Shown piece after piece: positions 1 to 64,000 of a stretch of DNA of 64,000 nucleotides. Within the stretch, counting starts at the first letter, position 1; the number at the start of each line of letters is the position of its first letter. This DNA comes from an uncultured bacterium. Lineage in GTDB: Bacteria > Patescibacteriota > Minisyncoccia > UBA6257 > 2-01-FULL-56-20. Position numbers and translations under genes: made by a program. The stretch lies in contig CAWJQC010000006.1 of the NCBI GenBank assembly GCA_963844965.1, positions 58,014 to 122,013 of the forward strand, written 5' to 3'. The notes beneath the pieces were generated by a model. The model was not told where the DNA came from and did not search any database. It saw nothing but the letters and a program-made list of their open reading frames with translations.

Positions 1-306
1 CAAGCCGGCTTTTTCCAGCGCTTCAAAAAATGCCGCCTCGGATGAAAGCGCGTGCTCGCCGTCCGGACGCAAGACAGGCTGGGGTACTACGCGGCGCTCC
101 CCCGTAGGCCTGTGGTAAGGCTCAACTCCTTCGCTCTTCACGACATAGGCCAGGGCACGGATAAGCTGGCGGTCGCCCACGAGATACTTAATAAGCTCGC
201 TGTAATTTACGCGGCCGTGATAAAGATTCTTCGCGGAGTGGTAAAGATTTTGAACATCAACGAAAATACCGACGCGCTGATTGGAATAACTGGGAGTGGA
301 CTTCAT
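1..306 (-). CDS. NYN/LabA-like domain protein (5' part; runs off window start)
   Basis: Minus-strand ATG at 306 opens MKSTPSYSNQRVGIFVDVQNLYHSAKNLYHGRVNYSELIKYL..., a NYN/LabA-like N-terminal signature. No stop before position 1. The + ORF 52..417 is its shadow. Confidence 0.5.
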   Translation of the reverse strand, partial: MKSTPSYSNQRVGIFVDVQNLYHSAKNLYHGRVNYSELIKYLVGDRQLIRALAYVVKSEGVEPYHRPTGERRVVPQPVLRPDGEHALSSEAAFFEALEKAGL

Positions 307-405
307 GCCTTGAGTATAATGCGAAACCACGAACTATACATGCGAATTATGCGAAAGGGATTCGCAGCATTCGCATATACATTCGCGGCATTCGCATTAT
401 GTTTT

Positions 406-671
406 TTATTTTTTTAAGTCTAATTTTTTAATAAGCTTTTCGTATTCCTTGGGTTGTTTCTTCTTGAGATACGCCAAAAGCCGGCGCCTGTGACTCACCA
501 TCTTTAGAAGCCCGCGCCTTGAGTGGTGGTCCTTCGGATTTTTCTTCAGATGTTTCGCGAGTTCGTCAATCTGGCGGGAGATTACCGCGATCTGCACCTG
601 TGCGGAGCCGTGTCTTTTTCGTGCGCCCGATGTTCGCTGATTATTTTGGATTTAACACGCTTGGTAAGCAT
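406..671 (-). CDS. rpsO: 30S ribosomal protein S15, apparent 1-nt frameshift near 612-616
   Basis: The C-terminal 63 aa ([46 protein letters not shown]...) matches the conserved S15 core. The N-terminal [21 protein letters not shown] reads from ATG at 671 in another frame. The junction gacacggctccgca would need one extra G to restore DTGSAQVQ. Confidence 0.75.
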
Positions 672-1038
672 TCGGGTATTGCAACTTCAATCTGTATGTA
701 AATATTATAACCAATTCGTTAAAAATAAACAAAGAAAGTATCGCGCTTATAAAAATAGGGAGGGCTCGCGGGCGCTTTAGTGAATTTGCCATTGCGCGGC
801 GAGCCCTTCGTACATCGATACACACATAAGGGCTGGGGGGGCGGTTCGAATACTAGCCGCCGCCCTGCCCAATCTGCGCGCCTGCTAACTCCGCCGAGGC
901 CGCAGATCTACGCGGGGGCTCGGGCCGAGACCGCACCATTATCGGCCATTCTTACGATAATCCCTGGCCGAAAAACAGTCGGCTGCCGCTGCCCGCCGCA
1001 ACTTGGATCCGAATCCAAAGAGCAACTACTTTACCTGC

Positions 1039-1066
1039 ATTATACACGATGGAAAATATTTGTCAA
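1039..1066 (-). promoter_or_regulatory. Consensus sigma70-like promoter (TTGACA-N16-TATAAT) reading toward rpsO
   Basis: The reverse complement reads cTTGACAaatattttccatcgtgTATAATgcagg. It lies about 360 nt upstream of the rpsO ATG, with a GC-rich structured leader in between. Confidence 0.45.
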
Positions 1067-1231
1067 GTGCCAATTTTGTGATAGATGAAACGCAACTTGT
1101 CCCCACACCAACGCCATGTGCCGCGGGAGAGATTCGAACTCTCATAGTCTTACGACTGCTGGCTCATACTCGCCCCGTACCGAGCTTTGCTCCGGTGCGG
1201 GGAAGCCAGTGCGCCACGCACTAAATTTTGC

Positions 1232-1316
1232 CGGTGCCGAGGGTGGGATTCGGACCCACAACCCTTTCGGGACAGCGTCCTAAGCGCTGCGCGTATTCCA
1301 TTTCCGCCACCTCGGC
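1232..1316 (-). tRNA. tRNA-Leu (anticodon UAG)
   Basis: Reverse complement gives GCCGAGG-TG-GCG...CAGCG-CTTAGGA-CGCTG-[long variable arm cccgaaagggtt]-GTGGG-TCCGAAT-CCCAC-CCTCGGC-A. It has a 7-bp acceptor, a T-arm, a long variable arm and G37. Confidence 0.75.
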
Positions 1317-1622
1317 AAAATTTAGTGCGGTGTTCCGCCACCGCGACATTTGCGCGGGGATGAACCTGCCTACCAGCAAGCAGGCCCGCCAACCTGCCCG
1401 CACCGCTCCCATCACTGTTTATCTTAAATCCCGCCATCGTTTTATTCAACAACACGGCAGAATTCCGCAACGCCCATAAAAATGCCGGTGAGATAAAGCT
1501 CCATGGGCTTACCTGCGCTTCGCCGAGGCTGCGGCAAGGCGAGCGCCCGTGGTATCTGGAAGCTTTACCCCGCCCCGACCGCGGTCGGGGCGGGGTATTC
1601 AGCGGGGATTTAATATAAAAAA

Positions 1623-1668
1623 CCAAAAGCCCCCTCCGGCGCAAGGCCGAAGGGGGCTTTTTTCTTTT
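1623..1668. terminator. Bidirectional rho-independent terminator
   Basis: aaaaaccaaaaGCCCCCTCCGGCgcaaGGCCGAAGGGGGCtttttt: a GC-rich hairpin flanked by an A-run and a T-run, sitting between convergent units. Confidence 0.5.
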
Positions 1669-1693
1669 CTGATTTAATCTCTAAATCAGAAAT

Positions 1694-2027
1694 TTAGCAG
1701 CCGGTGAACGAAGCGCCGAGGAAGCTGCCGATGATCAGAGGAACGCCCTTCGCGAGAACGGCGATGACCACGGCGACTACGGCGTAGATAAGCGTGCTCG
1801 AAGCGCCCTTAACCTTCTCCGGATCGCCAGAGGCAGTCAAATACTTGTAGGCGGCGACGAGTATGAAAACAATCGCCAAAACGACGAGAAGCGTGAAAAG
1901 CCAGTTGACGGCGGTGCAGATAAGCGCGATAAATCCGGTTAAGCTCGTAACGGTCGTCGGCGCTGTCTGTTGGGTCCCGCCACAAAAGGCAGGGTCAACC
2001 CCAAAACCAGCGATTTTATTGACTTCA
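1694..2027 (-). CDS. T4SS pilin-like (TrbC/VirB2-family) protein, signal peptide and pilin body in different frames
   Basis: The body ...LVVLAIVFILVAAYKYLTASGDPEKVKGASSTLIYAVVAVVIAVLAKGVPLII carries the motif shared with downstream paralogs. The signal peptide MKSIKSLVLGLTLPFVAG starts at ATG 2027 in another frame. An apparent -1 shift lies near 1975-1985; the tracked ORF is 1694..1879. Confidence 0.5.
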
Positions 2028-2118
2028 TGTTAAGAATTCGGTATTGACCGGAATAATGTTTTTTTTCGACCTTTCTCCTTATATAAAAAGCATAGCACAA
2101 ACCATGCAACACTACAAC

Positions 2119-2505
2119 CTAAGGACATAACGCTACCGCTGCCGAGTTCGCACCAAAGATATTAAGAACAATCAGCGGTACGGATTTCGCAAGCAATGCC
2201 ACCACCAAGCCAACCACGGCGTAGGTAAGCATCTTCGTGGCTTCGCTTACTTTGGTCGGGTCGCCGGAAGAGGTCATATACTTATACGCCGCGACAAGCA
2301 CCAAAAGTATGACCAATGCCATGAGAATGTACCACATCCAGAAAGCAACCTCGCAAATCACATTGTCAATAAGCTGATCTGGAGTGCTATATGTCGGTAC
2401 GGGAATTACCGATTGTGCGAAAACCTTATTCGCAGAAAGGAGCAGCAACTGGGATAGAAGCAGAACACCATACCGATATTTCACGGCTGAAAATAAATTT
2501 TTCAT
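2119..2505 (-). CDS. T4SS pilin-like protein (signal peptide plus 2-TM pilin domain)
   Basis: MKNLFSAVKYRYGVLLLSQLLLLSANKVFA signal peptide followed by ...VLVAAYKYMTSSGDPTKVSEATKMLTYAVVGLVVALLAKSVPLIV. Confidence 0.6.
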   Translation of the reverse strand: MKNLFSAVKYRYGVLLLSQLLLLSANKVFAQSVIPVPTYSTPDQLIDNVICEVAFWMWYILMALVILLVLVAAYKYMTSSGDPTKVSEATKMLTYAVVGLVVALLAKSVPLIVLNIFGANSAAVALCP

Positions 2506-2631
2506 ACAATATTTTTTAACTTTATAACCGGCTGAAACGCTTATTTTCGGCCTTTTACGTTGTCTTTATCATACCACAAACTCCGAGAATTGCACTGGGG
2601 ATAAAGGTGCTGCTTAACCTACCGCACCACC

Positions 2632-2979
2632 TCAACAGCCTCCACTGACGCTACTGGCACCGACTATACTGGCGACTATTGACGGGACGGACTTCGCGAG
2701 AATTGCCACAATGATGCCTGCAGCGGCATAAGCAAGCGTCTTATGCGCCGAACTCACTCTTTCTGCGTTATCGCCGCCGGTAACATAGAGAAACCCGGCG
2801 TAAATTATCATAATCACGGAAAGCGCCATCAGAATGTAAAACATGGCAACGGCGATCGGGCAGAGAATTTTACTGGTAATATCCGAAACGCCGCCGCTGA
2901 AAGTTATGCCGGAAACGTCGGCATAAGCGCCGCTTACGCCAAAAAGTTTCAGGAAACCGAGAATCAAAACCGGCGACAT
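2632..2979 (-). CDS. T4SS pilin-like protein paralog
   Basis: ...MFYILMALSVIMIIYAGFLYVTGGDNAERVSSAHKTLAYAAAGIIVAILAKSVPSIV, the same domain architecture as the neighbouring paralogs. Confidence 0.55.
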   Translation of the reverse strand: MSPVLILGFLKLFGVSGAYADVSGITFSGGVSDITSKILCPIAVAMFYILMALSVIMIIYAGFLYVTGGDNAERVSSAHKTLAYAAAGIIVAILAKSVPSIVASIVGASSVSGGC

Positions 2980-3079
2980 TATGGTCCTCGTTTTCGGCGA
3001 GTTTCACAATGTAATTAACTATTTTCATAGTCCTTTCCTGCCTATTAATTTTAACACACCGGGCAAGTTATAAAACTAT

Positions 3080-3646
3080 TCACCCCCCGACCCCGAAAAT
3101 CGCCTGGATAAGGCTGACCACGCCTTTCGCCGCGAGAACCGCCACAAAACCGATGGCCGCGTAAAGAATCGTGTTCCTGCCGTTCTTGAACTTTTCCGGA
3201 TTGCCGCCGGCGGTTATTATCTGGAATCCGCCGTAAAGAACCATAATGGCGACTATGGGAACGGCTATCGTGATCAAAAGGTCAATGATCTTATTGGCAC
3301 AATCCGTGATGGTTGAGCACGCGCCCTGGAGAGGATTGGTAAGCGAGCCGCTGAGAGTCACGTTGCTGCCGGGTGATTGACCACTTGGCGACTGACCGCT
3401 GGGTGATTGACCGCTTGGCGACTGACCGCTGGGTGATTGACCGCCAGGCGTGCTCGCAGTCCATTGGCAAGCACCATTACCACCGAAAGCGCCAACACAC
3501 GCACTCTGGGTCGTATAAAGCGTGCAGTTGGCGGACTGACAGTTCGCGCCAGTAGTATCTTGGGTACAAGTACCTCCGCTACACGCAGCAGTGCATGAAG
3601 CGACAGTATAAGAACAGCCACCAGTGCTGCAGTAATATGGCGTCAC
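3080..3646 (-). CDS. Cys-rich protein with (SPSGQ)n repeats and C-terminal pilin-like domain, probably the C-terminal part of one gene with 3643..4806
   Basis: The C-terminus VPIVAIMVLYGGFQIITAGGNPEKFKNGRNTILYAAIGFVAVLAAKGV is a pilin domain. The reading frame stays open upstream of the GTG start (..NTGECVTTSPAGTSGGTCSAV..), continuing the repeat motif of the upstream ORF. Confidence 0.5.
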   Translation of the reverse strand: MTPYYCSTGGCSYTVASCTAACSGGTCTQDTTGANCQSANCTLYTTQSACVGAFGGNGACQWTASTPGGQSPSGQSPSGQSPSGQSPSGQSPGSNVTLSGSLTNPLQGACSTITDCANKIIDLLITIAVPIVAIMVLYGGFQIITAGGNPEKFKNGRNTILYAAIGFVAVLAAKGVVSLIQAIFGVGG

Positions 3647-4806
3647 GGCGCTACACGTGCCGCCGCTGGTGCCAGCAGGCGATGTTGTAACACATTCACC
3701 GGTAGTAGTATTGCAGTAGGGGGCGTTACTGTATGCAGCGGCGCACTGACTGTTGCTGCTACACCCAACGCATGCATTATTAACGCAGATGGGCTGGGTC
3801 TCGACCGTGCATTTGGTGCTATCAGTGCCACAGCCGCTCGGCGCGGTCGTAACACATTCACCGGTAGTAGTATCGCAGTAGGGAGCATTACTATATGCAG
3901 CGGCGCACTGACTATTACTGCTACATGCAGAGCATATATTATTGACGCAGATAGGTGCCGTCTCGCTCGTACAAATACACTACTATCACCACTGCAACTG
4001 GTCGGCGAGGTTGTGACACATTCACCGGTATTAGTATTGCAGTAAGGAGCATTACTATATGCAGCGGCGCACTGACTATTACTGCTACACCCAACGCACG
4101 TGCCACTAGAGCCACAGATGGGCTGGGTCTCGCTCGTGCATTGACTGCTATCGGTGCAGCTACCGCCGCCGCTGCATTGATTGGTGCTCGGCAAGCCGGG
4201 CGCCAGACAGCCCGAAGAACCATACCAGCCGCATCCCGCACTACAGCAGGTAGGTTGATCAATGCAATTACTGCAACTGGATAAGTTACACGAACTGCCG
4301 CCGGTGCTCGCATTGCATACTTGCCCGCCGGCGCAACCACTATCGGAGCTGCAGGAGTTGCCAACGCCGCTACTATTGGCGTTATTTGACAGACAACTGC
4401 CAATCTGGGGGGATGCCACCGCGCAAGTGCAACCGACCCCAGTATAACAATTTCCCGCCGGCGAAGCGGAAGCGCAACTGCAAGTAACCCCATCAGAATT
4501 AGTATTGCATACCTGGCCACCAGCGCAGCCGGAGTCGGTCGTGCAGTTTCCGCCGCCGTTGGATGGGTTGCAAGACACGGAACAATTACTATCGGAGTAA
4601 GCGTTGGTTCCACAGCCTGCTGGATCTAAACAATTACCGGCCAGACAGTCATCGTTCGTCATGCAACTCGAACCGCAGGCTTCATAGAACGTACTGGGAC
4701 AGGCCTGCGCGTGACTTACAGATGGTCGGCCAAAACCGAAAATAAAAGCGGCGATGACCACAAAAGCGAAAATCAGAAGCCGCTTCTTCATAATTTTATT
4801 ATACAT
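3643..4806 (-). CDS. Secreted Cys-rich repeat protein (N-terminal part of the Cys-rich/pilin fusion; frame lost near 3960)
   Basis: Signal peptide MKKRLLIFAFVVIAAFIFGFG, then about 60 Cys in repeated CxxC/GxC motifs. Three DNA tandem repeats of about 160 bp lie at 3691, 3853 and 4017. After about 3960 the translation degenerates (SVFVRARRHLSAS...), as expected for a frameshift inside the third repeat. Confidence 0.5.
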   Translation of the reverse strand: MYNKIMKKRLLIFAFVVIAAFIFGFGRPSVSHAQACPSTFYEACGSSCMTNDDCLAGNCLDPAGCGTNAYSDSNCSVSCNPSNGGGNCTTDSGCAGGQVCNTNSDGVTCSCASASPAGNCYTGVGCTCAVASPQIGSCLSNNANSSGVGNSCSSDSGCAGGQVCNASTGGSSCNLSSCSNCIDQPTCCSAGCGWYGSSGCLAPGLPSTNQCSGGGSCTDSSQCTSETQPICGSSGTCVGCSSNSQCAAAYSNAPYCNTNTGECVTTSPTSCSGDSSVFVRARRHLSASIIYALHVAVIVSAPLHIVMLPTAILLPVNVLRPRRAAVALIAPNARSRPSPSALIMHALGVAATVSAPLHTVTPPTAILLPVNVLQHRLLAPAAARVAP

Positions 4807-4815
4807 TATTTGGCG

Positions 4816-5334
4816 CTATTCGGGCAGAAACTTAGACCATAGTCCTTGCCAGACAGAGCTTTCGTTAACGAAAGCTGGCACCGTCAGGGCGACTTTCAAT
4901 AGGCAGGCCTGCGGCTGCGTAATACCCAGGGCGCTGAGAAAATCAGATTCCGCCCGACTGCGCACTTCGTTGAAAGGATTGTTAAGTATAGTGATGAGGA
5001 AGCTGCTGTCAGCAGGAAAGTAAAGAATGTGGTAATCTCCGGTGCTTCTGAACAAAACATAATCACCCGCTTCTACTCTCACGGCATTTTTATAGGGATT
5101 TTTTACTTCCACGCTGCCGTTGGGCGTACCGATGGTAATCGTATCTCCCTCGGGGACGGGGATTGGCGGCGGAGGAGGCGTTGGTGACGTGGGCGGGGAA
5201 ATCGGCGGCAAGCCGCCGGGACCGGTACTTCCGGCAGGAGAGGTCTTGTTCCTGACAACCAAAACGACAACTACTCCGACGACTAGCACAAGAAAAATTA
5301 CCGCTATAATAATTATTCTTCTCGTTTTTAACAT
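4816..5334 (-). CDS. Hypothetical membrane-anchored Pro-rich protein
   Basis: N-terminal TM helix, a PPISPPTSPTPPPPPIPVP linker, then a beta-rich domain. It sits inside the pilin cluster. Confidence 0.4.
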   Translation of the reverse strand: MLKTRRIIIIAVIFLVLVVGVVVVLVVRNKTSPAGSTGPGGLPPISPPTSPTPPPPPIPVPEGDTITIGTPNGSVEVKNPYKNAVRVEAGDYVLFRSTGDYHILYFPADSSFLITILNNPFNEVRSRAESDFLSALGITQPQACLLKVALTVPAFVNESSVWQGLWSKFLPE

Positions 5335-6353
5335 GATAACTTATGAGGACTTGGCGGGGTGAAATTGCATGTGCAGTTCACACTCCAGTTATCCCATGCC
5401 CGGGAATTGGCGGCAAGGGGACAAGCAGCGTTAATATTCGGGCTCGATTTTGTGGCGTCGGTGACACACTTTTTATACAGTGATGTATTTACAACCTGAC
5501 AATGGTAAACATGGTTTGTGCTGTCCCACTGAGCTGCGTGGTTAAAGGCGCTGGGACAGCCATCGCCGTTCACGTCATTTACGGTCAGGTTGATTTGGAA
5601 CAGTCCCCACGAGAAAACACTGTTATCTTCCGCGCACTTATCCGACGTGCTCGGCGCCGTAGGATCGCCGCCACTTTCCTTGCTGGCAATGGAGGAAGCG
5701 TCATACGGACCATTACCGATACCGCCGAAACACGAACTGTTGAGGTTGTCTTGTGAAGCATCGCCGCTTGTAAGTGGCGCGCAATTTCCACTTGAATTGT
5801 TGCACGGACTGCCCGGATCGCAACTGCCCGGATAGCAATTTGAGGTTCCTCCGGCATTACTTTGACAATCTGCCTGGCTTGAGTAATTAGCTACACACAT
5901 ATTTCCGGCGGCTGATACCTGACACAGTTGGTAAGATGTAGAGCCTCCGCTCGCCGTCGGCGCCGCCACCTGTACCGAAACACCAGGGAGCAGTAAATTC
6001 CAATTTGTCAGATTAGGATTGATGATGTTTAAAATCGTATAAGCTCCGACAAGGAGCAGGAGTCCGACTAATGCACCTTTCACCCACTCTTTTCCTTCTG
6101 TTTGGCCAGTGGGGTTTCCGGCTGCCAGCGTGTATTTTATCCCGCCATAGACGATAGCTCCGAACGCCAGAATGCCGGCAAGCATCATGGCAAATCTATA
6201 AAGATAGTCAACGAAGTTCCCCAGGCCGGAGCTGCCAGAAGGTTGACCGGGCAGATTTGTGTAGATAGTGACCTGCGCCCGCGCCACCGCGGCGTAAAAT
6301 AAACAGAAGGAAGCAAAGACCAGTGGACGTAATTTTTTAAACAAGGTTTTCAT
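5328..6353 (-). CDS. Pilin-like N-terminal domain fused to a Cys-rich lysozyme/lytic-transglycosylase-like C-terminal domain
   Basis: Signal peptide, then ...FAMMLAGILAFGAIVYGGIKYTLAAGNPTGQTEGKEWVKGALVGLLLLVGAY (pilin motif). The C-terminus holds ..AEDNSVFSWGLFQINLT.., reminiscent of the GH23/SLT catalytic segment (E-S...GLMQI). This would be a VirB1-like function fused to a pilin. Confidence 0.5.
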   Translation of the reverse strand: MKTLFKKLRPLVFASFCLFYAAVARAQVTIYTNLPGQPSGSSGLGNFVDYLYRFAMMLAGILAFGAIVYGGIKYTLAAGNPTGQTEGKEWVKGALVGLLLLVGAYTILNIINPNLTNWNLLLPGVSVQVAAPTASGGSTSYQLCQVSAAGNMCVANYSSQADCQSNAGGTSNCYPGSCDPGSPCNNSSGNCAPLTSGDASQDNLNSSCFGGIGNGPYDASSIASKESGGDPTAPSTSDKCAEDNSVFSWGLFQINLTVNDVNGDGCPSAFNHAAQWDSTNHVYHCQVVNTSLYKKCVTDATKSSPNINAACPLAANSRAWDNWSVNCTCNFTPPSPHKLSC

Positions 6354-6829
6354 TATCCCGAAACAGTGCAGTTAAACGGACCGCCGAACCCCTGGATGAA
6401 ACTTGAAAGGCTGAAAAAGTCCACGAACAATTTCACGATGACAAAGGCGAATATGACTATAAGCAAGCCGATTAAAGCGCCGGTCAGAATTTTTTTCGCG
6501 TTCTCGCGTCGAGCCGGACTGCCGCCGGAGGTAAGATACGTGATGCCGCCCCAAGCAAAGAGAATCGGCGTGAAAACGAAAAGTACGAGCGTTATGCCGA
6601 AATAAATTATGTTCACCATGGTCTGGATAATGTCGCAGACGCTCGTGCAGTATTTTTTCGCGGCTGCCTGTCCGCTGTAAATGCCCGTGCAGGACACAAG
6701 CCCGCCGGTGCCCCAATAACCACCGGGAAATATAGATGGCGTCTGAAGCACGTCGGCGGAAGCCACCAGCGGCGCGGCGAGAACGATGACAAAAAACGAA
6801 ACACAAGAGATTAGTAATAGTCTGCGCAT
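6353..6829 (-). CDS. T4SS pilin-like protein paralog
   Basis: Signal peptide MRRLLLISCVSFFVIVLAAPLVASA, then ...IIYFGITLVLFVFTPILFAWGGITYLTSGGSPARRENAKKILTGALIGLLIVIFAFVIV. The stop overlaps the start of 5328..6353 (translational coupling). Confidence 0.55.
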   Translation of the reverse strand: MRRLLLISCVSFFVIVLAAPLVASADVLQTPSIFPGGYWGTGGLVSCTGIYSGQAAAKKYCTSVCDIIQTMVNIIYFGITLVLFVFTPILFAWGGITYLTSGGSPARRENAKKILTGALIGLLIVIFAFVIVKLFVDFFSLSSFIQGFGGPFNCTVSG

Positions 6830-6881
6830 AATCGGAGAATTAATCTTTAACTTTTCATTTTTTACCTTTTATTTATTCCAG

Positions 6882-8204
6882 TTATTTCGTCGCGTGCATC
6901 AGCGCGGTTACCTGGTCCTGCGCCTGGCTCAGGGCGTGCCACGAATCAAGCTTCCCGACAAGGACGCTCTCTATCGCGCCGTTCATAATGCCGTCTATCG
7001 CTTCGTCGTCCGCTTCGTACCACGAACGCGCGGTCAGGGCCTGCTTCGCAAAAATTCCCAGGGTCGGATCGTTTTCGTACGAAGCGATAGAACTGCGAAG
7101 CGCCGGCGGTTCACCGGTGTCGTCCAAATAAGCCTTCGCGGCGTTGGCGTTCGTGGTCGCGTAGATCACAAAATCCCAAGCCCAGCCCGAAACCTTGGAT
7201 TGTTTGGAAACCGCGAGTCCCGTGTACCGAGGGAAATTAACGGCCACATTCGCCCCCGTGGGTTGGGGCATGGGAGCAACGGCGAAATTCAGGAACGGGC
7301 TGCGTCTTTTTATGTCCAACACAGCGCTCATGTAGTCAAAGATCATCGCGGTTTTCCCGTTCACAAAACTGTCAACAGAATTCTGCTGACTGTCGTTCCA
7401 TGTGTAATAAGGAGAAGCGACGTTCGCGAATTGCAGGTAAAAGTTAAAAGCGGAAACGCCGGGATCGGTCCCGTCCTCTCTCGCGGAGGCGAAGGTCGCC
7501 CCATAATTGTCCGGAGTGGTCATGCCGGCGCCGTTTTGCATTATCAAAAGCTCCAATATGTCTGTCGCGGCATCCACGCTTTGCTCCGAACCGCCGATCG
7601 CCGCGGCGGCACGCGTAAGCTGCCGGCTTGAACCGACCGTGCGCAACTGCGGCACGATTTTCAAAAAGTCATCCCAGGTCGCCGGCGGATAAACAATGCC
7701 GGCATTGTCAAAATAACTTTTGTTGTAAATCAAGGCAAGCGTATCCAAATAAAAGGGCAGGGCGTAAACCTGACTGCCGGACGCCGACGCAAAATCCTGC
7801 TCTATCGTGTATGGAAAAAGATTGCGCAACTTCACTATGTCAAATTGGCTCACGGGCGCGGGAAACAGTTTATCTTCCTGCTGCGGCAGTTCGTGGTTGG
7901 TAATTTCCAAAACATCCGGTCCTGTTCCGGCGGCAAGCGCGTTCAAAAGCGAAGTTCTATAGTCCGCGGCGTTGAGCTGCGTGTAATCTATCGTCGCGCC
8001 GGGACGAAGAACTTTATAACCCTCAATAATCTTGTTGAAAATTCCCCTGCTTTCCGTCCCCCATACCGTCAGCTTGAAATCGGTGCTTATTATGGTCGGG
8101 CGCGAATACTTAACGACAAGAACCACGAGCGTTACCGCGATAGCGACGCCGACGACCGTTATAAAGATTTGATTTCGGGAAAGTTTCATCAAAAAAATTT
8201 TCAA
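6882..8204 (-). CDS. Extracellular solute-binding protein (ABC transporter SBP family), membrane-anchored
   Basis: 440 aa with an N-terminal TM anchor and the length and composition of a family-1 sugar SBP. Confidence 0.6.
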   Translation of the reverse strand: MKIFLMKLSRNQIFITVVGVAIAVTLVVLVVKYSRPTIISTDFKLTVWGTESRGIFNKIIEGYKVLRPGATIDYTQLNAADYRTSLLNALAAGTGPDVLEITNHELPQQEDKLFPAPVSQFDIVKLRNLFPYTIEQDFASASGSQVYALPFYLDTLALIYNKSYFDNAGIVYPPATWDDFLKIVPQLRTVGSSRQLTRAAAAIGGSEQSVDAATDILELLIMQNGAGMTTPDNYGATFASAREDGTDPGVSAFNFYLQFANVASPYYTWNDSQQNSVDSFVNGKTAMIFDYMSAVLDIKRRSPFLNFAVAPMPQPTGANVAVNFPRYTGLAVSKQSKVSGWAWDFVIYATTNANAAKAYLDDTGEPPALRSSIASYENDPTLGIFAKQALTARSWYEADDEAIDGIMNGAIESVLVGKLDSWHALSQAQDQVTALMHATK

Positions 8205-8290
8205 TTTCTAATTTTCAATTTTCAATGCTTGAAAATATGGTGCTCGAAATTGTTTGAAAATTGTAAAATTGAAAATTAAAAATTTGAGTT
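8191..8290. repeat. Palindromic (TTTTCAA)n element, copy A
   Basis: aaaaaaattttcaatttctaattttcaattttcaatg ... ttgtaaaattgaaaattaaaaatttgag: inverted arms built from the TTTTCAA/TTGAAAA unit. Confidence 0.5.
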
Positions 8291-10733
8291 ATATAATCAC
8301 TGTTCCCGCCAAACGATCGCCGGCCTTGAGATTCATGATCTTCACTCCTTGCGCCGCGCGGCCGGTAACGCGCACGCTCTCCAGGCTCGTTCTTATCATC
8401 TGGCCTTTTGCCGAGAGAGCGAAAATTTCTTTTTCTTCGCCCGTGACATGCGCCGAAACCAAGGAACCGGTTTTTGGCGTGATCTTCGCCGTCTTTATAC
8501 CCGAACCGCCGCGACGCTGGATCTTGTATTCCTTGAGTCCGGTCTGCTTCGCGAAGCCGTTCTCCATGACGACGAGCAGCCTCAAATCCTTTATCTTGTC
8601 GCCCAATTCCTCAACTTTAATTATATCAAACCCCGCGACAGCGTCTCCTTTTCTCAATCTGACGGCGCGGACGCCGGCCGCGGTCCTACCCATCTCGCGC
8701 ACGTCGCGTTCGTTGAATCTGATAGATTGGCCTAGTTTTGTGGTTAGGATTACCTGGTCTTTGCCGCCCGAGAGGCGCACCCATTTCAGGGAATCGCCTT
8801 TCTTGAGGGCAATAGCGATGATCCCCGTCCGGCGGATATTTTCAAAATCTTCAAGCAACGTCTTCTTTATCAGGCCGTCCTTCGTCGCCATCACCAAAAA
8901 ATTCTTCTCCTTGCCTCTGGTCTTTTTCTCCGAATAGCTTATGAGAGCGCTGATATTCTCGTCCGTGGGGATCTCCAGGAAATTATGGACCGCCCTTCCC
9001 TTGGAAGTGCGGCTCGCGACCGGAATTTCGTGCACTTTTGTCTGAAAAACGCGGCCGCGATCCGTAAAGAAAAGCAGATTGTCGTGCGTATTCGCGCCGA
9101 AGAAATGGAGCAGGAAATCCTCTTCGGCGACCTCCGAACCGATCAGCCCCTTTCCGCCACGGCGCTGCGCGCGGAAGGTGTTCGGCGGCAGTCGCTTGAT
9201 ATAGCCGCCGGCGGAAAAAGTAACTATCACGTCCTCTTCCGGAATTAAATCTTCAACGCTCATGGCTTTGAGCGGAGTCCGCACGACTTGGGTGCGCCTG
9301 TCGTCGCCGAATTTATTTTTCAAATCCGCTACTTCGTCCTTGATAATTTTCAATATCCGCGCCGGGCTTTTCAAAATCAAATTCAAATCTTTTATCAATT
9401 CGCGTTTCTCTTTGAGCTCAGCTTCAATCCTGTGGCGCTCTAACGCCGCCAAACTTTGCAATTTCATCTCCAGGATCGCCGTCGCCTGGATGTCGGATAA
9501 TTTGAAAATTTTGACCAGATTTCGGTGGGCGTCGTCGCGGTCTTTGGACTTTTTGATAGTCGCTATCACGCGGTCAATGGAGTCGAGCGCCTTGACCAGT
9601 CCTTCCAAAATGTGTGCCCGTTCCTCCGCTCTCTTCAAATCAAACTGCGTCCGTCTGCGGACAATCTGTTTCCTGTAATCCACGTAAGCCACGACCAAAT
9701 CTTTAACAGAGAGAAGCTGCGGTTCTATGCCGTTCACGAGAGCGATGACGTTCAGGTGAAAATCTTTCTGCAGATCGGTGTGCTGGTAAAGCTGGTTCAA
9801 AATTTTCTGAGGCGGAACGTCGGACTTAAGCTCAATCACGATGCGCAATCCTTCCCTGTCCGACTCGTCTCGGATATCGCGTATGCCCTCTATCTTCTTG
9901 GCTTCGGCGAACCCCGCGATTTGCTGGATAAGCTCCGATTTGTTGACCTGATAGGGAATTTCCGTGACGACGATATCAAAGTTGCGGTTCTTCCTCTCAA
10001 CTATTTCCGCCCGAGCCCGCGTCGTAATTCCTCCTTTGCCCGAAATGTATGCCTGTTTTATGGCTTTCTCGTCGTAAATTATTCCGCCGGTCGGAAAATC
10101 CGGACCTTTGATAAATTCCATTATGTCCTCACTTGAAGCGTCCGGATTGTCGGCAACATGAAGAATGGCGTCGGAAACTTCGCGGAGATTGTGCGGGGGG
10201 ATGTTAGTAGTCATGCCGACGGCTATTCCAACGCTGCCGTTCAGAAGTAAATTTGGAAGTTTAGCGGGCAAAACTTTCGGCTCCTGCCGCGTTCCGTCAT
10301 AATTCGGTACCCAGTCAACTGTTTCCTTTTCAATATCCAAAAGCACTTCTTCGGAGATCCTTGAAAGCCTGGACTCCGTATAGCGGTAGGCAGCCGGAGG
10401 ATCGCCATCAATTGAACCGAAATTACCCTGCCCCGTGATGAGCGGATAACGCAAAGAAAAATCCTGCGCCATGCGCACTAGGGCATCGTAAACCGACAGG
10501 TCGCCATGCGGGTGATAACGGCCGAGAACGTCGCCAACCACGGTAGCAGATTTCCTATATTTCGCGAGATGGGTGAGGCCGCTGGACCACATGGACCACA
10601 AAATGCGGCGATGCACCGGCTTCAGGCCGTCCCGCACGTCGGGCAAGGCGCGCGCGACTATAACCGACATCGCGTAGTCAAGATATGACTCCCTAAGCTC
10701 TTTTGTTATTTCACGAGGCTCGATGTTTAACAT
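8289..10733 (-). CDS. gyrA: DNA gyrase subunit A
   Basis: 814 aa, [49 protein letters not shown]..., full-length GyrA architecture. Confidence 0.95.
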
Positions 10734-10749
10734 AAGTAAGCAATTCTAC

Positions 10750-10830
10750 GATTTTTAATTTTCAATTTTCAATAAAAATTCATCTACTGAAAATTGCAAA
10801 ATTGAGAATTGAAAATTTTATTGCGGCGGT
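10750..10830. repeat. Palindromic (TTTTCAA)n element, copy B
   Basis: atttttaattttcaattttcaataaaaatt ... gaaaattgcaaaattgagaattgaaaatttta: same family as copy A, on the other side of gyrA. Confidence 0.5.
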
Positions 10831-11228
10831 TTAATAATGTATTCCCTCGGCGCGTTCAGGATATCACCTAAGGCGCGGAGTTTTCCCGCGAAAACTTCGT
10901 AAAGATTGGCCACGGAACTTTTCAGTGTTTGCCAAAAAGACGCGCCGCCCGGAGAAGCCGCTGAATTCTTTTCCGGCAAAACCTGCCCAGCCTGCCCCGA
11001 ATTTTCCTGAGACGAACCGGTCTGCGGTAAGCCGACGGAATCGGTTGGAGGCGCTTGCTCTGAGCTGGCCAAGGGTGGAGCTGACTGCTGGGAGAAAGCG
11101 GCAATGAGATTATTGAAATATGCGAGCCAAACGTATATCACCACAACCATAAGAACGGCGGTTATGACCACAAGCCAGCGCCGTTTTGCCGGTTCCGAAG
11201 CGGATTGAAGTTTTTCCAAAAAATTCAT
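10818..11228 (-). CDS. Hypothetical membrane protein
   Basis: 136 aa with an N-terminal TM helix and a Ser/Gln/Pro-rich tail. Confidence 0.35.
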   Translation of the reverse strand: MNFLEKLQSASEPAKRRWLVVITAVLMVVVIYVWLAYFNNLIAAFSQQSAPPLASSEQAPPTDSVGLPQTGSSQENSGQAGQVLPEKNSAASPGGASFWQTLKSSVANLYEVFAGKLRALGDILNAPREYIIKPPQ

Positions 11229-11240
11229 GAGTGTTATGGT

Positions 11241-11816
11241 TTATGCCCTTAACATCACGACCTTGTCTTTCGTTTCTTCCAAATCCTTTTTCTTGAAAAC
11301 CAATTTCTCCACTTCCTCTCCCTTTTGGCCCATCGCTTTCAGAAATTCCGCCGGGTTTTTATAGAAGGTCGGGATGATAAAGCTTGGTTCAAGCTGTTTC
11401 GCGATTTTCGCGGCAACCGCGGCTTCCAGAAAATGCCCGCCGCCGACTGGAAGAATAAGCACATCGGGCTCATCAAGCTTGTCAATGATTTCCGCAGAAA
11501 GCGGCCGTGAAACGTGGCCAAGCAGGGCAATTTTTATTTCTTCCCAATTCACGAGGTAAACGGTCTTTATAAATTTTTCGGTGGATTCTTCCAGAACGGG
11601 AATCCCCAAAACCTCGATCCCTTTCACCTCGTATTCGCCCGAGAAAGAGATATCGTTTTGCTCCGCAGGATCCTTTTGCGCGCCCAAAAGCTCCGCAGAG
11701 GCCAAAGTACGCAAAATCAAATCCGCCTTGAAACGCGCGTTTTCTGGGTTCACGAGAAGCGACATTTCCCCGCTCTGCAATTTGAACGAACCGTTGCCTA
11801 AGTAGTTGATGACCAT
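11241..11816 (-). CDS. MBL-fold metallo-hydrolase (UlaG/COG2220-like)
   Basis: 191 aa, MVINYLGNGSFKLQSGEMSLLVNPE... resembles the start of small beta-lactamase-fold hydrolases. Confidence 0.45.
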   Translation of the reverse strand: MVINYLGNGSFKLQSGEMSLLVNPENARFKADLILRTLASAELLGAQKDPAEQNDISFSGEYEVKGIEVLGIPVLEESTEKFIKTVYLVNWEEIKIALLGHVSRPLSAEIIDKLDEPDVLILPVGGGHFLEAAVAAKIAKQLEPSFIIPTFYKNPAEFLKAMGQKGEEVEKLVFKKKDLEETKDKVVMLRA

Positions 11817-11958
11817 GCCATTACTGATAAATTTTAACAGAAATTTGCCGGAATTGCCAGTGCAGAAAAACCATTATTTGACCTCGCGCGACTCGATGTG
11901 GTAGCTTGGGGATAGTTCAATTAACACTAAGTCCCTGATTCGTCTGAAGGAGATTGCG

Positions 11959-12672
11959 ATGGATAAACCCTGCACATTCTGCGACAGGACACAATTTGAG
12001 GAACGGCTTATATACGAAAGCGATAATTTTAATATCATAGCCACGCTGGGACAGATAACCGACGGCGGCTACGTCCTGCTATCTCCAAAAGCCCATATTC
12101 TCTGTTGCGGCGCGTTTGGCAAAATCATTACTAGCGAATCGCTGTTTCTTGCCAAACGCATTTGCCGCGCACTAATCGCGGAATATAAACTATGCCGGAC
12201 CAGAAAAACATTATGGCCAGTTATAATGTTCGAACACGGTATCGTAGGCCAGACAATAAAGCATGGCCACATGCATTTTATTCCGGCGATGATGGATCTT
12301 TCCAAAAAAATAAGGGCTGATTTCCCCGCGGCAGAGATTGACACCCTACAATACGCAGCGCACCTTCAGAAACTGTATTCCGAAAATCCCGAACCATATC
12401 TCTTCTGGACAAACAAAGATGGGCGCGAAAACGTATGCTGGAATCCTCCGGCGCCGCCGCAATATCTGCGCATTCTTGCCGCGAAAGAACTCGGCCACCC
12501 AGAACGCGCCAACTGGCGCACCATGGACCAGGAACTTGACCGCAAACTGTGGCAAGAAACAGTACACCGTTTAAAACCTTATTTCATCCGAAGCCCGAAG
12601 GGGCTTCATTTTATATTTAATCACAATTTGCCTATTTCTAACGTAATTCGTATAATCGTATTCATAACTTAA
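11959..12672 (+). CDS. HIT-family (histidine triad) protein
   Basis: CTFCDRTQFEERLIYESDNFNIIATLGQITDGGYVLLSPKAH plus the HGHMHFIP histidine triad. Confidence 0.6.
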   Translation: MDKPCTFCDRTQFEERLIYESDNFNIIATLGQITDGGYVLLSPKAHILCCGAFGKIITSESLFLAKRICRALIAEYKLCRTRKTLWPVIMFEHGIVGQTIKHGHMHFIPAMMDLSKKIRADFPAAEIDTLQYAAHLQKLYSENPEPYLFWTNKDGRENVCWNPPAPPQYLRILAAKELGHPERANWRTMDQELDRKLWQETVHRLKPYFIRSPKGLHFIFNHNLPISNVIRIIVFIT

Positions 12673-13779
12673 ATGGCAGACGTAGCGGAACCAAACAACA
12701 AAACGCAGGGAACCATAACCCAGGCCATCAAAAACGAACTTCAGTCGGCCGACTGGCCGAAGGAGGGGATGGTTGTGGAGGCATTACTAATCAAGAAACT
12801 GCCGCGGCGGGCGTATTTTGATCTGGGTCGCTTCGGCACGGGAATCGTCTACGGCGCTGAAACGCTGAATGCAAAAGAAATTATCCGCGGACTAAAGACC
12901 GGAGACAAACTGCCCGCGAAAATAATCAACATGGACGGAGAGGAAGGATATGTGGAGCTTTCCCTGGCGGAAGCCGGAAAACAAAAATTGTGGCAGCAAA
13001 TAAAGGAACTCGCGGAAGCCGGCGAAGTTGTAAAAGCGAAGATTCAGGGCGCGAACGCCGGCGGTCTCATAGCGACGATCGCCGACATAGAACTTCAGAC
13101 GTTCCTGCCCGTATCCCAGCTTTCGCTTGACCACTACCCGCGCGTGACCGACGCCGACCGCCAGAAGATCGCCGAGGAACTGAAGAAATTCATCGGCCAG
13201 GAATTGAATGTGAAGATTATTGACGTCAACCCGCGTTCCAACAAAATCATCATCTCCGAGCGCGAGGTTCTCTCCGCGAACGTGAAGGAACTTCTTTCCA
13301 AATACGCAATCGGCCAGATCGTGGACGGCCTCGTCTCGGGCATTGCCGATTTTGGAGTATTCGTTCGCTTCGTGGACAATCCGGAAATTGAAGGAATGAT
13401 CCATATCTCCGAACTTGACCACCGGCTGGTTGACAGCCCGAAGGAGATAGTGAAAATAAACGACCAGCTGAAGGTTAAGATCGTGGATATCAAAGAAGGC
13501 CGCGTTTTCCTTTCGCTCAAGGCGCTCAAGTCCGACCCCTGGGATAAGGTAAGCGAAATCTACAAAGCCGGCCAGGATATTTCGGGAAAACTTTACAAAC
13601 TGAATCCCTTCGGCGCCGTAATCAATCTGGACGGTGGCCTGCAGGGCCTTATCCACGTTTCCGAATTCGGCGGCCAGGATGAAATGAAAGCCGCGCTCGC
13701 GCCCGACGTCTCACATAAATTCATGATTGATTCCATAAAGCCGGAAGAAAAAAGAATAATCCTGAAGGTGAAGAAATAA
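12673..13779 (+). CDS. rpsA: Ribosomal protein S1-like (four S1 domains)
   Basis: 368 aa with repeated S1-domain signatures (GMVVEALLIKKL..., GEVVKAKIQGANAGGLIATIAD..., GQIVDGLVSGIADFGVFVRF..., GQDISGKLYKLNPFGAVINL). Confidence 0.7.
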   Translation: MADVAEPNNKTQGTITQAIKNELQSADWPKEGMVVEALLIKKLPRRAYFDLGRFGTGIVYGAETLNAKEIIRGLKTGDKLPAKIINMDGEEGYVELSLAEAGKQKLWQQIKELAEAGEVVKAKIQGANAGGLIATIADIELQTFLPVSQLSLDHYPRVTDADRQKIAEELKKFIGQELNVKIIDVNPRSNKIIISEREVLSANVKELLSKYAIGQIVDGLVSGIADFGVFVRFVDNPEIEGMIHISELDHRLVDSPKEIVKINDQLKVKIVDIKEGRVFLSLKALKSDPWDKVSEIYKAGQDISGKLYKLNPFGAVINLDGGLQGLIHVSEFGGQDEMKAALAPDVSHKFMIDSIKPEEKRIILKVKK

Positions 13780-13789
13780 AAAAGGAGGG

Positions 13790-14026
13790 CTAATGGACGC
13801 CCTCGCCTTTTGTTACTATTCGCCTATTACCCCGCTTCTCAAGATGCCAATGATGGCCTGCCTCGCATTCGTAATCCTCAATTGGACACAGACAACCTCT
13901 TATCGCTTTGCGCCCGCAACCGGGTTCGGGACAAAGATAATAACTCTTCTTCTTGCTCCATGGCATCAATCTCTCGCCATACTTGTATGGAACTCGGCCC
14001 TTTGTAACCTTGTCAATCCATCTCAT
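13790..14026 (-). CDS. Hypothetical small Cys-rich protein
   Basis: 78 aa with CPEPGCGRKAIRGCLCP...CEAGHH motifs. Confidence 0.3.
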   Translation of the reverse strand: MRWIDKVTKGRVPYKYGERLMPWSKKKSYYLCPEPGCGRKAIRGCLCPIEDYECEAGHHWHLEKRGNRRIVTKGEGVH

Positions 14027-14142
14027 CCAAGCACCTCGCTAAAGGTTTCTGGTATTTAGTATAAACCAACGGCGGCAAAAATAAAAGCGGCGCTTTACTT
14101 TTTCCCAAAATTTTATATTCTATATTCTGTATCCTGCCTTAT

Positions 14143-14217
14143 GCCTGGGTAGCTCAGTGGTAGAGCGCAGCCCCGAAGAGGCTGGCGTCCGGTGTTCGAT
14201 TCACCGCCCAGGCACCA
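14143..14217 (+). tRNA. tRNA-Phe (anticodon GAA), CCA encoded, unusual C33
   Basis: GCCTGGG-TA-GCTC-AGTGGT-AGAGC-G-CAGCC-CCGAAGA-GGCTG-GCGTC-CGGTG-TTCGATT-CACCG-CCCAGGC-A-CCA. Confidence 0.7.
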
Positions 14218-14220
14218 AAA

Positions 14221-14252
14221 GAAAAACCCACGTTTAGTGGGTTTTTCTTTTG
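14221..14252. terminator. Rho-independent terminator after tRNA-Phe
   Basis: gaAAAACCCACgtttaGTGGGTTTTTcttttg. Confidence 0.5.
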
Positions 14253-14255
14253 TTC

Positions 14256-14345
14256 GGTCGGGCTGCCCGGATTCGAACTGGGACTAAATTTTACCCCGTA
14301 GCATCCGGCTTTAGTCGGATTGCTTCGGGGCCTCCCACCCCGCAC
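14256..14345 (-). other. tRNA-like 3' fragment (T-arm plus acceptor 3' strand CAGCCCG-A-CC) lacking a matching 5' acceptor
   Basis: Reverse complement ends ...CCCAG-TTCGAAT-CCGGG-CAGCCCG-A-CC. The best local 5' partner, CGGGGTG, has a G.G mismatch. The perfectly complementary CGGGCTG lies about 290 nt upstream in the 14524..14561 fragment. Confidence 0.35.
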
Positions 14346-14358
14346 TAAAAATTTACAT

Positions 14359-14429
14359 TCGGACTGCTGGGAGTCGAACCCAGGCCGCGTGCTCCCAAAG
14401 CACGTATACTACCGCTATACGACAGTCCG
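14359..14429 (-). tRNA. tRNA-Pro (anticodon UGG)
   Basis: Reverse complement: CGGACTG-TC-GTAT-...-CGTGC-TTTGGGA-GCACG-CGGC-CTGGG-TTCGACT-CCCAG-CAGTCCG-A. Confidence 0.7.
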
Positions 14430-14465
14430 ATAAATTTTAATCGCTTAGCTCATAAAATCGGTTCA

Positions 14466-14498
14466 TTCGGAGAAAATGAAAACCGAATTTTCATTTTC
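14466..14498. other. Perfect 14-bp hairpin (GGAGAAAATGAAAA / TTTTCATTTTCTCC)
   Basis: ggagaaaatgaaaaccgaattttcattttctcc lies between the tRNA-Pro gene and the upstream tRNA-like 5' fragment. It could act in processing or termination. Confidence 0.4.
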
Positions 14499-14523
14499 TC
14501 CTCACTGCCAATTTTAGTATGGG

Positions 14524-14561
14524 GCAAGAAGGACTCGTGCTAGCCGTTACACTACAGCCCG
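14524..14561 (-). other. tRNA-like 5' half (acceptor CGGGCTG, D-arm, anticodon stem AGTCC and loop TTCTTGC) with no 3' half adjacent
   Basis: Reverse complement: CGGGCTG-TA-GTGT-AACGGCTA-GCAC-G-AGTCC-TTCTTGC, then ccca with no matching 3' stem. Confidence 0.35.
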
Positions 14562-14689
14562 TCTCGCGCCCCTTTAACTTATTCGATTTTTGATTTAAAA
14601 TCAATGCGAGCTTCTGCCCCTATAGCTCAATATGGATAGACCTATCTGCCGGCAGGCGGGGTAGCGCTCTTCCCAGCCCACCATAATTT

Positions 14690-14761
14690 GCCCTCGTAGT
14701 TCAATGGATAGAACTCCGGACTTCTAAGCCGGATATGGGGGTTCGATTCCTCCCGAGGGCG
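14690..14761 (+). tRNA. tRNA-Arg (anticodon UCU), atypical anticodon arm
   Basis: GCCCTCG-TA-GTTC-AATGGAT-AGAAC-T-CCGGA-CTTCTAA-GCCGG-ATAT-GGGGG-TTCGATT-CCTCC-CGAGGGC-G. Position 31:39 is A.G; otherwise there is a perfect 5-bp stem around a 9-nt loop. Confidence 0.6.
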
Positions 14762-14796
14762 CGAAAACAGATATCGACTTTTTCGCAAAATTAGGT

Positions 14797-15588
14797 ATGA
14801 AACTAATCTCCCTGAACATCTGGGGCGGCAAAGTATACGAACCGCTCATAAAATTCGTAAAAGAATCGGCGCCGAGCACCGACATTTTTTACTTTCAGGA
14901 AGTTTTTTTCTCAAAATCAGGCATAAAAGAGAGCCATGGCACACGGGTGAATATATTGGAAGATCTTGCCGCGGTTCTTCCCGATTTCCGTTCTTTTGTC
15001 GCGCCCACGGCGAGCGGTTACGACAACGCAGGCCCCGTGGATTTTGACATAACCGAAGCGAAGGTGGTTTTTCTGAAAAAAAATCCGGCCTATCTCGCAA
15101 CGGCCGACGGAAATGTCTTCACCTCGGGAAACTATCGGCGTCTAAGCAGAAACGAAAAAATGGAGAATGTACCGACCAACTTTCAATACCTGCGATTGTC
15201 AGCGAATGGCAAAAAATTTGCCATTTTAAACGTCCACGGTGTATCTAGGCCTGGCGACAAGCTTGACACGTCGGAACGCCTCGCGCAGTCGCAAAAAATA
15301 GTGGACTTCCTGCGCGGCGAAGACGGCGCGAAAATTATCTGCGGCGATTTCAACTTACTGCCGCAAACGAAAAGCATCGCGATGATTGAGAACGCGGGGA
15401 TGATAAATCTGATAAAAAAATTCAATATTGAGCTTACGCGCAGCCGACTGTCCCCATTCTTCGGCAAGCCCGATTTTCAAAAATTCGCCGATTACGCGTT
15501 TGTCTCGCGGGACGTCAATGTGATAAACTTCACCGTCCCGGACATTCCGGTTTCCGACCACCTTCCGCTTGTGCTGGAGTTTTCATAG
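14797..15588 (+). CDS. Endonuclease/exonuclease/phosphatase (EEP) family protein
   Basis: 263 aa: MKLISLNIWGG...DIFYFQEV...ILNVHG...ICGDFNLLP...SDHLPLVLEF, the EEP motifs. Confidence 0.6.
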   Translation: MKLISLNIWGGKVYEPLIKFVKESAPSTDIFYFQEVFFSKSGIKESHGTRVNILEDLAAVLPDFRSFVAPTASGYDNAGPVDFDITEAKVVFLKKNPAYLATADGNVFTSGNYRRLSRNEKMENVPTNFQYLRLSANGKKFAILNVHGVSRPGDKLDTSERLAQSQKIVDFLRGEDGAKIICGDFNLLPQTKSIAMIENAGMINLIKKFNIELTRSRLSPFFGKPDFQKFADYAFVSRDVNVINFTVPDIPVSDHLPLVLEFS

Positions 15589-15737
15589 AATATATAATGC
15601 GAATAGGGCGCGGAAAGCGCGCTTAGGGCCGACGCCCCGACTAAAACAGCGCGGGGGTCGGCCTCCCGACGCCGACCAATGTCGGGCGTCGGGACTCAAT
15701 GGCGGGGCGACTCGTTTATTCACCCCGTTAGATTTAT

Positions 15738-15809
15738 GGGCACTTAGCTCAGTGGCAGAGCGACTCGCTTACACCGAGTAGGTCGGAGGTTCAATCCCTC
15801 CAGTGCCCA
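15738..15809 (+). tRNA. tRNA-Val (anticodon UAC)
   Basis: GGGCACT-TA-GCTC-AGTGGC-AGAGC-G-ACTCG-CTTACAC-CGAGT-AGGTC-GGAGG-TTCAATC-CCTCC-AGTGCCC-A. Confidence 0.8.
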
Positions 15810-15867
15810 CTAAAAAATCTAATGGGGCAAGCCGAGAAGGCTGCAGGTCCGATTCCTGCGTCGCCCA

Positions 15868-15963
15868 CAGTGGCAGAGCGACCGCCTTACACGCGGTAGG
15901 TCGTAGGCTCGCCCCGTAGCAAACCGAAGGTTTTGCTTCGGGGTTCAATCCCTACAGCGCGCA
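15868..15963 (+). other. Second tRNA-Val(UAC)-like copy, 5'-truncated, with a 36-nt hairpin insertion between T-stem and T-loop
   Basis: ..C-AGTGGC-AGAGC-G-ACCGC-CTTACAC-GCGGT-AGGTC-GTAGG-[ctcgccccgtagcaaaccgaaggttttgcttcgggg]-TTCAATC-CCTAC-AGCGCGC-A. No GCGCGCT acceptor 5' strand or D-stem 5' strand lies upstream. It is preceded by a T-arm-like GCAGG-TCCGATT-CCTGC-GTCGCCC-A fragment. Confidence 0.35.
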
Positions 15964-16009
15964 CAAAAACAAAAACGTCCAACTGGGCCGTTTTTATTTT
16001 TGTGCGCTT
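15959..16009. terminator. Long hairpin terminator
   Basis: GCGCACAAAAACAAAAACGtccaactgggcCGTTTTTATTTTTGTGCGC. Confidence 0.5.
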
Positions 16010-16120
16010 CAGAACCCTCGGTTCTGAATAATCTCCGACACGGGAGGAACCTCATACTTTCTCGCGCCAATTTCTGAAGAAATTGGCGGCGCAAGGATTA
16101 ATCAATATAATAACTAGAAT

Positions 16121-17059
16121 ATGCTCAAAGTCGGCATTTTAGGAGGCGGGCCGTCGGTGGAGCACAAAGTGTCGCTCGCAAGCGCGAGAAATGTCTACGA
16201 GTCCACTGACCGGACGAAATACGAACCGCATCTTCTGATTCTTCGGCGCGACAAAAAATTGTTTTCGGGCAAAAAAGAGCTGCCGTTCCCGCACGGGCTG
16301 AAGCAGTTTGACATCGTATTCAATGCGCTTCACGGAATGTTCGGCGAAGACGGCAAATTGCAGAAAATTTTTGATCGCACGGGCATTAAATATACCGGCT
16401 CCGGCAGCCGCGCCTCCGCGCTCGGCATGGACAAGTGGCGAAGCAAAAAACTATTCGGAAAAGTCGGCTTAGCGGTACCACAATCAAAACTGATTACGAG
16501 CCGGAAACATTCCAACATTCTGCAGAATATTAGAATATTTCCCGTTGTTTTAAAACCCAGGAATGGCGGCTCATCTGTCGGTGTTTGCATAACGCATTCG
16601 CCGGAAGAATTAAAAAGAAAAGTGGATCGGATTCTCGAGAGCGATGACGCCCTTGTTGAACAATACCTGCCAGGCAGAGAATTCGCGGGTGGCGTTTTGA
16701 AATACAACGACGAACTGCGGCCGTTTCCCATCGTGGAAATAAAACCGAAAGCAAAATACAAATTTTTTGACTATGAAGCAAAATACAAAACGGGCGCGAG
16801 CGAAGAAATAGTTCCGGCCCGCATCGATACCGCACTCGCGCGAAAAATCCAAAAAGCCGCGCTCTTGGCCCACAAAGTTATCGGCGCTAAAACATATTCC
16901 CGAAGCGATTTCATCATGCACAACGGAAAAATTTATATTCTTGAAATCAATACCCTGCCCGGCCTAACGAAAAATTCTCTCGTTCCGAAAGCCGCGCGTG
17001 CTACGGGAATTCCCTTCACGAAATTTATAAGCATCGTCATTGATTCTGCTTTAAAATAA
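16121..17059 (+). CDS. ddl: D-alanine--D-alanine ligase
   Basis: MLKVGILGGGPSVEHKVSLASARNVYE...ALHGMFGEDGKLQ...GKIYILEINTLPGLT. Confidence 0.85.
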   Translation: MLKVGILGGGPSVEHKVSLASARNVYESTDRTKYEPHLLILRRDKKLFSGKKELPFPHGLKQFDIVFNALHGMFGEDGKLQKIFDRTGIKYTGSGSRASALGMDKWRSKKLFGKVGLAVPQSKLITSRKHSNILQNIRIFPVVLKPRNGGSSVGVCITHSPEELKRKVDRILESDDALVEQYLPGREFAGGVLKYNDELRPFPIVEIKPKAKYKFFDYEAKYKTGASEEIVPARIDTALARKIQKAALLAHKVIGAKTYSRSDFIMHNGKIYILEINTLPGLTKNSLVPKAARATGIPFTKFISIVIDSALK

Positions 17060-17095
17060 AATGCGCATTTTTCTATAATCGGTTAAGATGAGATT

Positions 17096-17533
17096 ATGCA
17101 AGTTATTGCGGAAAATCGGCGGGCTAGGTTTGACTACACGATAACTGAAACCCTTGAAGCCGGCATTGAACTTCTGGGCCACGAAGTGAAAAGCGCGAAA
17201 GCTGGCCGGCTAAATCTGGCCGGAAGTTACGTGATTGTCCGCGCGGGCGAGGCCTGGCTCATAAATTCGCAAATCCCGCCCTACCAGCCGAAAAATACTG
17301 CGGCGGATTACGACCCTTCGCGCTCGCGGCGGCTCTTGCTGCAAAAGGATGAGATTGCGAAACTTGCCGGCGCGTTCAAGGCAAAGCAATTTCTGATTCC
17401 CCTCCACGCCTACATAAAAAATAATTTCATAAAAATAGAACTCGGCCTCGGAAAATCCAGAAAGAAATCCGACAAACGGGAAATTTTGAAGAAACGCGCC
17501 GCCGAAAAGGAAATAAAACAACTTGCCCCGTAG
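17096..17533 (+). CDS. smpB: SsrA-binding protein
   Basis: MQVIAENRRARFDYTITETLEAGIELLGHEVKSAKAGRLNLAGSYVIV...LIPLHAYIKNNFIKIELGLGKSRKKSDKRE. Confidence 0.9.
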   Translation: MQVIAENRRARFDYTITETLEAGIELLGHEVKSAKAGRLNLAGSYVIVRAGEAWLINSQIPPYQPKNTAADYDPSRSRRLLLQKDEIAKLAGAFKAKQFLIPLHAYIKNNFIKIELGLGKSRKKSDKREILKKRAAEKEIKQLAP

Positions 17534-17599
17534 TCCCAACTATGGGGTTAGCGGTTTCCACGCACAAAAACAAAGAAGTGGTATAACGCCCGAAACACA

Positions 17600-18244
17600 A
17601 TGAGCAGCAAAGCCATCGTTTTTCTCGTTTTAACGTTTGTGGCAGTTGTTTTGATTAACTGGTTGATCACCGGTCTTAGAAACCTCTCGCTTAACTATGC
17701 ACCAGCCAATTATGGGAATAGCGGCCTCACGGAAATCGATTTCAACTTCTTTTCCAAAAAAGAAAGCCGCAACTACATAACGCAGGGATACGGCTCCACG
17801 TATTTCTCGTTCCTTAATTACGCCGGACATTGGCACAACGGCATAGATATCGCCGCCAATTACGGCGCGCCGGTTCTGGCCGCGGCTTCGGGTGATGTTA
17901 TAGCCACCGGCAATCAGGACAATTTCTGCTACAAACGCGGCTTCGGAAAATTTGTCGCCGTAAAATCCGATAACCTCGGCCTCGTCACTTTCTACGCCCA
18001 CCTGGGAACGATTGACGTAAAAACCGGGCAAGAAATAAAAAAGAGCGGCCGAATCGGAACGGTCGGCGCGACCGGCTACGAAACGGGCACGCATCTCCAC
18101 TTCTCCGTCTTCAGCGCGAGCAGCTTCAGGATGGAAAATAAAAACGGCTGCGGGCCGGACCCTGTCGGCCAAGATTTGGACCCGTTGCAATACATAAATA
18201 AATTCATAATGTCTATCGCGCCAGTGCTACAGGTAAATTCTTAA
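17600..18244 (+). CDS. M23-family peptidase (LytM-like), membrane-anchored
   Basis: HWHNGIDIAANYGAPVLAAASGDVIATG...FYAHLGTIDVKTGQEIKKSGRIGTVGATGYETGTHLHFSVF. Confidence 0.75.
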   Translation: MSSKAIVFLVLTFVAVVLINWLITGLRNLSLNYAPANYGNSGLTEIDFNFFSKKESRNYITQGYGSTYFSFLNYAGHWHNGIDIAANYGAPVLAAASGDVIATGNQDNFCYKRGFGKFVAVKSDNLGLVTFYAHLGTIDVKTGQEIKKSGRIGTVGATGYETGTHLHFSVFSASSFRMENKNGCGPDPVGQDLDPLQYINKFIMSIAPVLQVNS

Positions 18245-18551
18245 ATCAAAACTCTGATTGCGCACAATATTCGTATACTTGCGCCCGTAGGTAATCCACG
18301 CTAAAATCACAGAGGCATAAAAAGCGGTACGATTCATGGGTGGAAAGGAGGCCTGAATCGCTTGCGGAAAATAGAATGGTGGAGGAGGGTGATGATGGGA
18401 CGAATCCCTAGGAAAAAGAGAGCATAAGAAGTGAAGGAGGTGATCCAGATTCTAGAAGGACGTTGACGGCGTCCTTCGATCCCGCGTAACCCCAACAAGG
18501 CACGCGGGAATTTTATTTTTGAAATGAGACGTTGATTATATAATTCTTAAA

Positions 18552-19055
18552 ATGATTTTAGCTACACACGCCATAGCCGGAGCCGCCATTGGGCGGCTGA
18601 CTAAAAATCCCCTGATCGCCTTTGCGCTCGGTTTCATGAGCCACTTCGTTTTGGACGCTATCCCGCACTGGCAATATGAACTCAAATCAAGGATATCAAG
18701 CGAAGATATAATGGCGGAAGACATGACGTTAAACGCCAAATTCATCCGCGACATATTTTTCGTCGCCCTAGATCTTGCTATCGGAATATTTGTGTCCCTT
18801 CTCGTCTTCGGCGGATGGGGCGCATTCATAAATCCGCCGGCGCCGATTATCGCCGGCATAGCGGGCGGCGTCCTTCCAGACGCCCTGCAATTCGTTTTCT
18901 GGAAATTCAGGCATGAACCGCTTACTACGCTCCAAAAATTCCACTCCTGGGCCCATGCCAAAGGAAGTTTCGGCTATAAATCAAAACTCGGGATTGCATT
19001 GCAGGTCGCTATCGCGGCGGTAATTATATCCGCTTCGTTGACCGTGGTTCGTTAA
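18552..19055 (+). CDS. Hypothetical polytopic membrane protein (possible membrane-bound metal-dependent hydrolase, YdjM-like)
   Basis: 167 aa with four or more TM helices. The His-containing motifs are only weakly suggestive. Confidence 0.3.
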   Translation: MILATHAIAGAAIGRLTKNPLIAFALGFMSHFVLDAIPHWQYELKSRISSEDIMAEDMTLNAKFIRDIFFVALDLAIGIFVSLLVFGGWGAFINPPAPIIAGIAGGVLPDALQFVFWKFRHEPLTTLQKFHSWAHAKGSFGYKSKLGIALQVAIAAVIISASLTVVR

Positions 19056-19101
19056 GATTCCAAGTATTCCCATTCCGCTTCAACCAGCTTAAACTAAAAG
19101 T

Positions 19102-19650
19102 ATGCGCACGATTTACTTCATAACCGGCAGTGAGGGAAAATTCAGGGAGGTGGAACATTTTTTGCGCGCGAAAAACATAAAGATAAAACGGATTAAGCTG
19201 AGTCTGGACGAAATTCAGGAACTGGACGCGGAAAAAATAATCAGGCACAAGGCGCGCGAGGCGGCAAGTAAAATAAGCGACGACTTCATCCTTGAAGACA
19301 CCTCGCTCTATATAAACGGACTGGGCGGACTGCCCGGCCCATTGATCAGATGGTTCCTGCAAGAATTAGGCAATGAAGGAATAAATTGGTTGGCGTCGCG
19401 GGTCGGCAACGGCAAAGCCCGCGCGGAAACTATTCTGGCATGCGCCAGAGGTGGCCGCGTTTTCTATTTCAAGGGCGCTACGAACGGAAAAGTTGTCAAA
19501 CCAAAAGGCAGGAATGATTTCGGCTGGGGGCCACTCTTCAAACCGAACGGCGCGCGCGAAACTTTCGGTGAGATGTCGGGAGACGAAAAAAATAAATGGA
19601 GTATGAGAATCAAAGCCGTTAAAAAATTAGCGGAATTTCTCGGCAGGTAA
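19102..19650 (+). CDS. Non-canonical purine NTP pyrophosphatase (Ham1/RdgB/ITPase family)
   Basis: MRTIYFITGSEGKFREVEHFL...ILEDTSLYINGLGGLPGPLIRWF...FGWGPLFKPNG. Confidence 0.8.
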   Translation: MRTIYFITGSEGKFREVEHFLRAKNIKIKRIKLSLDEIQELDAEKIIRHKAREAASKISDDFILEDTSLYINGLGGLPGPLIRWFLQELGNEGINWLASRVGNGKARAETILACARGGRVFYFKGATNGKVVKPKGRNDFGWGPLFKPNGARETFGEMSGDEKNKWSMRIKAVKKLAEFLGR

Positions 19651-19654
19651 ATCA

Positions 19655-20392
19655 ATGGAGCATGCTTTTTTGGAAATAGGCCACAGGGGCATGCCCGGCT
19701 GGCCAAGAAAAGGAGAAAACACGATGAGATCCTTTCGGCTGGCGCTAGCAAAAGGAGCCGACGCGCTTGAGTTTGACGTCCGCAAAACCAAAGACGGTCA
19801 ACTCGTCGTAATCCATGATTCAACAATTGACCGGACAACTGACGGCCACGGCAATGTCCACGATCTTTCTTACGGCGAACTTATGAAATTTGACGCGGGA
19901 TTCGGCGAGCGCATCCCCCGCCTCGCCGACATGCTTGATGAATTCGGCGGGAAGTGCCTCCTTAATATTGAACTCAAAGAACAAGGTATAGAAAAAGCCG
20001 TCAAAAGTGAAATCCTCGGCCACGGGCTGCAAAAGCTTCCGTACGTCAAGTCAGTCATCGTTTCCGCTTTTGACGCGGACGACAACGCTCCCAGCGCAAA
20101 CTCTTCGTGGGAACAACTCAAAGTATTCGCGCCGGAAATTCCCATCGCCTTAATCGCACGAATGTCAAAAATAGAACGGCTGGGAGACGAAGTATTTGTG
20201 CGAATCGCGAAGGAATACCGCGCCAAGGCAATCGTCCCAATGGCCGATGCCGCAACGACTGCGCTCGTGGAGCTGGCGCACGAAGAGGGACTGCTCGTTT
20301 ACACGGGTACGATTAACAACGCCGACGAAGCGGAACTCTTCCGCAAAATGGGGGTTGATGGCATCTTTTCGGATTGCGTGGAACGTTTGTGA
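19655..20392 (+). CDS. Glycerophosphodiester phosphodiesterase (GDPD/UgpQ family)
   Basis: IGHRGMPGWPRKGENTMRSFRLALAKGADALEFDVRKTKDGQLVVIHDSTIDRTTDGHG. Confidence 0.8.
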   Translation: MEHAFLEIGHRGMPGWPRKGENTMRSFRLALAKGADALEFDVRKTKDGQLVVIHDSTIDRTTDGHGNVHDLSYGELMKFDAGFGERIPRLADMLDEFGGKCLLNIELKEQGIEKAVKSEILGHGLQKLPYVKSVIVSAFDADDNAPSANSSWEQLKVFAPEIPIALIARMSKIERLGDEVFVRIAKEYRAKAIVPMADAATTALVELAHEEGLLVYTGTINNADEAELFRKMGVDGIFSDCVERL

Positions 20393-20395
20393 CAC

Positions 20396-20424
20396 TTGCC
20401 TTTTTGTTAAAATTAGATTATAAT
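20396..20424 (+). promoter_or_regulatory. sigma70-like promoter of ssrA (TTGCCT-N17-TATAAT)
   Basis: ctTGCCTttttgttaaaattagatTATAATcg, about 35 nt upstream of the tmRNA 5' end. Confidence 0.4.
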
Positions 20425-20457
20425 CGTAGCGACGATTACGGTTTGATGTTTTGACAT

Positions 20458-20771
20458 GGGGATGATCGGCTTCGATAAGGATAAGTCCTGAACTGGCAAG
20501 CCAAGAGCTAACTTGTAAATCTGGCAAAAAATCAATAACTGCCAACTCAAAAGTTGCAGCTCCAGCATTCGCTTACGCGTAACGTTGGACATCGGCTGAT
20601 CCGGGCTTCTTGGGTTAATACCGGTGTTATATAAGGAAGCTCGTTCCGAGTTGACGATTCTACGCTCGGCACTAAACACAGAATCATTTCTGTCTAGTTT
20701 AACTGGACTACGCTTGTAGAAGGTTTAAGCGATTTTATCCTTACACGGCGGTTCAATTCCGCCCATCTCCA
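20458..20771 (+). ncRNA. ssrA: tmRNA (SsrA); predicted tag ANSKVAAPAFAYA
   Basis: 5' GGGGATGATCGGCTTCGATAAGG resembles the tmRNA 5' consensus. An internal tag ORF ..GCC AAC TCA AAA GTT GCA GCT CCA GCA TTC GCT TAC GCG TAA is present. The 3' T-arm GGCGG-TTCAATT-CCGCC plus acceptor CATCTCC-A pairs with the 5' GGGGATG. Confidence 0.8.
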
Positions 20772-20948
20772 CTAAAACAAAAATACTCGCTCCTTGTGAG
20801 CGGGTGTTTTTGTTTCTTGTAAAATGGTCTGGCGGAATTGAACGAGGGGTGGGCCGGAGGGGAAACTCGGTGTCCCCTCCGTGTAGGAAATTACTCAAAA
20901 CCGAGGGTTGTGAGAGAGCGAGTTGCTGTATAGCGACTCGCGACGTGA

Positions 20949-20966
20949 AATTCCGCCCATCTCCAC
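20949..20966 (+). repeat. 18-bp direct repeat of the tmRNA 3' end (AATTCCGCCCATCTCCAC), att-like scar
   Basis: Identical to 20755..20772. A partial inverted copy (ggcggaattgaacg) lies at 20826..20840. Confidence 0.55.
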
Positions 20967-21173
20967 ATAACCAGAATTGAACTTTAGAAAACCCTCCAGA
21001 AGGGTTGAAAAATCTAGCCCGACCCTGATTTTTTCTTGGTTTTCCATTTTGCGTTTTTGAAACAGTATCACGCGAGGGAGTGAATATAAAAAAAACCGAC
21101 ACCTATTAGTGCCGGTTGTAAAGGATAGGTTTCTTTAGACAGTGATTCGACGGCTTTTTGCCGTTTTTTTTCG

Positions 21174-21956
21174 TTAAGCCGCAATCTTCTCGGCAAACAC
21201 GGACGGCGGCATCTTGAGGGCGGAGTGGATCCGCGTGTGGTTGTACTGCCACAAGGTGCTGTAGATCTCCGCCACGAGCTCGCCGAAGGTCCCGAACCGG
21301 TTGGGATCACCGAGGTCAATCTTGAACTTGTCATAGAACGATTCCTGGTAGCCGTTTTCCCATGGGGCACCGGGCCGCGACCGCGAGATCGTGATGCCAC
21401 AGTCCCCCAGTGTATCGGTGAACGCTCGTGCCTTGTACTCGCTGCCGTTGTCCGAATGGAAGATGACCGGATGCGGATGGTGGAAAAGCGCGTTGGCCAG
21501 GGTCTGTATCGTGAGGGGCGATCCTTTCCGCAACGCCACATGGACGCCCATCAATCGTCTCGTGAAAAGATCGAGTATCGTGGACACGTACACTTTCTTG
21601 CCGCGATACAGGAACTCCGTGAAATCGGTTGCCCAGACGTGGTTCGCGTACGAGGGCATGATGGCAAGTAAGAGGTTCGGAAAGGCCCGCGATGCCTTTG
21701 ATTTCCGGTATTTCCTGCCTCGCCTCCGGTACGGCCTTATGCCGAAGATTCGCATGACGCGCTGCGCTCGCGGACGGCTCACGCCCAGAGCTTGTCCCAA
21801 GCGCCGGGAACCGTATGCCGGATGGCGCTGCAATTCTTCTTCCATGCGGATCTTGAGCGCCCAATCTTTCTTGTCCTGCCGTGATACGTAGTAGAGCGAT
21901 GCCCGCGAGACGCCCATGGCCCGCGCCATGGCGGACTTGTTCCGCTTTTCCGTCAA
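21174..21956 (-). CDS. IS3-family transposase OrfB (DDE integrase core)
   Basis: ...YVSTILDLFTRRLMGVHVALRKGSPL...FHSDNGSEYKARAFTDTL...ISRSRPGAPWENGYQESFYDKFK. Confidence 0.8.
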   Translation of the reverse strand: MTEKRNKSAMARAMGVSRASLYYVSRQDKKDWALKIRMEEELQRHPAYGSRRLGQALGVSRPRAQRVMRIFGIRPYRRRGRKYRKSKASRAFPNLLLAIMPSYANHVWATDFTEFLYRGKKVYVSTILDLFTRRLMGVHVALRKGSPLTIQTLANALFHHPHPVIFHSDNGSEYKARAFTDTLGDCGITISRSRPGAPWENGYQESFYDKFKIDLGDPNRFGTFGELVAEIYSTLWQYNHTRIHSALKMPPSVFAEKIAA

Positions 21957-22216
21957 TTCTTTTTTTGGGCCTGGGAGAGCTTCACGGTGAGCTCGCCCAC
22001 CACTTCAAACAGCTCCCTGTTCTGCTTCTGGAGACGGCTGAACTCGCCCCAGGAAGGGACGCCCGATGCTCCTGCGCCTAGCCAATTGTAGATGGTGGAC
22101 TCGTGCAAACCGTGGTCCTTCGCAGCCTGCGCTACGGGGACTCCTTCTTCCTTCACCCGGCGGAGGATGTCCGCCTTCACTTCCTTCGCAATCCGATGCC
22201 CTTTTTTGTTGCTCAT
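21953..22216 (-). CDS. IS3-family transposase OrfA (HTH)
   Basis: MSNKKGHRIAKEVKADILRRVKEEGVPVAQAAKDHGLHESTIYNWL... Confidence 0.75.
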   Translation of the reverse strand: MSNKKGHRIAKEVKADILRRVKEEGVPVAQAAKDHGLHESTIYNWLGAGASGVPSWGEFSRLQKQNRELFEVVGELTVKLSQAQKKN

Positions 22217-22516
22217 GACACAATGGTAGTTTGTTTCGACCTTTGTGTCTAAATTATCCTATCCGGGTCAAAGCTTCAAGATTCGCCCACCGGTCTTTAT
22301 ACCAATTTATAATAACAGCAATAAATTACACAAACAGTTATCAGAACTCTCCAAGGAGGCTCATAAAAACTATTCCAATGAAAAAGTTATTGCCGAAATC
22401 GACCAAGAGATAAACGAAGTTTACTTGAAAGTTTGCCAGCAAGAAAATAAATAGCAATGAAAATACTCTTATAACTCTTCGAAGAAATGATGGGGATACT
22501 TAATTTAAACTAAGCC

Positions 22517-24028
22517 ATGAAAGCAATAATCTTATCTCGCGTATCAACGAAAGAGCAGGCCGATGAGGGGCAATCCATACCAGCGCAAACGGGACGGCTC
22601 ACTGAATACGTTAATAAAAAACAACTTGATCATTGGAAGGTTTTTGAGATCGCCGAAAGTTCTACGCACGATACAAGGAAAAAGTTTGATAAGGTTTTGG
22701 AGCTTATTAAGAAATCGCACGAGCCGCTTGCGCTTGTGGTTGAAACCGTTGACCGGCTGCAGCGGAGCTTTAAGGAAAGCGTTATTTTGGACGATCTGCG
22801 CAAAGAAGGCAAAGTTGAAATCCACTTTGTCCGCGAGGGCTTGATATTAACGAAGGATTCGAACAGCGCCCAGCTTTTACAATGGGATATGGGCGTGATG
22901 TTTGCCCGCAGCTACGTTTTGCAATTAAGCGATAACGTGAAGCGCAGCAATGAGCAGAAACTGAAGAACGGCGAATGGATAAGCAAAGCGCCGATAGGTT
23001 ATCGAAATATCAGGGATGAAAACGACAAGCCGGATATAGAAGTTGACCCCGAAGCATCGCCTTTTATCGTCAAGGTTTTCGAGCGCTACGCCACTGGCAA
23101 TTACTCGATGATTACGTTGGCCAAACAGATGCGCGAAGAAGGTTTTACCGGAAAACAACACGGCAATCCGATCACCGTTAGCCAGATAGAGCGCATACTT
23201 AAAAATTCTTTTTACTACGGCGTTATGGAGGTTCACGGCAAACAATATCAGCACCGCTACCCACCGCTTATCTCAATGCACCTGTTTTTGAAATGCCGCA
23301 AGGTTATAGAAAGTTGGAATAAAAAACCGTTTCAACACGCCGCGAGGCCATTTATCTTTCGAGGTATCCTATCGTGTGCAACCTGCGGTTGCGCCATTAC
23401 CGCAGAAATGGCAAAGGGCAAGTATATTTATTATCATTGCACGAATTTCAGGGGTATATGCGAGAAGGTATACGTGCCCGAAAAAGACCTTTTAAAGCCC
23501 ATAAAACGCTATCTGCGCAAGTTTGTGCTGCCGCAGGAAGGAATTGACTACGTTGTCGGTAAACTACGCACAACGACAGAAATCGAGCAGGAATACCACA
23601 ATCAGGCGATGGCTACCCTAAAAGCCGAATATGACCGCTACGAGGCCAGAATCAGCAAAATGACCGATGACAAATACGACGGCAGTATTACGCCCGAAAT
23701 CTACGACAAAAAATTGAAAGAGTATAAGGCAAAGCAGGCCGACTTATTGAATCAGATGCAGGATCACAGCAAAGCCGACGAGCAGCATCACCTTACGGCT
23801 ACGAAATTACTTGATGTTTGCAAACGCGCCGATTCAATCTTCGAAAGTTCTGAACCGGCTGAAAAACGGCAATTTTTGAATTTCGTATTTCAGAACTCGA
23901 CGCTAAACCGAAATAAGCCAATGTTTATGCTGAAACCCGTGTTTGCGGGCATAGTAAAAGCGCACGAAACTCATAAATGGGGTGCCTATCGGGATTCGAA
24001 CCCGAGCCGAGAGTGCCACAGACTCTAG
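22517..24028 (+). CDS. Large serine recombinase (resolvase N-terminus, recombinase domain and zinc ribbon)
   Basis: MKAIILSRVSTKEQADEGQSIPAQ (catalytic Ser region) ... CATCGCAI...YYHC zinc ribbon. The last ~17 codons overlap the tRNA-His gene on the opposite strand. Confidence 0.85.
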   Translation: MKAIILSRVSTKEQADEGQSIPAQTGRLTEYVNKKQLDHWKVFEIAESSTHDTRKKFDKVLELIKKSHEPLALVVETVDRLQRSFKESVILDDLRKEGKVEIHFVREGLILTKDSNSAQLLQWDMGVMFARSYVLQLSDNVKRSNEQKLKNGEWISKAPIGYRNIRDENDKPDIEVDPEASPFIVKVFERYATGNYSMITLAKQMREEGFTGKQHGNPITVSQIERILKNSFYYGVMEVHGKQYQHRYPPLISMHLFLKCRKVIESWNKKPFQHAARPFIFRGILSCATCGCAITAEMAKGKYIYYHCTNFRGICEKVYVPEKDLLKPIKRYLRKFVLPQEGIDYVVGKLRTTTEIEQEYHNQAMATLKAEYDRYEARISKMTDDKYDGSITPEIYDKKLKEYKAKQADLLNQMQDHSKADEQHHLTATKLLDVCKRADSIFESSEPAEKRQFLNFVFQNSTLNRNKPMFMLKPVFAGIVKAHETHKWGAYRDSNPSRECHRL

Positions 24029-24052
24029 TGCTGCCGTTACACCATAGGCACC
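23978..24052 (-). tRNA. tRNA-His (anticodon GUG) with G-1, C73 and encoded CCA
   Basis: Reverse complement: G(-1)-GTGCCTA-TG-GTGT-AACGGCA-GCAC-T-AGAGT-CTGTGGC-ACTCT-CGGC-TCGGG-TTCGAAT-CCCGA-TAGGCAC-C-CCA. Confidence 0.8.
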
Positions 24053-24065
24053 ATTATTCCTACAC

Positions 24066-24845
24066 TTGAAAATTTACCCGAATTCCGCATATTTTTCAAG
24101 TAAGCTGGGAAAGTTTCTGGGGCTTTGCTATAATGAATTCCAACTGAATATGTCCGTCATTTTGACGAACCTTGGGCTTCTGGCGAGCCAAAACATGTTT
24201 TTGGCTTATTTCATTATATATATCGCCACGATTTTTTTGGGTAACATTTCCGCCTTTGCCGCGTTCTGGGTAGTGTTCCACGGAGTTCTGGGATTCTGGG
24301 GCGTCCCGCTTCTTATACTCACGATTTTCGCGGCCGATATTAGCGGCGATCTCCTGTGGTATTCATTGGGTCGCGCACTTCGCGACACACGCTTCGGCAA
24401 CTTCGTAAAAAATCATCTGCGGCACCACGAAAAAATAGAACGCTCCGTGCAAAAGAACGGCGCGGGCTGGATAATCATGGCGAAGTTTCTATACGCTTCC
24501 GCCTTCCCTGTGATATTTCTAATCGGCTGGACGAGAATAAAATTCAAAAAGTTTTTCAAGACATCGCTTTTGTCGGTCGCGATTTGGCTGCCGATCCTCG
24601 CCGGCCTCGCCTACGGACTATTCTCCGGCCTCTCGCCCCTTGGCGCCGTAAGCATTTTCAAACACTTTGAACTCATCCTCTTAATCGGCTTGGTGATTTT
24701 CTTCGTGGCCGATTACTTCATTGCCAAACTCGCCAGAAAAATTCTCGGCAGGAAGCTGGGCATTCTGAATGGCAATGGCAACGGTAATAATCAATGTCCT
24801 GAAGCAAAATCAGGCGTAAATCCTAGGAGCGCCGATTGCACTTGA
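24066..24845 (+). CDS. DedA/SNARE-associated (VTT domain) family membrane protein
   Basis: 259 aa polytopic; ...FAADISGDLLWYSLGRALRDTRFGNF...IIMAKFLYASAFPVIFLIGWTRIKF. The C-terminal tail is NGNGNGNNQCPEAKSG. Confidence 0.55.
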   Translation: MKIYPNSAYFSSKLGKFLGLCYNEFQLNMSVILTNLGLLASQNMFLAYFIIYIATIFLGNISAFAAFWVVFHGVLGFWGVPLLILTIFAADISGDLLWYSLGRALRDTRFGNFVKNHLRHHEKIERSVQKNGAGWIIMAKFLYASAFPVIFLIGWTRIKFKKFFKTSLLSVAIWLPILAGLAYGLFSGLSPLGAVSIFKHFELILLIGLVIFFVADYFIAKLARKILGRKLGILNGNGNGNNQCPEAKSGVNPRSADCT

Positions 24846-24972
24846 CTTTTATTAAAATGTAGTCTATCATATGGACAGCCTGGGCCAACGGTCAATCTCA
24901 ATTAATCAACAGAAAAACCGAACCTGAGGCGTAACTTTGATAATGTAACAACGCAGAGGAGAGAGGTATGAG

Positions 24973-25635
24973 ATGAGATTCAAACTATCTTCGGTTGGCG
25001 GCGAGTATGCCAGCGTCTTTGAATTGACACACGGCGATCGGCAAATGTTGATTCTTAATCTGCGGACATTTCATAAACTTCCTGAAAATATTCCGGTTGG
25101 TGCTTCAACCGTAGTAGCCGGCATCGCGATCCCCCATTTCGGGAAAGTGGTGAAGACTGGGAGGAAACCAATCGTTTCTCATGGTGAGCGGATGCTCCCG
25201 GTCGGCAGTGAATGTTATGTTTTTTCTCCTGCCTCGTCGGGCTTTCTGACCGCGATGTTGGCCGCTGCGGCCGCCTCCGAATCGCCAGATTCATCGTTCA
25301 CTGTCCATCCGGTGATGATGCGGCAAGTTCCAAATGGAAACGGGAACGGCAATCATAAAGCCATTAAGCACGCCCTGACGGAAGCATTCGGAACTTGTTC
25401 CGAAGGATGGGGCGGCAACTTCCATATTTTCATCTGGGGAAAGATTGACGAGCCCGTCGCGCTACTTGTCCTTTGTAAGGAAGAATTTGAAGAGGAAGCG
25501 GCGCTACTGGTAGCTACTAAGGCCGCCGCGGGCGCGCTAACCCCCCTCATTGAGTCCTCCGAGTTTGAAGACTTGAAGGAAAAACGGGGATTAACGGCGT
25601 ACAACCGTGGTCCCCTCTGCCTTCTGGGGGACTAA
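24973..25635 (+). CDS. Hypothetical protein
   Basis: 220 aa, visibly GC-rich, contains an NGNGNGNH motif. No recognisable domain. Confidence 0.4.
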   Translation: MRFKLSSVGGEYASVFELTHGDRQMLILNLRTFHKLPENIPVGASTVVAGIAIPHFGKVVKTGRKPIVSHGERMLPVGSECYVFSPASSGFLTAMLAAAAASESPDSSFTVHPVMMRQVPNGNGNGNHKAIKHALTEAFGTCSEGWGGNFHIFIWGKIDEPVALLVLCKEEFEEEAALLVATKAAAGALTPLIESSEFEDLKEKRGLTAYNRGPLCLLGD

Positions 25636-25677
25636 AATCAGAGGTTAAAGTTTAAACGTACCGAGGCCTGTCCGCAC

Positions 25678-25706
25678 TTGACAGGCCTTTTTGTTTGCTG
25701 TATAAT
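25678..25706 (+). promoter_or_regulatory. Textbook sigma70 promoter (TTGACA-N17-TATAAT)
   Basis: cTTGACAggcctttttgtttgctgTATAATg; the -35 box is embedded in the hairpin ggcctgtccgcacttgacaggcc. Confidence 0.5.
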
Positions 25707-25786
25707 GTACACAGATTTAGTTAGACGTGGAATCCCAGCAACGGGATCACCACAAATTTGATAGCCAATACAAGGAGGGCCTAACC

Positions 25787-27001
25787 ATGGCCAGTAATGT
25801 AAAGAAAGCATTTGAGGAAGCTGGAATTGATGTTCCCGAAGTTCCCACCTCCGGCATCGCCGGAACGGAAACGACGGTACCACCTTCTGCTCCGGCGGAC
25901 GCAACTGCAACCGCTACAACACCGGCACCTTCCGTACCAGCAGCTACCGACACCACACCAACTGCCGACAAACAACCAGTTGTTCTTTCTTTCGGCAGAG
26001 TTGACCGGGAAGCCGCTGCCAAACTCCGCGAGCAGAAGAAGACGGAATTGGAAGCAATCCCGTCCTTCGTCGCGGAACTCGTTGTCTTGCTCAAGAACCC
26101 CCGCGAAGAGACCATACTGTCTATGACCGACGGCACCGAGCGTTCGCTCACCCTCGAAGAATTCGAGGCATACATCGCCACCGTCGTAAACGGGACCCAG
26201 CATCGCGGCGTCCGCCAATCGTTTACAACTGCCGTCGTGGAACAGATGTTGGGGCAATTTCCACCGTCTGATCATCTGTTCGGCGTCGCGTTCACGAGGG
26301 TTTCAACAGCGCTAACAGATACCGACGGAAGGGGCTTTTTCTTCGAAGTAGAGAAGGATTGGGCCCTGAAGAACCCCGGCAACGTAATCTGGATGTACAG
26401 GAGCGACGGGAGCGGCAAGGCGCCGTTCGCCTCGGTCGCACCGGACTCCACTCGTCTCATGATTGCCACCAAAAAGTGGCTGGACGAGATTGAGCGGGCG
26501 GAGAAATCCCGCATCAAAACCGGGACCAAGCCGTTCCTAGAAGCGTTTTACCAGGGCGGGGAAACCGCTTTCTTCCTCAAGAAGAAGGAGATTCCCCGCA
26601 GGGACGGCGGCACTATAATCCGAAAGGCCGGTCACTTCCGCATTCACATCGAAGACGGCAAAAACGGGAGAATCCGCCCAGTGGAGGCACTGGAATCGCC
26701 TCACCACGACCTGTTTGAGGAAATGACCTCTCGCAGGGAGTGGGTATCAATCGGCGTCCTAGCGCCGGAAATCGTCGGCGCCGACCCGGAAAATAGGCAG
26801 AAAATGATCGCCGCCTATTTCCGGGACGTGGAGAACTATGAGCAGCGCAAGCGGTTCATCCGTTTCGCGCACATCATAATCGATGGCTACATCGACGCCC
26901 TGGCATCCGAGAAGAAGGCGGCCGAGGCGCACGAAGGTGGCCGAGAAGCCGGTACCTGCGGCCAAAACTGCCGAAACCAAACCCACCGGAGAGCACCGTG
27001 A
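25787..27001 (+). CDS. Hypothetical large protein, part 1 (probably continues into 26883..27788 through a frameshift)
   Basis: The start was chosen at MASNVKK after the RBS aaggaggg. The ORF overlaps the next ORF by 119 nt in another frame. The second frame (KVAEKPVPAAKTAETKP...) looks more protein-like across the overlap. Confidence 0.45.
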   Translation: MASNVKKAFEEAGIDVPEVPTSGIAGTETTVPPSAPADATATATTPAPSVPAATDTTPTADKQPVVLSFGRVDREAAAKLREQKKTELEAIPSFVAELVVLLKNPREETILSMTDGTERSLTLEEFEAYIATVVNGTQHRGVRQSFTTAVVEQMLGQFPPSDHLFGVAFTRVSTALTDTDGRGFFFEVEKDWALKNPGNVIWMYRSDGSGKAPFASVAPDSTRLMIATKKWLDEIERAEKSRIKTGTKPFLEAFYQGGETAFFLKKKEIPRRDGGTIIRKAGHFRIHIEDGKNGRIRPVEALESPHHDLFEEMTSRREWVSIGVLAPEIVGADPENRQKMIAAYFRDVENYEQRKRFIRFAHIIIDGYIDALASEKKAAEAHEGGREAGTCGQNCRNQTHRRAP

Positions 27002-27788
27002 TTCGGCAAAAGCCGATTACATGAAGCTCGAGGAGCTGAAGCGGAGGGGGGGATACATTTCCTCGCGAAGCTTCATGCTCGACCGCAAGCCGGGCGTGGC
27101 TCTCTTCTCCGCGAAAACGGAGGAGAAGCCATCTCGCCACAAGAACAATCGTGGCGAGATGGTTGTTATCCCTGCGCTCATGGTGCGGGACAGCAGCGGC
27201 AAGAAAGTCGCCGTCTACCACAGGCTCGGTGCCGCGCTGGAACAGAACGAGAAAGGGGAGATTCGCATGATTGATTGCATCCCCTCTAACGCAAAACTTT
27301 TCGCTCCGCTCAAGGAATTTATCACCCCGGGCGAGAAGTTTGCGAATATTCCGGAGCCAGCCGCTGCCGCTCTGCGGAAGTTCTACGGCCACGAAGCTGG
27401 AGACAAGTGGAAGGACAGCTTGCGGGAAAAGCGGGCGGCACAAGCGGCACAAAATGCCGCTGGCCAGCCAGCAACTACCCCCACCCCTCCACCCGAAGCC
27501 GCGCCATCACCTGCCGCCGACAATACAATCAACACGACTGCGGCGGACGAAACAGCGGCGACGGAAGCCAATACCGCTACGGGGGAGGCTAGCCCGACCA
27601 TGGAGGAGGCCCGGGAGCCACAACCGGAAGTGGGATCTGCCGAAGTTGCTCTGACACCGCCGGTGGAAGCCACCGAGGTGATGTCGGGCAACGACACGTT
27701 GTCTGCGGCGCCGATAAAACTCGACGAAGGACGAAGGCGCCGTCGGGACAATAACCGCCGGCACCAGCAGCGCGGTCTGGCGGCGTAA
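26883..27788 (+). CDS. Hypothetical protein, part 2 (Ala/Pro/Thr/Glu-rich C-terminus)
   Basis: ...YMKLEELKRRGGYISSRSFMLDRKPGVALF...; the tail is low-complexity. Confidence 0.4.
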   Translation: MATSTPWHPRRRRPRRTKVAEKPVPAAKTAETKPTGEHRDSAKADYMKLEELKRRGGYISSRSFMLDRKPGVALFSAKTEEKPSRHKNNRGEMVVIPALMVRDSSGKKVAVYHRLGAALEQNEKGEIRMIDCIPSNAKLFAPLKEFITPGEKFANIPEPAAAALRKFYGHEAGDKWKDSLREKRAAQAAQNAAGQPATTPTPPPEAAPSPAADNTINTTAADETAATEANTATGEASPTMEEAREPQPEVGSAEVALTPPVEATEVMSGNDTLSAAPIKLDEGRRRRRDNNRRHQQRGLAA

Positions 27789-27820
27789 GTAGCTTTTTCC
27801 GCTAGAGCTCCTATGGAGTT

Positions 27821-27876
27821 TTAGCACAACCCGTGTGGTTTTCCGAGTGCAAACTCGGAAAACCCACGGGTCTTTT
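27821..27876 (+). terminator. Strong rho-independent terminator
   Basis: CCCGTGTGGTTTTCCGAGtgcaaaCTCGGAAAACCCACGGGtcttttatttg. Confidence 0.55.
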
Positions 27877-27925
27877 ATTTGTCCAAGTGAAGAAAAAGAC
27901 GGGGAATGGTTGGGGTAGCTTTGAC

Positions 27926-27955
27926 TTGACAGGTTGGAAATAAGTATGCTATAAT
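27926..27955 (+). promoter_or_regulatory. Textbook sigma70 promoter (TTGACA-N18-TATAAT)
   Basis: cTTGACAggttggaaataagtatgcTATAATacc. It shares the cTTGACAgg start with the 25678 promoter. Confidence 0.5.
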
Positions 27956-28027
27956 ACCAAGCAGTGGGTAGCTGACGGAATTGCTTCCGCTGGCGGCCGA
28001 CAAATTCATCAGCAAAGGAGGTGGCCC

Positions 28028-28657
28028 ATGGCCGCCAAAGGAATACGATCATCGGAAGCGATGCGTGTGTTGGAAGCGGACGACCCGCTTCCCTGGGAAA
28101 CCTTTTCCCGAGTCGTTCGCTTACTGATTATTGACACGAAGCTGGACGATGCCGGGAAACCCCTTCTGGATAAAAGCGGCTGGCCCGTGGAGGAGGTGTA
28201 CTTCGCCTACAACTCCTCCGACCAGACCGGTCATCGCCCGGCCGGTTACGGCCTGCCCGGGGGGCGCGCCAAGAAAAGGGAGGGGTCTCTAGACGCTCTT
28301 GAACGAGAGGTCTCCGAGGAAGTTCCGTACCCAATCTTGGGCGAACCGATCTTCCTCCTGTCCTATCGTAAGTCAATCGGAGGGCAGAGGATCGAGAAGG
28401 TTGACCTATACTTGGCGAAAGTGGACCGGACCAACACTCACGCTCTTAAAAAGGGCAGCGAGGTCGGCGACGGCCGCTTCTGGGATAAAAGGGAAATATG
28501 GAGTCAGCCCGTAGTTGACACCCGGCCTGACGCACAGGAAGCGGAAGAATCTCCGGAAAGCAAAAGAAGGGGATTCTACAAGTCGCACCTTGACTTGTGT
28601 CGGCTCGGCCTCAAAAAACGGGGCGAGCTAATAGAGGAGGGAATTATTAGGCCCTGA
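28028..28657 (+). CDS. NUDIX hydrolase
   Basis: Nudix box GLPGGRAKKREGSLDALEREVSEEV (GX5EX7REUXEEXGU). Confidence 0.7.
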   Translation: MAAKGIRSSEAMRVLEADDPLPWETFSRVVRLLIIDTKLDDAGKPLLDKSGWPVEEVYFAYNSSDQTGHRPAGYGLPGGRAKKREGSLDALEREVSEEVPYPILGEPIFLLSYRKSIGGQRIEKVDLYLAKVDRTNTHALKKGSEVGDGRFWDKREIWSQPVVDTRPDAQEAEESPESKRRGFYKSHLDLCRLGLKKRGELIEEGIIRP

Positions 28658-28663
28658 CAACTT

Positions 28664-28712
28664 TCTCCGCGCGCAAGCTCGTGAGCTTGCGCGCGGAGAA
28701 CGAACTTTTTTA
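28664..28712 (+). terminator. Palindromic hairpin terminator
   Basis: CTCCGCGCGCAAGCTCGTGAGCTTGCGCGCGGAGaacgaacttttttat. Confidence 0.5.
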
Positions 28713-28786
28713 TAATGACGGGAAACAATTTACGTTTTAAGATACTTGCTTAAAACGTTTTTTCATACTAAAATACTTCATTAGGA

Positions 28787-29062
28787 ATGACCGACGAGCT
28801 TATAAAACAATTGAAGGACGCGGGGTTCCCGCTCCACAAGGAAGCGGGCGCAACGCGGCCGCCCACGCTATCCGAACTTATCGCGGCGTGCAGCAAAGGT
28901 TTTTGGAGCTTGCGCCGGACGCCGGAGGACAAATGGCTCGCCTCCGGCCATTTTTCCGCGAAAGAAGGCCAAATTCCTTACTATGAATCGGTCGCGTATG
29001 ACGAACCGGAGGTAGCGGTCGCGGAACTGTACTTGGCAATAAAGCTGTATGAATCAGAGTAA
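28787..29062 (+). CDS. Hypothetical protein
   Basis: 91 aa; its stop overlaps the start of the next gene. Confidence 0.3.
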   Translation: MTDELIKQLKDAGFPLHKEAGATRPPTLSELIAACSKGFWSLRRTPEDKWLASGHFSAKEGQIPYYESVAYDEPEVAVAELYLAIKLYESE

Positions 29063-29498
29063 GTGCGGAAACGAACCCACTCAACAAACTTGGGGCAGGA
29101 TGGAAGCTTCGCGCGGCCACGCCGTAGCCGTACTTATAATTACGCCGCAGGGGATACCACTGATACGCGATCCCAAAAAACCTCCGCCGGTTTTTTGGAA
29201 AGCGCCGGGAGGACGCAGCGACGCGAGCGAAACGGCAAAAAGCGCCGCGGTGCGCGAGGTGCGCGAAGAAATCGGCGCGAAACTTTCCGAAAATGACCTC
29301 GCGATTGTTTCCGAAGAAGACAGAGATTCGCACATTCTCACGCTCTTTGCGGCCAAACTTCCGTCTTTGCCCGCTATAAAAGACCGTGGCGACGAAGGCG
29401 AAGAGATCCGCATATTTTCTCCGAGCGAAATTCTTGCCATGCACGATTTCTTCCCAAATCACAGGAAAGTATATGAAAAAACACTCAAGGCTCTATAG
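29049..29498 (+). CDS. NUDIX hydrolase
   Basis: Nudix box GGRSDASETAKSAAVREVREEIG. Confidence 0.65.
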   Translation: MNQSKCGNEPTQQTWGRMEASRGHAVAVLIITPQGIPLIRDPKKPPPVFWKAPGGRSDASETAKSAAVREVREEIGAKLSENDLAIVSEEDRDSHILTLFAAKLPSLPAIKDRGDEGEEIRIFSPSEILAMHDFFPNHRKVYEKTLKAL

Positions 29499-29646
29499 AA
29501 CCTCCATCAGCGTGCACAACGCCAGCCCGCTATGCTAAAATTAATAAATAACCGCGCCGCAAGCGGCGGGGTATTCGCGGGCAGATAACAAATTATACAC
29601 AAATCAGCGTCTATCATTTAAATTAACCAACTTATTAAAAATAACC

Positions 29647-31479
29647 GTGTCCAATTTCGTTAAAAACATAATCTGGGCGATAATCGCCCTTCTTGTGATT
29701 TCGGTCATATTCTCGCTGTTCATAGAACCACAAAAGCAACCGGCAACGCTAAGCTTGAGCCAACTTGCGACCAAAATAAACGCCGGCGAAATCACAAAAA
29801 TAGACGTGAACGGCGACGACCTGAACGTAACCCTGAAGGACGGAACGCAAGCGACTTCAAAAAAGGAAGCGGAACTCGGAATTACGGAAACGTTGAAAAA
29901 TCTCGGCGTGGATCCCGCGGCGCTCGATAAAATTAACATCGCGATAGTCAGCCAGTCCGGCTGGCAGTTTTGGGCCGGGATTTTGATACCGACATTGCTT
30001 CCGCTCATCGCCATCGGCGTAATTTTCTGGCTGATGTTTCGCCAGGCGAGAACTGGAGTAAATCAAGCGTTCAGTTTCGGCCGCTCCAATCTCCGCCTCT
30101 CAACGTTCAGGGACAAAGTCACGTTCAAAGACGTCGCCGGCCTGAAGGAGACGAAGGAAGAATTGATAGAAATCGTGGACTTCCTCAAAAACCCGAAAAA
30201 GTTTTTGGATTTGGGAGCGCGCATCCCGCGCGGAATACTTTTGATGGGGCTACCGGGAACCGGAAAAACGCTGATAGCGCGCGCGGTCGCCGGCGAGAGC
30301 AATGTGCCGTTCTTTTTCATCTCGGCGTCGGAGTTCGTGGAAATGTTCGTGGGAGTGGGCGCGAGCCGCACCAGAGACGCTTTCATGACTGCGAAGCGCG
30401 CGGCACCGTCAATTCTCTTCATTGACGAAATAGACGCCGTGGGACGCCAGCGCGGCGCGGGCCTCGGCGGCGGCAACGACGAGCGCGAGCAAACCCTTAA
30501 CCAGATCCTCGTTGAGCTGGATGGTTTTGACCGCGACACGCGCGTGATAGTTCTTGCCGCCACGAACCGCCCGGACATTCTTGACCCGGCGCTCCTCCGG
30601 CCCGGACGCTTTGACAGACGCGTTGTGCTTGATTTGCCGGATATAAACGACAGGGAAGCGATCCTCCACATCCACGCACAGGGCAAGGTGCTGGACAAAA
30701 ACGTTGACTTAAGAAAAGTGGCGGTGCGCACTCCGGGATTTTCCGGTGCCGACTTGGCGAATCTCATGAATGAGAGCGCGCTACTCGCGGCCCGCAGAGG
30801 TAAAAAAGCGGCCGGACAAGACGAGCTTTATGAGGCCGTAGAGAAAGTAATTCTCGGACCGGAGCGCAGAAGCCGCGTCATTTCGGAGAAAGAAAAGAAA
30901 ATCACGGCTTTTCACGAAGGCGGACACGCGCTCGTGGCGGCATCCCTAAAGGATGCCGATCCGGTGCACAAAGTTTCCATCGTCAGCCGCGGTTTTGCCG
31001 GCGGCTACACCATGAATATGCCCAACGAGGAACAACGCCTGAAAACCAAAAAGCAGTTCCTCGCGAACATGACCATGATGCTCGGCGGCTACGCTTCCGA
31101 AAAGCTCGTTTTCGGCGATGTATCCACCGGCGCTTCAAGCGACCTACGCGAGGCCTCGGAACTTGCCCGCAGGCTCGTGACAAAATACGGCATGAGCGAA
31201 TCGCTGGGTCCGCAAACATTCGGTAAAACCGAGGAATTGATATTCCTGGGACGCGAAATCGCCACCGAAAAAAATTACTCGGAGGATACGGCGAAAAAGA
31301 TAGACGGAGAAGTGGAGAAATTCATTGAACGCGCGCACAAAACCGCCCAGAAGATTTTACGGAAACACAAGAACGCCCTGGAGAAAGTGGCGAAAACGCT
31401 TATGGAAAAAGAAACGCTGGAACAGGAGGACTTCTACGCGCTTTTGAAGCCATTCAGAATAAAACCGATTGGGGTGTGA
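29647..31479 (+). CDS. ftsH: ATP-dependent zinc metalloprotease FtsH
   Basis: N-terminal TM helices, AAA Walker [13 protein letters not shown], the second region of homology, and the HEGGHA zinc motif. Confidence 0.95.
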
Positions 31480-31520
31480 TAGCAATTGAAAAACCGCCAC
31501 TCGTGGCGGTTTTTCAACTT

Positions 31521-31595
31521 TGGTGCGCGCGCCTGGATTCGAACCAGGAACCTGCCGTGTATAAGACGGATGCTCTGCCGTTGAGCTACGCGCGC
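31521..31595 (-). tRNA. tRNA-Ile (anticodon UAU, decodes AUA), CCA encoded
   Basis: Reverse complement: GCGCGCG-TA-GCTC-AACGGCA-GAGC-A-TCCGT-CTTATAC-ACGGC-AGGTT-CCTGG-TTCGAAT-CCAGG-CGCGCGC-A-CCA. A genomically encoded UAU anticodon is uncommon in bacteria. Confidence 0.6.
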
Positions 31596-31822
31596 TTCCT
31601 TTCCCCTATTCCCATTTTACAAAATAGACTCTGGTTTTGTAAGTCCTACGCGCCGCTTTTTGTTTTTAGGAAGCTGTCGGAGGCGACGCAAGCTTGGTTC
31701 CGCTGAAAGCGGATTGCGCCGCCGACCTGCCTGCCAGGCAGGGATGCAGAGCCGATTCGCCGCTGGAGCGAATCGAGCTCGATTCTCAAAAACAAAAACC
31801 GGCGCGGTTACAAAACGAGGGT

Positions 31823-32410
31823 CTACTTGCTTACTATCTTGTCAAATCTGTCCATCGCTTGCCCAGCCTGGTCGTTGAAATTATTTATGGCTTGGACTTC
31901 GGCGTTGATCTGGTCCACTAAAAGCGCGACTGTTTTGCTGTCGTAGGTCTTGCCGGTGAAATTGCTGCGCAAGGCGTCCAGAAGCTGGCCCAGGTAGCCG
32001 CTGTAATTTATGAGGCGGGAGAGAAGCGCCAGGCGATTGGAAATTGATTCAAGCGCGGCCTGTCTGGCATCAAGCGAATCTATATCGGAGAGCGCCTTTG
32101 TCATTTCCTCCACCTGACCCGAGAGCTCCACGGCCTGGTCGCGTATCTCCTGGCTTTGCTTCACGACGTCGGTGGATAAATTCAGGGCCTCGGTATAATT
32201 TCCCTGCATGTCGTATTCGTCTATTTTTGCCAAGTCAAGCGTTGACTGATTGGAAAGGTTAACGATATTTTGGGATATGAGCGCCCCCTTCATCCGCGCG
32301 TCGGTGAAGGCCTGCGGCACACCACCCGAATTCCACAAAAAATGCACGGCTGTGTAACCACCGCCTACGAGCAGAACAAAAACAATAAGCAATATTGTTC
32401 TCCGAGACAT
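31823..32410 (-). CDS. Hypothetical membrane-anchored coiled-coil protein
   Basis: 195 aa with an N-terminal TM helix and a Gln/Leu-rich, coiled-coil-like remainder. Confidence 0.4.
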   Translation of the reverse strand: MSRRTILLIVFVLLVGGGYTAVHFLWNSGGVPQAFTDARMKGALISQNIVNLSNQSTLDLAKIDEYDMQGNYTEALNLSTDVVKQSQEIRDQAVELSGQVEEMTKALSDIDSLDARQAALESISNRLALLSRLINYSGYLGQLLDALRSNFTGKTYDSKTVALLVDQINAEVQAINNFNDQAGQAMDRFDKIVSK

Positions 32411-32816
32411 CTGAAAAATGTTTCCGTTTAATTCCTTTTAGCAGATTCCGCGGAAAAAATCAATAACCGCCACTTGAGAATATACGCCTTGGAATGTAAA
32501 ATGAAGTTGGTCGGAACTGCGAACTGGCGCGATTATTACATAACTAATACGACAGAAAACATCCGTTCGGTTCGGCTCGCGGCAATTAACATTTAACGCA
32601 CAAGCGGGCCCCGCACCGAGCCGGGCACTTCGTTTTCTACAACGTCGGTGGTAAGATATTGTAACCACACCAAATTCAAAACTTGGCATCGGCAGTTTTT
32701 TTCAGGAAAATGTAAAAGTGTTGCGGTGCCCGATCTGGTGACGGGGCGGGTGTAGCACGGCGGTTAGTGCGGACCTTCCAAGCCCCGCACCAAAGAAGGA
32801 CTTGGTGAGTCATCTT

Positions 32817-32887
32817 GCGGGCGTAGTATAGCGGCAATACGTCACCCTTCCAAGGTGAAGTCGTGGGTTCAACTCCCATCGCCCGCT
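32817..32887 (+). tRNA. tRNA-Gly (anticodon UCC)
   Basis: GCGGGCG-TA-GTAT-AGCGGCAA-TAC-G-TCACC-CTTCCAA-GGTGA-AGTC-GTGGG-TTCAACT-CCCAT-CGCCCGC-T. Confidence 0.7.
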
Positions 32888-33036
32888 CACAAAACGCAAG
32901 CAGTCCTTCTTATGGTGACAGGGCAAGCAACATACGGCGGTTCGACTCCGCTCACCCGCTCAGAAGAAGGGGGTTGGGGGATAATTACCACGCAAACATG
33001 ATTAGGTGCACATTTGAAAACGGCAGTGAGGCCTTC

Positions 33037-33468
33037 ATGCGGCACACCGTAGTAGACACCATCGTGCTTAAGGACGGCAAGGTCCTTTTGGTCAAGAGAG
33101 CAAAAAAATTTCTTGAGGGCGGCAAATGGGCGCTTGTCGGAGGATTTATGGAAAAGAACTAAACTATCAAGGAGGCGGTGGCGCGGGAGGTCCTTGAAGA
33201 GACGGGGTATGAGGTGGGCGGCATTACCCTGTTCCGCATAATCGATAATCCCAATCATCCGGGCGAGGACAGGCAAAATGTTTGTTTTGTCCACTACTGC
33301 AACGCCCTCAAAAAAACCGGCGCGCCGGATTTGGAAAATGATGAACAACGGTGGTTTTCTTTTTCAGAACTGCCGCCCAAAGACGAAATGGCCTTTGATC
33401 ACCTGGAAGATATTTGCCTCTATCGGGAGTACACCGAGAAACCCCTCATTTTACCGAGAATCGGATAA
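33037..33468 (+). pseudogene. NUDIX hydrolase interrupted by an in-frame TAA at the conserved Nudix-box Glu
   Basis: ...GGKWALVGGFMEKN*TIKEAVAREVLEETGYEV: the stop at 33160-33162 sits exactly where GX5-E-X7REUXEEXGU requires Glu (GAA to TAA). The ORF track splits the gene into 32863..33162 and 33178..33468. Confidence 0.55.
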
Positions 33469-33532
33469 TGTTTTCTGCTATAATCTATAAATAAAGAAGT
33501 TAACGAAAACGAAAGTCGCCAAACAAACTACC

Positions 33533-34028
33533 ATGGACATATTCGCTTCGGTTAAGGACGTTATGATAAAGAAGGTGGTAACCGCCGCGTCTGACACGCC
33601 GCTGATTGAGGCCGTAAACCGCATGCTGGCCAACAAGTATCTCCGGGCTTCCTGTGGTTGATAAGAACAACAAAGTTATCGGGATTGTCACTGAATACGA
33701 CATAACGACGAAAGGATCTCTCGCGAATCTAACGACGTATGTGAGGCTTCTGCAAGAGTCGCGTGTGTACAAGCACGGACACGAGGAAGATTCTATTTTG
33801 GGCAGCATAAAAAGGGTGCTAAGCGCAACCGTGGGCCAAGTAATGAATCCCGAGCCGTTGGTCTTGAAACAAGATGCCTCCATCAATCAGGCGGTGCAGA
33901 CATTTGTTGAACACCACAGCGTAAACCCGATACCGATCGTTGACGACGCCGGCAAGCTGGTCGGCGTTTTAAGCAGGCACGACCTCATAAAACTTTTTTA
34001 TATTTCATCCGTTCGTCCCGGCAAGTAG
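33533..34028 (+). CDS. CBS-domain pair protein with an apparent +1 frameshift near 33634
   Basis: MDIFASVKDVMIKKVVTAASDTPLIEAVNRMLANK reads in frame 1. ISGLPVVDKNNKVIGIVTEYDI...LSRHDLIKL continues in the frame of ORF 33654..34028. The junction is aacaag-t-atctcc. Confidence 0.55.
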
Positions 34029-34340
34029 ATCCGAAATACAGCATGGCTAAAAAATAAGGCCCTTCCGCAAGGGAAGGGACCTATTGAGTGTGGCGCGTTT
34101 GCGCCGAAGAGTTTGCCCGGCAATACGCTGGGCGTATTAGTGCGAACTTTTCAGTTGTCAGTGAGCCTAATTTAATGATAGCCAAACCCGTTAACCCGTC
34201 AAACCCCGCCCTGTGGATAACTTTTTATATCATAAATCAGTCATTAATTAACGAGTTAAAGAGCTAACGAGTTGAAAAACACAATCCAACCAACCCGTGA
34301 ACTCGTTAACGCGTTAACTCATTAATCAAAAATTTATAAC

Positions 34341-35075
34341 TTACCCGTTCTCGCTCGTCGGGGCTTTTTCAACTTTGAGCGTGCCGTCATCCTCAACCGT
34401 CACAAAAAAGAAAATGTTGGAGTTGCCGCCAGTTGTAAGCGTAAATTGGGTATCATCTTCCGAAACGACGAATACCACCTCCTGATTGTCATAACTTTCC
34501 TGTGGGCCAAGCTGCGCACCGCCACTCGTGGAAAATTGAAATTGTAAGGTGTCCGGCGGCGTCATATCCCCTTCCTCGTTGAGGAGACGGCGGATTGTGA
34601 GCCCGACATCTTTATAGTCATTGGTCGGATTGGAAATTTTCAGATATAAAGTCAAAGCATCAACAACTTCGTCCGCTTTTCTGTATGCCCCGCTTGAAGC
34701 GTTGAAAACCGGCAAATTACCAACCATTCTTTCGCCCAAGGTAACACCCATAAGAGAAAAATTCACTTCGTCTTCGGTCCAAGAAACAGGATAAGGATAA
34801 GCGAAATACGCCGATTTCACGGATGACGTCGCAGCCTGCGCCGGAGTGGAGGTCACGACCTGCGTCGTAGAAGATGCCGTCTGGGGTGCATTTGCGGCCG
34901 GCGCCGATTCCTGATTCTCGGCTGTCTCCCCGACGGTTATATTTTCAACCGTCCGGCCTCTTACAAATAAAATTATAATAACGCCCAGAAGCAGAATGAC
35001 GGCGATGGATAAAATACGTATGAGTATTTTCTGCCCGTGAACCTTGTTTTCGTCCATAATTATTGATTCTACCAA
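34341..35075 (-). CDS. Hypothetical membrane-anchored extracellular protein
   Basis: 244 aa with an N-terminal TM helix, a Thr/Ser/Ala-rich linker and a beta-rich domain. Confidence 0.4.
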   Translation of the reverse strand: MVESIIMDENKVHGQKILIRILSIAVILLLGVIIILFVRGRTVENITVGETAENQESAPAANAPQTASSTTQVVTSTPAQAATSSVKSAYFAYPYPVSWTEDEVNFSLMGVTLGERMVGNLPVFNASSGAYRKADEVVDALTLYLKISNPTNDYKDVGLTIRRLLNEEGDMTPPDTLQFQFSTSGGAQLGPQESYDNQEVVFVVSEDDTQFTLTTGGNSNIFFFVTVEDDGTLKVEKAPTSENG

Positions 35076-35090
35076 AATGGCTAATCAGCT

Positions 35091-36302
35091 TCAAATTTTC
35101 ACCCTAAAGAAGTTTTTCTTGCCGATCTTCACGATTTCGCCGCCCTCTAAATCCAACCATTCGGCCGAATCTTTCTTGACAACGCCACCAATCTCAACCG
35201 CGCCCTGCTCAATCAAACGGCGCGCTTCGCTCTTGCTTTTCGCAGCACCCGAAGCGAGGACGATATCCAAAACAGCCGCACTGCTTTTTATTTTCAGTTC
35301 CGGCAAATTTGCCGGCATTTCTTTTTTGGAGAAAACTTCTATAAATTTTTCACGCGCGGCGGCAGCGGTTTCTTTTCCGTAAATCGTCTCAACAACAACC
35401 TCGGCGATATCCAATTTCGCGTCGCGCGGATTCAATTTCCCGGAAGCAACGCCCTTGCGTAATTTTTCCAAATCGGCAAGCGGCATCTCCGTGCAAAACT
35501 CGGCGACGGGGAACATGGAAACGTCGTCAAACGCCATAACCTTGCCGAAGATATCTTCGGGCGCGTCATCAAGATTTATCATTCCGCCCTCGCTCTTGTT
35601 CATCAGTTTTTTTCCGGTCTTCGGATGCTCGAGTAGTTTTGTCGTGAGGACGAACTTTTCTTTGTTCTTGTAGATTTTCATCAGGTTGCGGCCGACAAGC
35701 ATATTGAAGGTCTGGTCTGTGCCGCCGATTTCCATATCCACGTCAAGCGCGACGGAATCGTATCCCTGCATCAAGGGATAAGAAAATTCGCTGACGGCAA
35801 TCGGTTTGCCGGCCTTCAGCCGCTCGCTGAACATATCGCGTTCAATCATTTGCTGAACGGTAACGTTCGCGGAGAGTTTGAGCCAGTCGGCGAGGTTCAT
35901 TTTGGCCAGCCACTTGGAATTAAAGGCGGTTTTCGCGGCGTTTTCGCCGCCAAATCTGATGATTTTGCCGACCTGCTCCCTAAATGTCCTCATATTTTCG
36001 GCAACCTCTTTTTCAGTAAGTGCTTTCCTCGTCGCAAGTTTGTCCGTCGGGTCGCCGATGCGGGCGGTGAAATCGCCGATGAGGAATATTATCTCATGTC
36101 CGAGCGCCTGCAGTCTCTTTAGAACCAAAAGGTTTGTGAGCTGGCCCAAATGCAAATGCGGGCCGGTAGGGTCAACGCCAAGATAAACGCGGAGTTTCTT
36201 GCCAGAAAGCAAAACCTTCTCCGGCGCCTCCCGCGATGGGTATACTTTATCAACCGAACGCTCAAGGACTTCCTTTATTTTTTCCTCGGCGGTTCTCATC
36301 AC
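35091..36302 (-). CDS. tyrS: Tyrosine--tRNA ligase
   Basis: PTGPHLHLGQ (HIGH-type), KMNKSEGG (KMSKS-type), and a C-terminal S4-like region. Confidence 0.9.
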   Translation of the reverse strand: MMRTAEEKIKEVLERSVDKVYPSREAPEKVLLSGKKLRVYLGVDPTGPHLHLGQLTNLLVLKRLQALGHEIIFLIGDFTARIGDPTDKLATRKALTEKEVAENMRTFREQVGKIIRFGGENAAKTAFNSKWLAKMNLADWLKLSANVTVQQMIERDMFSERLKAGKPIAVSEFSYPLMQGYDSVALDVDMEIGGTDQTFNMLVGRNLMKIYKNKEKFVLTTKLLEHPKTGKKLMNKSEGGMINLDDAPEDIFGKVMAFDDVSMFPVAEFCTEMPLADLEKLRKGVASGKLNPRDAKLDIAEVVVETIYGKETAAAAREKFIEVFSKKEMPANLPELKIKSSAAVLDIVLASGAAKSKSEARRLIEQGAVEIGGVVKKDSAEWLDLEGGEIVKIGKKNFFRVKI

Positions 36303-36346
36303 AAAAACTTTACCACGAAACCGCTTTTTATTAAAATCTAACTTAT

Positions 36347-37204
36347 ATGGGCATACTACTTGCTGTTACCGCGTTGTTTTCGTGGGGCCTCGGCGATTTT
36401 CTCATCCAACGAAGCACAAGAAGGTTCGGCGATTGGGTGGCGCTATTTTACATCGCGGCTTTTGGGACCATTATCCTATTCCCTTTCGCCTATCCAAATC
36501 TTAGGACCGCTCTTGAAAACCATCCAACTTTGTTGCTGGTTGCCTGCCTTGTTCTTTTACTTGCCGCCCTGTTTGATTTTGAAGCAATGCGCATTGGCAA
36601 GATCTCCGTAGTGGAACCGATTTACGCTTTCGAAATACCCATCGCTGCATTCCTAGCAGCATATTTCATTAAAGAGCTGCTTACGCCAGAACAGATCTTT
36701 TTCACGGCAACTTTAATAGCGGGCATCTTTCTTGTTTCTGTTCGCTCGTTTTCCTACCTCAAAAATATTCACCTTGAAAAGGGTGTGTGGTACGCCGCCG
36801 TCGGCACTATTGGCTTGGGAGCATCCAGCTTTCTTTTCGGCTTGGGGTCGCGAGAAACAAGCCCTCTTGTGATCAACTGGTTCACGGACGCCTTTCTCAC
36901 AATAGCGACCGTTTTTTATTTGGCGGCTACTTCTCGGCTCGGAGAAATCAGATCCGGTTTTAGGAACAACAAGCGGCTGATCCTGAATGTCAGCTTCTTT
37001 GACAAGCTCGCGTGGGTTACGTTTTCTTATGCGACGCTTTTTATCCCCATCGCGGTCGTGACCGGCATCAGCGAGGGATATATCGCTTTCGCGGCGGGAT
37101 TGGGACTGTTATTCAACAAGGAAAGGCTCCGACTTCACCAGTGGATCGGCCTCATTCTCGCAACGATTTCCGTGATACTCCTTGCATTCGTCACCGTGGG
37201 ATAG
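36347..37204 (+). CDS. EamA/DMT-family transporter
   Basis: 285 aa, about 10 TM helices, two EamA-like halves. Confidence 0.65.
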   Translation: MGILLAVTALFSWGLGDFLIQRSTRRFGDWVALFYIAAFGTIILFPFAYPNLRTALENHPTLLLVACLVLLLAALFDFEAMRIGKISVVEPIYAFEIPIAAFLAAYFIKELLTPEQIFFTATLIAGIFLVSVRSFSYLKNIHLEKGVWYAAVGTIGLGASSFLFGLGSRETSPLVINWFTDAFLTIATVFYLAATSRLGEIRSGFRNNKRLILNVSFFDKLAWVTFSYATLFIPIAVVTGISEGYIAFAAGLGLLFNKERLRLHQWIGLILATISVILLAFVTVG

Positions 37205-37312
37205 GTGTAAAACCACTTTGAACTCCTGATAATCTAGCGATGACCCACAGAAAGTAAACACACCGCCGAAAGGGCGGCACGGACGTAGCGGAGAGCGCGC
37301 GGAAATGGGATT

Positions 37313-37912
37313 CTATTTATGATTCTTGATAATCTGGTCAATGATGCCGTATTCTCTGGCCTCTTCCGCTGAAAGCCAAAAGTCGCGGTCGGTGTCTTTC
37401 TCTATTTTCGCGAGCGGCTGGCCGGTATGCTTTGCCAAAAGCTGGTTGATCTTCTCCTTGGTCTTGATGATCTGTTTTGCCGCGATTTCCACCTCCACTG
37501 CCTGCCCTTCGGCCCCGCCCATAACCTGGTGCAAAAGCACTTCGGAATTCGGCAGAGCCAAACGCTTGCCCTTCTCGCCGGCGGCCAAAAGGAACGCTCC
37601 CATGGAGGCCGCGATGCCCACACACATCGTCGCCACGTCCGGCTTCACATATTGCATTGAATCGTAGATTGCCATCCCGGCCGTAACCGAGCCACCCGGA
37701 GAATTGATGTAAATCTGGATATCTTTCTTCGGGTCCTCGTGCTCCAAAAACAAGAGCTGGGCGATCACCGTGTTCGCCACCGGATCAGTGATTGGCCCGC
37801 CCAAGAAGATAATGCGTTCTTTGAGCAGGCGCGAATAAATATCATAAGCCCGCTCGCCGAATTGCGATTTCTCTATGACCGTCGGGATTAAATATTGATC
37901 GAATTCATCCAT
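37313..37912 (-). CDS. clpP: ATP-dependent Clp protease proteolytic subunit
   Basis: ...[61 protein letters not shown]... Confidence 0.9.
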
Positions 37913-38007
37913 AGTTGTAATTATAAAGGTTTTTAAAATTTAAATCAATTTCCAAAAACCGCCGAATCATCAAATTCGGCGGTTTTGTAGTTTACCAGCC
38001 GATAATC

Positions 38008-40044
38008 CTAAATAAACAAGGTCACGAGTGCCAAACTTAAAGTTGCCAAAAGTTTTATGAGAATATGAATTGACGGCCCCGCCGTATCTTTGAACGGGTC
38101 TCCTACCGTGTCTCCTGTTACCGCGGCCTTGTGCGTCTCGGAGCCTTTGCCGCCAAAGTGGCCGGCTTCAATGAATTTCTTGGCGTTGTCCCAGGCGCCG
38201 CCGCTATTATTGAAGAGTGTCGCCGTAATTATGCCGACGATTGTTCCCGTTATCATGAGCCCCGCCTCGGCTTCGGCTCTCAGAACTAAACCGACGAATA
38301 TCGGCACGGCAATAGCCAAAAGCCCCGGCAAGATCATCTGTTTCAAGGCGCCGCGCGTCGTGATGTCCACCGCTTGGTGATAATCCGGCTTCTCCGTCCC
38401 TTTCATAATTCCCGGATGCTCTTTAAACTGCCTGCGCACCTCGTTGATGATGGCGTAAGCGGCCTTGCTCACGGCGCGGATGGCGAAGGCCGAAAATACG
38501 AAGACGAGTACCGCGCCGAGCAAGGAACCCACGAAAACTTTCACATCGTCCAAATTGACCGACGAAAGGTGTGCTTCCTGAAGGTAGGCATTGAACAAGA
38601 GGAATGCTGCGAGCGCCGCGGAGCCGATGGCGTATCCTTTCGTCAAGGCCTTGGTTGTGTTGCCGGCGGAGTCCAAACGGTCCATAACGTCGCGCATCTC
38701 GCCACTTTCCCCAGCCATCTCGGCGATGCCGGCGCCGTTGTCAACGATCGGGCCGAATGTGTCCATCGCCAAAATATAAGCCGCAGTCGCGAGCATACCC
38801 ATCGTGGCGACCGCCGTCCCATAAATGCCGCCGCCCTGAACGCCGCTCATATTGCCCAGCCAGTAGGAAAGAAGTAGTGCCAGGGAAATAACGATAACGG
38901 TCGGGCCAGTGGACTCAAGCCCAACGGAGAAGCCGGTGATGATGTTAGTCGCGTGGCCGGTCTGCGACGCCTCGGCGATGGATTTCACGGGGCGATACTT
39001 GGCATCCGTGTAATACTGCGTGAGATAGACAAAGACGATACTCGTAGCTATGCCCACCAAACCGGCGTAGAAGAACCAGATGTTGCCGAGCATCTTCTCG
39101 GTGATGAAATAAAAAGCGATGGCGGCGAGAGCGCTCGTCACGAAATACCCCTTATTCATCGCCTTCATCGGCGAATCGGTCTCCTTGGCGCGGGCGAAGA
39201 AAATGCCGATGATGGAAGCCAAAAGTCCGAAAGCCCGCAGGACCAGCGGATACAAGATAATAGAAATGCCGAATGTTGGATAGAGAGCGACGCCCAGAAT
39301 CATCGCGCCGATGTTCTCCGCCGCGGTTGACTCAAACAGATCCGCTCCGCGGCCGGCGCAGTCGCCGACGTTGTCGCCAACCAGATCGGCGACAACCGCT
39401 GCGTTTCTCGGGTCGTCTTCCGGTATCCCTTCCTCAATTTTTCCCACGAGGTCGGCGCCGACATCGGCGGCCTTCGTGTAAATCCCGCCGCCCAATTGCG
39501 CGAAGAGCGCGATCAAAGACGCGCCGAAAGCATAGGCCGCTATGAGAGACGGTATCTGAACCGCCTCATAGCCGAACAGACTGAAAATGCCGAAAAGCCC
39601 GGCGACTCCAAGCAAACTCAAAGACACGATCATAAAACCGGAAACGGCGCCGCCGCGCAAGGCGATAGTCAGCGCCTCGTTAAAACTTCTTTTAGCCGCG
39701 GAAGCGGAACGGAAATTGCTCCGGACGGCGACCGACATCCCGATTATCCCGGAAACAGCGGAAGAGGCCGCACCGAAGAGAAAGGCCATTGCCGTCTGCC
39801 AGCCGGTAGTCGGCTTGCCGACAGAAACATAAGTAAGCCACAAGCCGATAGCGATAATGATGCCTATCAAGGTGATCGTTTTATATTGTCTCTTTATGAA
39901 AGCGGATGCTCCTTCGCGTATCGCCTGCGCGATTTCCTGCATCTTCGCCGTCCCTTTGTCTTTTTTGAGCAACCAAAAGATAAAATAAACAGCGACCCCT
40001 ATCGCAAAAACCGGTATCACGAGCGGAATTGCTAAAGCACTCAT
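38008..40044 (-). CDS. hppA: Membrane-bound proton-translocating pyrophosphatase (H+-PPase)
   Basis: 678 aa polytopic; GDNVGDCAGRGADLFES and the other H+-PPase signatures. Confidence 0.9.
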   Translation of the reverse strand: MSALAIPLVIPVFAIGVAVYFIFWLLKKDKGTAKMQEIAQAIREGASAFIKRQYKTITLIGIIIAIGLWLTYVSVGKPTTGWQTAMAFLFGAASSAVSGIIGMSVAVRSNFRSASAAKRSFNEALTIALRGGAVSGFMIVSLSLLGVAGLFGIFSLFGYEAVQIPSLIAAYAFGASLIALFAQLGGGIYTKAADVGADLVGKIEEGIPEDDPRNAAVVADLVGDNVGDCAGRGADLFESTAAENIGAMILGVALYPTFGISIILYPLVLRAFGLLASIIGIFFARAKETDSPMKAMNKGYFVTSALAAIAFYFITEKMLGNIWFFYAGLVGIATSIVFVYLTQYYTDAKYRPVKSIAEASQTGHATNIITGFSVGLESTGPTVIVISLALLLSYWLGNMSGVQGGGIYGTAVATMGMLATAAYILAMDTFGPIVDNGAGIAEMAGESGEMRDVMDRLDSAGNTTKALTKGYAIGSAALAAFLLFNAYLQEAHLSSVNLDDVKVFVGSLLGAVLVFVFSAFAIRAVSKAAYAIINEVRRQFKEHPGIMKGTEKPDYHQAVDITTRGALKQMILPGLLAIAVPIFVGLVLRAEAEAGLMITGTIVGIITATLFNNSGGAWDNAKKFIEAGHFGGKGSETHKAAVTGDTVGDPFKDTAGPSIHILIKLLATLSLALVTLFI

Positions 40045-40180
40045 GTTAGTTTTTTATTTATTAATTTATGCCAGCGACTTTTTTAATTAAAAATTCGCCC
40101 ACTCCAGAACCTAAGTTATCCCTCAAACCGAAAACTGCTATTCGTAATTATCACCCAATTTCTCCGCCCGCTCAAGTTCT

Positions 40181-41473
40181 TTATGCCTCGGCTGTTTCGT
40201 TCGCTTCGCCCACGTCTTCGGCATCCGCATCCACAGGCGCGGTTCCGGCGATTCCGCCCTCCTGTACTTCTTCCGGCCGCCTGTCGGAACGAACATCTAT
40301 TTTCCAACCGGTTAATTTTGCCGCAAGCCGCACGTTTTGGCCGCCCTTGCCGATTGCCAAACTCAGCTGGTCTTCCGGCACGTATACCCGCGCTTCGCGG
40401 CGCGGAAGAATTTCAACTCTCTGCACTTTCGCCGGGGACAAAGCATTACCGATGAATTTTTCCGGGTCGTCGGAATATTCAGCGATATCAATCTTTTCCT
40501 GCCCAAGCTCGTTATTCACGGACATCACGCGTGTTCCCCGCTGGCCGACCAGGCGTGCCACGGGATCCACACCCTCGCCCTTGGAAATGACCGCTAATTT
40601 GGTCCGGTTTCCCGGCTCGCGCGCGATAGATTTAACCTCAACAATTCCCTCGGCGAGTTCCGGCACTTCCATGCGGAAAAGTTCTGTGACGAATTTCGGA
40701 TGCGAGCGCGAGAGAATAATTCCCGGCAAACGCGCATCCTCCTGCACGGCAAGAACCAGGAACCGCAGACGTTCGCCGACGCGATAGTGTTCTCCGGGAA
40801 TTGATTCGTTCGCGAACATCACGCCGATGGTGCGGCCGAGGTCAATGTAAACGTGGCCGCGCTCAAATCGCTGTACGACGCCGCTTACGATGCCTCCCTC
40901 TTTGTCGCGCCATTCCGTCAAAATAGAATCCCTTTCGGATTCACGGAGTTTTTGCAGAACAACCTGCTTCGCCGTTTGCGCCGCGATTCTGCCGAAATCC
41001 TCACGCGTCTCAAGCGGAAATGTAAGTTCTTCCCCGAGTTCCGCGTCCTTTTTTATTTTCTTCGCTTCTTCCAGAAGTATGTGCCGTTCGGGATTGTAAC
41101 GCGGCAGCTTGGATTCTTCCTCGCCGAGGGCGGCTGCCGGTTTTTCTTCCGCTTTTTCGGCGCGCTTTGCGGCCGGCCCGCCTGCCGGCGAGGCAGGTGC
41201 TCCGGCTTCACCGCCGGCAGCCGCGGCCTCCTCCTCGCCCTCTTCAACAAAACGCACCGTTGTCTCGTCAACGACGGCTTTCACCTGCCAGAATTTAAGC
41301 TCGCCGGTTTTTAAATCCAGTTTCGCCTTTACGATCTCGCCGCGCTCGCCGTATTCTTTTTTATAGGCGGCGGCGATGGAAGATTCTATTGCCTCCAGCA
41401 CTTTTTCGGGCTCAAGCCCCTTTTCTTCGGCGACCTGTTTCAGCGCCCTTCCCAGATCTTTAACGTTCAACAT
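40181..41473 (-). CDS. nusA: Transcription termination/antitermination factor NusA
   Basis: MLNVKDLGRALKQVAEEKGLEPEKVLEAIE... with S1 and KH domains and an Ala/Glu-rich insertion. The tracked ORF starts 19 codons further upstream (41530). Confidence 0.85.
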   Translation of the reverse strand: MLNVKDLGRALKQVAEEKGLEPEKVLEAIESSIAAAYKKEYGERGEIVKAKLDLKTGELKFWQVKAVVDETTVRFVEEGEEEAAAAGGEAGAPASPAGGPAAKRAEKAEEKPAAALGEEESKLPRYNPERHILLEEAKKIKKDAELGEELTFPLETREDFGRIAAQTAKQVVLQKLRESERDSILTEWRDKEGGIVSGVVQRFERGHVYIDLGRTIGVMFANESIPGEHYRVGERLRFLVLAVQEDARLPGIILSRSHPKFVTELFRMEVPELAEGIVEVKSIAREPGNRTKLAVISKGEGVDPVARLVGQRGTRVMSVNNELGQEKIDIAEYSDDPEKFIGNALSPAKVQRVEILPRREARVYVPEDQLSLAIGKGGQNVRLAAKLTGWKIDVRSDRRPEEVQEGGIAGTAPVDADAEDVGEANETAEA

Positions 41474-41613
41474 GTTGATTTTATTTATTTTATCATCTGC
41501 CGCAATTCGTGAGCCATCCCTTAATAGCACAAAATCCGCTTTAAAAGCGGATGCCTATGATTCTATTATACTACGGCGGGCGGTGCAGTCAAGAACTATC
41601 GCGCATTTGTCGC

Positions 41614-42018
41614 CTAGATATTTTCGTAATATCTAATTTCTTTGTCCATCGTAATGGGATTTTTAAGAGTTATTGCCAAGAGATCAATGCGCCAGCCTTT
41701 GCGGTCCTCTATCAAATCCACGTGTTTGCCGGCAAATGCTTCGCAGGCCCGCCGCAGTTTCTTGAGCTTTGCCGCGGTCATATTGTCCTCGGGCGCCAAT
41801 CTGTCCCCCGGGCCGCCGGGATCGCCAAACGTCTTCACTTCAACAAAAACAAGTGTCCTGTCCTTCGCGCGGCAGATAATATCTATCTCATCCCATTTTT
41901 CCTTGTAGTTGCGCTTCAAAATCTTATATCCCTTGTCAACAAGATATTCACAGGCCAAATCTTCGCCGATTTTGCCGATGGTTAAATTTTTTGGCTTAGA
42001 TGTTCCACCGCTAAACAT
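41614..42018 (-). CDS. yraN: YraN-family (UPF0102) endonuclease-like protein
   Basis: LTIGKIGEDLACEYLVDKGYKILKRNY...IDIICRAKDRTLVFVEVKTF. The start is set at the second Met (MFSGG..). Confidence 0.65.
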   Translation of the reverse strand: MFSGGTSKPKNLTIGKIGEDLACEYLVDKGYKILKRNYKEKWDEIDIICRAKDRTLVFVEVKTFGDPGGPGDRLAPEDNMTAAKLKKLRRACEAFAGKHVDLIEDRKGWRIDLLAITLKNPITMDKEIRYYENI

Positions 42019-42065
42019 TTTTGTTATAATATTAGTGTAAATCAGCAAACATCGCAATCCGCCAA

Positions 42066-42512
42066 ATGATAAGCCAACGGGGGACAAAAACAAAACTGTC
42101 GTATGAGTATATAAGGGGCCTAACCGAAGGAGAGGGAACTTTTACTTTTTGCAATTCTGGCCACAGAAAGATACCGGCTTTTACTATCAAAATGCATGTT
42201 AGAGACAAAAAATTGTTGGAAGCCGTCAGGGATGTTCTTGGCTTGAAAAATAAGGTATACCAATATCATTATCCAGGAAATGATGGTTCGGCGAGGGGTC
42301 CGCAAGCGATGCTTATTGTCCGCGAAATAGGGAATCTTAAGGATGTAATAATACCCCTGTTTGCCAAAAAACTTGCCGGCAACAAGGGTAAACAATTTGA
42401 CGCTTGGATTGAAAAGATATGGGAAGACCCGGACGTGCCACGGGCTTATAAGCTAATCTATAAAATCTATAAATCCGGGTTTTATGATAGAAATCCGAAA
42501 TTTATTTCTTAG
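42066..42512 (+). CDS. Free-standing LAGLIDADG-family homing endonuclease
   Basis: LSYEYIRGLTEGEGTFTF (single LAGLIDADG-type motif), KLLEAVRDVLGLKNKVYQY, AMLIVREIGNLKDVIIPLF. Confidence 0.65.
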   Translation: MISQRGTKTKLSYEYIRGLTEGEGTFTFCNSGHRKIPAFTIKMHVRDKKLLEAVRDVLGLKNKVYQYHYPGNDGSARGPQAMLIVREIGNLKDVIIPLFAKKLAGNKGKQFDAWIEKIWEDPDVPRAYKLIYKIYKSGFYDRNPKFIS

Positions 42513-42778
42513 GAGAGGAGAATGGATGTTTGCTGAATTACAATTGTTTCGCGATTTACAAAATTTTTATAGGAATCTATATTTTTCAACGTTTCCAGGT
42601 AAGCTTGAAAAATAAGCATTGGGCGATAAACAAACAAAAATGTTTGTCAAAAATCGTGGCGAGGCTTATTTTATGGGCTTTATCGGTTTTGCCGCATTAC
42701 TTTGCCGTATTTTTGCCGTAATTTATTGCCGATGTGCCTCGCTTGACTTCTTATGCCAGCTAATTATCCTTTAAAAAC

Positions 42779-43114
42779 ATGGACCAGCAAAAACTCAACG
42801 AATATAAAAAAGAGTTGGAAGCGACGCGCGCCGAACTGCTTGCGGAGCTAAAAAAGGATGAGAAGCCGGAGGATTTTGGCGGTGACGTTGACCATGGCGA
42901 AGAGGAAGAAAACGAGACAGAAAGCTTCAGCGAGCAAGTAGCGCTCGGACAATCACACAAAGAACAAATCAACGATATTGATATTGCTCTGAGCAAAATT
43001 GAGACCGGCAAATTCGGGATTTGCGAAAAATGTGGCCGTGAAATAGAAGAAAGAGTATTGCGCATCACGCCAGAATCGCGGCTCTGTAGGGCTTGCAAGA
43101 CAAACAAGAAGTAG
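42779..43114 (+). CDS. DksA/TraR-family C4 zinc-finger protein
   Basis: C-terminal CEKCGREIEERVLRITPESRLCRAC. Confidence 0.65.
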   Translation: MDQQKLNEYKKELEATRAELLAELKKDEKPEDFGGDVDHGEEEENETESFSEQVALGQSHKEQINDIDIALSKIETGKFGICEKCGREIEERVLRITPESRLCRACKTNKK

Positions 43115-44655
43115 TGTATAAGGAGGGGGTGCAAAAAAACTTAGCGCGCGTCTATTCAGCTGAACTGGAGGGAATAAAAGCAAAACTCATTGAAGTGGAG
43201 GTGGATTTGAATGTCGGCCTCCACTCTTTTAACATCGTCGGCCTTGCCGATAAGGCACTGAACGAAGCGAAGGAACGCGTCAATTCCGCCTTGAAAAATT
43301 CCGGCATCAAGCCGCCGAACAGAGAGAACAGAAAAATAACCGTGAACCTTGCGCCGGCGGACGTGAAGAAAGCCGGCTCGCAATATGATTTGGCTATCGC
43401 CATTGGCTACCTGCTCGCAACAAAGCAAATCGTGGAATTTGACGCGAAAAATAAGATTTTCTTGGGGGAGCTCGCGCTTGACGGCCGCCTGCGGCCGGTT
43501 AATGGCGCTTTAAATATCGCCGAACTCGCGGAAAAATCGGAATTTGAATATTTGTTTTTGCCGCAACAGAACGCCAACGAAGCCGCCGTCGTAAAGAACG
43601 TGAAGGTAATTCCGCTTGAAACGCTGGAGGACGCGATAGATTTTCTTGAGGAACGCAAATCCATAAAGCCGGTGGATTTCAGTCCGCTCGCTGCCGAGGA
43701 AATTCAGGCGCCGGATTTTTCCGAAATAAAATCGCAGGAGAATGCCAAACGCGCGCTTACGATTGCCGCAGCCGGCGGACACAATCTTCTGATGATCGGG
43801 CCGCCGGGAGTAGGGAAGAGCTTACTCGCCCAAGCAATGATTGGGATTCTGCCCGACCTCGCGCTTCCGGAAGCAATAGAAATCACGAAGATATATAGCG
43901 CCGCGGGACTCAGCCCCGGAGGACTCATGAAACAGCGGCCTTTCCGTTCGCCGCATCAGACGGCATCAATCGTCGCGGTCGTTGGCGGCGGCACGGACCC
44001 GAAACCCGGCGAGATAAGCTTGGCGCACCGCGGCATATTGTTTCTTGACGAACTGCCGGAGTTCCAGAAAAACATACTGGAGGCCCTGCGCCAGCCGATG
44101 GAATCGGGAACTGTGCACGTGGCACGCGCCAAAGGAACACTTGTGTTTCCTGCTAAATTCACGCTTGTCGCCGCGATGAACCCCTGCCCCTGCGGTTTCT
44201 ACGGCGACCCGGAAAAGGAATGTAAATGCACGGCCTACGAAGTAATCCGCTACCAGAAAAAGATCTCCGGGCCGCTTTTGGACAGGATTGACCTGCAAAT
44301 CAAGGTTCCGCGCGTAAAAATCGCGGAACTGCGGGAACGTAAAAATGCTGAACCTCAAAGTCCGAGCATCAAAAAACAAATTGAGCGCGTGCGGAAAATC
44401 CAGGCCGAGCGATTTGCCCGGCTCAAGATACAGACCAACTCCGAAATGAGTTCGCGCCAGGCGGAGGAAATGATTAAATTTGAACCCGGCGCGGAAAAGT
44501 TTTTGGAAACACTGGACCGCTCGCGCCTATCACCCCGCGGCTACTACCGTTTACTAAAAACCGCCCGCACCATCGCGGATCTGGAAAATCAGGAAAAGGT
44601 TTCTGCGGAACATTTGGCCGAGGCGTTTAGCTATCGGCTGAGAGAAGAAGTTTAA
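43093..44655 (+). CDS. YifB/ComM-family Mg-chelatase-like AAA+ ATPase
   Basis: ...LLMIGPPGVGKSLLAQAMIGILPDL...LFLDELPEF... Confidence 0.85.
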   Translation: MQDKQEVVYKEGVQKNLARVYSAELEGIKAKLIEVEVDLNVGLHSFNIVGLADKALNEAKERVNSALKNSGIKPPNRENRKITVNLAPADVKKAGSQYDLAIAIGYLLATKQIVEFDAKNKIFLGELALDGRLRPVNGALNIAELAEKSEFEYLFLPQQNANEAAVVKNVKVIPLETLEDAIDFLEERKSIKPVDFSPLAAEEIQAPDFSEIKSQENAKRALTIAAAGGHNLLMIGPPGVGKSLLAQAMIGILPDLALPEAIEITKIYSAAGLSPGGLMKQRPFRSPHQTASIVAVVGGGTDPKPGEISLAHRGILFLDELPEFQKNILEALRQPMESGTVHVARAKGTLVFPAKFTLVAAMNPCPCGFYGDPEKECKCTAYEVIRYQKKISGPLLDRIDLQIKVPRVKIAELRERKNAEPQSPSIKKQIERVRKIQAERFARLKIQTNSEMSSRQAEEMIKFEPGAEKFLETLDRSRLSPRGYYRLLKTARTIADLENQEKVSAEHLAEAFSYRLREEV

Positions 44656-44755
44656 CTAAACCAACGCGGTTGGCGGCACACTTCCTGGTTTAACCTTGTT
44701 TTATTTGATTTTTTCGCCTTTCTATAGTTATAAACAGTTAATCCACAACAAGGGC

Positions 44756-44783
44756 TTGACACCTGTCGTGCATATGCTAGAAT
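44756..44783 (+). promoter_or_regulatory. Strong sigma70-like promoter (TTGACA-N16-TAGAAT) at the head of the AT-rich island
   Basis: gggcTTGACAcctgtcgtgcatatgcTAGAATc. Confidence 0.45.
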
Positions 44784-44828
44784 CTAAGCAAATAGTCGAA
44801 ATGGGTGTAATAGCAAAATACTAATCAA

Positions 44829-45068
44829 ATGGTGGAAGAAATCAATAAAAACAAGGCGGAAACGCCGCGGGAAAGGTTCGTGAGGTTGGCCACCCAAAGG
44901 ACAAATGAGGTCCTGAAACGGCTGAGGGTCTTAGGCAATTGTTCAAATCGCAGTGCCTACGAGTATGAAGAAAAGGATGTGGAGAAAATATTTGGAGAAA
45001 TTGACAAGAAAGCAAAGGAGGTTAAATCGAAGTTCCAACAATCAAAACATAGGGAATTCAAATTATAG
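44829..45068 (+). CDS. Hypothetical small basic protein (first gene of the island operon)
   Basis: 79 aa; its stop lies 3 nt before the start of the next gene. Confidence 0.4.
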   Translation: MVEEINKNKAETPRERFVRLATQRTNEVLKRLRVLGNCSNRSAYEYEEKDVEKIFGEIDKKAKEVKSKFQQSKHREFKL

Positions 45069-45070
45069 AA

Positions 45071-46954
45071 ATGACGGAATTAATCCAACCTCAAAATCGC
45101 GAGAGGGATTTAAGGGCCGCACTAGATGGTTACCGCGCCCACGTCGAGCATGATGAATGGTTCACAGAAGCATTCCAGAAAGACGTCATTCAAAATAGTT
45201 GGGACGCTAGGGAGGATAAAAAACACGGCCACGGATGGAGCTGCTCAATCTTACTCAATTCAAAAATATTTAATGGCAAGAGGGGGATTGTCATCAGTGA
45301 TGCGGGCACGAAGGGACTGACGGGGAGAATACCGACATCGCAGAATAATTTACTTCAAATTTTGAAGGATGGGCAATTCTCAGATAGACTAGCGTTCTTT
45401 TTGAGTTCACAATGGAGCGAACACGAGGAGGGGGAGGGTGGCTCACGCGGGAGGGGAAAAATGTTGCTTCTGGCGGCTTCTGAAGATTGCGAATTTTATT
45501 TTGATTCTTTAAGATTTGATGACCATCGATGTATTTTTGGACGAGTATTTTTAGACGAAAACAAAGAAATAAAAATCAACTTTGAGGTTGGCGAAAGTGG
45601 CAAAAATGAATTGAAAAAAATTCTGCCATTTCAAAAGCCGCTCGCTCAACCGGGAACGAGAATATTTATCCCCAATCCCCGAGCCGATCTAGAAAAAGGG
45701 TTCAGAAAAAACGCGGTGGCTAAATACGTTATGAGAACGTGGTGGGAAATTTTAGAGAAATATAATGCACAAATAAGTATCGGGGTTGATGACGCCATAG
45801 AAAAAGTAAATCAATGCGAGTGGCTCCCTCCATCAAGAATTGTGGAAAAAGAAAATTTAAAGGAATATCCGCCTATTCCTATTCAAAATAATTTGAAAAT
45901 CAAAAGAATTACGCTTGGTTTTTTAAAAGGTAAAAATATCCCGGACAATTATAAAGGCATTCACCTCCAGCGAGCGGGAATGATTATTGAAAGCGTTAAG
46001 CTATATGACCTAGTTCAAGAAAACTGGAACGACAAAATATATGGCATAGTAGAATTCGAACCAGAACTTGAGGAAGAAATGAAAAATCACGAGGGGGTAG
46101 AGCATTATAATTTCTTTTGGACCCACAACCCTCCAAGGTTTGTAAGGCAGATTTTAAAACAAAAAGTGTTGGAGTTCGCTAGGGAACATCATTTATTAGA
46201 AGAGGGCGCAAAACAAGCCAAAGAAATAAAGGAGGCCGAGAATAATGCAGAAAAAATACTTAATAAACTAGCAAAACAATTAAATCTCAAAGGATTTTCG
46301 AGGAAACGAAAAACGCGAACCACAAAAAAGAGGGAAAAAAATGAGAAAATAAGACTTTCAATAAGAGATTTGGAAATCCCACAATCTGGTAGGTTTGAAT
46401 TCGGCGAGTCGTTGAAGGGCGCTTATGCTGTCCCAATTAGCGAGTACGAAAATCAACTCAAAACACGGATATCGGTATCGATTTACGAAAAAAATACCGG
46501 GAGAAATATCATAAATACTTCTGAAGAGAGACTAATTAGTGTATTCAACAACAACCAAGAAGGGGTGGGCTGGAAAACCGTTACAATTGACAAAGAAAAA
46601 TTTAACAGGGGAGCGTATGTTTTTAAAGCAAAAATGATATCGCTGGAAGAAACGAGTGTCGGGTCCACGGCCGTAGAGAAAGGGGAGGAGCTTTACCACC
46701 CTGTCAGTGGAATATTTTGGGTTGACCAAGATCCGGACGAGGAGGGATTCTTTGATGTACGACGGTCAGACAGGGACGAAAAAGAAAAATTCTTTTGGTG
46801 GAGAAATGAGGGATCTGACAAAGTAGATCACTATGTTTTCTACTGGAATGGCGAACACATGGTTTTCAAAGAAATCAGGAACGATAAAACGTCGCTAGAA
46901 TCTGCGCTAGTTCGATTTGGATCAGTTAGCAGCACTTTCCGTAGCTTTTTCTAA
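45071..46954 (+). CDS. GHKL-type (HATPase_c-like) ATPase N-terminal domain fused to a large uncharacterised C-terminal region
   Basis: Bergerat-fold N box FQKDVIQNSWDARED (compare ELIxNSxDA of MutL/HSP90/MORC) and G1 box VISDAGTKGLTG. The remaining ~450 aa have no recognisable motif. Confidence 0.5.
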   Translation: MTELIQPQNRERDLRAALDGYRAHVEHDEWFTEAFQKDVIQNSWDAREDKKHGHGWSCSILLNSKIFNGKRGIVISDAGTKGLTGRIPTSQNNLLQILKDGQFSDRLAFFLSSQWSEHEEGEGGSRGRGKMLLLAASEDCEFYFDSLRFDDHRCIFGRVFLDENKEIKINFEVGESGKNELKKILPFQKPLAQPGTRIFIPNPRADLEKGFRKNAVAKYVMRTWWEILEKYNAQISIGVDDAIEKVNQCEWLPPSRIVEKENLKEYPPIPIQNNLKIKRITLGFLKGKNIPDNYKGIHLQRAGMIIESVKLYDLVQENWNDKIYGIVEFEPELEEEMKNHEGVEHYNFFWTHNPPRFVRQILKQKVLEFAREHHLLEEGAKQAKEIKEAENNAEKILNKLAKQLNLKGFSRKRKTRTTKKREKNEKIRLSIRDLEIPQSGRFEFGESLKGAYAVPISEYENQLKTRISVSIYEKNTGRNIINTSEERLISVFNNNQEGVGWKTVTIDKEKFNRGAYVFKAKMISLEETSVGSTAVEKGEELYHPVSGIFWVDQDPDEEGFFDVRRSDRDEKEKFFWWRNEGSDKVDHYVFYWNGEHMVFKEIRNDKTSLESALVRFGSVSSTFRSFF

Positions 46955-47050
46955 AGCTAAACAAAACAAAAAGGCTTTTGAAAAAATATTCAAATCGGAC
47001 GAACTACGGCTACAAGATTCTGATGATATTTTAAAGGTCATCGTGGGAAG

Positions 47051-47728
47051 ATGGGGACTATTTATGGCGTCGAAATAGGTATGATGGCGATACTTTTACG
47101 AAAAGATAACGAAAAAATTTATTTTTCAGATAAGGGGCCGGTAACTGAGGAGAAAAAAACGAAAGCCGACACTCTGGATGGAGAATTGAATAGTGGGATA
47201 CAACGATTGTTAAAACTTTTTTTAAAAATGCATCTCATCACAAAGAATGGGAGGAAAAAAGACGCACTCAGGGTTTGGTATGGTTTTGGTAAGTTTCTAT
47301 TAGATTTAGCTAATAAGTATAAAATAATCGGCAGCGGCGACGAAATATATTTCTGGCAGGCAATCTACGATCATCTGCCAAAAGAATTTCAGAAGAATCC
47401 TCCACCAAAAAGATTTCGACAACTATCTAAAAATCAATATAGAAAAGCGGCTATTATGGCTCAATATCCGTGGGATACCATCAAGAAAGTAGGAAGGTGG
47501 GCGGTTTGGAACGACATTCTAGATAATCCCAAAATCCTTAATGACAAACGGATTCTTGATTGGATTGTCCGAAAAGTTATCAAAAACCCCCTCCCTCATA
47601 AAGAGATAAGAAAATTTTTATATGCCGTGAGTACGCGTCTTCGTAAAATCGATACTAGCGTTTTAAGTCTTGAGGAGTTGAAACAAAAACTAGATACAGT
47701 GACATTAACCCCTATTTTAAATTCATAA
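47051..47728 (+). CDS. Hypothetical protein
   Basis: 225 aa, Lys-rich, no recognisable motif. Confidence 0.35.
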   Translation: MGTIYGVEIGMMAILLRKDNEKIYFSDKGPVTEEKKTKADTLDGELNSGIQRLLKLFLKMHLITKNGRKKDALRVWYGFGKFLLDLANKYKIIGSGDEIYFWQAIYDHLPKEFQKNPPPKRFRQLSKNQYRKAAIMAQYPWDTIKKVGRWAVWNDILDNPKILNDKRILDWIVRKVIKNPLPHKEIRKFLYAVSTRLRKIDTSVLSLEELKQKLDTVTLTPILNS

Positions 47729-47737
47729 GCCCGCGTA

Positions 47738-47777
47738 GAATTGAGGACATAATATCCTGAAATTAACGGCTCCGGCG
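47738..47777 (+). repeat. 40-bp direct repeat, copy 1
   Basis: gaattgaggacataatatcctgaaattaacggctccggcg; copy 2 at 49221..49260 differs at 2 positions. Confidence 0.6.
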
Positions 47778-47854
47778 GGTGGAGGCCCTGCCTGCCGGTA
47801 GGCAGGGCTAAACCACACCACTAATTCAGTAACACCCCTTCAGTAACGCCCTGC

Positions 47855-48928
47855 TTATTCGAAGAGAGTAGGATTATTGCGCGGGTCATGGCCCTCAACT
47901 CTGTCTATCATGAATCTTACCGCATCGTTCATGCTAACCGCCTGTAATTTTATTCCCGGGTGTTTCTCGTGAAAGACCCTGAAAATCTCATCGGCAAATG
48001 CCTGACCGATCATCGGAACTTTATCAAAATCAAAAATGATTGACTTGAACTTTTCCAAATTTGTGAGCACCCTTCTTGCTTGGGAACGAGAAACATGGAC
48101 TCCGCTCATGGTGTAGAGTTTCACTTTTATCTCGGTTTTGTCAAAACCATAATCCCCGTCTTTGGTGATATCGGTGTATCTTTTAAAAATGTCATTAAGG
48201 TGCCTATCGGAATCTGTATTGATCTCGAAAGAAACGGATGTCCCGCGTTTGCTTTTTTTACTGCGCGAAACAAATATGTCGCCGATACGATTATTTACAA
48301 CCATCTGGATTCCGAAACTGTCTAAAATGAAAATGTCGGCGGTTTTTGAGGTAAAGAATATGCCCTCACCAGAATGAGCTTTTGGCTGGGTGGTTGTCTT
48401 GCCCTTTAGCAATTCTTGGATGGCCTCCAATTCAGATTTTAATCCTCGCTTTCGCATCACGTTTCGGAATACCCCGATACCAGCATCAATAACCCGAAAC
48501 AGCAACCGCCTGTCTGCGATTTCAACCAGAACTTGTATGTTCTTTGACTCTGAATGTTCTATGGCGTTATTGAGCATTTCTGAGAACGCGTAAGTAAAGA
48601 TACTCCTTATGTTCTCGTGGAGTTTAAGAATCACAGGCAGTCTCTCTTCTATTTCATCTAAAACCCGATGTTCTTCCAGATTTACGTTCTTAAGAGATTT
48701 TTGTATTCTTGTCGGCAATAAATCCAGATGCTCTGTCACATATTGAGGAGAAACGTAAAATGCGCTTCTGGTTGAACCTATTTTCATTAGCTTCCTCGCG
48801 GTAATCAGATTGTTAATCAAAATCTTTGCGTATTGTCTGGAAACCCCAAGAAGCGACACTACGTCCCGTGTCTTAATCTGCTTCTTTATTTCTAAAAGAG
48901 AAAGAATTTTTTGTTCTTGATTGGTCAT
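47855..48928 (-). CDS. wHTH plus anti-sigma-kinase-like GHKL ATPase (RsbW/SpoIIAB-type) plus uncharacterised C-terminal domain
   Basis: N-terminal DVVSLLGVSRQYAKILINNL (HTH); FSEMLNNAIEHSESKNIQVLVEIADRRLLFRVIDAGIGV (N box and G1 box). Confidence 0.5.
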   Translation of the reverse strand: MTNQEQKILSLLEIKKQIKTRDVVSLLGVSRQYAKILINNLITARKLMKIGSTRSAFYVSPQYVTEHLDLLPTRIQKSLKNVNLEEHRVLDEIEERLPVILKLHENIRSIFTYAFSEMLNNAIEHSESKNIQVLVEIADRRLLFRVIDAGIGVFRNVMRKRGLKSELEAIQELLKGKTTTQPKAHSGEGIFFTSKTADIFILDSFGIQMVVNNRIGDIFVSRSKKSKRGTSVSFEINTDSDRHLNDIFKRYTDITKDGDYGFDKTEIKVKLYTMSGVHVSRSQARRVLTNLEKFKSIIFDFDKVPMIGQAFADEIFRVFHEKHPGIKLQAVSMNDAVRFMIDRVEGHDPRNNPTLFE

Positions 48929-49220
48929 GGTTCGGTTAGCTATAAGTTAATTGTAAACCAAATTAAATTCAATTGTCAACTAATTGTAAACTAATGGTTT
49001 TTACCCCAACAAAACCGCCCGAATTGCTGAGATTGCGTCACTGAAAGCTCGGGCAACCGCTGCAAACATTCTTCTGGTTCTGGTTCGACTACGCTCACCA
49101 TCTCGAGCGAAGTCGAGGGACAATAATGCCTGCCTGCCGTGCCTTCGGCAGGTGAACCGGCAGACAGGTCCGCTCATTTCCACCTATATCGGTTTTACTA
49201 TCTTAAACTCCAGCTTGGTT

Positions 49221-49260
49221 GAATTGAGGACATAATATCCCGAAATTACCGGCTCCGGCG
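49221..49260 (+). repeat. 40-bp direct repeat, copy 2
   Basis: gaattgaggacataatatcccgaaattaccggctccggcg. The AT-rich composition ends here. Confidence 0.6.
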
Positions 49261-49323
49261 CTAGGGGGACGATAACCTGGCCGAAATAAAAAGGCCGCGC
49301 GGCGAACCACGCGGCGAGAATCT

Positions 49324-49662
49324 TTAGGAAATGTGTTCGCGCCTTCTGAATCTCGCGGAAAACACAAATTTGATTAGCTCCCACAGCTCGGCGAATGCGA
49401 CCCACCAAGGGGTGAAGTCGTGGTAGGCCTCACAGTTCGAGCAGAGGAGATATCGTCTATTGATAAATCCGTGCGGATAATCCTTGCTCTCATGGCCGCA
49501 TCGCCCGCAAAAGAAAAGGAAAAATGGCAGTGGGGCGGTAAACCCCTCTTTTTGTTCGTGCCCCAATTTATACTTGATGCCGAATGCCTTTATCACACCT
49601 TGTTTCCATCTCGGCAATTTGCGCCATGCCCGTTGAGCCTCCAGATTGTACGCCAAATTCAA
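49324..49662 (-). CDS. Hypothetical Cys/His-rich (zinc-finger-like) protein
   Basis: CGRCGHE...CSNCEAYH. Confidence 0.3.
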   Translation of the reverse strand: MNLAYNLEAQRAWRKLPRWKQGVIKAFGIKYKLGHEQKEGFTAPLPFFLFFCGRCGHESKDYPHGFINRRYLLCSNCEAYHDFTPWWVAFAELWELIKFVFSARFRRREHIS

Positions 49663-49726
49663 GTTTGCCTCCTTGTCTCTCCTAGAAATTTACTGCTCAG
49701 ACCCTATCGGTCTACTTTCTCTATCT

Positions 49727-50131
49727 CTACCGTAACGTAAAATTGATGGTTTTCTCGCCGTTGACGAACGGTAGCAATTCGGCAGCAAAATCCTGTTCTT
49801 TGCTGCCGATAATGACGTGATCTGGTCCCCTGCCAAGGCCAGAAGAAAGAATGTAAAAAAGTAGTTTCGCCGTTATGGGTCGCTCTTTTTTAATATCTTC
49901 AATCGCTTTGGCGTAGTAAAGACAATCGTCATTGAAATAATTACTCACTATGTGACCAGGTCTAACAGCCAACCATATTGTGCGCGCCAAATCGTTGCAA
50001 AAAACCGCCTTGACCTCCTCGGTTTTTTCTGGGTCAAAAGGAAGCGTCACGGTCTCTGGTATCATCTCCTCCTCCTTGTCCTCCTTGTCAACGAACCGTG
50101 CTTGGGCTAAGCGCAGGTTAGTATGCTTCAA
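49727..50131 (-). CDS. Hypothetical protein
   Basis: 134 aa, no recognisable motif. Confidence 0.3.
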   Translation of the reverse strand: MKHTNLRLAQARFVDKEDKEEEMIPETVTLPFDPEKTEEVKAVFCNDLARTIWLAVRPGHIVSNYFNDDCLYYAKAIEDIKKERPITAKLLFYILSSGLGRGPDHVIIGSKEQDFAAELLPFVNGEKTINFTLR

Positions 50132-50226
50132 AAGTTATGTCAAGGTAGGTCTCACAAAGAATTCTCTTGGCTCCGGCTGGTGGAAAATATATAAAAAGGC
50201 CTCGTCGTTCTTAACGACAGGGCCGT

Positions 50227-50640
50227 TCATCGCACTACCGAATCGTAGGGCGGGGGATTCGGGAGGTCTTCCGGAGTAATCTCGGAGAGAGCAATTCCTC
50301 TTTGCGCCGCAATTTGTTTCGCAAGCGCCACTCGCTCCTTTCCTCTTCCGTTGGGAACGAATTTTCGGCAGAATGAGTCAACTACCGTGCCGCATTCGCA
50401 CACGAGGGGGAAGAAAATGGAATCCGTCGCTCGTATCCTCCCCGTGCATTGGGCTCGGGACGTATTTTGTTGAAAGGCACTGAAGCCCCACCGAAGGTCC
50501 TCGTGGTGGTGGAATGGAGAACGGTCAACGCCTTCTCCGGGCGGTACTCCCATGAATTCATAATGTTTCAATTCGCATGACCCGTCGTGCTTACAAAACT
50601 GGCAATAGTGGAAATATCCGCCCGTTAAATCTCGCTTCAT
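50227..50640 (-). CDS. Hypothetical Cys/His-rich protein
   Basis: The start was chosen at MKRDLTGGYFHYCQFCKHDG after the RBS ggagaggtagg. The tracked ORF extends to 50811 but its first 57 codons overlap a separate 58-aa TM peptide ORF in another frame. Confidence 0.3.
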   Translation of the reverse strand: MKRDLTGGYFHYCQFCKHDGSCELKHYEFMGVPPGEGVDRSPFHHHEDLRWGFSAFQQNTSRAQCTGRIRATDSIFFPLVCECGTVVDSFCRKFVPNGRGKERVALAKQIAAQRGIALSEITPEDLPNPPPYDSVVR

Positions 50641-50830
50641 CCTACCTCTCCGTGTTGATCGCACATTGCCTCTCCCAGCAACCCGCGACGATATGTTTGT
50701 CTCCGGCTCTTGCAATAAGGGCAACGCGGATACCGCCATCTCACCACAAGGAACCCTGCCGCCGTAAACACAATTGCAACGAGTAAAAGAACGAAACGAA
50801 CCATGTTTCACCTCCCTCTAAAATCTAAAC

Positions 50831-51061
50831 TCATTTGTGCTGGTCCGCAGAATGAAGCGGCCGCATTTTGCCGTGGGATTTAAGCCACCCGAAGGCGCGC
50901 TTGGCGCGAGACGCTTTTTTGCTAACGATACTTGTCGTTTTGTTCGTGGAGGACGCTGGAGATTTCTGTTTAGTATTTGCCGAGAGAAAAGAAGGGTAGA
51001 TTACCGACGCGAATACCAATATTACTATCCATATTTTTTTCATCATCCCTCCTGTTTTCAA
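50831..51061 (-). CDS. Hypothetical small secreted protein
   Basis: 76 aa with a signal peptide MKKIWIVILVFASVIYPSFLSA. Confidence 0.3.
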   Translation of the reverse strand: MKTGGMMKKIWIVILVFASVIYPSFLSANTKQKSPASSTNKTTSIVSKKASRAKRAFGWLKSHGKMRPLHSADQHK

Positions 51062-51237
51062 GCGCCTTAAACTATCTCAAATATATTACTATGCGCTTCC
51101 CGCTGTCAATATAATTCGCCGGTCTAGCCGATAAAAAATCCAGCCGCTCCGGCGGGCAAGAGGCTGAGAATCGGGGGCGCTACACTATCGTTGTTTAAAA
51201 AGAAAAAGACCGGCTTTGTGGGCTGGTCTCTGTTGGT

Positions 51238-51687
51238 TTAAAACTGTGGCGGCTGAATGTCATTCAAATACTTAAACCGGCCTCCCGGATATTTTGGTAT
51301 AAGCCGAAAGAACGAACGCCTCGTGGCTTCTCCTCCAGCGTCGGGGACAAAAACCATCAGATCATAGAACTGTTCCCCTGCGGAATCGCTTAGTATAATG
51401 CCTCCCGCGAGATGATTTTTGGCTATCTGGACAAGGGTGGAACTAGCCTCCGGTGGAATTGTCTTGTTAATGTGCGAGGAGATAAGGGCCCTCAGACACA
51501 TACCCAACTCAACTTGAATACGATCATCTTCCATGAGTTCGTCGAGTTCTTCCCAATATGCCCAAGTTGTCAGCTTGAGGGAAGCTGTTGCCGTTTTCAT
51601 TTGCGCCGAGTTTTCCATGGTTGCCTCCGTTTCTCGATTATTAGAGCCTAAAAAATTAAAGAGCTTGTCTGCTGGACATACTACCAT
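51238..51687 (-). CDS. Hypothetical protein
   Basis: 149 aa. Confidence 0.3.
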   Translation of the reverse strand: MVVCPADKLFNFLGSNNRETEATMENSAQMKTATASLKLTTWAYWEELDELMEDDRIQVELGMCLRALISSHINKTIPPEASSTLVQIAKNHLAGGIILSDSAGEQFYDLMVFVPDAGGEATRRSFFRLIPKYPGGRFKYLNDIQPPQF

Positions 51688-51782
51688 GCATTGAAAACAT
51701 TGTCAAAGCCAGCGGCTGGACGGCGCGAGGACCGACGTGATATATATAATTTAGATATTTTCAACAATAAGAGGGCTGGCTG

Positions 51783-52274
51783 ATGAAAATTCCGAGCGAC
51801 CCGAATGATGTGCAGAAAAAATTTCTCGGCAGACAAGCTGGTGAACGAGGCGGGGGGTTCTTGGAAATTACGGAATCGCCGCAAAAGACGGCGACCACGA
51901 TAATGCCGATAATTCCAAAATTACGGTCGAGCTTTAGGGTGGGGCGCTTTGTCTTGGAGGTGGTGCTGGACAATTCGTTTGAAGAAAAAGTTGATGGGAG
52001 ATGGAAATACCGTTACAAAACGGAGAGTAATTTCATCGTTTTCAAATCAAAACCAACCCGTCTTGAGCGGAATGCTTACCGGCACCTCGCAAAGTTTCTG
52101 AAGAGCCGCCGTCCATATAGGCCGATCATCACCATTAGATTGTACAAGCAAATTTCCTCAAGACCGATAGAATCTTTATCTGGCAAAAAAATAACGGCAG
52201 CAAAATGGCTGCCGTTTTTCTATATCCAAAAATTCCTGCGCGCGGCAAAACCGTTGTTCAAAATTCCCCCGTAG
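51783..52274 (+). CDS. Hypothetical protein
   Basis: 163 aa, basic. Confidence 0.3.
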   Translation: MKIPSDPNDVQKKFLGRQAGERGGGFLEITESPQKTATTIMPIIPKLRSSFRVGRFVLEVVLDNSFEEKVDGRWKYRYKTESNFIVFKSKPTRLERNAYRHLAKFLKSRRPYRPIITIRLYKQISSRPIESLSGKKITAAKWLPFFYIQKFLRAAKPLFKIPP

Positions 52275-52317
52275 GGTATAATCTAATCAGAATTTTATAA
52301 TCCGCGGGAGGGATTAG

Positions 52318-52731
52318 GTGGGCAAAAAAACAAAACACCACGCGCCCCCGCAGTGCCCGGACAATAGACCAAGATTTCTAGGCAAAAGGACAGAGGAACA
52401 TCACAGCGCGTATCATTTGCTGTTCGGCAACCCGCGAACATTCAGAGAGGCGGTCAAGATCCTGAAACGGGACTGGTGGGACCTAGGCAAGAAAAAGAAA
52501 ACCAAAATACGGAAAACATTGGAAGAACACAAGGCTTATCATGTCCTATTTAACAACGCCAAATCATTTTACGATGCGGCTCAGATATTGAGACACGACT
52601 GGTGGAATCCACCGCACCCAACGGTCTGTGATCGGCAAAAAAACGACGGTTTACAACCGCCGTCTTTTTTATTCACAGCAAATGTCAGCGAACGAATCCG
52701 GCGTTCAGCAAGCCGCGCCGGCTTGGCTTGA
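52318..52731 (+). CDS. Hypothetical protein with internal tandem duplication (EEHxAYHxLF...DWW twice)
   Basis: EEHHSAYHLLFGNPRTFREAVKILKRDWWD followed by EEHKAYHVLFNNAKSFYDAAQILRHDWWN. Confidence 0.3.
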   Translation: MGKKTKHHAPPQCPDNRPRFLGKRTEEHHSAYHLLFGNPRTFREAVKILKRDWWDLGKKKKTKIRKTLEEHKAYHVLFNNAKSFYDAAQILRHDWWNPPHPTVCDRQKNDGLQPPSFLFTANVSERIRRSASRAGLA

Positions 52732-52740
52732 CCAATTTCG

Positions 52741-53826
52741 CTACCGAGCCATTGGATTCTGCGCGCCGTAAACCTCAAAATGCACGTGACAGCCGGTCGC
52801 GTCGCCGGTCTCGCCCATAAGCCCGATCTCCTGTCCTTGCTTAACATAATCGCCGATTGAAACCAGAACTTTCTCCAAGTGTGCATAGCGTGTGCGGACG
52901 CCGTCGCCGAACGGATGTTCTATCAAAACGAAATTTCCGTAGCCGCCATTCCAGCCGCCGCCGTCGCCGCTGCCGAAATTATCGTCCGGCACAACCAAAC
53001 CCTCGGCCGCCGCCACGACCGGCGTGCCGCAAGCGTTTGCGATATCAACGGCATTATAATGGTGCAATATCCCCCAATCATATCCGTCAGCGGGTTTTAC
53101 AAAATTGGCGGAAAAATTCGGCAAAGAATTAAGAGTCGTGTATGCGAAGCTGATATTTTTTACGCCGGGTATAACAAGATTTATGCCAACACCAAGGGAG
53201 CCGAAATTTATTGACTTGTTAAACTCGGTGATTTTTTCTTCCGGAACCCCAAAATAGTTCGCTACGGATTCCAGGGTATCGCCGTCGCGCGTTGTGTAAA
53301 CGATTCCGGTCGTCGGTAAGATGTTCAGTTCGTCTCCGACGCGCAATACTTTTGCCTTCACGCCCGGATTGGCGTTCACGATCGTATCCAAAGAAACTCC
53401 GAAATAGGAAGCGATGCCGTAAAGGGTGTCTCCTTCCTGGACCTTATACGTCATGAGGTCGTCGCGAGAGGGGCCGGCAGCTTCGCCGGGATCCATCGCC
53501 GCGCCGACTATGGTATACTCCGCCGGAGAACCATATTCCGGCAAATCGCTTGAAAGGGGCGACGACCCCAGCGCCGTCGCAATCGGCTCACGCGCGAAGG
53601 TGGCGGCCGCTACGGCTAAGTTCTCAAGCGCGTTCGCTACTTTCGGTCCGCCTAGAACCCCAGTTCCGGAATTCTCCTTATCCTTGAAATAAGGCGAAAA
53701 TGCGCCAACAAAGACGATGGCGGCCAGCAAAAAAACGGCCATTCCTAATGGCTTTTTGTCTTTATTTAATTGGCCTAAAATGGTACTAATATCATTATTA
53801 TACCACAACGCTAGGAAAAATCTCAA
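52741..53826 (-). CDS. LysM-domain M23 peptidase
   Basis: Two LysM repeats (YKVQEGDTLYGIASYFGV.., YTTRDGDTLESVANYFGV..) and a C-terminal M23 domain ...GYGNFVLIEHPFGDGVRTRYAHL...GETGDATGCHVHFEV. Confidence 0.75.
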   Translation of the reverse strand: MRFFLALWYNNDISTILGQLNKDKKPLGMAVFLLAAIVFVGAFSPYFKDKENSGTGVLGGPKVANALENLAVAAATFAREPIATALGSSPLSSDLPEYGSPAEYTIVGAAMDPGEAAGPSRDDLMTYKVQEGDTLYGIASYFGVSLDTIVNANPGVKAKVLRVGDELNILPTTGIVYTTRDGDTLESVANYFGVPEEKITEFNKSINFGSLGVGINLVIPGVKNISFAYTTLNSLPNFSANFVKPADGYDWGILHHYNAVDIANACGTPVVAAAEGLVVPDDNFGSGDGGGWNGGYGNFVLIEHPFGDGVRTRYAHLEKVLVSIGDYVKQGQEIGLMGETGDATGCHVHFEVYGAQNPMAR

Positions 53827-53995
53827 CCCCAGTCGAGCACCGGACTTTGCGAGAACCCGCCTCGTTCGTCCAGCGACTCACTTCGGCTTGTCCTCGGCAA
53901 TTTGCGCCACGCACCACCAGCGCGGCGACCATGCCAAATTGCCTGCGGGGTTCTCGCAAACGGTGCTCTTCTTCAGACACAGATAATAAATTCAA

Positions 53996-55963
53996 ATGGA
54001 ACTAAATACACAACAAAAAGCCGCGGTGGAGGCGCCGCGTGGACCACTTTTAATCGTGGCCGGAGCGGGAACCGGAAAGACACGGACGCTCACGAGCCGC
54101 CTTATGCATTTCATAGAAGAAGGCACGAAGCCGCAAAGAATCTGCGCCATAACTTTCACGAATAAGGCGGCGAAAGAAATGGCCGAACGCATCAGCGACC
54201 TGAAAAACCCGAATTCCATCCGAATGACCCGGAAAAATAATTCGGGGCGTTCGGATGTATTCGTAGATTCGGGTCGCGGTCAACCTTTCATCGGAACTTT
54301 TCACGCTCTTGGCGCGAGAATTTTACGGAAAGAATGCCGGCTCCTCGGCCGAAAACCGAATTTCGTCATTTTTGACGACCACGATTCGTTTGACCTTATA
54401 AAGAAAATAACAAAAAAACTTCTGCCGCCTGGAAAATCCGACAAAGCGGACGGCGGCAAGCGAGAACGCGACGAACGGCCGGCCTACTTCGCGGAAAAAA
54501 TTTCCGAAATAAAAAACCTGAACGACGCGCTCCAGAAATTGACCGGCTCCGAGAAAGAAAAGGACAAGCTAGCCCTTAAAATATTCAAGTTGTATGAAAA
54601 ACGGCTCCAAGAAAATAACGCTTTTGATTTTGACGACCTGATAGAAAAAGTTGTTTTTCTTTTCCGAAGATATCCAGAAGTTCTGCAAAAATACCAGAAA
54701 AAATTTGATGCGATCCTGGTTGACGAATACCAAGACCTGAACCCCGCGCAATACGAGCTTGTGAAATTTTTGGCCGGCGGACACAGGAACCTGAGCGTGG
54801 TGGGCGACGACGAGCAAATGATCTACGGCTGGCGCTACGCCGATCTCAAAACATTCCTGGATTTTGAACGCGATTGGCCGGGGGCGCGAATCGCCTTCCT
54901 TGAAGAAAATTACAGGTCAACCGCGAACATCGTCGGCGCGGCAACTGCCGTCGCGGCGAACAATGTTTACCGCAGGCCAAAAAACCTCTGGACAAAAAAT
55001 GAAGCGGGAGCGCGGATAAAGATCTGCGAACTGGATGACGAAGACGAGGAGGCTGAGTGGATAGCAAACACAATTTCCAATTTCCAATTTTCAATTTTCA
55101 AAAAAAACGGCGAAGGTGAATCAACTGCAGTTCTTTATCGGACGAACGCGCAGTCGCGGGCGATAGAACAGGCGCTGATAAACAAGCAAATTTCATACAA
55201 AATTTTCGGCGGCGTGAAGTTCTACGAACGCAAAGAAATCAAGGATATTGTCGCCGCCATGCGTTTAGCCGCGAATAAAAGCGACGAGATAAGCCGCGAC
55301 CGGCTGGAAAAAAATCTCAGCAAAAGAAAATTTTCGGAACTCTGGGAAAAAATCTCCGACCCGAAGGCGGGAACCGCCGCCCCGGTGAAACTAATAAACA
55401 TTTTCCTCAAAGCCACTGCCTATGTTGAATACCTTGAAAAAAACTATTTCAACTACGACGAGAGAAAAGAGAATATAAGCGAACTCGTAAATTTCGCCTC
55501 GCGCTACGACAATCTGCCGCAATTTCTGGAAGAAATCGCGCTCGTGCAACCGACGGACGTACCGTCGGCTAGCGACAAGGAACCCGCCTACGCCAAGGCT
55601 TCGGTGGGCAGGCAAGCGACAAGCGACAAGGAAAAACCAGTTTCCAGTAACCGGTTACCAGTTGCCAGCTTGATGACCATCCATCTGGCGAAAGGCTTGG
55701 AATTTGACGATGTTTTCATCGCCGGCGGCACGGAAGGACTCTTGCCGCACGCCCGCTCAATGGAGAATGAATATCAGTTGGAAGAAGAACGGCGGCTGAT
55801 GTACGTTGCCATGACGCGCACTAAAAAAAATCTGCACATTAGTTTTTACGACACGCCTTCAAGATTTTTATCCGAAATACCGACAGAATTCACGGAGCTT
55901 GAAAACAAAATCGGCGGCTCCTCACCGCCGGATGACGAAGAAAATTTTATTTCATACGATTAG
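53996..55963 (+). CDS. UvrD/PcrA/Rep-family DNA helicase
   Basis: MELNTQQKAAVEAPRGPLLIVAGAGTGKTRTLTSRLMHFI...; helicase motifs continue throughout. A TISNFQFSIFKKNGE insertion is encoded by the (TTTCCAA/TTTTCAA)n repeat at 55071..55108. Confidence 0.85.
   Translation: MELNTQQKAAVEAPRGPLLIVAGAGTGKTRTLTSRLMHFIEEGTKPQRICAITFTNKAAKEMAERISDLKNPNSIRMTRKNNSGRSDVFVDSGRGQPFIGTFHALGARILRKECRLLGRKPNFVIFDDHDSFDLIKKITKKLLPPGKSDKADGGKRERDERPAYFAEKISEIKNLNDALQKLTGSEKEKDKLALKIFKLYEKRLQENNAFDFDDLIEKVVFLFRRYPEVLQKYQKKFDAILVDEYQDLNPAQYELVKFLAGGHRNLSVVGDDEQMIYGWRYADLKTFLDFERDWPGARIAFLEENYRSTANIVGAATAVAANNVYRRPKNLWTKNEAGARIKICELDDEDEEAEWIANTISNFQFSIFKKNGEGESTAVLYRTNAQSRAIEQALINKQISYKIFGGVKFYERKEIKDIVAAMRLAANKSDEISRDRLEKNLSKRKFSELWEKISDPKAGTAAPVKLINIFLKATAYVEYLEKNYFNYDERKENISELVNFASRYDNLPQFLEEIALVQPTDVPSASDKEPAYAKASVGRQATSDKEKPVSSNRLPVASLMTIHLAKGLEFDDVFIAGGTEGLLPHARSMENEYQLEEERRLMYVAMTRTKKNLHISFYDTPSRFLSEIPTEFTELENKIGGSSPPDDEENFISYD
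55071..55108 (+). repeat. (TTTCCAA/TTTTCAA)n element, copy C, embedded in the helicase CDS
   Basis: caatttccaatttccaattttcaattttcaaaaaaaac, in frame as ..NFQFSIFKK.. Confidence 0.45.
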
Positions 55964-56048
55964 CGATGCCGTAGCAATTCCCCATAATCCACGGCTCGCA
56001 ATTCGTCGTTTTTGGTTTGCTTCCTCACACTACCCCTCCCGAGACGCC

Positions 56049-56570
56049 TTAAAGACCGCTGCAGCTTTGCGTCGGTATGTATTGCGCAATCGCACTCAAC
56101 CCGAGAACGTCGGAGGCTCCCGAACTGCTGCCTTGCTGCGCCAAACTATTTAAACCGGCTATCTGCTGCGATATCTGGCTACACTCGGCGCTTGAGCTTG
56201 CGTTAAATTGCTGAAGCAGCTGCTGCAATTGATCGGCGGAAATCGAACCGGAAGCATTGGAAAGAACGCTAGTCAGGAAATCTTGATTCTGTGAACCCAA
56301 ATTAATCAAACTTTGGTTCAGCGCGGAAGTTGAGGTTGCGGTGGAAAGAGATTGCAAATATGCCAACTGACTGGAGTTTATGCCCTGCAGGCTCGAAATT
56401 GAATTAACAATGCTGGTAATCGCCGCATCGCTCGTAGCATTCATAAGCTGTTCTGTCAGATTCTGCGGCGAGACGCTGGTAACGTTGACCATGCCATTAA
56501 TGCCATTCAGGGTGCTCAAAAGCGACTGGAGCTCCGCTTCGTTTGTAGAAAGATTCATCAGGTCGCTCAC
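56049..56570 (-). CDS. Hypothetical Ser/Thr/Gln-rich secreted protein, C-terminal part (likely one gene with 56567..57052 through a frameshift near 56630)
   Basis: Its frame stays open upstream of the GTG start through the end of the neighbouring ORF (..GSDSSTPGAQALGLTTDAAISKYVSDLMNLS..). Confidence 0.4.
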   Translation of the reverse strand: MSDLMNLSTNEAELQSLLSTLNGINGMVNVTSVSPQNLTEQLMNATSDAAITSIVNSISSLQGINSSQLAYLQSLSTATSTSALNQSLINLGSQNQDFLTSVLSNASGSISADQLQQLLQQFNASSSAECSQISQQIAGLNSLAQQGSSSGASDVLGLSAIAQYIPTQSCSGL

Positions 56571-57052
56571 GTATTTGCTGATGGCGGCGTCCGTCGTGAG
56601 ACCGAGCGCCTGGGCCCCAGGAGTCGACGAATCTGACCCTTCAGCTCTTTGGTAACTTCCGCGACAATGTCATTTTCGGAAATATTCATCGTAGGAACGC
56701 TAGCCTTCGGCTGCGCAGGAGCGGGCTTGATATGAAGATACTCGTTATAATTCCCAGCGCCAAGAGCGGAAGAGCTGGTAGCGCTACCATAGACAAACGC
56801 ATTAAATCCTGCGGGGCTGGAAACCGCGGCGGTATTCCCTGTCTGGCCCGCCCCGCCTTGTCCGCCCGATCCTCCGGTTCCACCAGACACCCCAGTATAT
56901 GTCCCCGCCGGGAACGTCGGCGTCGGCACGGCAGGCAGGGATGGAGCGGGGGCCGTCTCGCCTCCGCGCTTCGTGAGCGTTATAAGCACAATAAGACCGA
57001 TAGCCACGACGACGGCGATACTCAAAAATATAATTTTTTTCTTATCGTCCAT
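56567..57052 (-). CDS. Hypothetical membrane-anchored Gly-rich protein, N-terminal part
   Basis: TM anchor IIFLSIAVVVAIGLIVLITL and a Gly-rich stretch. It ends within 4 nt of the start of the next ORF, which is in another frame. Confidence 0.4.
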   Translation of the reverse strand: MDDKKKIIFLSIAVVVAIGLIVLITLTKRGGETAPAPSLPAVPTPTFPAGTYTGVSGGTGGSGGQGGAGQTGNTAAVSSPAGFNAFVYGSATSSSALGAGNYNEYLHIKPAPAQPKASVPTMNISENDIVAEVTKELKGQIRRLLGPRRSVSRRTPPSANT

Positions 57053-57137
57053 AAATAATAACCCGAAGCTTTAAGGTTTTGGGCTGTCCGATAGCCCCAA
57101 GCCACAATGCCTCGTATTCTAATCATACCACACGCGG

Positions 57138-57812
57138 TCACACAATCCCGCAAACGAACAAGATAACAACGGCAATATAAAGAAAATATAAAACGAAAAC
57201 CGGCCATTCGCGGTAGTTCTTGCGATTTACGAAACAATAGGCAAGTAAAGCGGCGATGAACGAAGGGACAACAAGTCCGCTCAACCCCAAAATCAGAGGC
57301 ACGAGCAGAAATGCGAGCGCAAGCAGCGTGCCGATTACCCGCTTGCCGTTTTTTTCTCCGAACAATACCGGTATTGTTTTAATTCCTGCGGCGCGGTCGC
57401 CCTCTATGTCTTTCATGTCTTTGACGTTGTTACCCAACGTAGTTCCAACAACGATAAGGATTAAATATCGCACAGGAAAAGCCCCGATTGATTTGTCGCC
57501 GCTGAGTGTATAAAAACCGGCTAGCACAACCGCGAGAAACGCCAAGGACATCAGAAACGTGGACAGCAACGGGAATCGCCTAATCCTTAGCGGCGGTGCC
57601 GAGTAAATATGCGACAGGGCGAGCGCGACCACCACCATAAACATGGCGTAATACCCGGCCAAAAAACCGCCCACGAGTGCCCAGATGAGAAAAATAAGAT
57701 TGGCATTTTTAACATCGTCAACCGAAAGCTCGCCACGAACAAGCGGTCTTCCCGAATTTGAAATCTTATCAATGTCAATGTCGGCTATATCATTCACGCC
57801 CATCGCGTACAT
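57138..57812 (-). CDS. UbiA-family prenyltransferase (core with both Asp-rich motifs; N-terminus appears to lie in the upstream ORF's frame)
   Basis: NDIADIDIDKI (first motif) and KDMKDIEGDRAAGIKTIPVLFG (second motif). The expected UbiA N-terminal RPxxxxP...LA segment (..LKNSRPRQVVPYQLLLVAGFFLAWVL..) sits at the C-terminus of ORF 57794..58765 in another frame. Confidence 0.55.
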   Translation of the reverse strand: MYAMGVNDIADIDIDKISNSGRPLVRGELSVDDVKNANLIFLIWALVGGFLAGYYAMFMVVVALALSHIYSAPPLRIRRFPLLSTFLMSLAFLAVVLAGFYTLSGDKSIGAFPVRYLILIVVGTTLGNNVKDMKDIEGDRAAGIKTIPVLFGEKNGKRVIGTLLALAFLLVPLILGLSGLVVPSFIAALLAYCFVNRKNYREWPVFVLYFLYIAVVILFVCGIV

Positions 57813-58765
57813 GCTGGCGCAATAGACGCTGATGAAGAGCGCGATAATAGTAGAGATGTCCAGCCAGTTAAAAAGATCTGAGGACCGGTCAAAACCCAGG
57901 CCAGGAAAAATCCGGCAACGAGAAGAAGCTGGTAGGGGACCACTTGGCGGGGACGAGAATTCTTCAAGACCGCGAGCGTCTTCGCTGGACGGCTTTGATA
58001 CATGTATATGATAATCAAAATCGATATCGCTATGTAATAAATATGGGAAACGGCCACGTCAAAAAATGTCTCCGCCGCCCCCAAATACGACAACTGGACC
58101 ATCGGATGCACAAAATTTCTGACCACGATCGATGAGCTGGCGCTGTCGGCAAAAAACTGACCCACAGAACGAAGACCGCCAGCCCCAGAAAAATCCGATA
58201 CGATCTTCATAATGCTCGGCGCGAATGCCCACAAAAAAGCGACGACGTATACGGCAAAAGCCGCAGCCACGCCTTTCCAAATTCTTTTCGTCGCGTAAAT
58301 CACGTAGAATAAAACCCCGAGAATGGCCAAAATGGCTTGGATCCTCATCCCCGGAGTCACCCCGACTATCGGAACCAAACCAAAAAGATCAAAGAACGAC
58401 CTTGTGAGCCCCGACAAGGAGCCCACAAAAGGATATCCAAGATAATAGCCCGCGCCACGCGAGATTATGAAATCTAAAATCGGCGGTAACCAGCTGCCAA
58501 AAAACACTATTATTGCGATCTTTTCTCCCCTTTTGACGTTGGGCACGAAAATGCCGTGTAAGATCATAAGGGAAAGCGCGACTCCAAGATAATAAAGGTA
58601 GCCGTGGACAATGGTGGCAAAATCGGAAGCGAGCACTCCGCTCAGAGATAAACTAAAAAAATTTTCCAACAAAATTCTTACGAAAATTATGCAAAAGAAT
58701 CCCAAAGCCCAATCTTTGAGAGTAACTTCGGTGCTGTCTATCTTTTCCAAAAGTTTCCTGAGCAC
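57794..58765 (-). CDS. Polytopic membrane protein, possibly the N-terminal extension of the UbiA-family gene (frameshift near 57800-57900)
   Basis: 323 aa with multiple TM helices. The C-terminal 50 aa resemble the UbiA N-terminus. There is a 19-nt overlap with the UbiA ORF. Confidence 0.4.
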   Translation of the reverse strand: MLRKLLEKIDSTEVTLKDWALGFFCIIFVRILLENFFSLSLSGVLASDFATIVHGYLYYLGVALSLMILHGIFVPNVKRGEKIAIIVFFGSWLPPILDFIISRGAGYYLGYPFVGSLSGLTRSFFDLFGLVPIVGVTPGMRIQAILAILGVLFYVIYATKRIWKGVAAAFAVYVVAFLWAFAPSIMKIVSDFSGAGGLRSVGQFFADSASSSIVVRNFVHPMVQLSYLGAAETFFDVAVSHIYYIAISILIIIYMYQSRPAKTLAVLKNSRPRQVVPYQLLLVAGFFLAWVLTGPQIFLTGWTSLLLSRSSSASIAPACTRWA

Positions 58766-59064
58766 GGTGGTTTACATAAAAATTATACCGCCTTCACCCC
58801 ACACATACCAAAGGCATGTGTGGGGTTCACTAAAATACGAAAATATGCGAACATGCAATTAAATAGTCGGCAAGGCGCCAACGACCGCAAGGCACAAGCC
58901 TAACGACCGGGCACATTACGCGCTCAGCGCCTCACGATTAGCCAAAATTTATCCTAGCGAGAACGCCCAACCAGTAATGGTGGGGACGAGAGCGAGGTTC
59001 CGCAAGGCGGGACGAGCGAAGCTCGCGACGGATGGAACCATGGCCGTAAGGCCGTGGGAACTCC

Positions 59065-59868
59065 ATGAAACGACTCGGCCAACATTTCCTGAAAAACAAA
59101 TCGGCACTAGAAAAAATCGCGGCGGCGCTGGAATTAAAATCCGGCGACCTTGTGATCAAGATCGGCGCGGGACGCGGGGAATTGACGGAGGTCGTAGAGC
59201 GTGAAACACGAAACGCGAAACATGATGTAAAAATTATCGCGATTGAAAAGGACGGAGAACTGGCGGAATTTGTGCGAAAGAAACTCACCGCAGACAAAAA
59301 TATTGAGATCGTTACCGGCGACGCCCTAAAAGTTATTCCGCAATTAATTACACAATTGCCCAATTACCCAGCTGCAAGTTACAAACTTGTCGGCAACATT
59401 CCCTATTACATCACGGGGCGCCTTTTACGGATTATCGGCGAGCTTGAAGACAAACCCGAACTCTGCGTCTTTACTTTGCAGAAAGAAGTCGCGGAAAGGA
59501 TCTGCGCGGAGCCGCCGCGCACGAACCGGCTCGCGGCAAGCGTGCAGTTCTGGGCCGAACCGGAAATTATCACATGCGTGCCGCGAGAAAATTTTGAGCC
59601 GCAACCCGGCGTAGATTCCGCCATAATTAGATTAAAAATTAAAAATCAAAAATTAAAAATAGGCGACTCAGAATATTACTGTGCTCTGCGGGCGTTGTTC
59701 GCGCAACCGAGAAAAACAATACTGAACAATTTGGCGACGAGCGACAAGCGACAAGCGACAAGGAAAATCGAGGTAGCGGAAAAACTAAGGAAAATCGGCA
59801 TAAAACCGGATGACAGGCCGCAGGATTTGAGTGTGGACGATATTATCAAAATCGCCAAAAACTTTTGA
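59065..59868 (+). CDS. rsmA: 16S rRNA (adenine1518/1519-N6)-dimethyltransferase RsmA/KsgA
   Basis: MKRLGQHFLKNKSALEKIAAALELKSGDLVIKIGAGRGELTE...VGNIPYYITG... Confidence 0.85.
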   Translation: MKRLGQHFLKNKSALEKIAAALELKSGDLVIKIGAGRGELTEVVERETRNAKHDVKIIAIEKDGELAEFVRKKLTADKNIEIVTGDALKVIPQLITQLPNYPAASYKLVGNIPYYITGRLLRIIGELEDKPELCVFTLQKEVAERICAEPPRTNRLAASVQFWAEPEIITCVPRENFEPQPGVDSAIIRLKIKNQKLKIGDSEYYCALRALFAQPRKTILNNLATSDKRQATRKIEVAEKLRKIGIKPDDRPQDLSVDDIIKIAKNF

Positions 59869-60115
59869 CCTTAATTAGGAACTCGGTGGATAACGCGTTT
59901 TGCTGTCATTCTGAGGCCAAAGCCGAAGAATCTCCGTGGTATTTTTCAGCATCCAAAACATGGAGATCCTTCGCTATGCTTAGGACGACATCATTATTAT
60001 TCAACCAAGCTCAATTGGCGCAACTTTGGCAGGTAATACTCATATTGGCAGGTCCTTAATAAATTGTGCATAACTTCGGCATTTCGCGGCTTCCAGTGCG
60101 CTATAATTATAGTAA

Positions 60116-61996
60116 ATGGTAGATACGAAGAAGTTGATATCGGGCTTCCTGATTTTGGCTTCAATAGTGGGCTCGCTGGCTTTTATTTTTTCCAGCCGAA
60201 CCTTTAACGCAAACGAGCAAAAGCCTACTTCCGATATGTCTGCCGGCGAAAACTACGCCGCCGAACAATCGCCGGCGGTTCCCGCAAACGCCTTTGCCGC
60301 GCAATCCTTGGCCTACGTGCCAGTAAGTCCCGCTGCCTCCGTAAAACCGCTGGCCGACAGCGACCTCCCGCCATACAAGCCGACTTCAAACTTAACCGAG
60401 GCATTGTCCCAGTATCTCGCAAGGGAAATGGTTAAGTATAACCCTGACGGTCCCCAAATCACGGATGACAGCGGTGATGCAATCACGCAGATGCCGAACA
60501 TTGGCGCCATGGACAGCGAATTCGCCAATATCCCGGAAGTTAAAAATTTCAAGATTCCCGACTGGAGCGCCGAAGCGGCGGCGCTGGAACTGACGCTGAC
60601 CTCCGATACGTCGCAAGCAAGTCAGGAAAAATATGCAGAAGCTCTGAATTCAATCTACAGCGAGTATTTCCTGAATCCGGACCTCACGAGCATCGGCTAC
60701 AAGGCCTCCACGGATGTCAAGCCGGATGATTTCAAAAACGCGGCGACGGTCTCGGACAACGCTCTCCAAGAAACCAAGTCGGTGCCGACCCCGACGCCGC
60801 TTGCCGATTTCCAAAAGGCGCTCGCGACAACCATCCTATACACCAAAAATATGACCGCTCTCGGCGCGAACGCGAACGACGACCCGCTCAAGGCGGAACT
60901 CATAATGAACGCGAAGGGAAACGACATAGACATCGCCCTTCTGAATCTCCAGACGCAATTCCAAAAAGACGCGGTGCAGAAAGCGATTTCGGCGCGGCCG
61001 GAGACAAAGACCGGAGTTACGGCATTGGTAAACAATCTCCTCGGCATAAAAACCGCCTACGCCTTCTGCCCAACATGGGACTTTCCGAGCTTCGGCGATT
61101 TTCTGCGGGCGCTGGCCAAGGACATTGAGCAGATGGTCCTCAGTTTAGTCCTGCAAACGGTGAAAAATATGATCGTCCAGGAATTACAGAATGTGGCGAG
61201 GGATTTCATCCGCAACGCGGGCGCGCCGAGGTTCGTGACTAACTGGCTTGTCTACGCGGCAAACTCCCTGCAGCGAGGCGCCGTCCTGGCCCTTAACGAA
61301 GCCACGTTGGCGCTTTCAAGCGACTTCAGCGGACCAATCAAACTCGCCATGCTGTCAACCATAGGCAATCCGGCTCCGAAAAGCACAATGGCTCCGCCGG
61401 GACAGGCATTCTACAACAATATGCTTAGCGGAGGCAGCTGGGGAACGTTCGGCAGTTTGCTTGCGCCCACAAACAATTACTTCGGCGCATACCTGGCGAC
61501 GCACGACTATATAGCGCAGGAATCAGCTAAGGCACAACAGGCGGCGCATAGTGAAGTCGCTGCATCCGGCGGCTTCACGGGAGCGCGAACCGGCGAAACG
61601 CCGGGCAACCCCGCTCCCGGATTCGGGACGGAGAAAACCTGCAATAAACCTCAAACAAACGAGTTCCCGTTCAGTAGCGGCGGGAGACAAGACGCGCTTG
61701 ACAGCCTGCAAGATTGGATAGCCGATCTAGAAGCCAGGGGTGGTCTTATAGTCGGCTCGCCGGAGTGCGACACAACAGACAGCGGCAGCTGTACGGTACA
61801 GTTTTGCAATCCGGGCGACACCTCAAACACGCAAATAAAAACGCCGGGCGATGTCGTAGCGGCGATGGCCCATAACGCCGTCGGTCAGAACGGGCAACTC
61901 ACAATATCGGCCCAGAACATTGCCGGCCTTATTACCTCCATTCTCCAATCATTCCTTTCCACTTTAATAAACCAATCCCTATCAGGATTGAAATAA
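60116..61996 (+). CDS. Hypothetical large secreted/membrane-anchored protein
   Basis: 626 aa with an N-terminal TM helix and no recognisable motif. It lies directly upstream of the VirB6-like gene. Confidence 0.4.
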   Translation: MVDTKKLISGFLILASIVGSLAFIFSSRTFNANEQKPTSDMSAGENYAAEQSPAVPANAFAAQSLAYVPVSPAASVKPLADSDLPPYKPTSNLTEALSQYLAREMVKYNPDGPQITDDSGDAITQMPNIGAMDSEFANIPEVKNFKIPDWSAEAAALELTLTSDTSQASQEKYAEALNSIYSEYFLNPDLTSIGYKASTDVKPDDFKNAATVSDNALQETKSVPTPTPLADFQKALATTILYTKNMTALGANANDDPLKAELIMNAKGNDIDIALLNLQTQFQKDAVQKAISARPETKTGVTALVNNLLGIKTAYAFCPTWDFPSFGDFLRALAKDIEQMVLSLVLQTVKNMIVQELQNVARDFIRNAGAPRFVTNWLVYAANSLQRGAVLALNEATLALSSDFSGPIKLAMLSTIGNPAPKSTMAPPGQAFYNNMLSGGSWGTFGSLLAPTNNYFGAYLATHDYIAQESAKAQQAAHSEVAASGGFTGARTGETPGNPAPGFGTEKTCNKPQTNEFPFSSGGRQDALDSLQDWIADLEARGGLIVGSPECDTTDSGSCTVQFCNPGDTSNTQIKTPGDVVAAMAHNAVGQNGQLTISAQNIAGLITSILQSFLSTLINQSLSGLK

Positions 61997-62001
61997 ATCA
62001 A

Positions 62002-64000
62002 ATGCACGCTCAAAAACAAAAAAGGGCTAGAGGTGCCGGCCATGCGAAGCGGAATTTATTGATCCTCGCCGCCGTTCTTGTTCTGGCCTTAAGTTTGTTC
62101 CCGACGCACAAAGCGCACGCCTTCCTTGACGATATTGCCGGAAAAGCGGTGGGCACGCTTGTCTACGGAATAAACTACATCCTCTCTTTAATCGCTGGCG
62201 TCGCGATAATGGTTGAAGCGTGGTTCATAGGAGTGCTCCTGCAGATGAGTCAAAATGTCGTGAATGTCGATATCGTACAAACAGGATTCAGCGTCTCCCT
62301 TTCCATCGCCAACCTCGGGTTTGTTTTCGGAATCATTGTCATCGCCATCGCGACGATTATCCATTACCAGACATACGGCATAAAGCAAATCCTCTGGAAA
62401 CTCATAGTTATGGCGATTCTCGTGAATTTCGGCCTTGTCATCGCCGGAACTATAATCGGATTCTCAAACACGCTCACTAACTATTTCATGACAGCGCTTC
62501 CGGGTCAGGGAAACAACTATCTCACGTTTGCGGAACAGATGGCGGCTATATTCCAACCGCAAAGTTTAGTATTCCCCAACGCCCTCAACAACTCACAATC
62601 CACCGCGGCTAATATGATGGGACAGGCGGGAAGCACACTTGGCGATGTCATACAAAACATAGGCGGTTTGGTTTTCGGGCTTGTCGCGCTTGTAATGATT
62701 ATTGTCACTCTCGCCCTCTTCGCGGTCATGCTCATTATCCGCTACGTTTATTTTGTAATACTTCTCATACTTCTACCCCTCGCCTGGCTTTGTTATGTCT
62801 TCCCATCGTTAAGCACCCACTATCACAAGTGGTGGAATCAGTTCCTGCGCTGGTGCTTCTTCGCCCCAATCGCGATGTTTTTCATCTATCTCGTTATTAT
62901 GGCCGGCAATTCCATGATGGCCGGCTCGGCTGACCAATATGGAATATTCAAAAACGCAAACATCGCGAACTTCAGCAGCACCAATACCAACGGCGTAATT
63001 CAGGGAATTTCCAATTTTTTCGGAGCTCTGCTGACGCCGATACTCACGACCTTTATTAAAGATATCGTCCTTGTGGCCCTGACTGTGGGCGGGATTTTCG
63101 TGGCGAACTCCATGGGGCTCGCCGGCGCCGGCATGGCCATGGGCGCGGTGAATAAAGTCAGCAAATCAATGCAGGGATTCGCCGGCAAGCAAGCGGCAAA
63201 GGGCGGGCGGCGCGCCTGGCAGGCTGCAGGCGGCGAGAGAGCAGAGAAAGCGCTGCGCGAGGGAAAGATAAGCAAGCAAGTCAAAAAAATTCCCATTATC
63301 GGCGCGCCGCTTGGCTGGGTCACCGGCAGAGGCGAGAGAGAGGCCGCCTTGGGTCTCGGGAAAATTACAAAAAACGAGAGAATGGTGGGGGAGGAAAAGG
63401 GACGCCTGCGAGGAAAACCTCCGGATGAGCTAAAAGAGCTCCTTAATTCCGGCAACCTGAACACAGAAATGAAGTTCGCCGCAATAGATCTGTTAAGAGG
63501 GAAGAAAAAAGTAACCGACGATACAAAAATCGACCGCGGCACGAGCACCGCCGGCAAATTCATGTCCGACTGGGACACCATCAAGAGATATAGGCAAGAA
63601 GAGATGACCGACGACTACGACAAGCTCACAATGAGCACGGTTAACGAGAGAGCGGCGAAAAAAGCGCGCGAATCGCCGAGGTTCGAAGCGGCGGACGCCG
63701 AAGGAGAAAAATTGCGCAGGGAGGCCTACGAGAAAACGCGCACATCCCCCACGACCGAAGCGACAGCGAACAAGGAGCGCGACACGGCATATGCCGACAC
63801 GTATAAAGCGGCCGAAGAGGGAGCGAATAAAGAATATCAAGCGGCCAAAAAGGCGGAACTTGACGTTGGCAATTCAAAGGAGGAAGCGGAAGCCAGAGCC
63901 CAAGAGGCCAGAAAAAAATATTTGGAAAGGGAAGGCGTGGAGACCAAAGCCAAAGAAGCCGGAGAAAAAGCCAAACAAGAGTATATAGAATCCGAAGCTG
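62002..64000 (+). CDS. VirB6/TrbL-like polytopic membrane protein with charged C-terminal extension (3' end beyond window)
   Basis: ATG at 62002; signal/TM at the N-terminus, then about 6 TM helices (..IVIAIATIIHYQTYGIKQILWKLIVMAILVNFGLVIAGTII.., ..FVILLILLPLAWLCYVFP.., ..WCFFAPIAMFFIYLVIMAG..), followed by a Lys/Glu/Ala-rich tail. It is absent from the ORF track because no stop falls inside the window. Confidence 0.5.
   Translation, partial: MHAQKQKRARGAGHAKRNLLILAAVLVLALSLFPTHKAHAFLDDIAGKAVGTLVYGINYILSLIAGVAIMVEAWFIGVLLQMSQNVVNVDIVQTGFSVSLSIANLGFVFGIIVIAIATIIHYQTYGIKQILWKLIVMAILVNFGLVIAGTIIGFSNTLTNYFMTALPGQGNNYLTFAEQMAAIFQPQSLVFPNALNNSQSTAANMMGQAGSTLGDVIQNIGGLVFGLVALVMIIVTLALFAVMLIIRYVYFVILLILLPLAWLCYVFPSLSTHYHKWWNQFLRWCFFAPIAMFFIYLVIMAGNSMMAGSADQYGIFKNANIANFSSTNTNGVIQGISNFFGALLTPILTTFIKDIVLVALTVGGIFVANSMGLAGAGMAMGAVNKVSKSMQGFAGKQAAKGGRRAWQAAGGERAEKALREGKISKQVKKIPIIGAPLGWVTGRGEREAALGLGKITKNERMVGEEKGRLRGKPPDELKELLNSGNLNTEMKFAAIDLLRGKKKVTDDTKIDRGTSTAGKFMSDWDTIKRYRQEEMTDDYDKLTMSTVNERAAKKARESPRFEAADAEGEKLRREAYEKTRTSPTTEATANKERDTAYADTYKAAEEGANKEYQAAKKAELDVGNSKEEAEARAQEARKKYLEREGVETKAKEAGEKAKQEYIESEA

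What the first reader, a model, noticed from the sequence alone, without database searches (positions are those of the whole stretch)
20458..24052. ssrA to tRNA-His interval is a mobile-element graveyard: tmRNA 3'-end direct repeats, IS3 element, serine recombinase overlapping tRNA-His
The 18 nt at the 3' end of the tmRNA gene (AATTCCGCCCATCTCCAC, 20755..20772) recur at 20949..20966, with an inverted partial copy at 20826..20840. These are classic integration scars at ssrA. About 150 bp further lies an IS3-family element (imperfect IRs TGnnnnGGATAGG, orfA/orfB joined by A AAA AAG). Then comes a 503-aa large serine recombinase whose last ~17 codons run antisense through the 3' half of a complete tRNA-His(GUG), so the recombinase gene abuts or overlaps its probable attachment tRNA.
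Basis: partly seen in the sequence, partly recalled or inferred. Interest (0 to 1): 0.6.

Follow-up and report, generated by a model that had tools for sequence, protein, structure and literature searches.

The report
Decayed tRNA-targeting serine-integrase element beside ssrA
Between the tmRNA gene and tRNA-His of this Patescibacteria genome lie an IS3 element, the stump of a mobile element whose serine integrase belongs to a large, apparently undescribed family that inserts into tRNA/tmRNA gene ends through a site inside its own gene, and a small folded cassette that recurs after tmRNA genes.

Summary

The 503-aa large serine recombinase (LSR) is the main result. In 52 of 80 related loci from Patescibacteria, Chlamydiota and other phyla, its homologs end antisense in a tRNA or tmRNA gene. 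Eleven more end in a tRNA-like fragment.

Elements with both ends show that attP lies inside the recombinase ORF. The shared core is 6-15 nt at the CCA/acceptor end. The element's left end carries an in-frame "LD.FRT.DW" tail exon. A T-loop-like motif sits 5 nt closer to the core in the tRNA arm than in the element arm, as in known LSR attB/attP pairs.

The window copy is a stump. Only the recombinase gene, attR and the last 60 codons of a type IIG restriction-modification cargo gene remain. That cargo gene is cut exactly at the end of an IS3 element (21117-22270) that has no target duplication.

The tmRNA repeat closes a ~190-nt folded cassette. About 21 of 94 other Patescibacteria ssrA loci carry a related cassette, two of them with a GIY-YIG gene. 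Its function is unknown.

The window instance is ordinary decay. The family-level properties appear undescribed.

The parts
20458..20772 (+). ssrA (tmRNA), intact, tag ANSKVAAPAFAYA
   Evidence: ARAGORN; Rfam RF00023 119.5 bits
20775..20815 (+). Terminator hairpin directly after ssrA
   Evidence: Inverted repeat I3; RNAfold
20773..20966 (+). ssrA-tail cassette of the window-like 'type 2' class: terminator, T' segment, three hairpins, second copy of the ssrA 3' end. It folds as a multi-branch structure, z = -6.6.
   Evidence: no Rfam family
20831..20843 (+). T': perfect antisense copy of the ssrA T-arm segment GTTCAATTCCGCC. Nine nt of it pair with 20949-20957 to close the cassette.
   Evidence: the same motif lies 43-80 nt past ssrA in about 21 of 94 loci
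20949..20966 (+). Second copy of the ssrA 3' end (T-loop 3' half, T-stem, acceptor strand, discriminator)
21117..22270 (-). IS3-family insertion sequence, 1154 bp. orfA is 21953-22216, orfB is 21174-21956, and the A AAA AAG slippery site is at 21960-21966. Single copy in the window, no target-site duplication.
22272..22454 (+). Last 60 codons of a type IIG (Eco57I/MmeI-like) restriction-modification cargo gene, cut off by the IS end
   Evidence: 47% identity, E 5e-19, to residues 1027-1085 of the 1086-aa gene directly upstream of the recombinase in L020
22517..24028 (+). Large serine recombinase, intact ORF in the integrated (tRNA-encoded tail) form. W488 is the antisense of CCA.
23950..24005 (.). 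attR. The P arm is the recombinase 3' coding end and holds CGAAAC at 23966-23971. The core is TGGGGTGC at 23978-23985. The B' arm is the tRNA-His acceptor/T-arm, with TTCGAAC at 23995-24001.
   Evidence: Inferred by comparison with attL/attR pairs of relatives and with LI integrase site geometry
23978..24052 (-). tRNA-His(GUG) with encoded CCA and G-1. Its last nucleotides are probably element-derived.
   Evidence: L009 comparison

Best explanation
The interval holds three independent mobile-DNA records.

(1) tRNA-His carries the right-hand stump of an integrative element of a widespread family. The full element reads: small ORFs, SpoVG, a ~371-aa Rep-like protein (G2P/rolling-circle type), an HTH_17 excisionase-like protein, variable restriction-modification cargo, then a large serine recombinase (LSR). 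In this family attP lies inside the 3' end of the recombinase ORF. Its core mimics the antisense CCA/discriminator/acceptor end of the target tRNA or tmRNA, and crossover occurs there. After integration the ORF therefore runs into the tRNA and takes a tRNA-encoded tail. The conserved ~35-aa 'LD.FRT.DW' tail exon is left behind at the far end of the element. Recognition probably uses the T-loop sequence TTCGAAC of the tRNA as the zinc-ribbon-domain motif of attB, 5 bp closer to the crossover than the similar YAGAAC motif in attP.

(2) In the window, an IS3-family element inserted into the type IIG R-M cargo gene. Everything to its left (the rest of the cargo gene, the cassette genes, attL) has been lost. 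What remains is an intact but stranded recombinase gene plus attR, so the remnant cannot excise.

(3) The ssrA repeat belongs to a separate ~190-nt folded cassette. This cassette is a member of a patchy family that is probably mobile and sits immediately after ssrA terminators in Patescibacteria. Some members carry a GIY-YIG nuclease gene. I propose it is a small site-specific or homing cassette that carries its own partial copy of the ssrA 3' end.

Shown: the anatomy, the family-wide tRNA/tmRNA association, the in-frame tail exons, the short cores, the 5-nt motif offset, the truncation at the IS, and the recurrence and covariation of the cassette. Inferred: the crossover position, the functional role of the tail swap, the deletion mechanism, and how the cassette moves.
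For: LSR domains are present. 1547 homologs were found, mostly ~490-505 aa. Relatives at 66-81% identity sit at the end of a conserved cassette and overlap tRNA-His or tRNA-Gln antisense.

Census of 80 genome loci: 52 have an antisense tRNA or tmRNA at the ORF end (Asn 13, His 10, Gln 10, Tyr 7, tmRNA 6, Leu 2, Glu 2, Trp 1, Arg 1), 11 have tRNA-like tails, and 7 have attP-type tails. W488 (TGG, antisense of CCA) is invariant in the 8-protein alignment A2 and most listed tails keep it, though some His-targeting relatives lack it.

The tail-exon HMM hits the + strand upstream of the recombinase in about 45 loci, in frame with the core, with stop codons just upstream. It finds nothing in the window. 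attL/attR cores are 6-15 nt at the CCA/acceptor end. The 5-nt offset of TCGAAC against YAGAAC holds in His, Tyr and tmRNA elements (sequences). It matches the 5-bp shift of the zinc-ribbon motif between attP and attB of LI integrase (PMC3783163).

Window homology to relatives starts exactly at ATG 22517, and no cassette gene is present anywhere in the window. The R-M C-terminus abuts the IS end. IS ends were fixed against five related copies; a 3-bp TSD is seen in L189/L191, and the window copy has none.

Cassette: recurrence, fold z = -6.6, covarying P2 and P1 helices, cassettes 72-92% identical where the neighbouring tmRNA bodies are 61-78%, GIY-YIG versions that share the right end.
Against: No recombination was observed; every att assignment is comparative. 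Cores are short, so the crossover dinucleotide is known only to within about 3 bp. The closest both-ended relative, L008, has a poorly matching core. The B arm (host side) shows no clear motif.

The tail exon overlaps the P' arm, so part of its conservation is at the DNA level: GAAC is kept even where Arg becomes Gly. A protein-level role for the tail is therefore unproven.

The Rep assignment rests on a single 24.9-bit Pfam hit in one homolog.

The missing TSD could also come from an assembly join across two IS copies in this MAG.

For the ssrA cassette, no sufficiently close empty site was found to show which copy is native. The window copy ('type 2') lacks the GGA/GA junction of the better-supported type and is not hit by model R1.
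Confidence: 0.78

Rival explanations
1. The ssrA direct repeat is the attL/attR scar of a conventional large tyrosine-integrase island in the tmRNA T-loop, and the interior of that island was later deleted.
For: The 18-nt identity runs from the T-loop to the 3' end, the classic sublocation for tmRNA islands (established knowledge: Williams 2002). The first copy is followed by its own terminator, as island-supplied ends often are.
Against: The same small architecture, with a conserved internal fold, recurs in about 21 of 94 loci. No large island lies between distant repeats in any of the 98 loci. The T' segment covaries with the second copy in L097 and L183. No integrase remnant is detectable in 20773-21116.
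Confidence: 0.12
2. The adjacency of ssrA plus cassette to the recombinase stump is an assembly artefact: two copies of a multi-copy IS were collapsed in a metagenome-assembled contig. This is compatible with the rest of the best explanation.
For: The IS has no target duplication. Homologous transposases lie mostly on ~1.1-1.5 kb contigs, typical of repeats that break assemblies. Recombinant IS flanks exist in a related population (L193). GC is 0.58-0.60 in the IS against ~0.45 in its flanks.
Against: Only one IS copy is in the 64-kb window. The R-M gene truncation at the right junction is real either way. Other parts of the window also reach GC 0.58-0.65.
Confidence: 0.15
3. The stranded recombinase is retained because it has been domesticated, for example as an invertase/resolvase or as a helper acting on related incoming elements, and is not simply awaiting decay.
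For: The ORF is intact, with every residue that is invariant in the 8-protein alignment, and is 81% identical to P0002.
Against: There is no partner site or tail exon in 64 kb. The ORF lacks the conserved tail. Recent truncation by a seemingly intact IS explains the intactness equally well.
Confidence: 0.1
4. The ssrA cassette is an RNA-level element, such as a degenerate intron, an intervening sequence or a processing signal. In this view T' acts as a guide that pairs across the T-loop junction GUUC|AAUUCCGCC, and the cassette is not a DNA-mobile unit.
For: T' is contiguous antisense to the junction in the order expected of a group I internal guide sequence (P10 part, then P1 part). The fold is strong. 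Helices covary around invariant GGA/GA loops. GIY-YIG genes commonly lodge in introns. A group I intron in the tmRNA T-loop has precedent (PMC13011429).
Against: No Rfam intron or ribozyme hit at E <= 1. The domains, ~90-130 nt, are too small for group I. The first ssrA copy is complete and terminated, and several second copies are degenerate, so splicing is not needed and could not yield a working tmRNA.
Confidence: 0.2

Closest known systems
Large serine integrases (LI/A118, Bxb1, phiC31, TP901-1, SPbeta SprA; CcrAB of SCCmec)
   Same: The domain order is the same: resolvase catalytic domain with Ser10, recombinase domain, zinc ribbon. The shared cores are short. A sequence motif sits 5 bp closer to the centre in attB than in attP. 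A small HTH protein encoded nearby is a candidate directionality factor.
   Different: Sequence similarity is weak: PDB gives only the TP901-1 catalytic domain at E 4e-4, and the best NCBIfam model, CcrB, scores 94 bits against a cutoff of 900. The targets are tRNA and tmRNA gene 3' ends. Mageeney et al. 2020 state that use of a t(m)RNA gene by an S-Int had not been reported (PMC7192596). attP lies inside the recombinase ORF.
SSV-type 'suicidal' tyrosine integrases of archaea (and, from memory, Mx8 IntP, whose attP lies in the int coding end)
   Same: The attachment site is inside the integrase gene, the target is a tRNA gene, and integration changes the integrase product (PMC8371274).
   Different: Those enzymes are tyrosine recombinases, and the SSV type is split into two large inactive parts. 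[quoted passage not shown] Here a bacterial serine recombinase loses or swaps only a ~35-aa C-terminal tail.
tRNA/tmRNA-integrating genomic islands with tyrosine integrases (Islander/TIGER classes)
   Same: The gene 3' end is restored by element sequence, the integrase gene sits next to the target, and tandem arrays occur (L034, L053).
   Different: The identity blocks are far shorter (6-15 nt, sometimes 2-3) and lie at the CCA/acceptor end. The enzyme family is different.
IS3-family insertion sequences
   Same: Two ORFs joined by an A AAA AAG -1 frameshift site, a DDE rve domain, TG...CA ends, and a 3-bp duplication in L189/L191.
   Different: The window copy has no target duplication and has truncated a gene.
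Free-standing GIY-YIG homing cassettes and cis-mobilizable elements (CIMEs); group I intron in the tmRNA T-loop
   Same: The ssrA cassette is small, patchily distributed and sometimes tandem, is bounded by a copy of the target's end, and sometimes carries a GIY-YIG gene. A GIY-YIG cassette bounded by a tRNA-Phe 5' fragment occurs in L004.
   Different: The cassette has a conserved internal multi-helix fold with an antisense copy of the target. No intron or ribozyme signature was found. No enzyme has been assigned to the ORF-less majority.

Membership tests
Large serine recombinase (LSR / serine integrase) | N-terminal resolvase catalytic domain with a serine nucleophile | tested here: met
   PF00239 at residues 3-154, E 1e-15. 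The RVSTKEQ motif with S10 is invariant in alignment A2.
Large serine recombinase (LSR / serine integrase) | C-terminal recombinase domain plus zinc ribbon | tested here: met
   PF07508 at 178-265 and PF13408 at 280-334. Cys287, 290, 308 and 315 are invariant.
Large serine recombinase (LSR / serine integrase) | Short att sites with a 2-bp crossover, and the zinc-ribbon motif shifted 5 bp inward in attB relative to attP | tested here: inconclusive
   Cores of 6-15 nt and a 5-nt offset of TCGAAC against YAGAAC in three subfamilies fit the model. The crossover was not mapped and no binding was tested.
Large serine recombinase (LSR / serine integrase) | Cognate recombination directionality factor | not testable with these tools
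   The HTH_17/excisionase-like gene conserved in relatives is a candidate. It is absent from the window.
Named LSR equivalogs (CcrA/B/C, XisF) | Score above the NCBIfam curated cutoff | tested here: not met
   CcrB 94.1 bits against 900; XisF 68.1 against 375.
Intact integrative element of this LSR family | attL with the in-frame LD.FRT.DW tail exon, plus the SpoVG/Rep/HTH_17 cassette upstream of the recombinase | tested here: not met
   No tail-exon hit in the window at E <= 10. No cassette gene was found by tblastn. Only 60 codons of cargo remain.
IS3 family | DDE (rve) transposase expressed from orfA/orfB through a -1 frameshift at A AAA AAG | tested here: met
   The slippery site at 21960-21966 and the frame relation were read.
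IS3 family | Imperfect terminal inverted repeats ending 5'-TG...CA-3' | tested here: met
   TGACCCGGATAGG... and ...CCTATCCTTTACA; the ends agree with five related copies.
IS3 family | 3-4 bp target-site duplication | tested here: not met
   The window flanks are ctt | acc. The related copies L189 and L191 have TGG | TGG.
SSV-type suicidal integrase | Tyrosine recombinase whose gene is split into two parts by integration at an internal attP | tested here: not met
   The enzyme is a serine recombinase. Only the last ~35 codons are exchanged.
Classical ssrA genomic island (tyrosine integrase) | Integrase gene and island DNA between direct repeats of the ssrA 3' end | tested here: not met
   Only 176 nt lie between the repeats, with no coding similarity. 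No distant repeats were found in 98 related loci apart from L151 (1467 nt), where a second copy of the same small cassette ends.
Group I intron in the tmRNA T-loop | Match to Intron_gpI or related covariance models, with ssrA interrupted | tested here: not met
   No hit at E <= 1 in the window or in 10 related loci. The first ssrA copy is complete.

The most novel reading that the evidence does not exclude
Two linked readings remain open.

(a) This is a phylum-spanning family of bacterial serine integrases dedicated to tRNA/tmRNA gene ends. It uses the universal T-loop as a ready-made half of attB and switches its own C-terminal tail on integration. That would be a built-in directionality or 'suicide-lite' switch, so far known only for archaeal tyrosine integrases.

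(b) The ssrA-tail cassette is a new class of small structured mobile element that carries an antisense 'guide' to its own target, the tmRNA T-arm. Variants of its core occur after a tRNA-Ile gene and in other hairpins.
Probability: 0.4. Interest if true: 0.8.

Novelty: new variant of a known kind. Interest (0 to 1): 0.66.

Why it matters
Serine integrases are leading genome-engineering tools, and their natural targets were thought to avoid tRNA genes. A large family that targets tRNA and tmRNA ends would offer three things. It would supply many natural integrase/att pairs whose attB is present in almost any bacterium. It would give a simple rule for retargeting: co-vary the core inside the ORF while keeping the T-loop motif. 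It would also give a natural case in which integration edits the integrase itself.

The family is also a vehicle for restriction-modification genes in Patescibacteria, Chlamydiota and other host-dependent bacteria, where little is known about mobile DNA. The ssrA cassette adds a candidate new structured element for RNA and mobile-element researchers.

For this window alone, the practical message is that the recombinase is a stranded remnant and the IS is the likely cause.

Tried and rejected
- An exact-protein look-up of the recombinase and of P0121 found no record.
- The GDPD protein scan of metagenome contigs found no relatives. The exact GDPD look-up gave only a 1.5-kb contig ending before the second repeat.
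- A search for a tRNA-His 3'-end repeat or a tail exon anywhere in the window found only chance 8-12-mers.
- Exact 10-mer repeat searches missed the element left ends. The ends were found only through the tail-exon motif.
- IMG/VR holds only two distant relatives (23-33% identity), so the family is not recognised as viral.
- PHROGs and Pfam gave nothing for the 258-aa, 59-aa and (in L001) 371-aa cassette proteins.
- Reading the ssrA scar as an att site of the same LSR family was rejected. There is no FRT/YAGAAC arm after the distal copy, and a stop codon lies directly before the proximal copy in the relevant frame (read).
- Group I intron, hammerhead and K-turn readings of the cassette were considered. 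Rfam gives no support.
- RNAalifold on the full 13-sequence MAFFT alignment was uninformative because of the variable hairpins. A trimmed 6-sequence core worked.
- Close 'empty' ssrA sites that would show which copy is native were not available.
- An ancestral ssrA/tRNA-His junction was not found.


Full report
**1. What is in the sequence**

ARAGORN calls the tmRNA gene at 20458-20772(+), and Rfam matches 20458-20774 at 119.5 bits. Both also call tRNA-His(GUG) at 23978-24051(-).

The 18-mer AATTCCGCCCATCTCCAC occurs exactly twice in the 64-kb window, at 20755-20772 and 20949-20966. None of 100 shuffles gave two matches. An independent Logan assembly is 100% identical to window 19357-20908.

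The IS3 element and the 503-aa recombinase have the expected domains. The recombinase ORF overlaps the tRNA by 51 nt. The host is a Patescibacteria (CPR) bacterium, judging from the source names of the homologs and related loci.

**2. The recombinase belongs to a family that targets tRNA and tmRNA ends**

The protein has 1547 homologs, mostly 490-505 aa long. The closest ones with context (66-81% identity) sit at the right end of a conserved cassette: a 59-aa ORF, SpoVG, a ~371-aa protein, HTH_17, restriction-modification cargo, then the recombinase. Their 3' ends overlap, antisense, tRNA-His or tRNA-Gln.

A scan of one genome per species found 272 relatives, and I kept 80 loci. They come from Patescibacteria, Chlamydiota, Babeliales, Coxiellaceae, Bdellovibrionales, Bacteroidota and others, at 45-74% identity. 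The census of those 80 loci:

| ORF end | Loci |
|---|---|
| Antisense tRNA or tmRNA | 52 |
| tRNA-like tail, no full tRNA called (tandem or nested sites) | 11 |
| Other conserved (attP-type) tail | 7 |
| Contig ends too soon to tell | 6 |
| Unclear | 4 |

The 52 targets are Asn 13, His 10, Gln 10, Tyr 7, tmRNA 6, Leu 2, Glu 2, Trp 1 and Arg 1. In the 8-protein alignment A2, W488 is invariant; its codon TGG is the antisense of CCA (in some elements, of the discriminator plus acceptor). Most of the tails listed across the 80 loci keep this W, though some His-targeting relatives lack it (L017, L018, L019, L023, L080). The 'DSN' that follows is the antisense T-loop.

**3. attP lies inside the ORF**

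The seven 'other' tails share the motif W..L.D.FRT.(D/N)W..I...L. An HMM of this motif hits the + strand 5-11 kb upstream of the recombinase in about 45 loci. There it continues in frame from a short copy of the tRNA end, with stop codons just upstream. It is therefore an orphan exon of 21-46 codons. Examples:

- L053: TGG AGG TGG AGA GAC AAG TTC AGA ACT = WRWRDKFRT
- L068: EWGRLDAFRT

Pairing the left and right ends gives shared cores of only 6-15 nt, and less in L008. The cores sit at the CCA/discriminator/acceptor end. This fits a serine recombinase with a 2-bp crossover, not a tyrosine integrase.

The excised form would therefore encode a recombinase with a conserved ~35-aa tail. Integration replaces that tail with whatever the antisense tRNA encodes, which is why ORF ends vary (489-556 aa).

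In L009 the reconstructed native attB lacks an encoded CCA, while the integrated gene has one, supplied by the element.

**4. Site geometry**

In His (L009), Tyr (L068) and tmRNA (L053) elements, the T-loop-derived TCGAAC of the tRNA arm starts 5 nt closer to the core than the YAGAAC of the element's P' arm (sequences). [quoted passage not shown]

GAAC is kept in P' even where the encoded Arg becomes Gly (L062, L086). That points to a DNA-level constraint.

I infer that the universal T-loop serves as the zinc-ribbon motif of attB. Retargeting would then mainly need the core inside the ORF to co-vary with the acceptor end. This is inference; no binding or crossover was measured.

**5. The window copy is a stump**

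Homology to relatives begins exactly at ATG 22517, and no cassette protein matches anywhere in the window. The tail-exon HMM finds nothing at E <= 10. No tRNA-His repeat exists.

The 60 codons at 22272-22454 are the C-terminus of a 1086-aa Eco57I/MmeI-type enzyme. In L020 that gene lies directly upstream of the recombinase (47% identity, E 5e-19). This homology starts 2 nt after the IS end.

**6. The IS**

Five copies of a related IS (79% DNA identity, 1160 bp) fix the window ends at 21117 and 22270. Two of those copies (L189, L191) have a 3-bp duplication (TGG); the others have recombinant flanks. The window copy has flanks ctt and acc, so it has no duplication.

The IS is intact: orfA, orfB and the A AAA AAG site are all present. 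It is single-copy in the window and richer in GC than its flanks (0.58-0.60 against ~0.45).

The simplest reading is insertion into the cargo gene followed by an IS-associated deletion. An assembly join across two IS copies cannot be excluded.

**7. The ssrA repeat is a recurrent cassette**

A metagenome scan for the 26-nt ssrA 3' end returned 98 Patescibacteria ssrA loci. Their tmRNAs are 68-79% identical to the window's.

Of the 94 loci with enough downstream sequence, about 21 carry the antisense T-arm motif 43-80 nt past ssrA, just after the terminator. Twelve to fourteen also carry a second copy of the ssrA 3' end 139-433 nt downstream, in some cases in tandem. Only one locus has a repeat further away: L151, at 1467 nt, where a second copy of the same cassette ends. 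The small size is therefore the normal state.

Window 20773-20972 folds into a terminator plus a multi-branch domain. The domain is closed by GGCGGAAUU (20831-39) pairing with AAUUCCGCC (20949-57), with z = -6.6. The right end of the window cassette is 94% identical to L127/L186 and matches L139.

One cassette type has a three-way junction with these features:

- An invariant GGA/GA internal loop is flanked by covarying triplets: GGC/GCC, GAC/GTC, ACC/GGT and AGC/GCT, plus GTC/GAC in L117 and GCC/GGC in L188a read by eye (RNAalifold on the trimmed core).
- The closing helix shows compensatory changes against the real ssrA in L097 and L183.

Cassettes are 72-92% identical where the neighbouring tmRNA bodies are 61-78%. 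In L136 and L139 a ~80-aa GIY-YIG ORF replaces the left part of the cassette.

The junction core also occurs after a tRNA-Ile terminator in L148. A weaker match to the core model (24.6 bits), sharing mainly the distal P3 hairpin, lies inside an unrelated 28-bp hairpin in L164. Rfam has no match.

The cassette lacks the FRT/YAGAAC arm of the recombinase family, so I treat it as a separate element of unknown mechanism. My best guess is a small site-specific or homing cassette.

**8. Comparison with known systems**

The enzyme is a large serine recombinase by domain content, but it belongs to no named equivalog. Mageeney et al. [quoted passage not shown] Tycheposons include a few LSR-bearing members. 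My searches found no description of this family.

[quoted passage not shown] Here only the tail is exchanged.

**9. Verdict**

The window instance is ordinary decay: an IS-truncated element. It does expose a family-level mechanism and a recurrent ssrA cassette, and both appear undescribed.

Noticed in passing
L004:9614-10000 (minus strand): An 82-aa GIY-YIG gene sits directly upstream of tRNA-Phe. It is preceded by a 20-nt copy of the tRNA-Phe 5' end (GCCGCGGTAGCTCAATGGTA) and a hairpin. This mirrors the ssrA cassettes that carry a GIY-YIG gene.
   Followed up: partly
L148:2700-2830 (minus strand): The P2-J-P3 core of the ssrA cassette (GGCGGAGC...GCGAGCC CGGGTCG...CGTGACC) occurs after the terminator of tRNA-Ile(tat), 78.5 bits with model R1. 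The module is therefore not restricted to ssrA.
   Followed up: partly
L164:8840-8950 and L108:871-932: A weaker match to the core model (24.6 bits), sharing mainly the distal P3 hairpin, sits in the loop of an unrelated 28-bp perfect hairpin in an intergenic region far from any tRNA. This suggests a MITE-like or hairpin-embedded way of existing.
   Followed up: no
window:24973-29462: About 4.5 kb of ORFs with no Pfam match for the two ORFs scanned (24973-25635 and 25727-27001) and GC up to 0.65 in the profiled part (to ~28 kb). They lie between tRNA-His/DedA and FtsH. The related genome L001 has only a 0.5-kb Pterin_4a gene at this position, so this may be another insertion next to the same tRNA.
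   Followed up: no
L053:1150-1210; L034, L048, L055, L056: Tandem or nested arrays. The left flank of the L053 element is the 3' end of another recombinase gene. Several loci carry two or three tail exons, or a tRNA fragment followed kilobases later by the intact tRNA.
   Followed up: partly
L022, L051, L079, L083 (whole contigs): Several contigs start within 200 nt of the tail exon and end at the recombinase/tRNA junction, so the contig equals one element. This is expected if assemblies break at att sites because integrated and other forms coexist.
   Followed up: no
L190/L191/L193: Two identical copies of the related IS3-family element flank an MmeI-like R-M gene on one scaffold. L193 combines the left flank of one copy with the right flank of the other, which indicates IS-mediated rearrangement around R-M genes in that population.
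   Followed up: no
L020:5417-6538: The conserved ~371-aa cassette protein gives a weak Pfam hit to Phage_CRI (replication protein G2P N-terminal domain; 24.9 bits, cutoff 21.7). This suggests the elements replicate by a rolling circle.
   Followed up: partly
window:20967-21116: After the second ssrA copy comes another partial antisense T-loop piece (GAATTGAAC, 20974-20982) and a weak hairpin. At 21088-21116 there is a minus-strand terminator-like hairpin (ACCGGCAC...GTGTCGG plus a T run) abutting the IS; it has no gene to serve.
   Followed up: no

Follow-up and report, generated by a model that had tools for sequence, protein, structure and literature searches.

A composite low-GC island in a Patescibacteria genome carries a rare mobile cassette of putative paraMORC type and a separate regulator

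ParaMORCs are ATPases with GHKL and S5 domains that are encoded in mobile restriction-modification operons (Iyer, Abhiman & Aravind 2008, PMC2292703). Their paraMORC2 branch is reported mainly from cyanobacteria and Gram-positives. In 2008, MORC-type ATPases of prokaryotes were put forward as restriction components and as the ancestors of the eukaryotic MORC and SMCHD1 silencers (PMC2292703). The literature searched held no experimentally characterised bacterial MORC-type member. GHKL proteins are also known from other defence contexts. The anti-phage GHKL-Shedu protein VcSduA is a GHKL fused to a DUF4263 PD-(D/E)xK nuclease (PMC12137116). CapK (HTH-STAS-GHKL) and the separate STAS-wHTH protein CapS control adjacent immune operons (PMC13373217).

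The window, i.e., the whole stretch of 64 kb that was analysed, has its lowest windowed GC content between 44.7 and 49.0 kb. The GC content is 0.394 for genes A, B and C and 0.410 for gene D versus a window mean of 0.499 (SD 0.041, 1-kb windows). Eight 1-kb windows are below 0.43, and seven of them lie within 45-49 kb. The AT-rich island described in a sequence-only reading was thus confirmed, as were the given coordinates of its open reading frames, its tightly packed plus-strand operon, the convergent gene, the near-consensus promoter and the basic nature of the first protein. The island consists of two units, A-B-C and D, and is composite rather than a single module. Its features are:

44756..44783, plus strand: promoter-like TTGACA-N16-TAGAAT, 11/12 match, TG-extended -10, 45 nt 5' of gene A
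44829..45068, plus strand: gene A, small basic protein of 79 aa, pI 9.6; open reading frame of no known family
45071..46954, plus strand: gene B open reading frame as read, 627 aa
45071..47077, plus strand: gene B, GHKL and S5 ATPase of the MORC/SMCHD1 class, 668 aa once the frame is restored
46925..46925, plus strand: extra G (TCA-G-TTA), a +1 frameshift in gene B, 45 codons ahead of the natural stop
47084..47728, plus strand: gene C, Trp-rich basic protein of 214 aa, pI 9.95; open reading frame and model
47735..47777, plus strand: direct repeat of 43 nt, copy 1, 93% identity to copy 2
47785..47808, no strand: GC-rich hairpin with a perfect stem (GCCCTGCCTGCC/GGTAGGCAGGGC), z = -2.6, where genes C and D converge
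47855..48928, minus strand: gene D, wHTH, GHKL kinase/ATPase (HATPase_c) and STAS-like DUF4325 (Pfam)
48948-48961 and 48981-48994: direct repeats of 14 nt, TAATTGTAAAC(C/T)AA, straddling the gene D promoter
48950..48979, minus strand: promoter-like TTGACA-N18-TACAAT, 11/12 match, 5' of gene D
49218..49260, plus strand: direct repeat of 43 nt, copy 2; copies 1 and 2 flank gene D

Promoter-like sites were not in excess across the region, with 6 observed and 8.8 expected from shuffling; hence only its placement makes the site at 44756 suggestive. The hairpin is a probable bidirectional terminator. Within 10 kb of A-B-C, no tRNA marks a boundary. No att-type repeat surrounds the three genes; the sole strong flanking repeat encloses D instead. 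An empty site or common synteny delimiting the insertion was not found, as no locus has flanks matching those of the window. The intergenic regions contained no known RNA families.

Gene B was initially read as a 627-aa protein, which is cut short by the extra G. Without this base, the final 50 amino acids share 43 identical residues with the homolog P0001, which is also 668 aa long. The extra base reflects either a lesion of recent origin or a mistake in the assembly. About 450 amino acids that had been called unknown are now accounted for. GHKL and S5 transducer domains (aa 1-350) are followed by a coiled coil (355-403), a basic disordered linker (about 405-425), an Ig-like beta region (427-592) and a helical tail (597-667). 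The N box VIQNSWDA and the G1 box SDAGTKG, both recognised from the sequence, are invariant columns in an alignment of 49 family members. The N box motif QKD38-x-I-Q-N42-S-W-D45-A includes the Mg-binding asparagine. It is a variant, with an aspartate rather than a glutamate in the general-base position and a glutamine (Gln41) at N-1. ATP turnover may therefore be slow. Motifs II to IV (D77xG79T80xG82, G124xR126G127R128G129K130 and G195T196R197) show no or almost no variation across the 49 sequences. The predicted structure bears out the Bergerat fold in three dimensions.

A GHKL domain followed by an S5-fold transducer domain is one criterion for a MORC protein, and B has this order. Like paraMORCs, it has a GHKL with the full set of four ATP-binding motifs at its N-terminus, ahead of the S5 transducer, and the family shares with them a sporadic, laterally mobile spread in bacteria and archaea and the neighbourhood of cytosine methylases and Vsr. 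By the published definition, the ExxxH at the C-terminal end of S5 resembles paraMORC2: B has E341-G-P-E344-H345 where the middle domain ends, with E341 at least 90% conserved and H345 invariant. B matched no paraMORC2 model in Pfam or NCBIfam, and unlike paraMORC2, the B family is found mostly in Patescibacteria. In contrast to paraMORCs, there is no conserved SFII helicase or RE-fold nuclease partner; instead, A and C are obligate partners without known relatives, and B is extended by the region from the coiled coil to the helical tail. The MORC-specific S5 motif GhXhhpXXRhl was not recovered, since the family consensus KGIAIQRxGMxIE has its arginine in the sixth, not the ninth, position after the glycine. 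The MORC-type Pfam model HATPase_c_3 matches only 2 of the 49 members (E = 0.06), and a comparison with the canonical MORC-type protein of locus L025 gave an hhalign probability of 9%. Eukaryotic MORC2, MORC3 and SMCHD1 share 10-18% identity with B and have a glutamate as general base; B lacks CW, chromo-like, SMC-hinge and other chromatin-reader domains and is part of a prokaryotic operon.

The best Foldseek matches of B were Hsp90, GRP94 and TRAP1 (E about 6e-12), across the N and middle domains. As in the Hsp90 branch, which includes HtpG, the second acidic residue, directly beside the N-box asparagine, is lost in B (Gln41). Both observations would suit a housekeeping chaperone paralog in an island that is merely a low-GC core region. 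This explanation is barely credible: rarity, mobility and operon structure of B effectively refute it. Furthermore, B lacks the C-terminal dimerisation domain of Hsp90, having a beta-sandwich and helices in its C-terminal half, and Pfam HSP90 matched none of the 49 members. Of the two GHKL proteins for which housekeeping families had been considered, only D is in a very common conserved family, one of regulators; B is rare, mobile and operon-embedded.

Across the family loci, gene A is invariably located directly 5' of B and gene C directly 3' of B. The conserved core of A is ERFxRLAxxRTNxVLxxLRVLGNxSNxxxYxY. For C, the start at 47051 and a length of 225 aa had been assumed; it most likely starts at 47084 (MAILL...). 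A confident model of C, based on an alignment built from representative-search matches, combines a beta-hairpin at the N-terminus with a helical body, an orphan fold with no relative in the PDB. Neither A nor C has conserved residues that look catalytic. Searches of A, B and C with single sequences and family profiles against Pfam, NCBIfam, PADLOC, PHROGs and PDB sequences, part of which had been proposed as a check, yielded nothing significant. PADLOC-DB v2.0.0 gave zero matches at E<=1, and no named system in the literature searched fits the trio. In the same five resources, an endonuclease domain was not recognisable in A, C or the C-terminal half of B, and neither was a helicase or other effector domain in A, B and C. 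A cryptic nuclease may be concealed in A, C or the C-terminal half of B. GHKL-Shedu, like B, couples a GHKL ATPase to a clamp-like middle domain, and there the pair serves against phages; B has neither the nuclease domain nor a PADLOC match.

Genes A, B and C form a rare cassette that moves horizontally. The operon is conserved in about 24 loci with a patchy phyletic distribution, mostly in Patescibacteria, and the flanking genes differ at every locus; the family numbers about 130 representatives. The trio is intact in close relatives of the window copy (P0001), and a Firmicute available in culture, Paraliobacillus quinghaiensis YIM-C158, also carries it (L033). Viral contigs (IMG/VR), phages (INPHARED) and plasmids (PLSDB) contained no B. 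All-versus-all clustering revealed only methyltransferase, serine recombinase and Vsr as recurrent neighbours. A Dcm-type C5 methyltransferase is near the trio in 9 of about 24 loci, and in L007, L018 and L025 it is in the same operon. The other 15, including the window, have none within about 6 kb, and the link to restriction-modification is thus facultative. The window lacks a C5 methyltransferase anywhere in its 64 kb; its A-B-C copy has neither a cognate methyltransferase nor a recognisable endonuclease. The methyltransferase in P. quinghaiensis is already paired with its own AlwI-like REase. Shedu is among the neighbours of the trio in L007/L008, and in L025 one operon holds the trio together with a helicase, a methyltransferase and a GHKL of the canonical MORC type.

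A large or small serine recombinase is located 0.2-6 kb from the trio in 7 non-redundant loci, and DUF5681 is among the neighbours. Islands with recombinases suit non-defence functions of mobile elements equally well, an observation against defence. The cassette could serve its carrier element and not the host, for example as a MORC-like module for DNA compaction, partition, recombination directionality or addiction in islands mobilised by serine recombinases. The ever-changing flanks, the lack of a recognisable effector nuclease and the basic nature of A, C and the B linker, which resemble DNA binders, agree with such a role. It is nevertheless unlikely: a recombinase is missing from the 6 kb around most trio loci, including the window, where the closest one is about 21 kb off, copies are absent from viral contigs, phage records and plasmids, and operonic fusions with C5 methyltransferases, as some loci show, typify restriction-like systems. 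A further reading is a role in very-short-patch repair. A-B-C would be a MutL-like accessory of Dcm/Vsr repair, supplied in trans to genome-reduced hosts, and B, like MutL, would stimulate Vsr at T:G mismatches arising from 5-methylcytosine deamination. Vsr at no more than 4 of about 24 loci and the 15 loci without methyltransferase make this improbable; a patchy, mobile, low-GC spread is unlike a repair function, and repair does not need A and C.

Gene D is an independent unit outside the A-B-C cassette. Its wHTH and GHKL domains were correctly recognised from the sequence, and its C-terminal domain, previously called unknown, is the STAS-like DUF4325 (PF14213; 54 bits versus a cut-off of 23, E=1.3e-14, residues 283-337). 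Accordingly, NCBI names homologs of D 'DUF4325 domain-containing protein'. The GHKL domain passes the HATPase_c cut-off (27.2 versus 26.4 bits) and is below those of HATPase_c_2 (25.5 versus 27.4) and TIGR01925 (13 versus 135 bits). The SpoIIAB/RsbW assignment therefore did not hold at profile thresholds, nor did it find partner genes: no sigma or STAS genes were recognised among the window neighbours scanned. More than 5,900 members make up the D family; conservation among them is strong, and the N and G1 boxes do not vary. PADLOC gave marginal matches only (SoFic 0.004, DrmA 0.005), and the literature searched for DUF4325 held nothing relevant. D is a one-chain regulator with wHTH, GHKL kinase and STAS-like domain from a family very widespread in Patescibacteria. 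The 14-nt repeats at its promoter are a candidate operator, through which D probably autoregulates.

The adjacency of all four genes in one low-GC segment suggested a single module of cooperating GHKL ATPases, with D as sensor kinase or regulator. D indeed has the three domain types of CapK, and like CapK/CapS and SpoIIAB/SpoIIAA it unites HTH, SpoIIAB-like GHKL kinase and STAS-like domains. Such a module is very improbable and largely refuted by the absence of D homologs from all of about 24 trio loci. Homologs with 76-87% identity occur in other contexts without the trio. The 362-aa minus-strand gene 3' of the trio in L003, considered as a D homolog, is unrelated. D converges on the A-B-C operon, away from the operon promoter and not 5' of an immune operon, is enclosed by its own 43-nt repeats and belongs to a huge, conserved family. 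By domain description, it also differs from CapK/CapS as one chain in the order wHTH-GHKL-STAS-like, with an invariant Gly-Gln (G308-Q309) in the canonical phospho-Ser position, and neither a sigma factor nor an anti-anti-sigma or CapS gene adjoins it.

We lean towards a composite island in which A-B-C is a rare mobile cassette of the paraMORC type, most likely for defence, and D a separate regulator. The defence-like character proposed for the whole segment thus probably applies to A-B-C, and D is not part of it. B may act as an ATP-gated, dimerising DNA clamp of GHKL and S5 domains. DNA binding and target discrimination or an effector step would fall to its basic linker, Ig-like domains and helical tail, along with the small basic partners A and C. 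The cassette would most likely serve defence, in a restriction-like manner or against mobile elements, and the Dcm-type C5 methyltransferase, with or without Vsr, which is coupled to it in a large minority of genomes, would mark self DNA. Points against defence, besides the recombinase islands, are the lack of a recognisable effector domain, the facultative link to methyltransferases, the absence of PADLOC matches, the variant N box and the frameshift in the window copy. An immune or silencing system free of nucleases, in which the MORC/SMCHD1-like clamp, loaded and directed by A and C, topologically entraps or compacts invading or unmethylated DNA without cutting, is a rather unlikely form of A-B-C.

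Due to the missing methyltransferase and the frameshift 45 codons before the end of B, the window copy may be inactive and is of limited value. The cassette is testable by its presence in the cultured P. quinghaiensis and in intact form in close relatives (P0001). It is compact, has no helicase and no recognisable nuclease, and includes two partners whose fold is new to science or not assigned; it could thus reveal what a GHKL and S5 clamp itself contributes to defence. A nuclease-free mechanism, if true, would be a mechanistic forerunner of the epigenetic silencing by eukaryotic MORC and SMCHD1 that reads the cytosine-methylation status. If the defence role is true, A-B-C would add one more candidate system to the poorly known immune repertoire of Patescibacteria.

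The AT-richness and the ORF positions given by the sequence-only reading were confirmed: no other part of the window is as AT-rich as the island. GC is 0.394 in A-B-C and 0.410 in D, with a 64-kb mean of 0.499 (SD 0.041, 1-kb windows); eight such windows have GC below 0.43, and seven of these are located at 45-49 kb. GC3 is 0.61 in yifB and lower, 0.34-0.45, across genes B, C and D. The genes and sites are:

44829..45068, + strand, gene A
45071..47077, + strand, gene B, GHKL + S5 transducer ATPase
47084..47728, + strand, gene C (start at about 47084 by alignment)
47855..48928, - strand, gene D, wHTH, GHKL kinase and STAS-like DUF4325
44756-44783, promoter TTGACA-N16-TAGAAT
44694-44715 and 44835-44856, arms of a 22-nt inverted repeat, 86% complementary
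47735-47777 and 49218-49260, 43-nt direct repeat, 93% identical, bracketing D and its promoter exactly
48948-48961 and 48981-48994, 14-nt direct repeats TAATTGTAAAC(C/T)AA, straddling -35 and -10 of the D promoter-like site

Three points were corrected, the start of C among them. A single surplus G at 46925 ends the ORF of B early, at 627 aa: homologs have 660-680 aa, and the conserved tail carries on in the +2 frame past this base. With the G deleted, B has 668 aa, and its last 50 residues are 43/50 identical to the 668-aa homolog P0001. The C-terminal domain of D, previously left without assignment, is the STAS-like DUF4325.

The promoter proposed for the A-B-C operon matches consensus at 11/12 positions, and its -10 is extended by TG. 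Immediately upstream of D, the minus strand carries another 11/12 match. Promoter-like sites are overall no more numerous than chance predicts, which leaves only their placement as suggestive. The arms of the inverted repeat lie on either side of the 44756 promoter and the first codons of A; the repeat may have a regulatory role in the operon. A second low-GC patch (42001-43000, GC 0.40) holds a 148-aa ORF (42066-42512, +) that shares sequence with the start of an opposite-strand, YraN-like ORF. Judged by eye, the product of the 148-aa ORF (LTEGEGTFTF...) resembles a LAGLIDADG homing endonuclease.

D and A-B-C are two units. Homologs of D number more than 5,900; many, across Paceibacterota and other Patescibacteria, are about 60% identical, and their source annotations read DUF4325 or 'anti-sigma regulatory factor'. 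Mean column identity is 62% in 38 diverse members, with invariant N-box and G1 residues. Homologs with 76-87% identity occupy three other contexts, all without A-B-C, and no D homolog was found at any trio locus. The 43-nt repeat, with two copies in 64 kb and 0.01 expected by chance, suggests by its bracketing that D came, or was duplicated, as a separate unit of about 1.5 kb. These three observations make the island composite. A single four-gene module, as first read from the common AT-rich segment, is thus very improbable.

The most plausible interpretation of D is an autonomous regulator with wHTH, kinase and STAS-like domains in one chain. D is analogous to CapK/CapS (PMC13373217), yet not a member of that family. 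The 14-nt repeats are a candidate operator for autoregulation by its own wHTH. At locus L011 (3272-11101), genes for an ECF sigma-70 factor and a DUF5667 protein are found about 6 kb upstream of a D homolog (76% identical), with four unknown genes in between. This arrangement may bear on the 'anti-sigma-like' reading of D.

The A-B-C cassette is rare. A set of 5.8 billion proteins contains about 70 cluster-level homologs of B, all of them lacking annotation and Pfam domains; for C, a set of 1.84 billion yielded 128 representatives. The comparison covered nine metagenomic and 21 genome loci, of which about 24 are non-redundant. HMMs placed A directly 5' of B and C directly 3' almost everywhere the contig allows, and stop and start codons of neighbours frequently overlap. 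Archaeal loci, which are without A, are the exceptions. The archaeal-type locus L009, beside Mre11/Rad50/NurA/HerA, has an unrelated 319-aa protein (7035-7994) in this slot, directly upstream of B, which may replace A functionally in archaea.

Hosts comprise several Patescibacteria classes, Aminicenantes, Verrucomicrobiia, Ignavibacteria, Chloroflexia, Erysipelotrichaceae, a cultured Paraliobacillus and Bathyarchaeota. The window shares no flanking genes with any other trio locus, including L001 (B 76% identical), and the cassette was not found in IMG/VR, phage or plasmid collections. Taken together, A-B-C is rare, laterally mobile chromosomal cargo. In a Bathyarchaeota MAG (L034, 8022-10659), the copy has decayed, with B in three ORFs and C in two; with the frameshift in the window, this hints that cassette copies are often inactivated.

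B passed every test for a GHKL (Bergerat) ATPase, as first claimed, and all four Bergerat motifs are invariant. Foldseek ranks Hsp90s first (E~6e-12); a housekeeping Hsp90-like chaperone, encoded in a mobile cassette, is hardly credible. At the general-base position B has Asp38, not Glu, and at N-1 it has Gln. By the two-acid model (PMC13614785), B retains one proton acceptor, as the Hsp90 branch does; from sequence, this suggests a slow, switch-like ATPase. B has the MORC architecture but fails the MORC-specific S5 motif, and the MORC-type profile misses it. The ExxxH hallmark of paraMORC2 is present (E341...H345), a likeness at motif level.

Among 150 ORFs within about 4 kb of non-redundant trios, the commonest families are C-5 cytosine methyltransferase (8), resolvase/serine recombinase (7) and Vsr (4). 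Sequence clustering revealed no additional recurrent partner. By phmmer mapping, a methyltransferase adjoins the trio in nine loci. Arrangements at individual trio loci are:

L007, methyltransferase 15 nt upstream, same strand; Shedu downstream
L018 and L025, methyltransferase overlapping the stop of C
L025, then canonical MORC-type GHKL (HATPase_c_3), HhH-GPD glycosylase and UvrD-like helicase
L027, methyltransferase 26 nt downstream
L033, AlwI-like REase and resolvase beside the trio
L002-4, AbiEii nearby

On the Aminicenantes chromosome OY969696.1 (L025, 7712-16427), A-B-C, C5 methyltransferase, GHKL, glycosylase and helicase form one co-directional array, so a single R-M-like operon carries two different GHKL+S5-type ATPases. 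Upstream lies the gene for a 1,259-aa Ser/Thr kinase-STAND-TPR protein.

A MutL-like helper for Dcm/Vsr repair is an unlikely role for A-B-C, and service to the mobile element itself is also unlikely, if less so. The window has no C5 methyltransferase in its 64 kb. The nearest serine recombinase to the window trio is about 21 kb away. That 503-aa large serine recombinase ORF (22517-24028, +; phmmer E=3e-35 to recombinases beside other trios) lies within a 2-kb window of GC 0.45, and its 3' end overlaps a tRNA-His gene (23978-24051, -). This region upstream may be another integrated element. A tmRNA gene (20458-20772, tag ANSKVAAPAFAYA) and a tRNA gene cluster (14.1-15.8 kb) are ordinary landmarks.

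The best-supported reading, slightly better than even, is a restriction-like, laterally mobile system. Following Iyer, Abhiman and Aravind (PMC2292703), B would be an ATP-gated dimeric clamp manipulating DNA. It would work with A and C as obligate partners in a targeting or effector step. Self DNA would be marked by a Dcm-type methyltransferase, a facultative component that comes with or without Vsr. The analysis itself establishes the operon, the fold, the motifs, the mobility and the genomic associations; clamp action, partner roles and a defence phenotype are inferred.

As anticipated, no described system matches: the trio has no counterpart in PADLOC, Pfam, NCBIfam or PHROGs, and the literature searched contains no description of it. 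It is therefore classed as a putative R-M or defence module of paraMORC type, in which the partners are novel and neither a nuclease nor a helicase is recognisable. Modules of this general class are a long-standing prediction, and the window copy, methyltransferase-less and frameshifted, is of limited value. The family is a credible candidate defence system that can be tested, and it may be linked to the origin of MORC and SMCHD1 silencing.

Follow-up and report, generated by a model that had tools for sequence, protein, structure and literature searches.

Background

Cis-mobilizable elements (CIMEs) are products of the decay of integrative elements; they retain attL and attR but have lost their integration and transfer genes, and tandem accretion takes place at att sites (PMC5704250). 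A CIME stems from a related element that has an integrase and the same att site, and can be mobilised by it. Tyrosine integrases insert genomic islands at the 3'-ends of tRNA, tmRNA or protein genes, as in the ssrA islands of Dehalococcoides (PMC3146451), and the dusA-specific integrases represent a further case (PMC4482086). The H47 genomic island of E. coli, which measures 13 kb, carries long att repeats made up of multiple blocks, and its excision has been shown experimentally (PMC5426353).

The Patescibacteria (CPR) have genomes of ~1 Mb with few recognisable mobile elements, and most of their lineages are uncultured; the gain and loss of accessory genes in these bacteria is poorly known. 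Two further types of site are relevant to the present work. The attC site of integrons is a stable, imperfect single-strand hairpin of 57-141 nt; an integron array is headed by IntI, attI and Pc, and its cassettes are mostly promoterless. The dif site is a 28-bp sequence with an 11-6-11 layout that lies at the replication terminus and is conserved among relatives.

We report a locus in a 64-kb stretch of Patescibacterial DNA (the window) that provides a concrete, testable case: unrelated small cassettes gather in a hotspot bordered by comM and an M23 peptidase gene, and att-like repeats bound at least three of them with no recombinase gene present. Should these repeats be active recombination sites, they would point to a site in cis for CPR gene flux and, by implication, to an enzyme acting on it in trans; should they be passive scars, the locus is an ordinary decayed islet.

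Results and discussion

A 43-nt direct repeat bounded by unrelated DNA

A near-perfect direct repeat of 40 nt, reported in the first-pass annotation of the window, is found exactly at 47738-47777 and 49221-49260, and a further 3 nt on the left bring it to 43 nt. The two copies of this element, copy 1 at 47735..47777 and copy 2 at 49218..49260 on the plus strand, are identical at 40 of 43 positions, with a spacing of 1483 and a longest shared perfect run of 20 nt, and in alignment the likeness between them breaks off abruptly at both edges. Outside the tRNA genes, this is the longest dispersed (non-tandem) repeat of at least 90% identity in the window. No third match to the 40-mer was found in the 64 kb with up to 3 mismatches, and two matches were seen in none of 100 shuffles of the window. 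Misassembly is unlikely, because an independent contig (Logan contig L001, ERR10755942), 100% identical to 47671-49822, passes through both copies; given this contig and the failure of any shuffle to reproduce the repeat, both chance and misassembly were rejected as its origin. The same contig is unbranched through both copies, which argues weakly against the presence, in that sample, of an excised variant at a detectable level.

By the first-pass annotation, the att reading would fail if the repeat proved to be an intergenic motif common throughout the genome and unrelated to the presence or absence of genes; dispersed repeats of the REP or MITE type have many intergenic copies per genome. 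In the sequences covered here, the element occurs twice in the 64 kb, at no other place in related loci totalling ~1 Mb, and on a single JGI metagenome contig. Its 20-mer core has no match in 185,579 species genomes (GTDB representatives) and one in the JGI metagenomes, namely contig L002, from a relative, which is discussed below.

In its length and its sharp edges the 43-nt repeat resembles att sites, which are direct repeats of ~15-100 nt bounding inserted DNA. Several other origins were considered and rejected. A transposon target-site duplication would be a perfect repeat of 2-15 bp beside terminal inverted repeats and a transposase, whereas this repeat is 43 nt long and imperfect, with neither adjacent terminal inverted repeats nor a transposase. 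Copy 1 begins with GTAG, as does a REP element, but the other copies begin with GTTG and GTGG and there are two copies only in the window. A tRNA-derived repeat is contradicted by the lack of a tRNA or tmRNA at the element and of any T-loop sequence, and a coding origin by stop codons in all three plus-strand frames within the element and by the differing flanks of the copies.

The enclosed gene unit

Between the repeats lie 1440 nt with one credible gene (47855..48928, minus strand), in agreement with the first-pass annotation. The predicted protein of 357 amino acids consists of a winged HTH, a SpoIIAB-like GHKL kinase domain and a STAS-like DUF4325 domain (Pfam); its AF2 model has a pLDDT of 78.8 and, in Foldseek comparison, matches SpoIIAB (1til/1tid) with a target-normalised TM-score (TMt) of 0.70-0.74. 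The family to which it belongs is very widespread in these bacteria and uncharacterised, with more than 5900 members. Searches of PDB sequences with this protein, with the product of a 627-aa ORF and with that of a 269-aa ORF of L002 gave nothing useful, and exact-protein look-ups of the neighbouring ORFs (225 aa, 112 aa and 627 aa) found none on record. Upstream of the gene, also on the minus strand, there is a conserved promoter/operator (48929..49006) of the form TTGACA-N18-TACAAT with repeated GTTTACAATT-type motifs (GTTTACAATTAGTTGACAA, then GTTTACAATTAACTTATAG). The cargo is a self-contained regulator that probably represses its own promoter via these conserved, repeated GTTTACAATT-type motifs.

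The gene and promoter are separated from the repeats by spacers of higher GC. That on the left (47778-47854, GC 0.60) holds a GC-rich palindrome, GGCCCTGCCTGCCGGTAGGCAGGGC, at 47785..47808, directly to the right of copy 1 and downstream of the stop codon of the gene; it is a member of a hairpin family that is scattered through these genomes. The spacer between the promoter and copy 2 (49007..49217) is non-conserved, has a normal GC content (0.53) and contains a degenerate version of the same palindrome at 49129-49168. The repeats had been taken to mark the edge of an AT-rich island, with copy 2 coinciding with the return to normal GC. The former statement holds at kilobase resolution, but at finer scale GC is back to at least 0.5 at ~49000, where the conserved gene-plus-promoter unit ends (49006), and the low-GC stretch thus stops ~215 nt before copy 2. 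The horizontally variable, non-conserved region reaches 52740, far past the AT-rich part.

The gene-plus-promoter unit (47859-49006) recurs with 72-79% nucleotide identity in four other Paceibacteria genomes, where its neighbours are unrelated and its GC content is always 5-11 points under that of the surroundings. As judged from these alignments, the unit has, among related genomes, moved from one chromosomal setting to another, unrelated one. In one of them (L055) it is enclosed by a 32-nt repeat (30 of 32 identical, spacing 1339) formed from the 3'-end of tRNA-Trp plus 12 nt; in a second (L054) it lies 39 nt from the 3'-end of tRNA-Leu and adjoins a gene for an Xer-type tyrosine recombinase; and in a third (L053) a weaker repeat of 22 nt flanks it. 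The sample of repeat-flanked units is small, comprising two strong cases and one weak, and a flanking repeat is absent from the unit in two of the four other genomes. We rejected the notion that the 43-nt repeat travels with the gene, since DNA homology to the four other loci ends at 47859 and 49006.

A variable region between comM and the M23 peptidase gene

Both copies of the repeat lie inside a variable region of 8.1 kb (44656..52740). This is bordered on the left by comM (43093..44655, plus strand), which encodes an Mg-chelatase-like ATPase, and on the right by a LysM/M23 peptidase gene (52741..53826, minus strand). In relatives, the two border genes are 14-200 nt apart, or are separated by 1.2-2.8 kb with unrelated genes. 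From the comM terminator to copy 1 there extends an AT-rich insert (44656..47718, plus strand, GC 0.39) with ORFs of 79 aa and 225 aa and, at 45071-47078, a gene of ~668 aa that is frameshifted. Each of five closer relatives has different genes after comM, and comparison with 50 related loci, fetched via ComM, found counterparts of nothing in the hotspot other than the HTH-kinase unit (in unrelated contexts in the four other genomes) and a 66-nt element surrounding copy 1 (in L002). The repeat sits at junctions of unrelated DNA.

Two relatives carry other cassettes at this place. In L010, an 87-nt repeat of the comM 3'-end encloses a Doc-type toxin pair and, in L002, an 82-nt repeat of the comM 3'-end encloses a 2.9-kb insert without an integrase. 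The two repeats start no more than 3 nt apart, at the same codons of comM, which points to a site-specific process.

The tmRNA 3'-end in the same window is also repeated, 194 nt downstream, and represents another att-like footprint.

The element in a relative

L002 carries a single copy of the element in the same comM-downstream region. Its likeness to copy 1 extends beyond the 43-nt core to an orthologous block of 66 nt (47719..47784, plus strand; 3498-3563 in L002) with 62 identities, including 19 nt of left flank, and the surroundings are unrelated; the first 10 nt of this extended element are the last codons and stop codon of the ORF 47051-47728. In the comparison with L002 the element is better conserved than the 3'-end of comM (62/66 versus 187/218; binomial p = 0.03, with p about 0.01-0.03 for comM), and a degenerate version of its 22-nt centre is present at L002 373-394, 26 nt past the stop codon of comM. 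On the evidence of this alignment, then, the element is native to the hotspot of one relative or more, where its conservation exceeds that of comM. Neither the 50 related comM loci (~1 Mb) nor the gene unit in the four other genomes contains it. The flanks of the L002 copy match those of copy 1 on both sides, not the right flank of copy 2; this copy does not bridge the outer flanks of the two repeats, left of copy 1 and right of copy 2, and an allele with an empty site was not found.

Of the three variable positions in the repeat, copy 1 is native-like at both internal ones, while at all three, and in both flanks, copy 2 disagrees with copy 1 as well as with L002. This rules out a crossover within the repeat and leaves one at its edge as the sole fit. 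This same pattern, with copy 1 wholly native-like and copy 2 wholly foreign-like, is expected if copy 2 came in imported DNA, and so bears on the idea that the locus is a recombination mosaic formed without a dedicated recombinase. The element would then be a conserved piece of the comM-downstream intergenic region, and two hotspot variants with the element at different positions would have been joined after DNA uptake by homologous or microhomology-mediated (RecA-independent) recombination, so that the intervening DNA, whatever its content, came to have a copy at either end. The differing content of the hotspot in every relative is what exchange anchored in the core genes comM and M23 would produce, our searches of the window and of the relatives' hotspots found no recombinase, and the H47 island provides a precedent for recombinase-free mobility between imperfect flanking repeats (PMC5426353). 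Yet one would expect homologous exchange to leave a longer stretch of flanking homology to the left, to the right or both, whereas similarity is lost sharply on both sides of both copies and the longest perfect stretch is a mere 20 nt; furthermore, the closely coincident starts of the comM repeats in L002 and L010, and the tRNA 3'-end repeat in L055, are hallmarks of site-specific integration. We consider a mosaic of this kind unlikely.

Anatomy of the element

Within copy 1 there is an imperfect inverted repeat (47739..47764) that reads AATTGAGGA / CATAATA / TCCTGAAATT, with arms of 9-10 bp and a spacer of 7 bp; its counterpart in copy 2 lies at 49222-49247. The arms, which match at 8 of 9 positions with one indel, were read by eye and are statistically not strong. 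Core-type sites of tyrosine integrases consist of inverted binding arms around an overlap region of 6-8 bp and AATTGAGGA-CATAATA-TCCTGAAATT may, by this likeness, be a candidate recombinase core-type site. The single match to the arm pattern in IMG/VR lies within an ORF and is at chance expectation.

The resemblance of one arm, TGAGGACATAA, to the ...CATAA inner arm of dif sites raises a more particular version of this idea, in which the Xer recombinase of the host would act on a dif-like element and would have inserted the cassette as an IMEX or 'dif module'. No recombinase would be needed in cis, and the gene unit of L054 does adjoin an Xer-type gene. However, the second arm, GAAATTAACGG, is no mirror image of the first such as an 11-6-11 layout requires; the GC skew has the same sign on both sides of the locus, which is thus not a replication terminus; the site is not conserved, GTDB representatives (0 matches) and the 50 related loci alike lacking it; and no Xer gene was found in the window. 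A dif/Xer site is largely refuted by the arm layout, the GC skew and the non-conservation, was rejected, and is in our estimation barely credible.

At its right end the element has the potential for a small CTCC...GGAG hairpin, after which comes TTAATTT, and a weak partial third copy of this end, GGCTCCGGCTGGTGGAA, may be present at 50169..50185 (plus strand), between the ORFs 49727-50131 and 50227-50811; its score of 27, against a null 95th percentile of 24, makes it suggestive only. On the minus strand, copies 1 and 2 stand directly after terminator-like hairpins (47808-47785 and 49315-49294, respectively), and the same is true of the partial copy (50219-50203) and of the L002 copy (3623-3604). 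This arrangement lends itself to an explanation in which the repeat is not a recombination junction but a duplicated cis-acting element, be it a protein-binding palindrome, an insulator or an auxiliary terminator, that was copied with minus-strand units, and conservation above the level of comM would imply that the element is under selection. A duplicated regulatory element was indeed the other reading offered in the first-pass annotation, and it has found little support. No sigma-70-like promoter geometry was found at the element and no Rfam family in the region, or in L002 and L059, at the gathering score or with an E of 5 or better. The 50-nt element folds weakly, at -5.0 kcal/mol (z = -1.3) in copy 1 and -2.0 kcal/mol (z = +1.6) in copy 2, where a T-to-C change breaks one pair of the hairpin. 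It is also unlike the conserved operator of the cargo gene and, as noted above, is missing from the related comM loci and from the other copies of the gene unit. We regard a duplicated cis-acting element as distinctly improbable.

The repeated order of terminator and element, in one orientation, is equally a feature of an integron-like array of minus-strand cassettes, each ending 3' in a recombination site and each added singly by a recombinase that has escaped recognition and crosses over at the site's edge. One cassette would be 50168-49218, with a pair of ORFs and copy 2, and the other 49217-47735, with the HTH-kinase gene and copy 1; the partial third copy falls at the next junction, every site is wholly of one type, as is attC with its crossover at one extreme, and the start of copy 2, GTTGAAT, fits GTTRRRY. 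The third copy is, however, of marginal significance and GTT occurs in copy 2 only. An attC-like hairpin was rejected on the folding energies given above, the element being 43-66 nt long with no stable single-strand hairpin; the cassette has its own promoter; and there is no IntI-like gene, the ORFs at the far end of the region (51783-52274 and 52318-52731) not being recombinase-like. Such an array is very unlikely.

Searches for a recombinase or a parent element

Neither integrase, resolvase nor transposase was detected among the ORFs scanned in 44656-52740, cassette included (Pfam, PADLOC, PHROGs and NCBIfam), nor any recombinase in the whole 64-kb window by phmmer with Xer and resolvase seeds or among 20 ORFs of the relatives' hotspots. 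The divergent ORFs at 51783-52274 and 52318-52731 have no Pfam match. An element bearing this site or an integrase was found in none of the GTDB representatives, JGI metagenomes, IMG/VR and related loci, a limited sampling. A phage origin is unsupported, as there were no matches among GenBank phages and those in IMG/VR were only distant homologues of the cargo (28-42% identity).

The favoured reading

Taken together, we give about an even chance to the 43-nt copies being att-like junction repeats of a CIME-like, one-unit cassette without a recombinase gene, situated in a comM-downstream hotspot. The first-pass annotation had seen in the repeats the geometry of att sites, and this is the best-supported part of its interpretation, though on grounds of geometry and comparison only. 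The element is a discrete, sharp-edged block with unrelated DNA at its junctions, it lies in an insertion hotspot and it is conserved in one relative; elsewhere the cargo unit is enclosed by a repeat of the tRNA-Trp 3'-end, and neighbouring hotspot cassettes have comM-3'-end repeats with a shared boundary. Less easily accommodated are the failure to find an integrase, an empty site or an excision product, the absence of the 43-mer beside the gene in other genomes and, in the fine structure, the three variable positions, whose distribution is at odds with a crossover midway along the repeat. Under the att-like reading, the repeats would have been made by site-specific recombination, with an enzyme of the tyrosine-recombinase type supplied in trans or since lost. 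The recombination site would be centred on the imperfect inverted repeat AATTGAGGA-CATAATA-TCCTGAAATT, with the crossover placed at one edge of the repeat, and the repeats could still permit deletion or excision of the cassette.

Comparison with known systems

In common with the 3'-end islands, the locus and its relatives display direct repeats of tens of nucleotides, sharp boundaries common to independent events, and duplicated 3'-ends of tRNA-Trp (L055), comM (L002 and L010) and tmRNA (this window). It differs from those islands in that the 43-nt repeat is intergenic rather than the 3'-end of a gene and no integrase accompanies any of the cassettes seen.

Integron cassettes, too, comprise one to a few genes between recurrent sites and, as here, each site belongs wholly to one cassette. 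In contrast to integrons, there is no IntI, attI or Pc and no attC hairpin, and the cassette has its own promoter. A broader scheme, which we think unlikely, is that the Paceibacteria swap small recombinase-less cassettes, each with one gene or two, at a limited set of fixed sites by means of a host-encoded or unrecognised recombinase, the 22-26-bp palindromic core being one such site. The fixed sites would lie at least 26 nt downstream of comM, ~85 nt ahead of the stop codon of comM and at tRNA 3'-ends, and the cassettes would include the wHTH/SpoIIAB-like/STAS regulator, the Doc toxin pair and a radical-SAM gene. If true, ultra-small CPR genomes would have a cassette economy resembling that of integrons.

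The H47 island is, like the cassette described here, a small recombinase-less island with imperfect flanking direct repeats, and it is mobile via host functions (PMC5426353); it differs in its size of 13 kb, its long multi-block att repeats and its experimentally demonstrated excision. From the CIMEs the cassette differs in being only 1.44 kb in size, with a single gene, a Patescibacterium as host and a putative mobilisation in cis, and in that a related intact integrative element or integrase was not found in the window or in relatives. It shares with them the attL/attR-like direct repeats, the lack of integration and transfer genes, a regulator being its sole gene, and a site at which several unrelated cassettes lie side by side. 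The locus is most likely a modest new example of an already known kind of att-flanked, recombinase-less cassette.

The direct repeats

The degenerate 40-mer described in the first-pass annotation as a near-perfect direct repeat matches the window exactly at 47738-47777 and 49221-49260 and nowhere else, with no third match at up to three mismatches, and none of 100 dinucleotide-preserving shuffles held two matches. Repeat finders add three bases, giving two 43-nt copies (copy 1, 47735-47777; copy 2, 49218-49260) which are identical at 40 of 43 positions, share a longest perfect block of 20 nt and are spaced 1483 nt from start to start. Similarity ends abruptly on either side of both copies in the alignment and, tRNA genes excluded, this is the longest dispersed repeat in the window at 90% identity or above. 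The repeat is further confirmed by an independent assembly of run ERR10755942: the 2152-nt Logan contig L001 is 100% identical to 47671-49822 and spans both copies, so the arrangement is not an assembly artefact. The 1440 nt between the copies contain, as had been claimed, a single credible gene, at 47855-48928 on the minus strand.

A hotspot between comM and a peptidase gene

We fetched 50 loci via ComM, a retrieval that identifies the host as a Paceibacteria/Liptonbacteria-like Patescibacterium, and compared the window ORFs with them by tblastn. The backbone order is H+-PPase, NusA, UPF0102, (LAGLIDADG), DksA-like, comM, M23/LysM peptidase and UvrD. The comM-to-peptidase distance is 14-200 nt in several relatives, three others carry 1.2-2.8 kb of unrelated genes there, and in the window the gap reaches 8.1 kb (44656-52740), none of its ORFs having a counterpart in the 50 related loci; five closer relatives (ComM 92-97% amino acid identity) each have still other genes after comM. 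Since both copies fall within this gap of variable content, they lie inside a hotspot and not at its edge. The proposal that the repeat marks the edge of an AT-rich island is only approximately right: low GC (0.39-0.43) extends from 44656 to about 49000 and recovers at 49006, where a gene-plus-promoter unit (47859-49006) ends, some 215 nt before copy 2, and the two spacers inside the repeats already stand at 0.60 and 0.53.

The AT-rich insert includes a frameshifted 627-aa ORF (45071-47078) with homologues of 665-675 aa, the counterpart of their last 50 residues being in a different frame at 46926-47075 (86% identity to P0241); the 71-member family has no Pfam domain and Patescibacteria as its only named matches, and by eye the N-terminus resembles GHKL (QNSWDA, DAGTKG). 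At the hotspot's far end, a 137-aa ORF (52318-52731) with no Pfam or NCBIfam match carries a motif of about 30 aa twice (EEHxxAYHxLFxNxxxFxxAxxILxxDWW). Between the UPF0102 gene and the dksA-like and comM genes is an ORF for a free-standing LAGLIDADG endonuclease (42066-42512, GC 0.41), which occurs in only some relatives (8 of the fetched loci); no rRNA or intron context was detected for it in the window.

The cargo gene and its promoter

Pfam assigns to the 357-aa cargo protein a C-terminal DUF4325 (STAS-like) domain, weak HATPase_c / HATPase_c_2 matches in the centre and an N-terminal HTH. In the AlphaFold model (35 homologues as input; mean pLDDT 78.8) the central domain has its structural match in SpoIIAB, an anti-sigma factor kinase (1til, 1tid, 1l0o), with target-normalised TM-scores of 0.70-0.74; together, these domains and the structural match identify the protein as a predicted fusion in which one polypeptide joins a winged HTH to a SpoIIAB-like GHKL kinase and a STAS-like domain. 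Its family is very large: at least 5934 matches, for the most part in Patescibacteria. Upstream of the gene, a TTGACA-N18-TACAAT promoter is set within repeated GTTTACAATT-type motifs (GTTTACAATTAGTTGACAA, then GTTTACAATTAACTTATAG), and this block (48929-49006) is near-invariant across five genomes (the window and loci L053, L054, L055 and L069). The motifs are probably an operator for the protein's own HTH, and we infer that the gene may be autoregulated through the block. A 42%-identical cargo homologue is also found on the IMG/VR contig L060 (6001-6744 and 7971-9128), about 1.2 kb from a tyrosine integrase that sits at the viral contig's end.

The gene-plus-promoter unit recurs in the four other genomes at 72-79% nucleotide identity, among unrelated neighbours; in all four, the promoter at one end and the stop codon at the other bound the DNA homology, and the GC of the unit is always 5-11 points lower than that of its surroundings. 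Locus L055, whose cargo homologue is 85% identical to that of the window, has the unit within a 32-nt repeat (861-892 and 2200-2231, 30/32 identical, spacing 1339) that combines the final 20 nt of tRNA-Trp with 12 nt more; this is a second one-gene cassette that has att-like flanks but lacks an integrase. In L054 the tRNA-Leu 3' end is 39 nt away from the unit, which adjoins a gene for a Xer-type tyrosine recombinase; L053 shows a weaker flanking repeat of 22 nt, and L069 shows none. The 43-mer was not found with the cargo gene in the other genomes compared.

Anatomy and distribution of the element

The centre of the element is an imperfect inverted repeat, AATTGAGGA / CATAATA / TCCTGAAATT, at 47739-47764, with arms of 9-10 bp and a 7-bp spacer. 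Judged from sequence alone, this layout resembles tyrosine-recombinase core sites. A dif/Xer site is the least credible of the explanations that we weighed: the arm layout contradicts it, the sign of the GC skew is unchanged across the locus and the site is not conserved. As single-stranded DNA the two copies fold weakly (-5.0 and -2.0 kcal/mol; z = -1.3 and +1.6), for which reason we rejected an attC-like element; an integron-like array, the third-ranked rival, is very improbable. Rfam contains no family matching the element.

A duplicated cis-element following terminators, the second rival, would account for the terminator-like hairpin that precedes every copy when read in minus-strand orientation, and we consider it improbable. 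The hairpin next to copy 1 is a member of a GC-rich palindrome family, CCTGCCTGCCGGYAGGCAGG, which is found in the window at 47787-47806, 49129-49168, 31726-31745, 1365-1384 and 14641-14660; copy 1 has one member directly beside it, and a degenerate member is 50 nt away from copy 2. The family, which may be a terminator or REP-like hairpin, also occurs in L016, L023, L028, L014 and L018, and is scattered over intergenic regions of several Paceibacteria genomes, frequently beside tRNA genes.

The perfect 20-mer has no match across 185,579 species (one genome each) or in IMG/VR, and a single one among JGI metagenome contigs, on L002, from a relative that shares 86% DNA identity with the window at the comM 3' end. 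Downstream of comM, L002 bears the element once, in surroundings unrelated to the window, as a copy identical at 62 of 66 positions to 47719-47784 (copy 1 with 19 nt leftward and 7 nt rightward). The element is better kept than the adjacent comM (62/66 and 42/43 versus 187/218; binomial p = 0.03 and 0.01). L002 further shows a degenerate 22-nt centre, GAGAATATAATATCCTGATATT, 26 nt past the comM stop, and locus L059 has the right half only, about 65 nt past the comM stop codon. A marginal third copy of the right end lies at the next intergenic junction in the window (50169-50185); an element profile found nothing in about 1 Mb of related loci.

Possible footprints of integration

On L002, a 2.9-kb insert with a 269-aa ORF and a radical-SAM/SPASM gene lies between the copies of a diverged 82-nt repeat of the comM 3' end (263-344 and 3208-3289), after which comes the degenerate core. 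In locus L010, an 87-nt repeat of the same end (11441-11526 and 12269-12355) encloses a 56-aa and 151-aa Doc/Fic-type pair. Neither insert has an integrase gene. A boundary common to independent events, together with a duplicated gene 3' end, is the classical signature of site-specific integration; because these two repeats start within 3 nt of each other, at the same comM codons (ACG ATT GCG GAT), they suggest that this lineage has an attachment site some 85 nt ahead of the comM stop codon.

The final 18 nt of the tmRNA gene (20458-20772) occur again 194 nt downstream, as part of a repeat (20755-20782 and 20949-20976, 24/28 identical, with the 18-nt perfect block AATTCCGCCCATCTCCAC) whose copies now have only about 170 nt between them: a putative att-like scar left by an element that was formerly integrated at ssrA. 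A diverged second tRNA-Val-like sequence (15750-15815 and 15868-15969), called by neither ARAGORN nor Rfam, follows tRNA-Val (15738-15810) at a distance of about 120 nt and may represent either a tRNA pseudogene or a remnant of att type. AT-rich repeat blocks AATTTTCAATTTTCAA and GAAAATTGTAAAATTGAAAATT (8191-8283, 10738-10823 and 55067-55101) flank the segment at 8.2-10.8 kb in direct and inverted orientation, with a further occurrence at 55.07 kb, and a 28-nt direct repeat, CAAGCGACAAGCGACAAGGAAAA... (55613-55640 and 59745-59772, 26/28, spacing 4132 nt), has its first copy within the UvrD gene.

Interpretation of the repeats

The reading of the copies as att sites, put forward in the first-pass annotation, gains from the hotspot, the footprints and the moving cargo unit. 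Against it, searches of the cassette, the 8.1-kb region and the window turned up no integrase, resolvase or transposase, and the L002 insert and 20 hotspot ORFs from relatives likewise yielded none; the relatives' loci compared gave no empty site, the 43-mer is not found with the cargo gene in the other genomes, and contig L001 shows no branching at the repeats. The variable positions are also unlike those of a mid-repeat crossover. Copy 1 has the L002 bases at both internal variable positions and matches L002 in both flanks, and copy 2 differs at all three variable positions and both flanks; a single crossover within the repeat would yield hybrid sites, and hence any crossover lay at the repeat edge. 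Such edge crossovers are seen in integron attC sites and where the identity segment reaches to one side of the exchange point. The foremost rival, in our judgement unlikely, is a recombination mosaic made with no dedicated enzyme: copy 2, foreign-like at its variable positions and flanks, could have come within imported DNA by ordinary recombination, and the H47 island is a precedent for recombinase-free mobility (PMC5426353).

The likeliest explanation, to which we give about an even chance, is that the copies are att-like junction repeats of a small cassette without its own recombinase, whether lost or never present. The cassette would lie in a comM-adjacent hotspot where several such cassettes accreted. 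The main value of the locus is as a concrete, testable case for gene flux in CPR bacteria. As att-like junction repeats, the copies would place the cassette beside the cis-mobilizable elements (CIMEs), which keep attL and attR and have lost their integration genes, and whose definition it would fit (PMC5704250).
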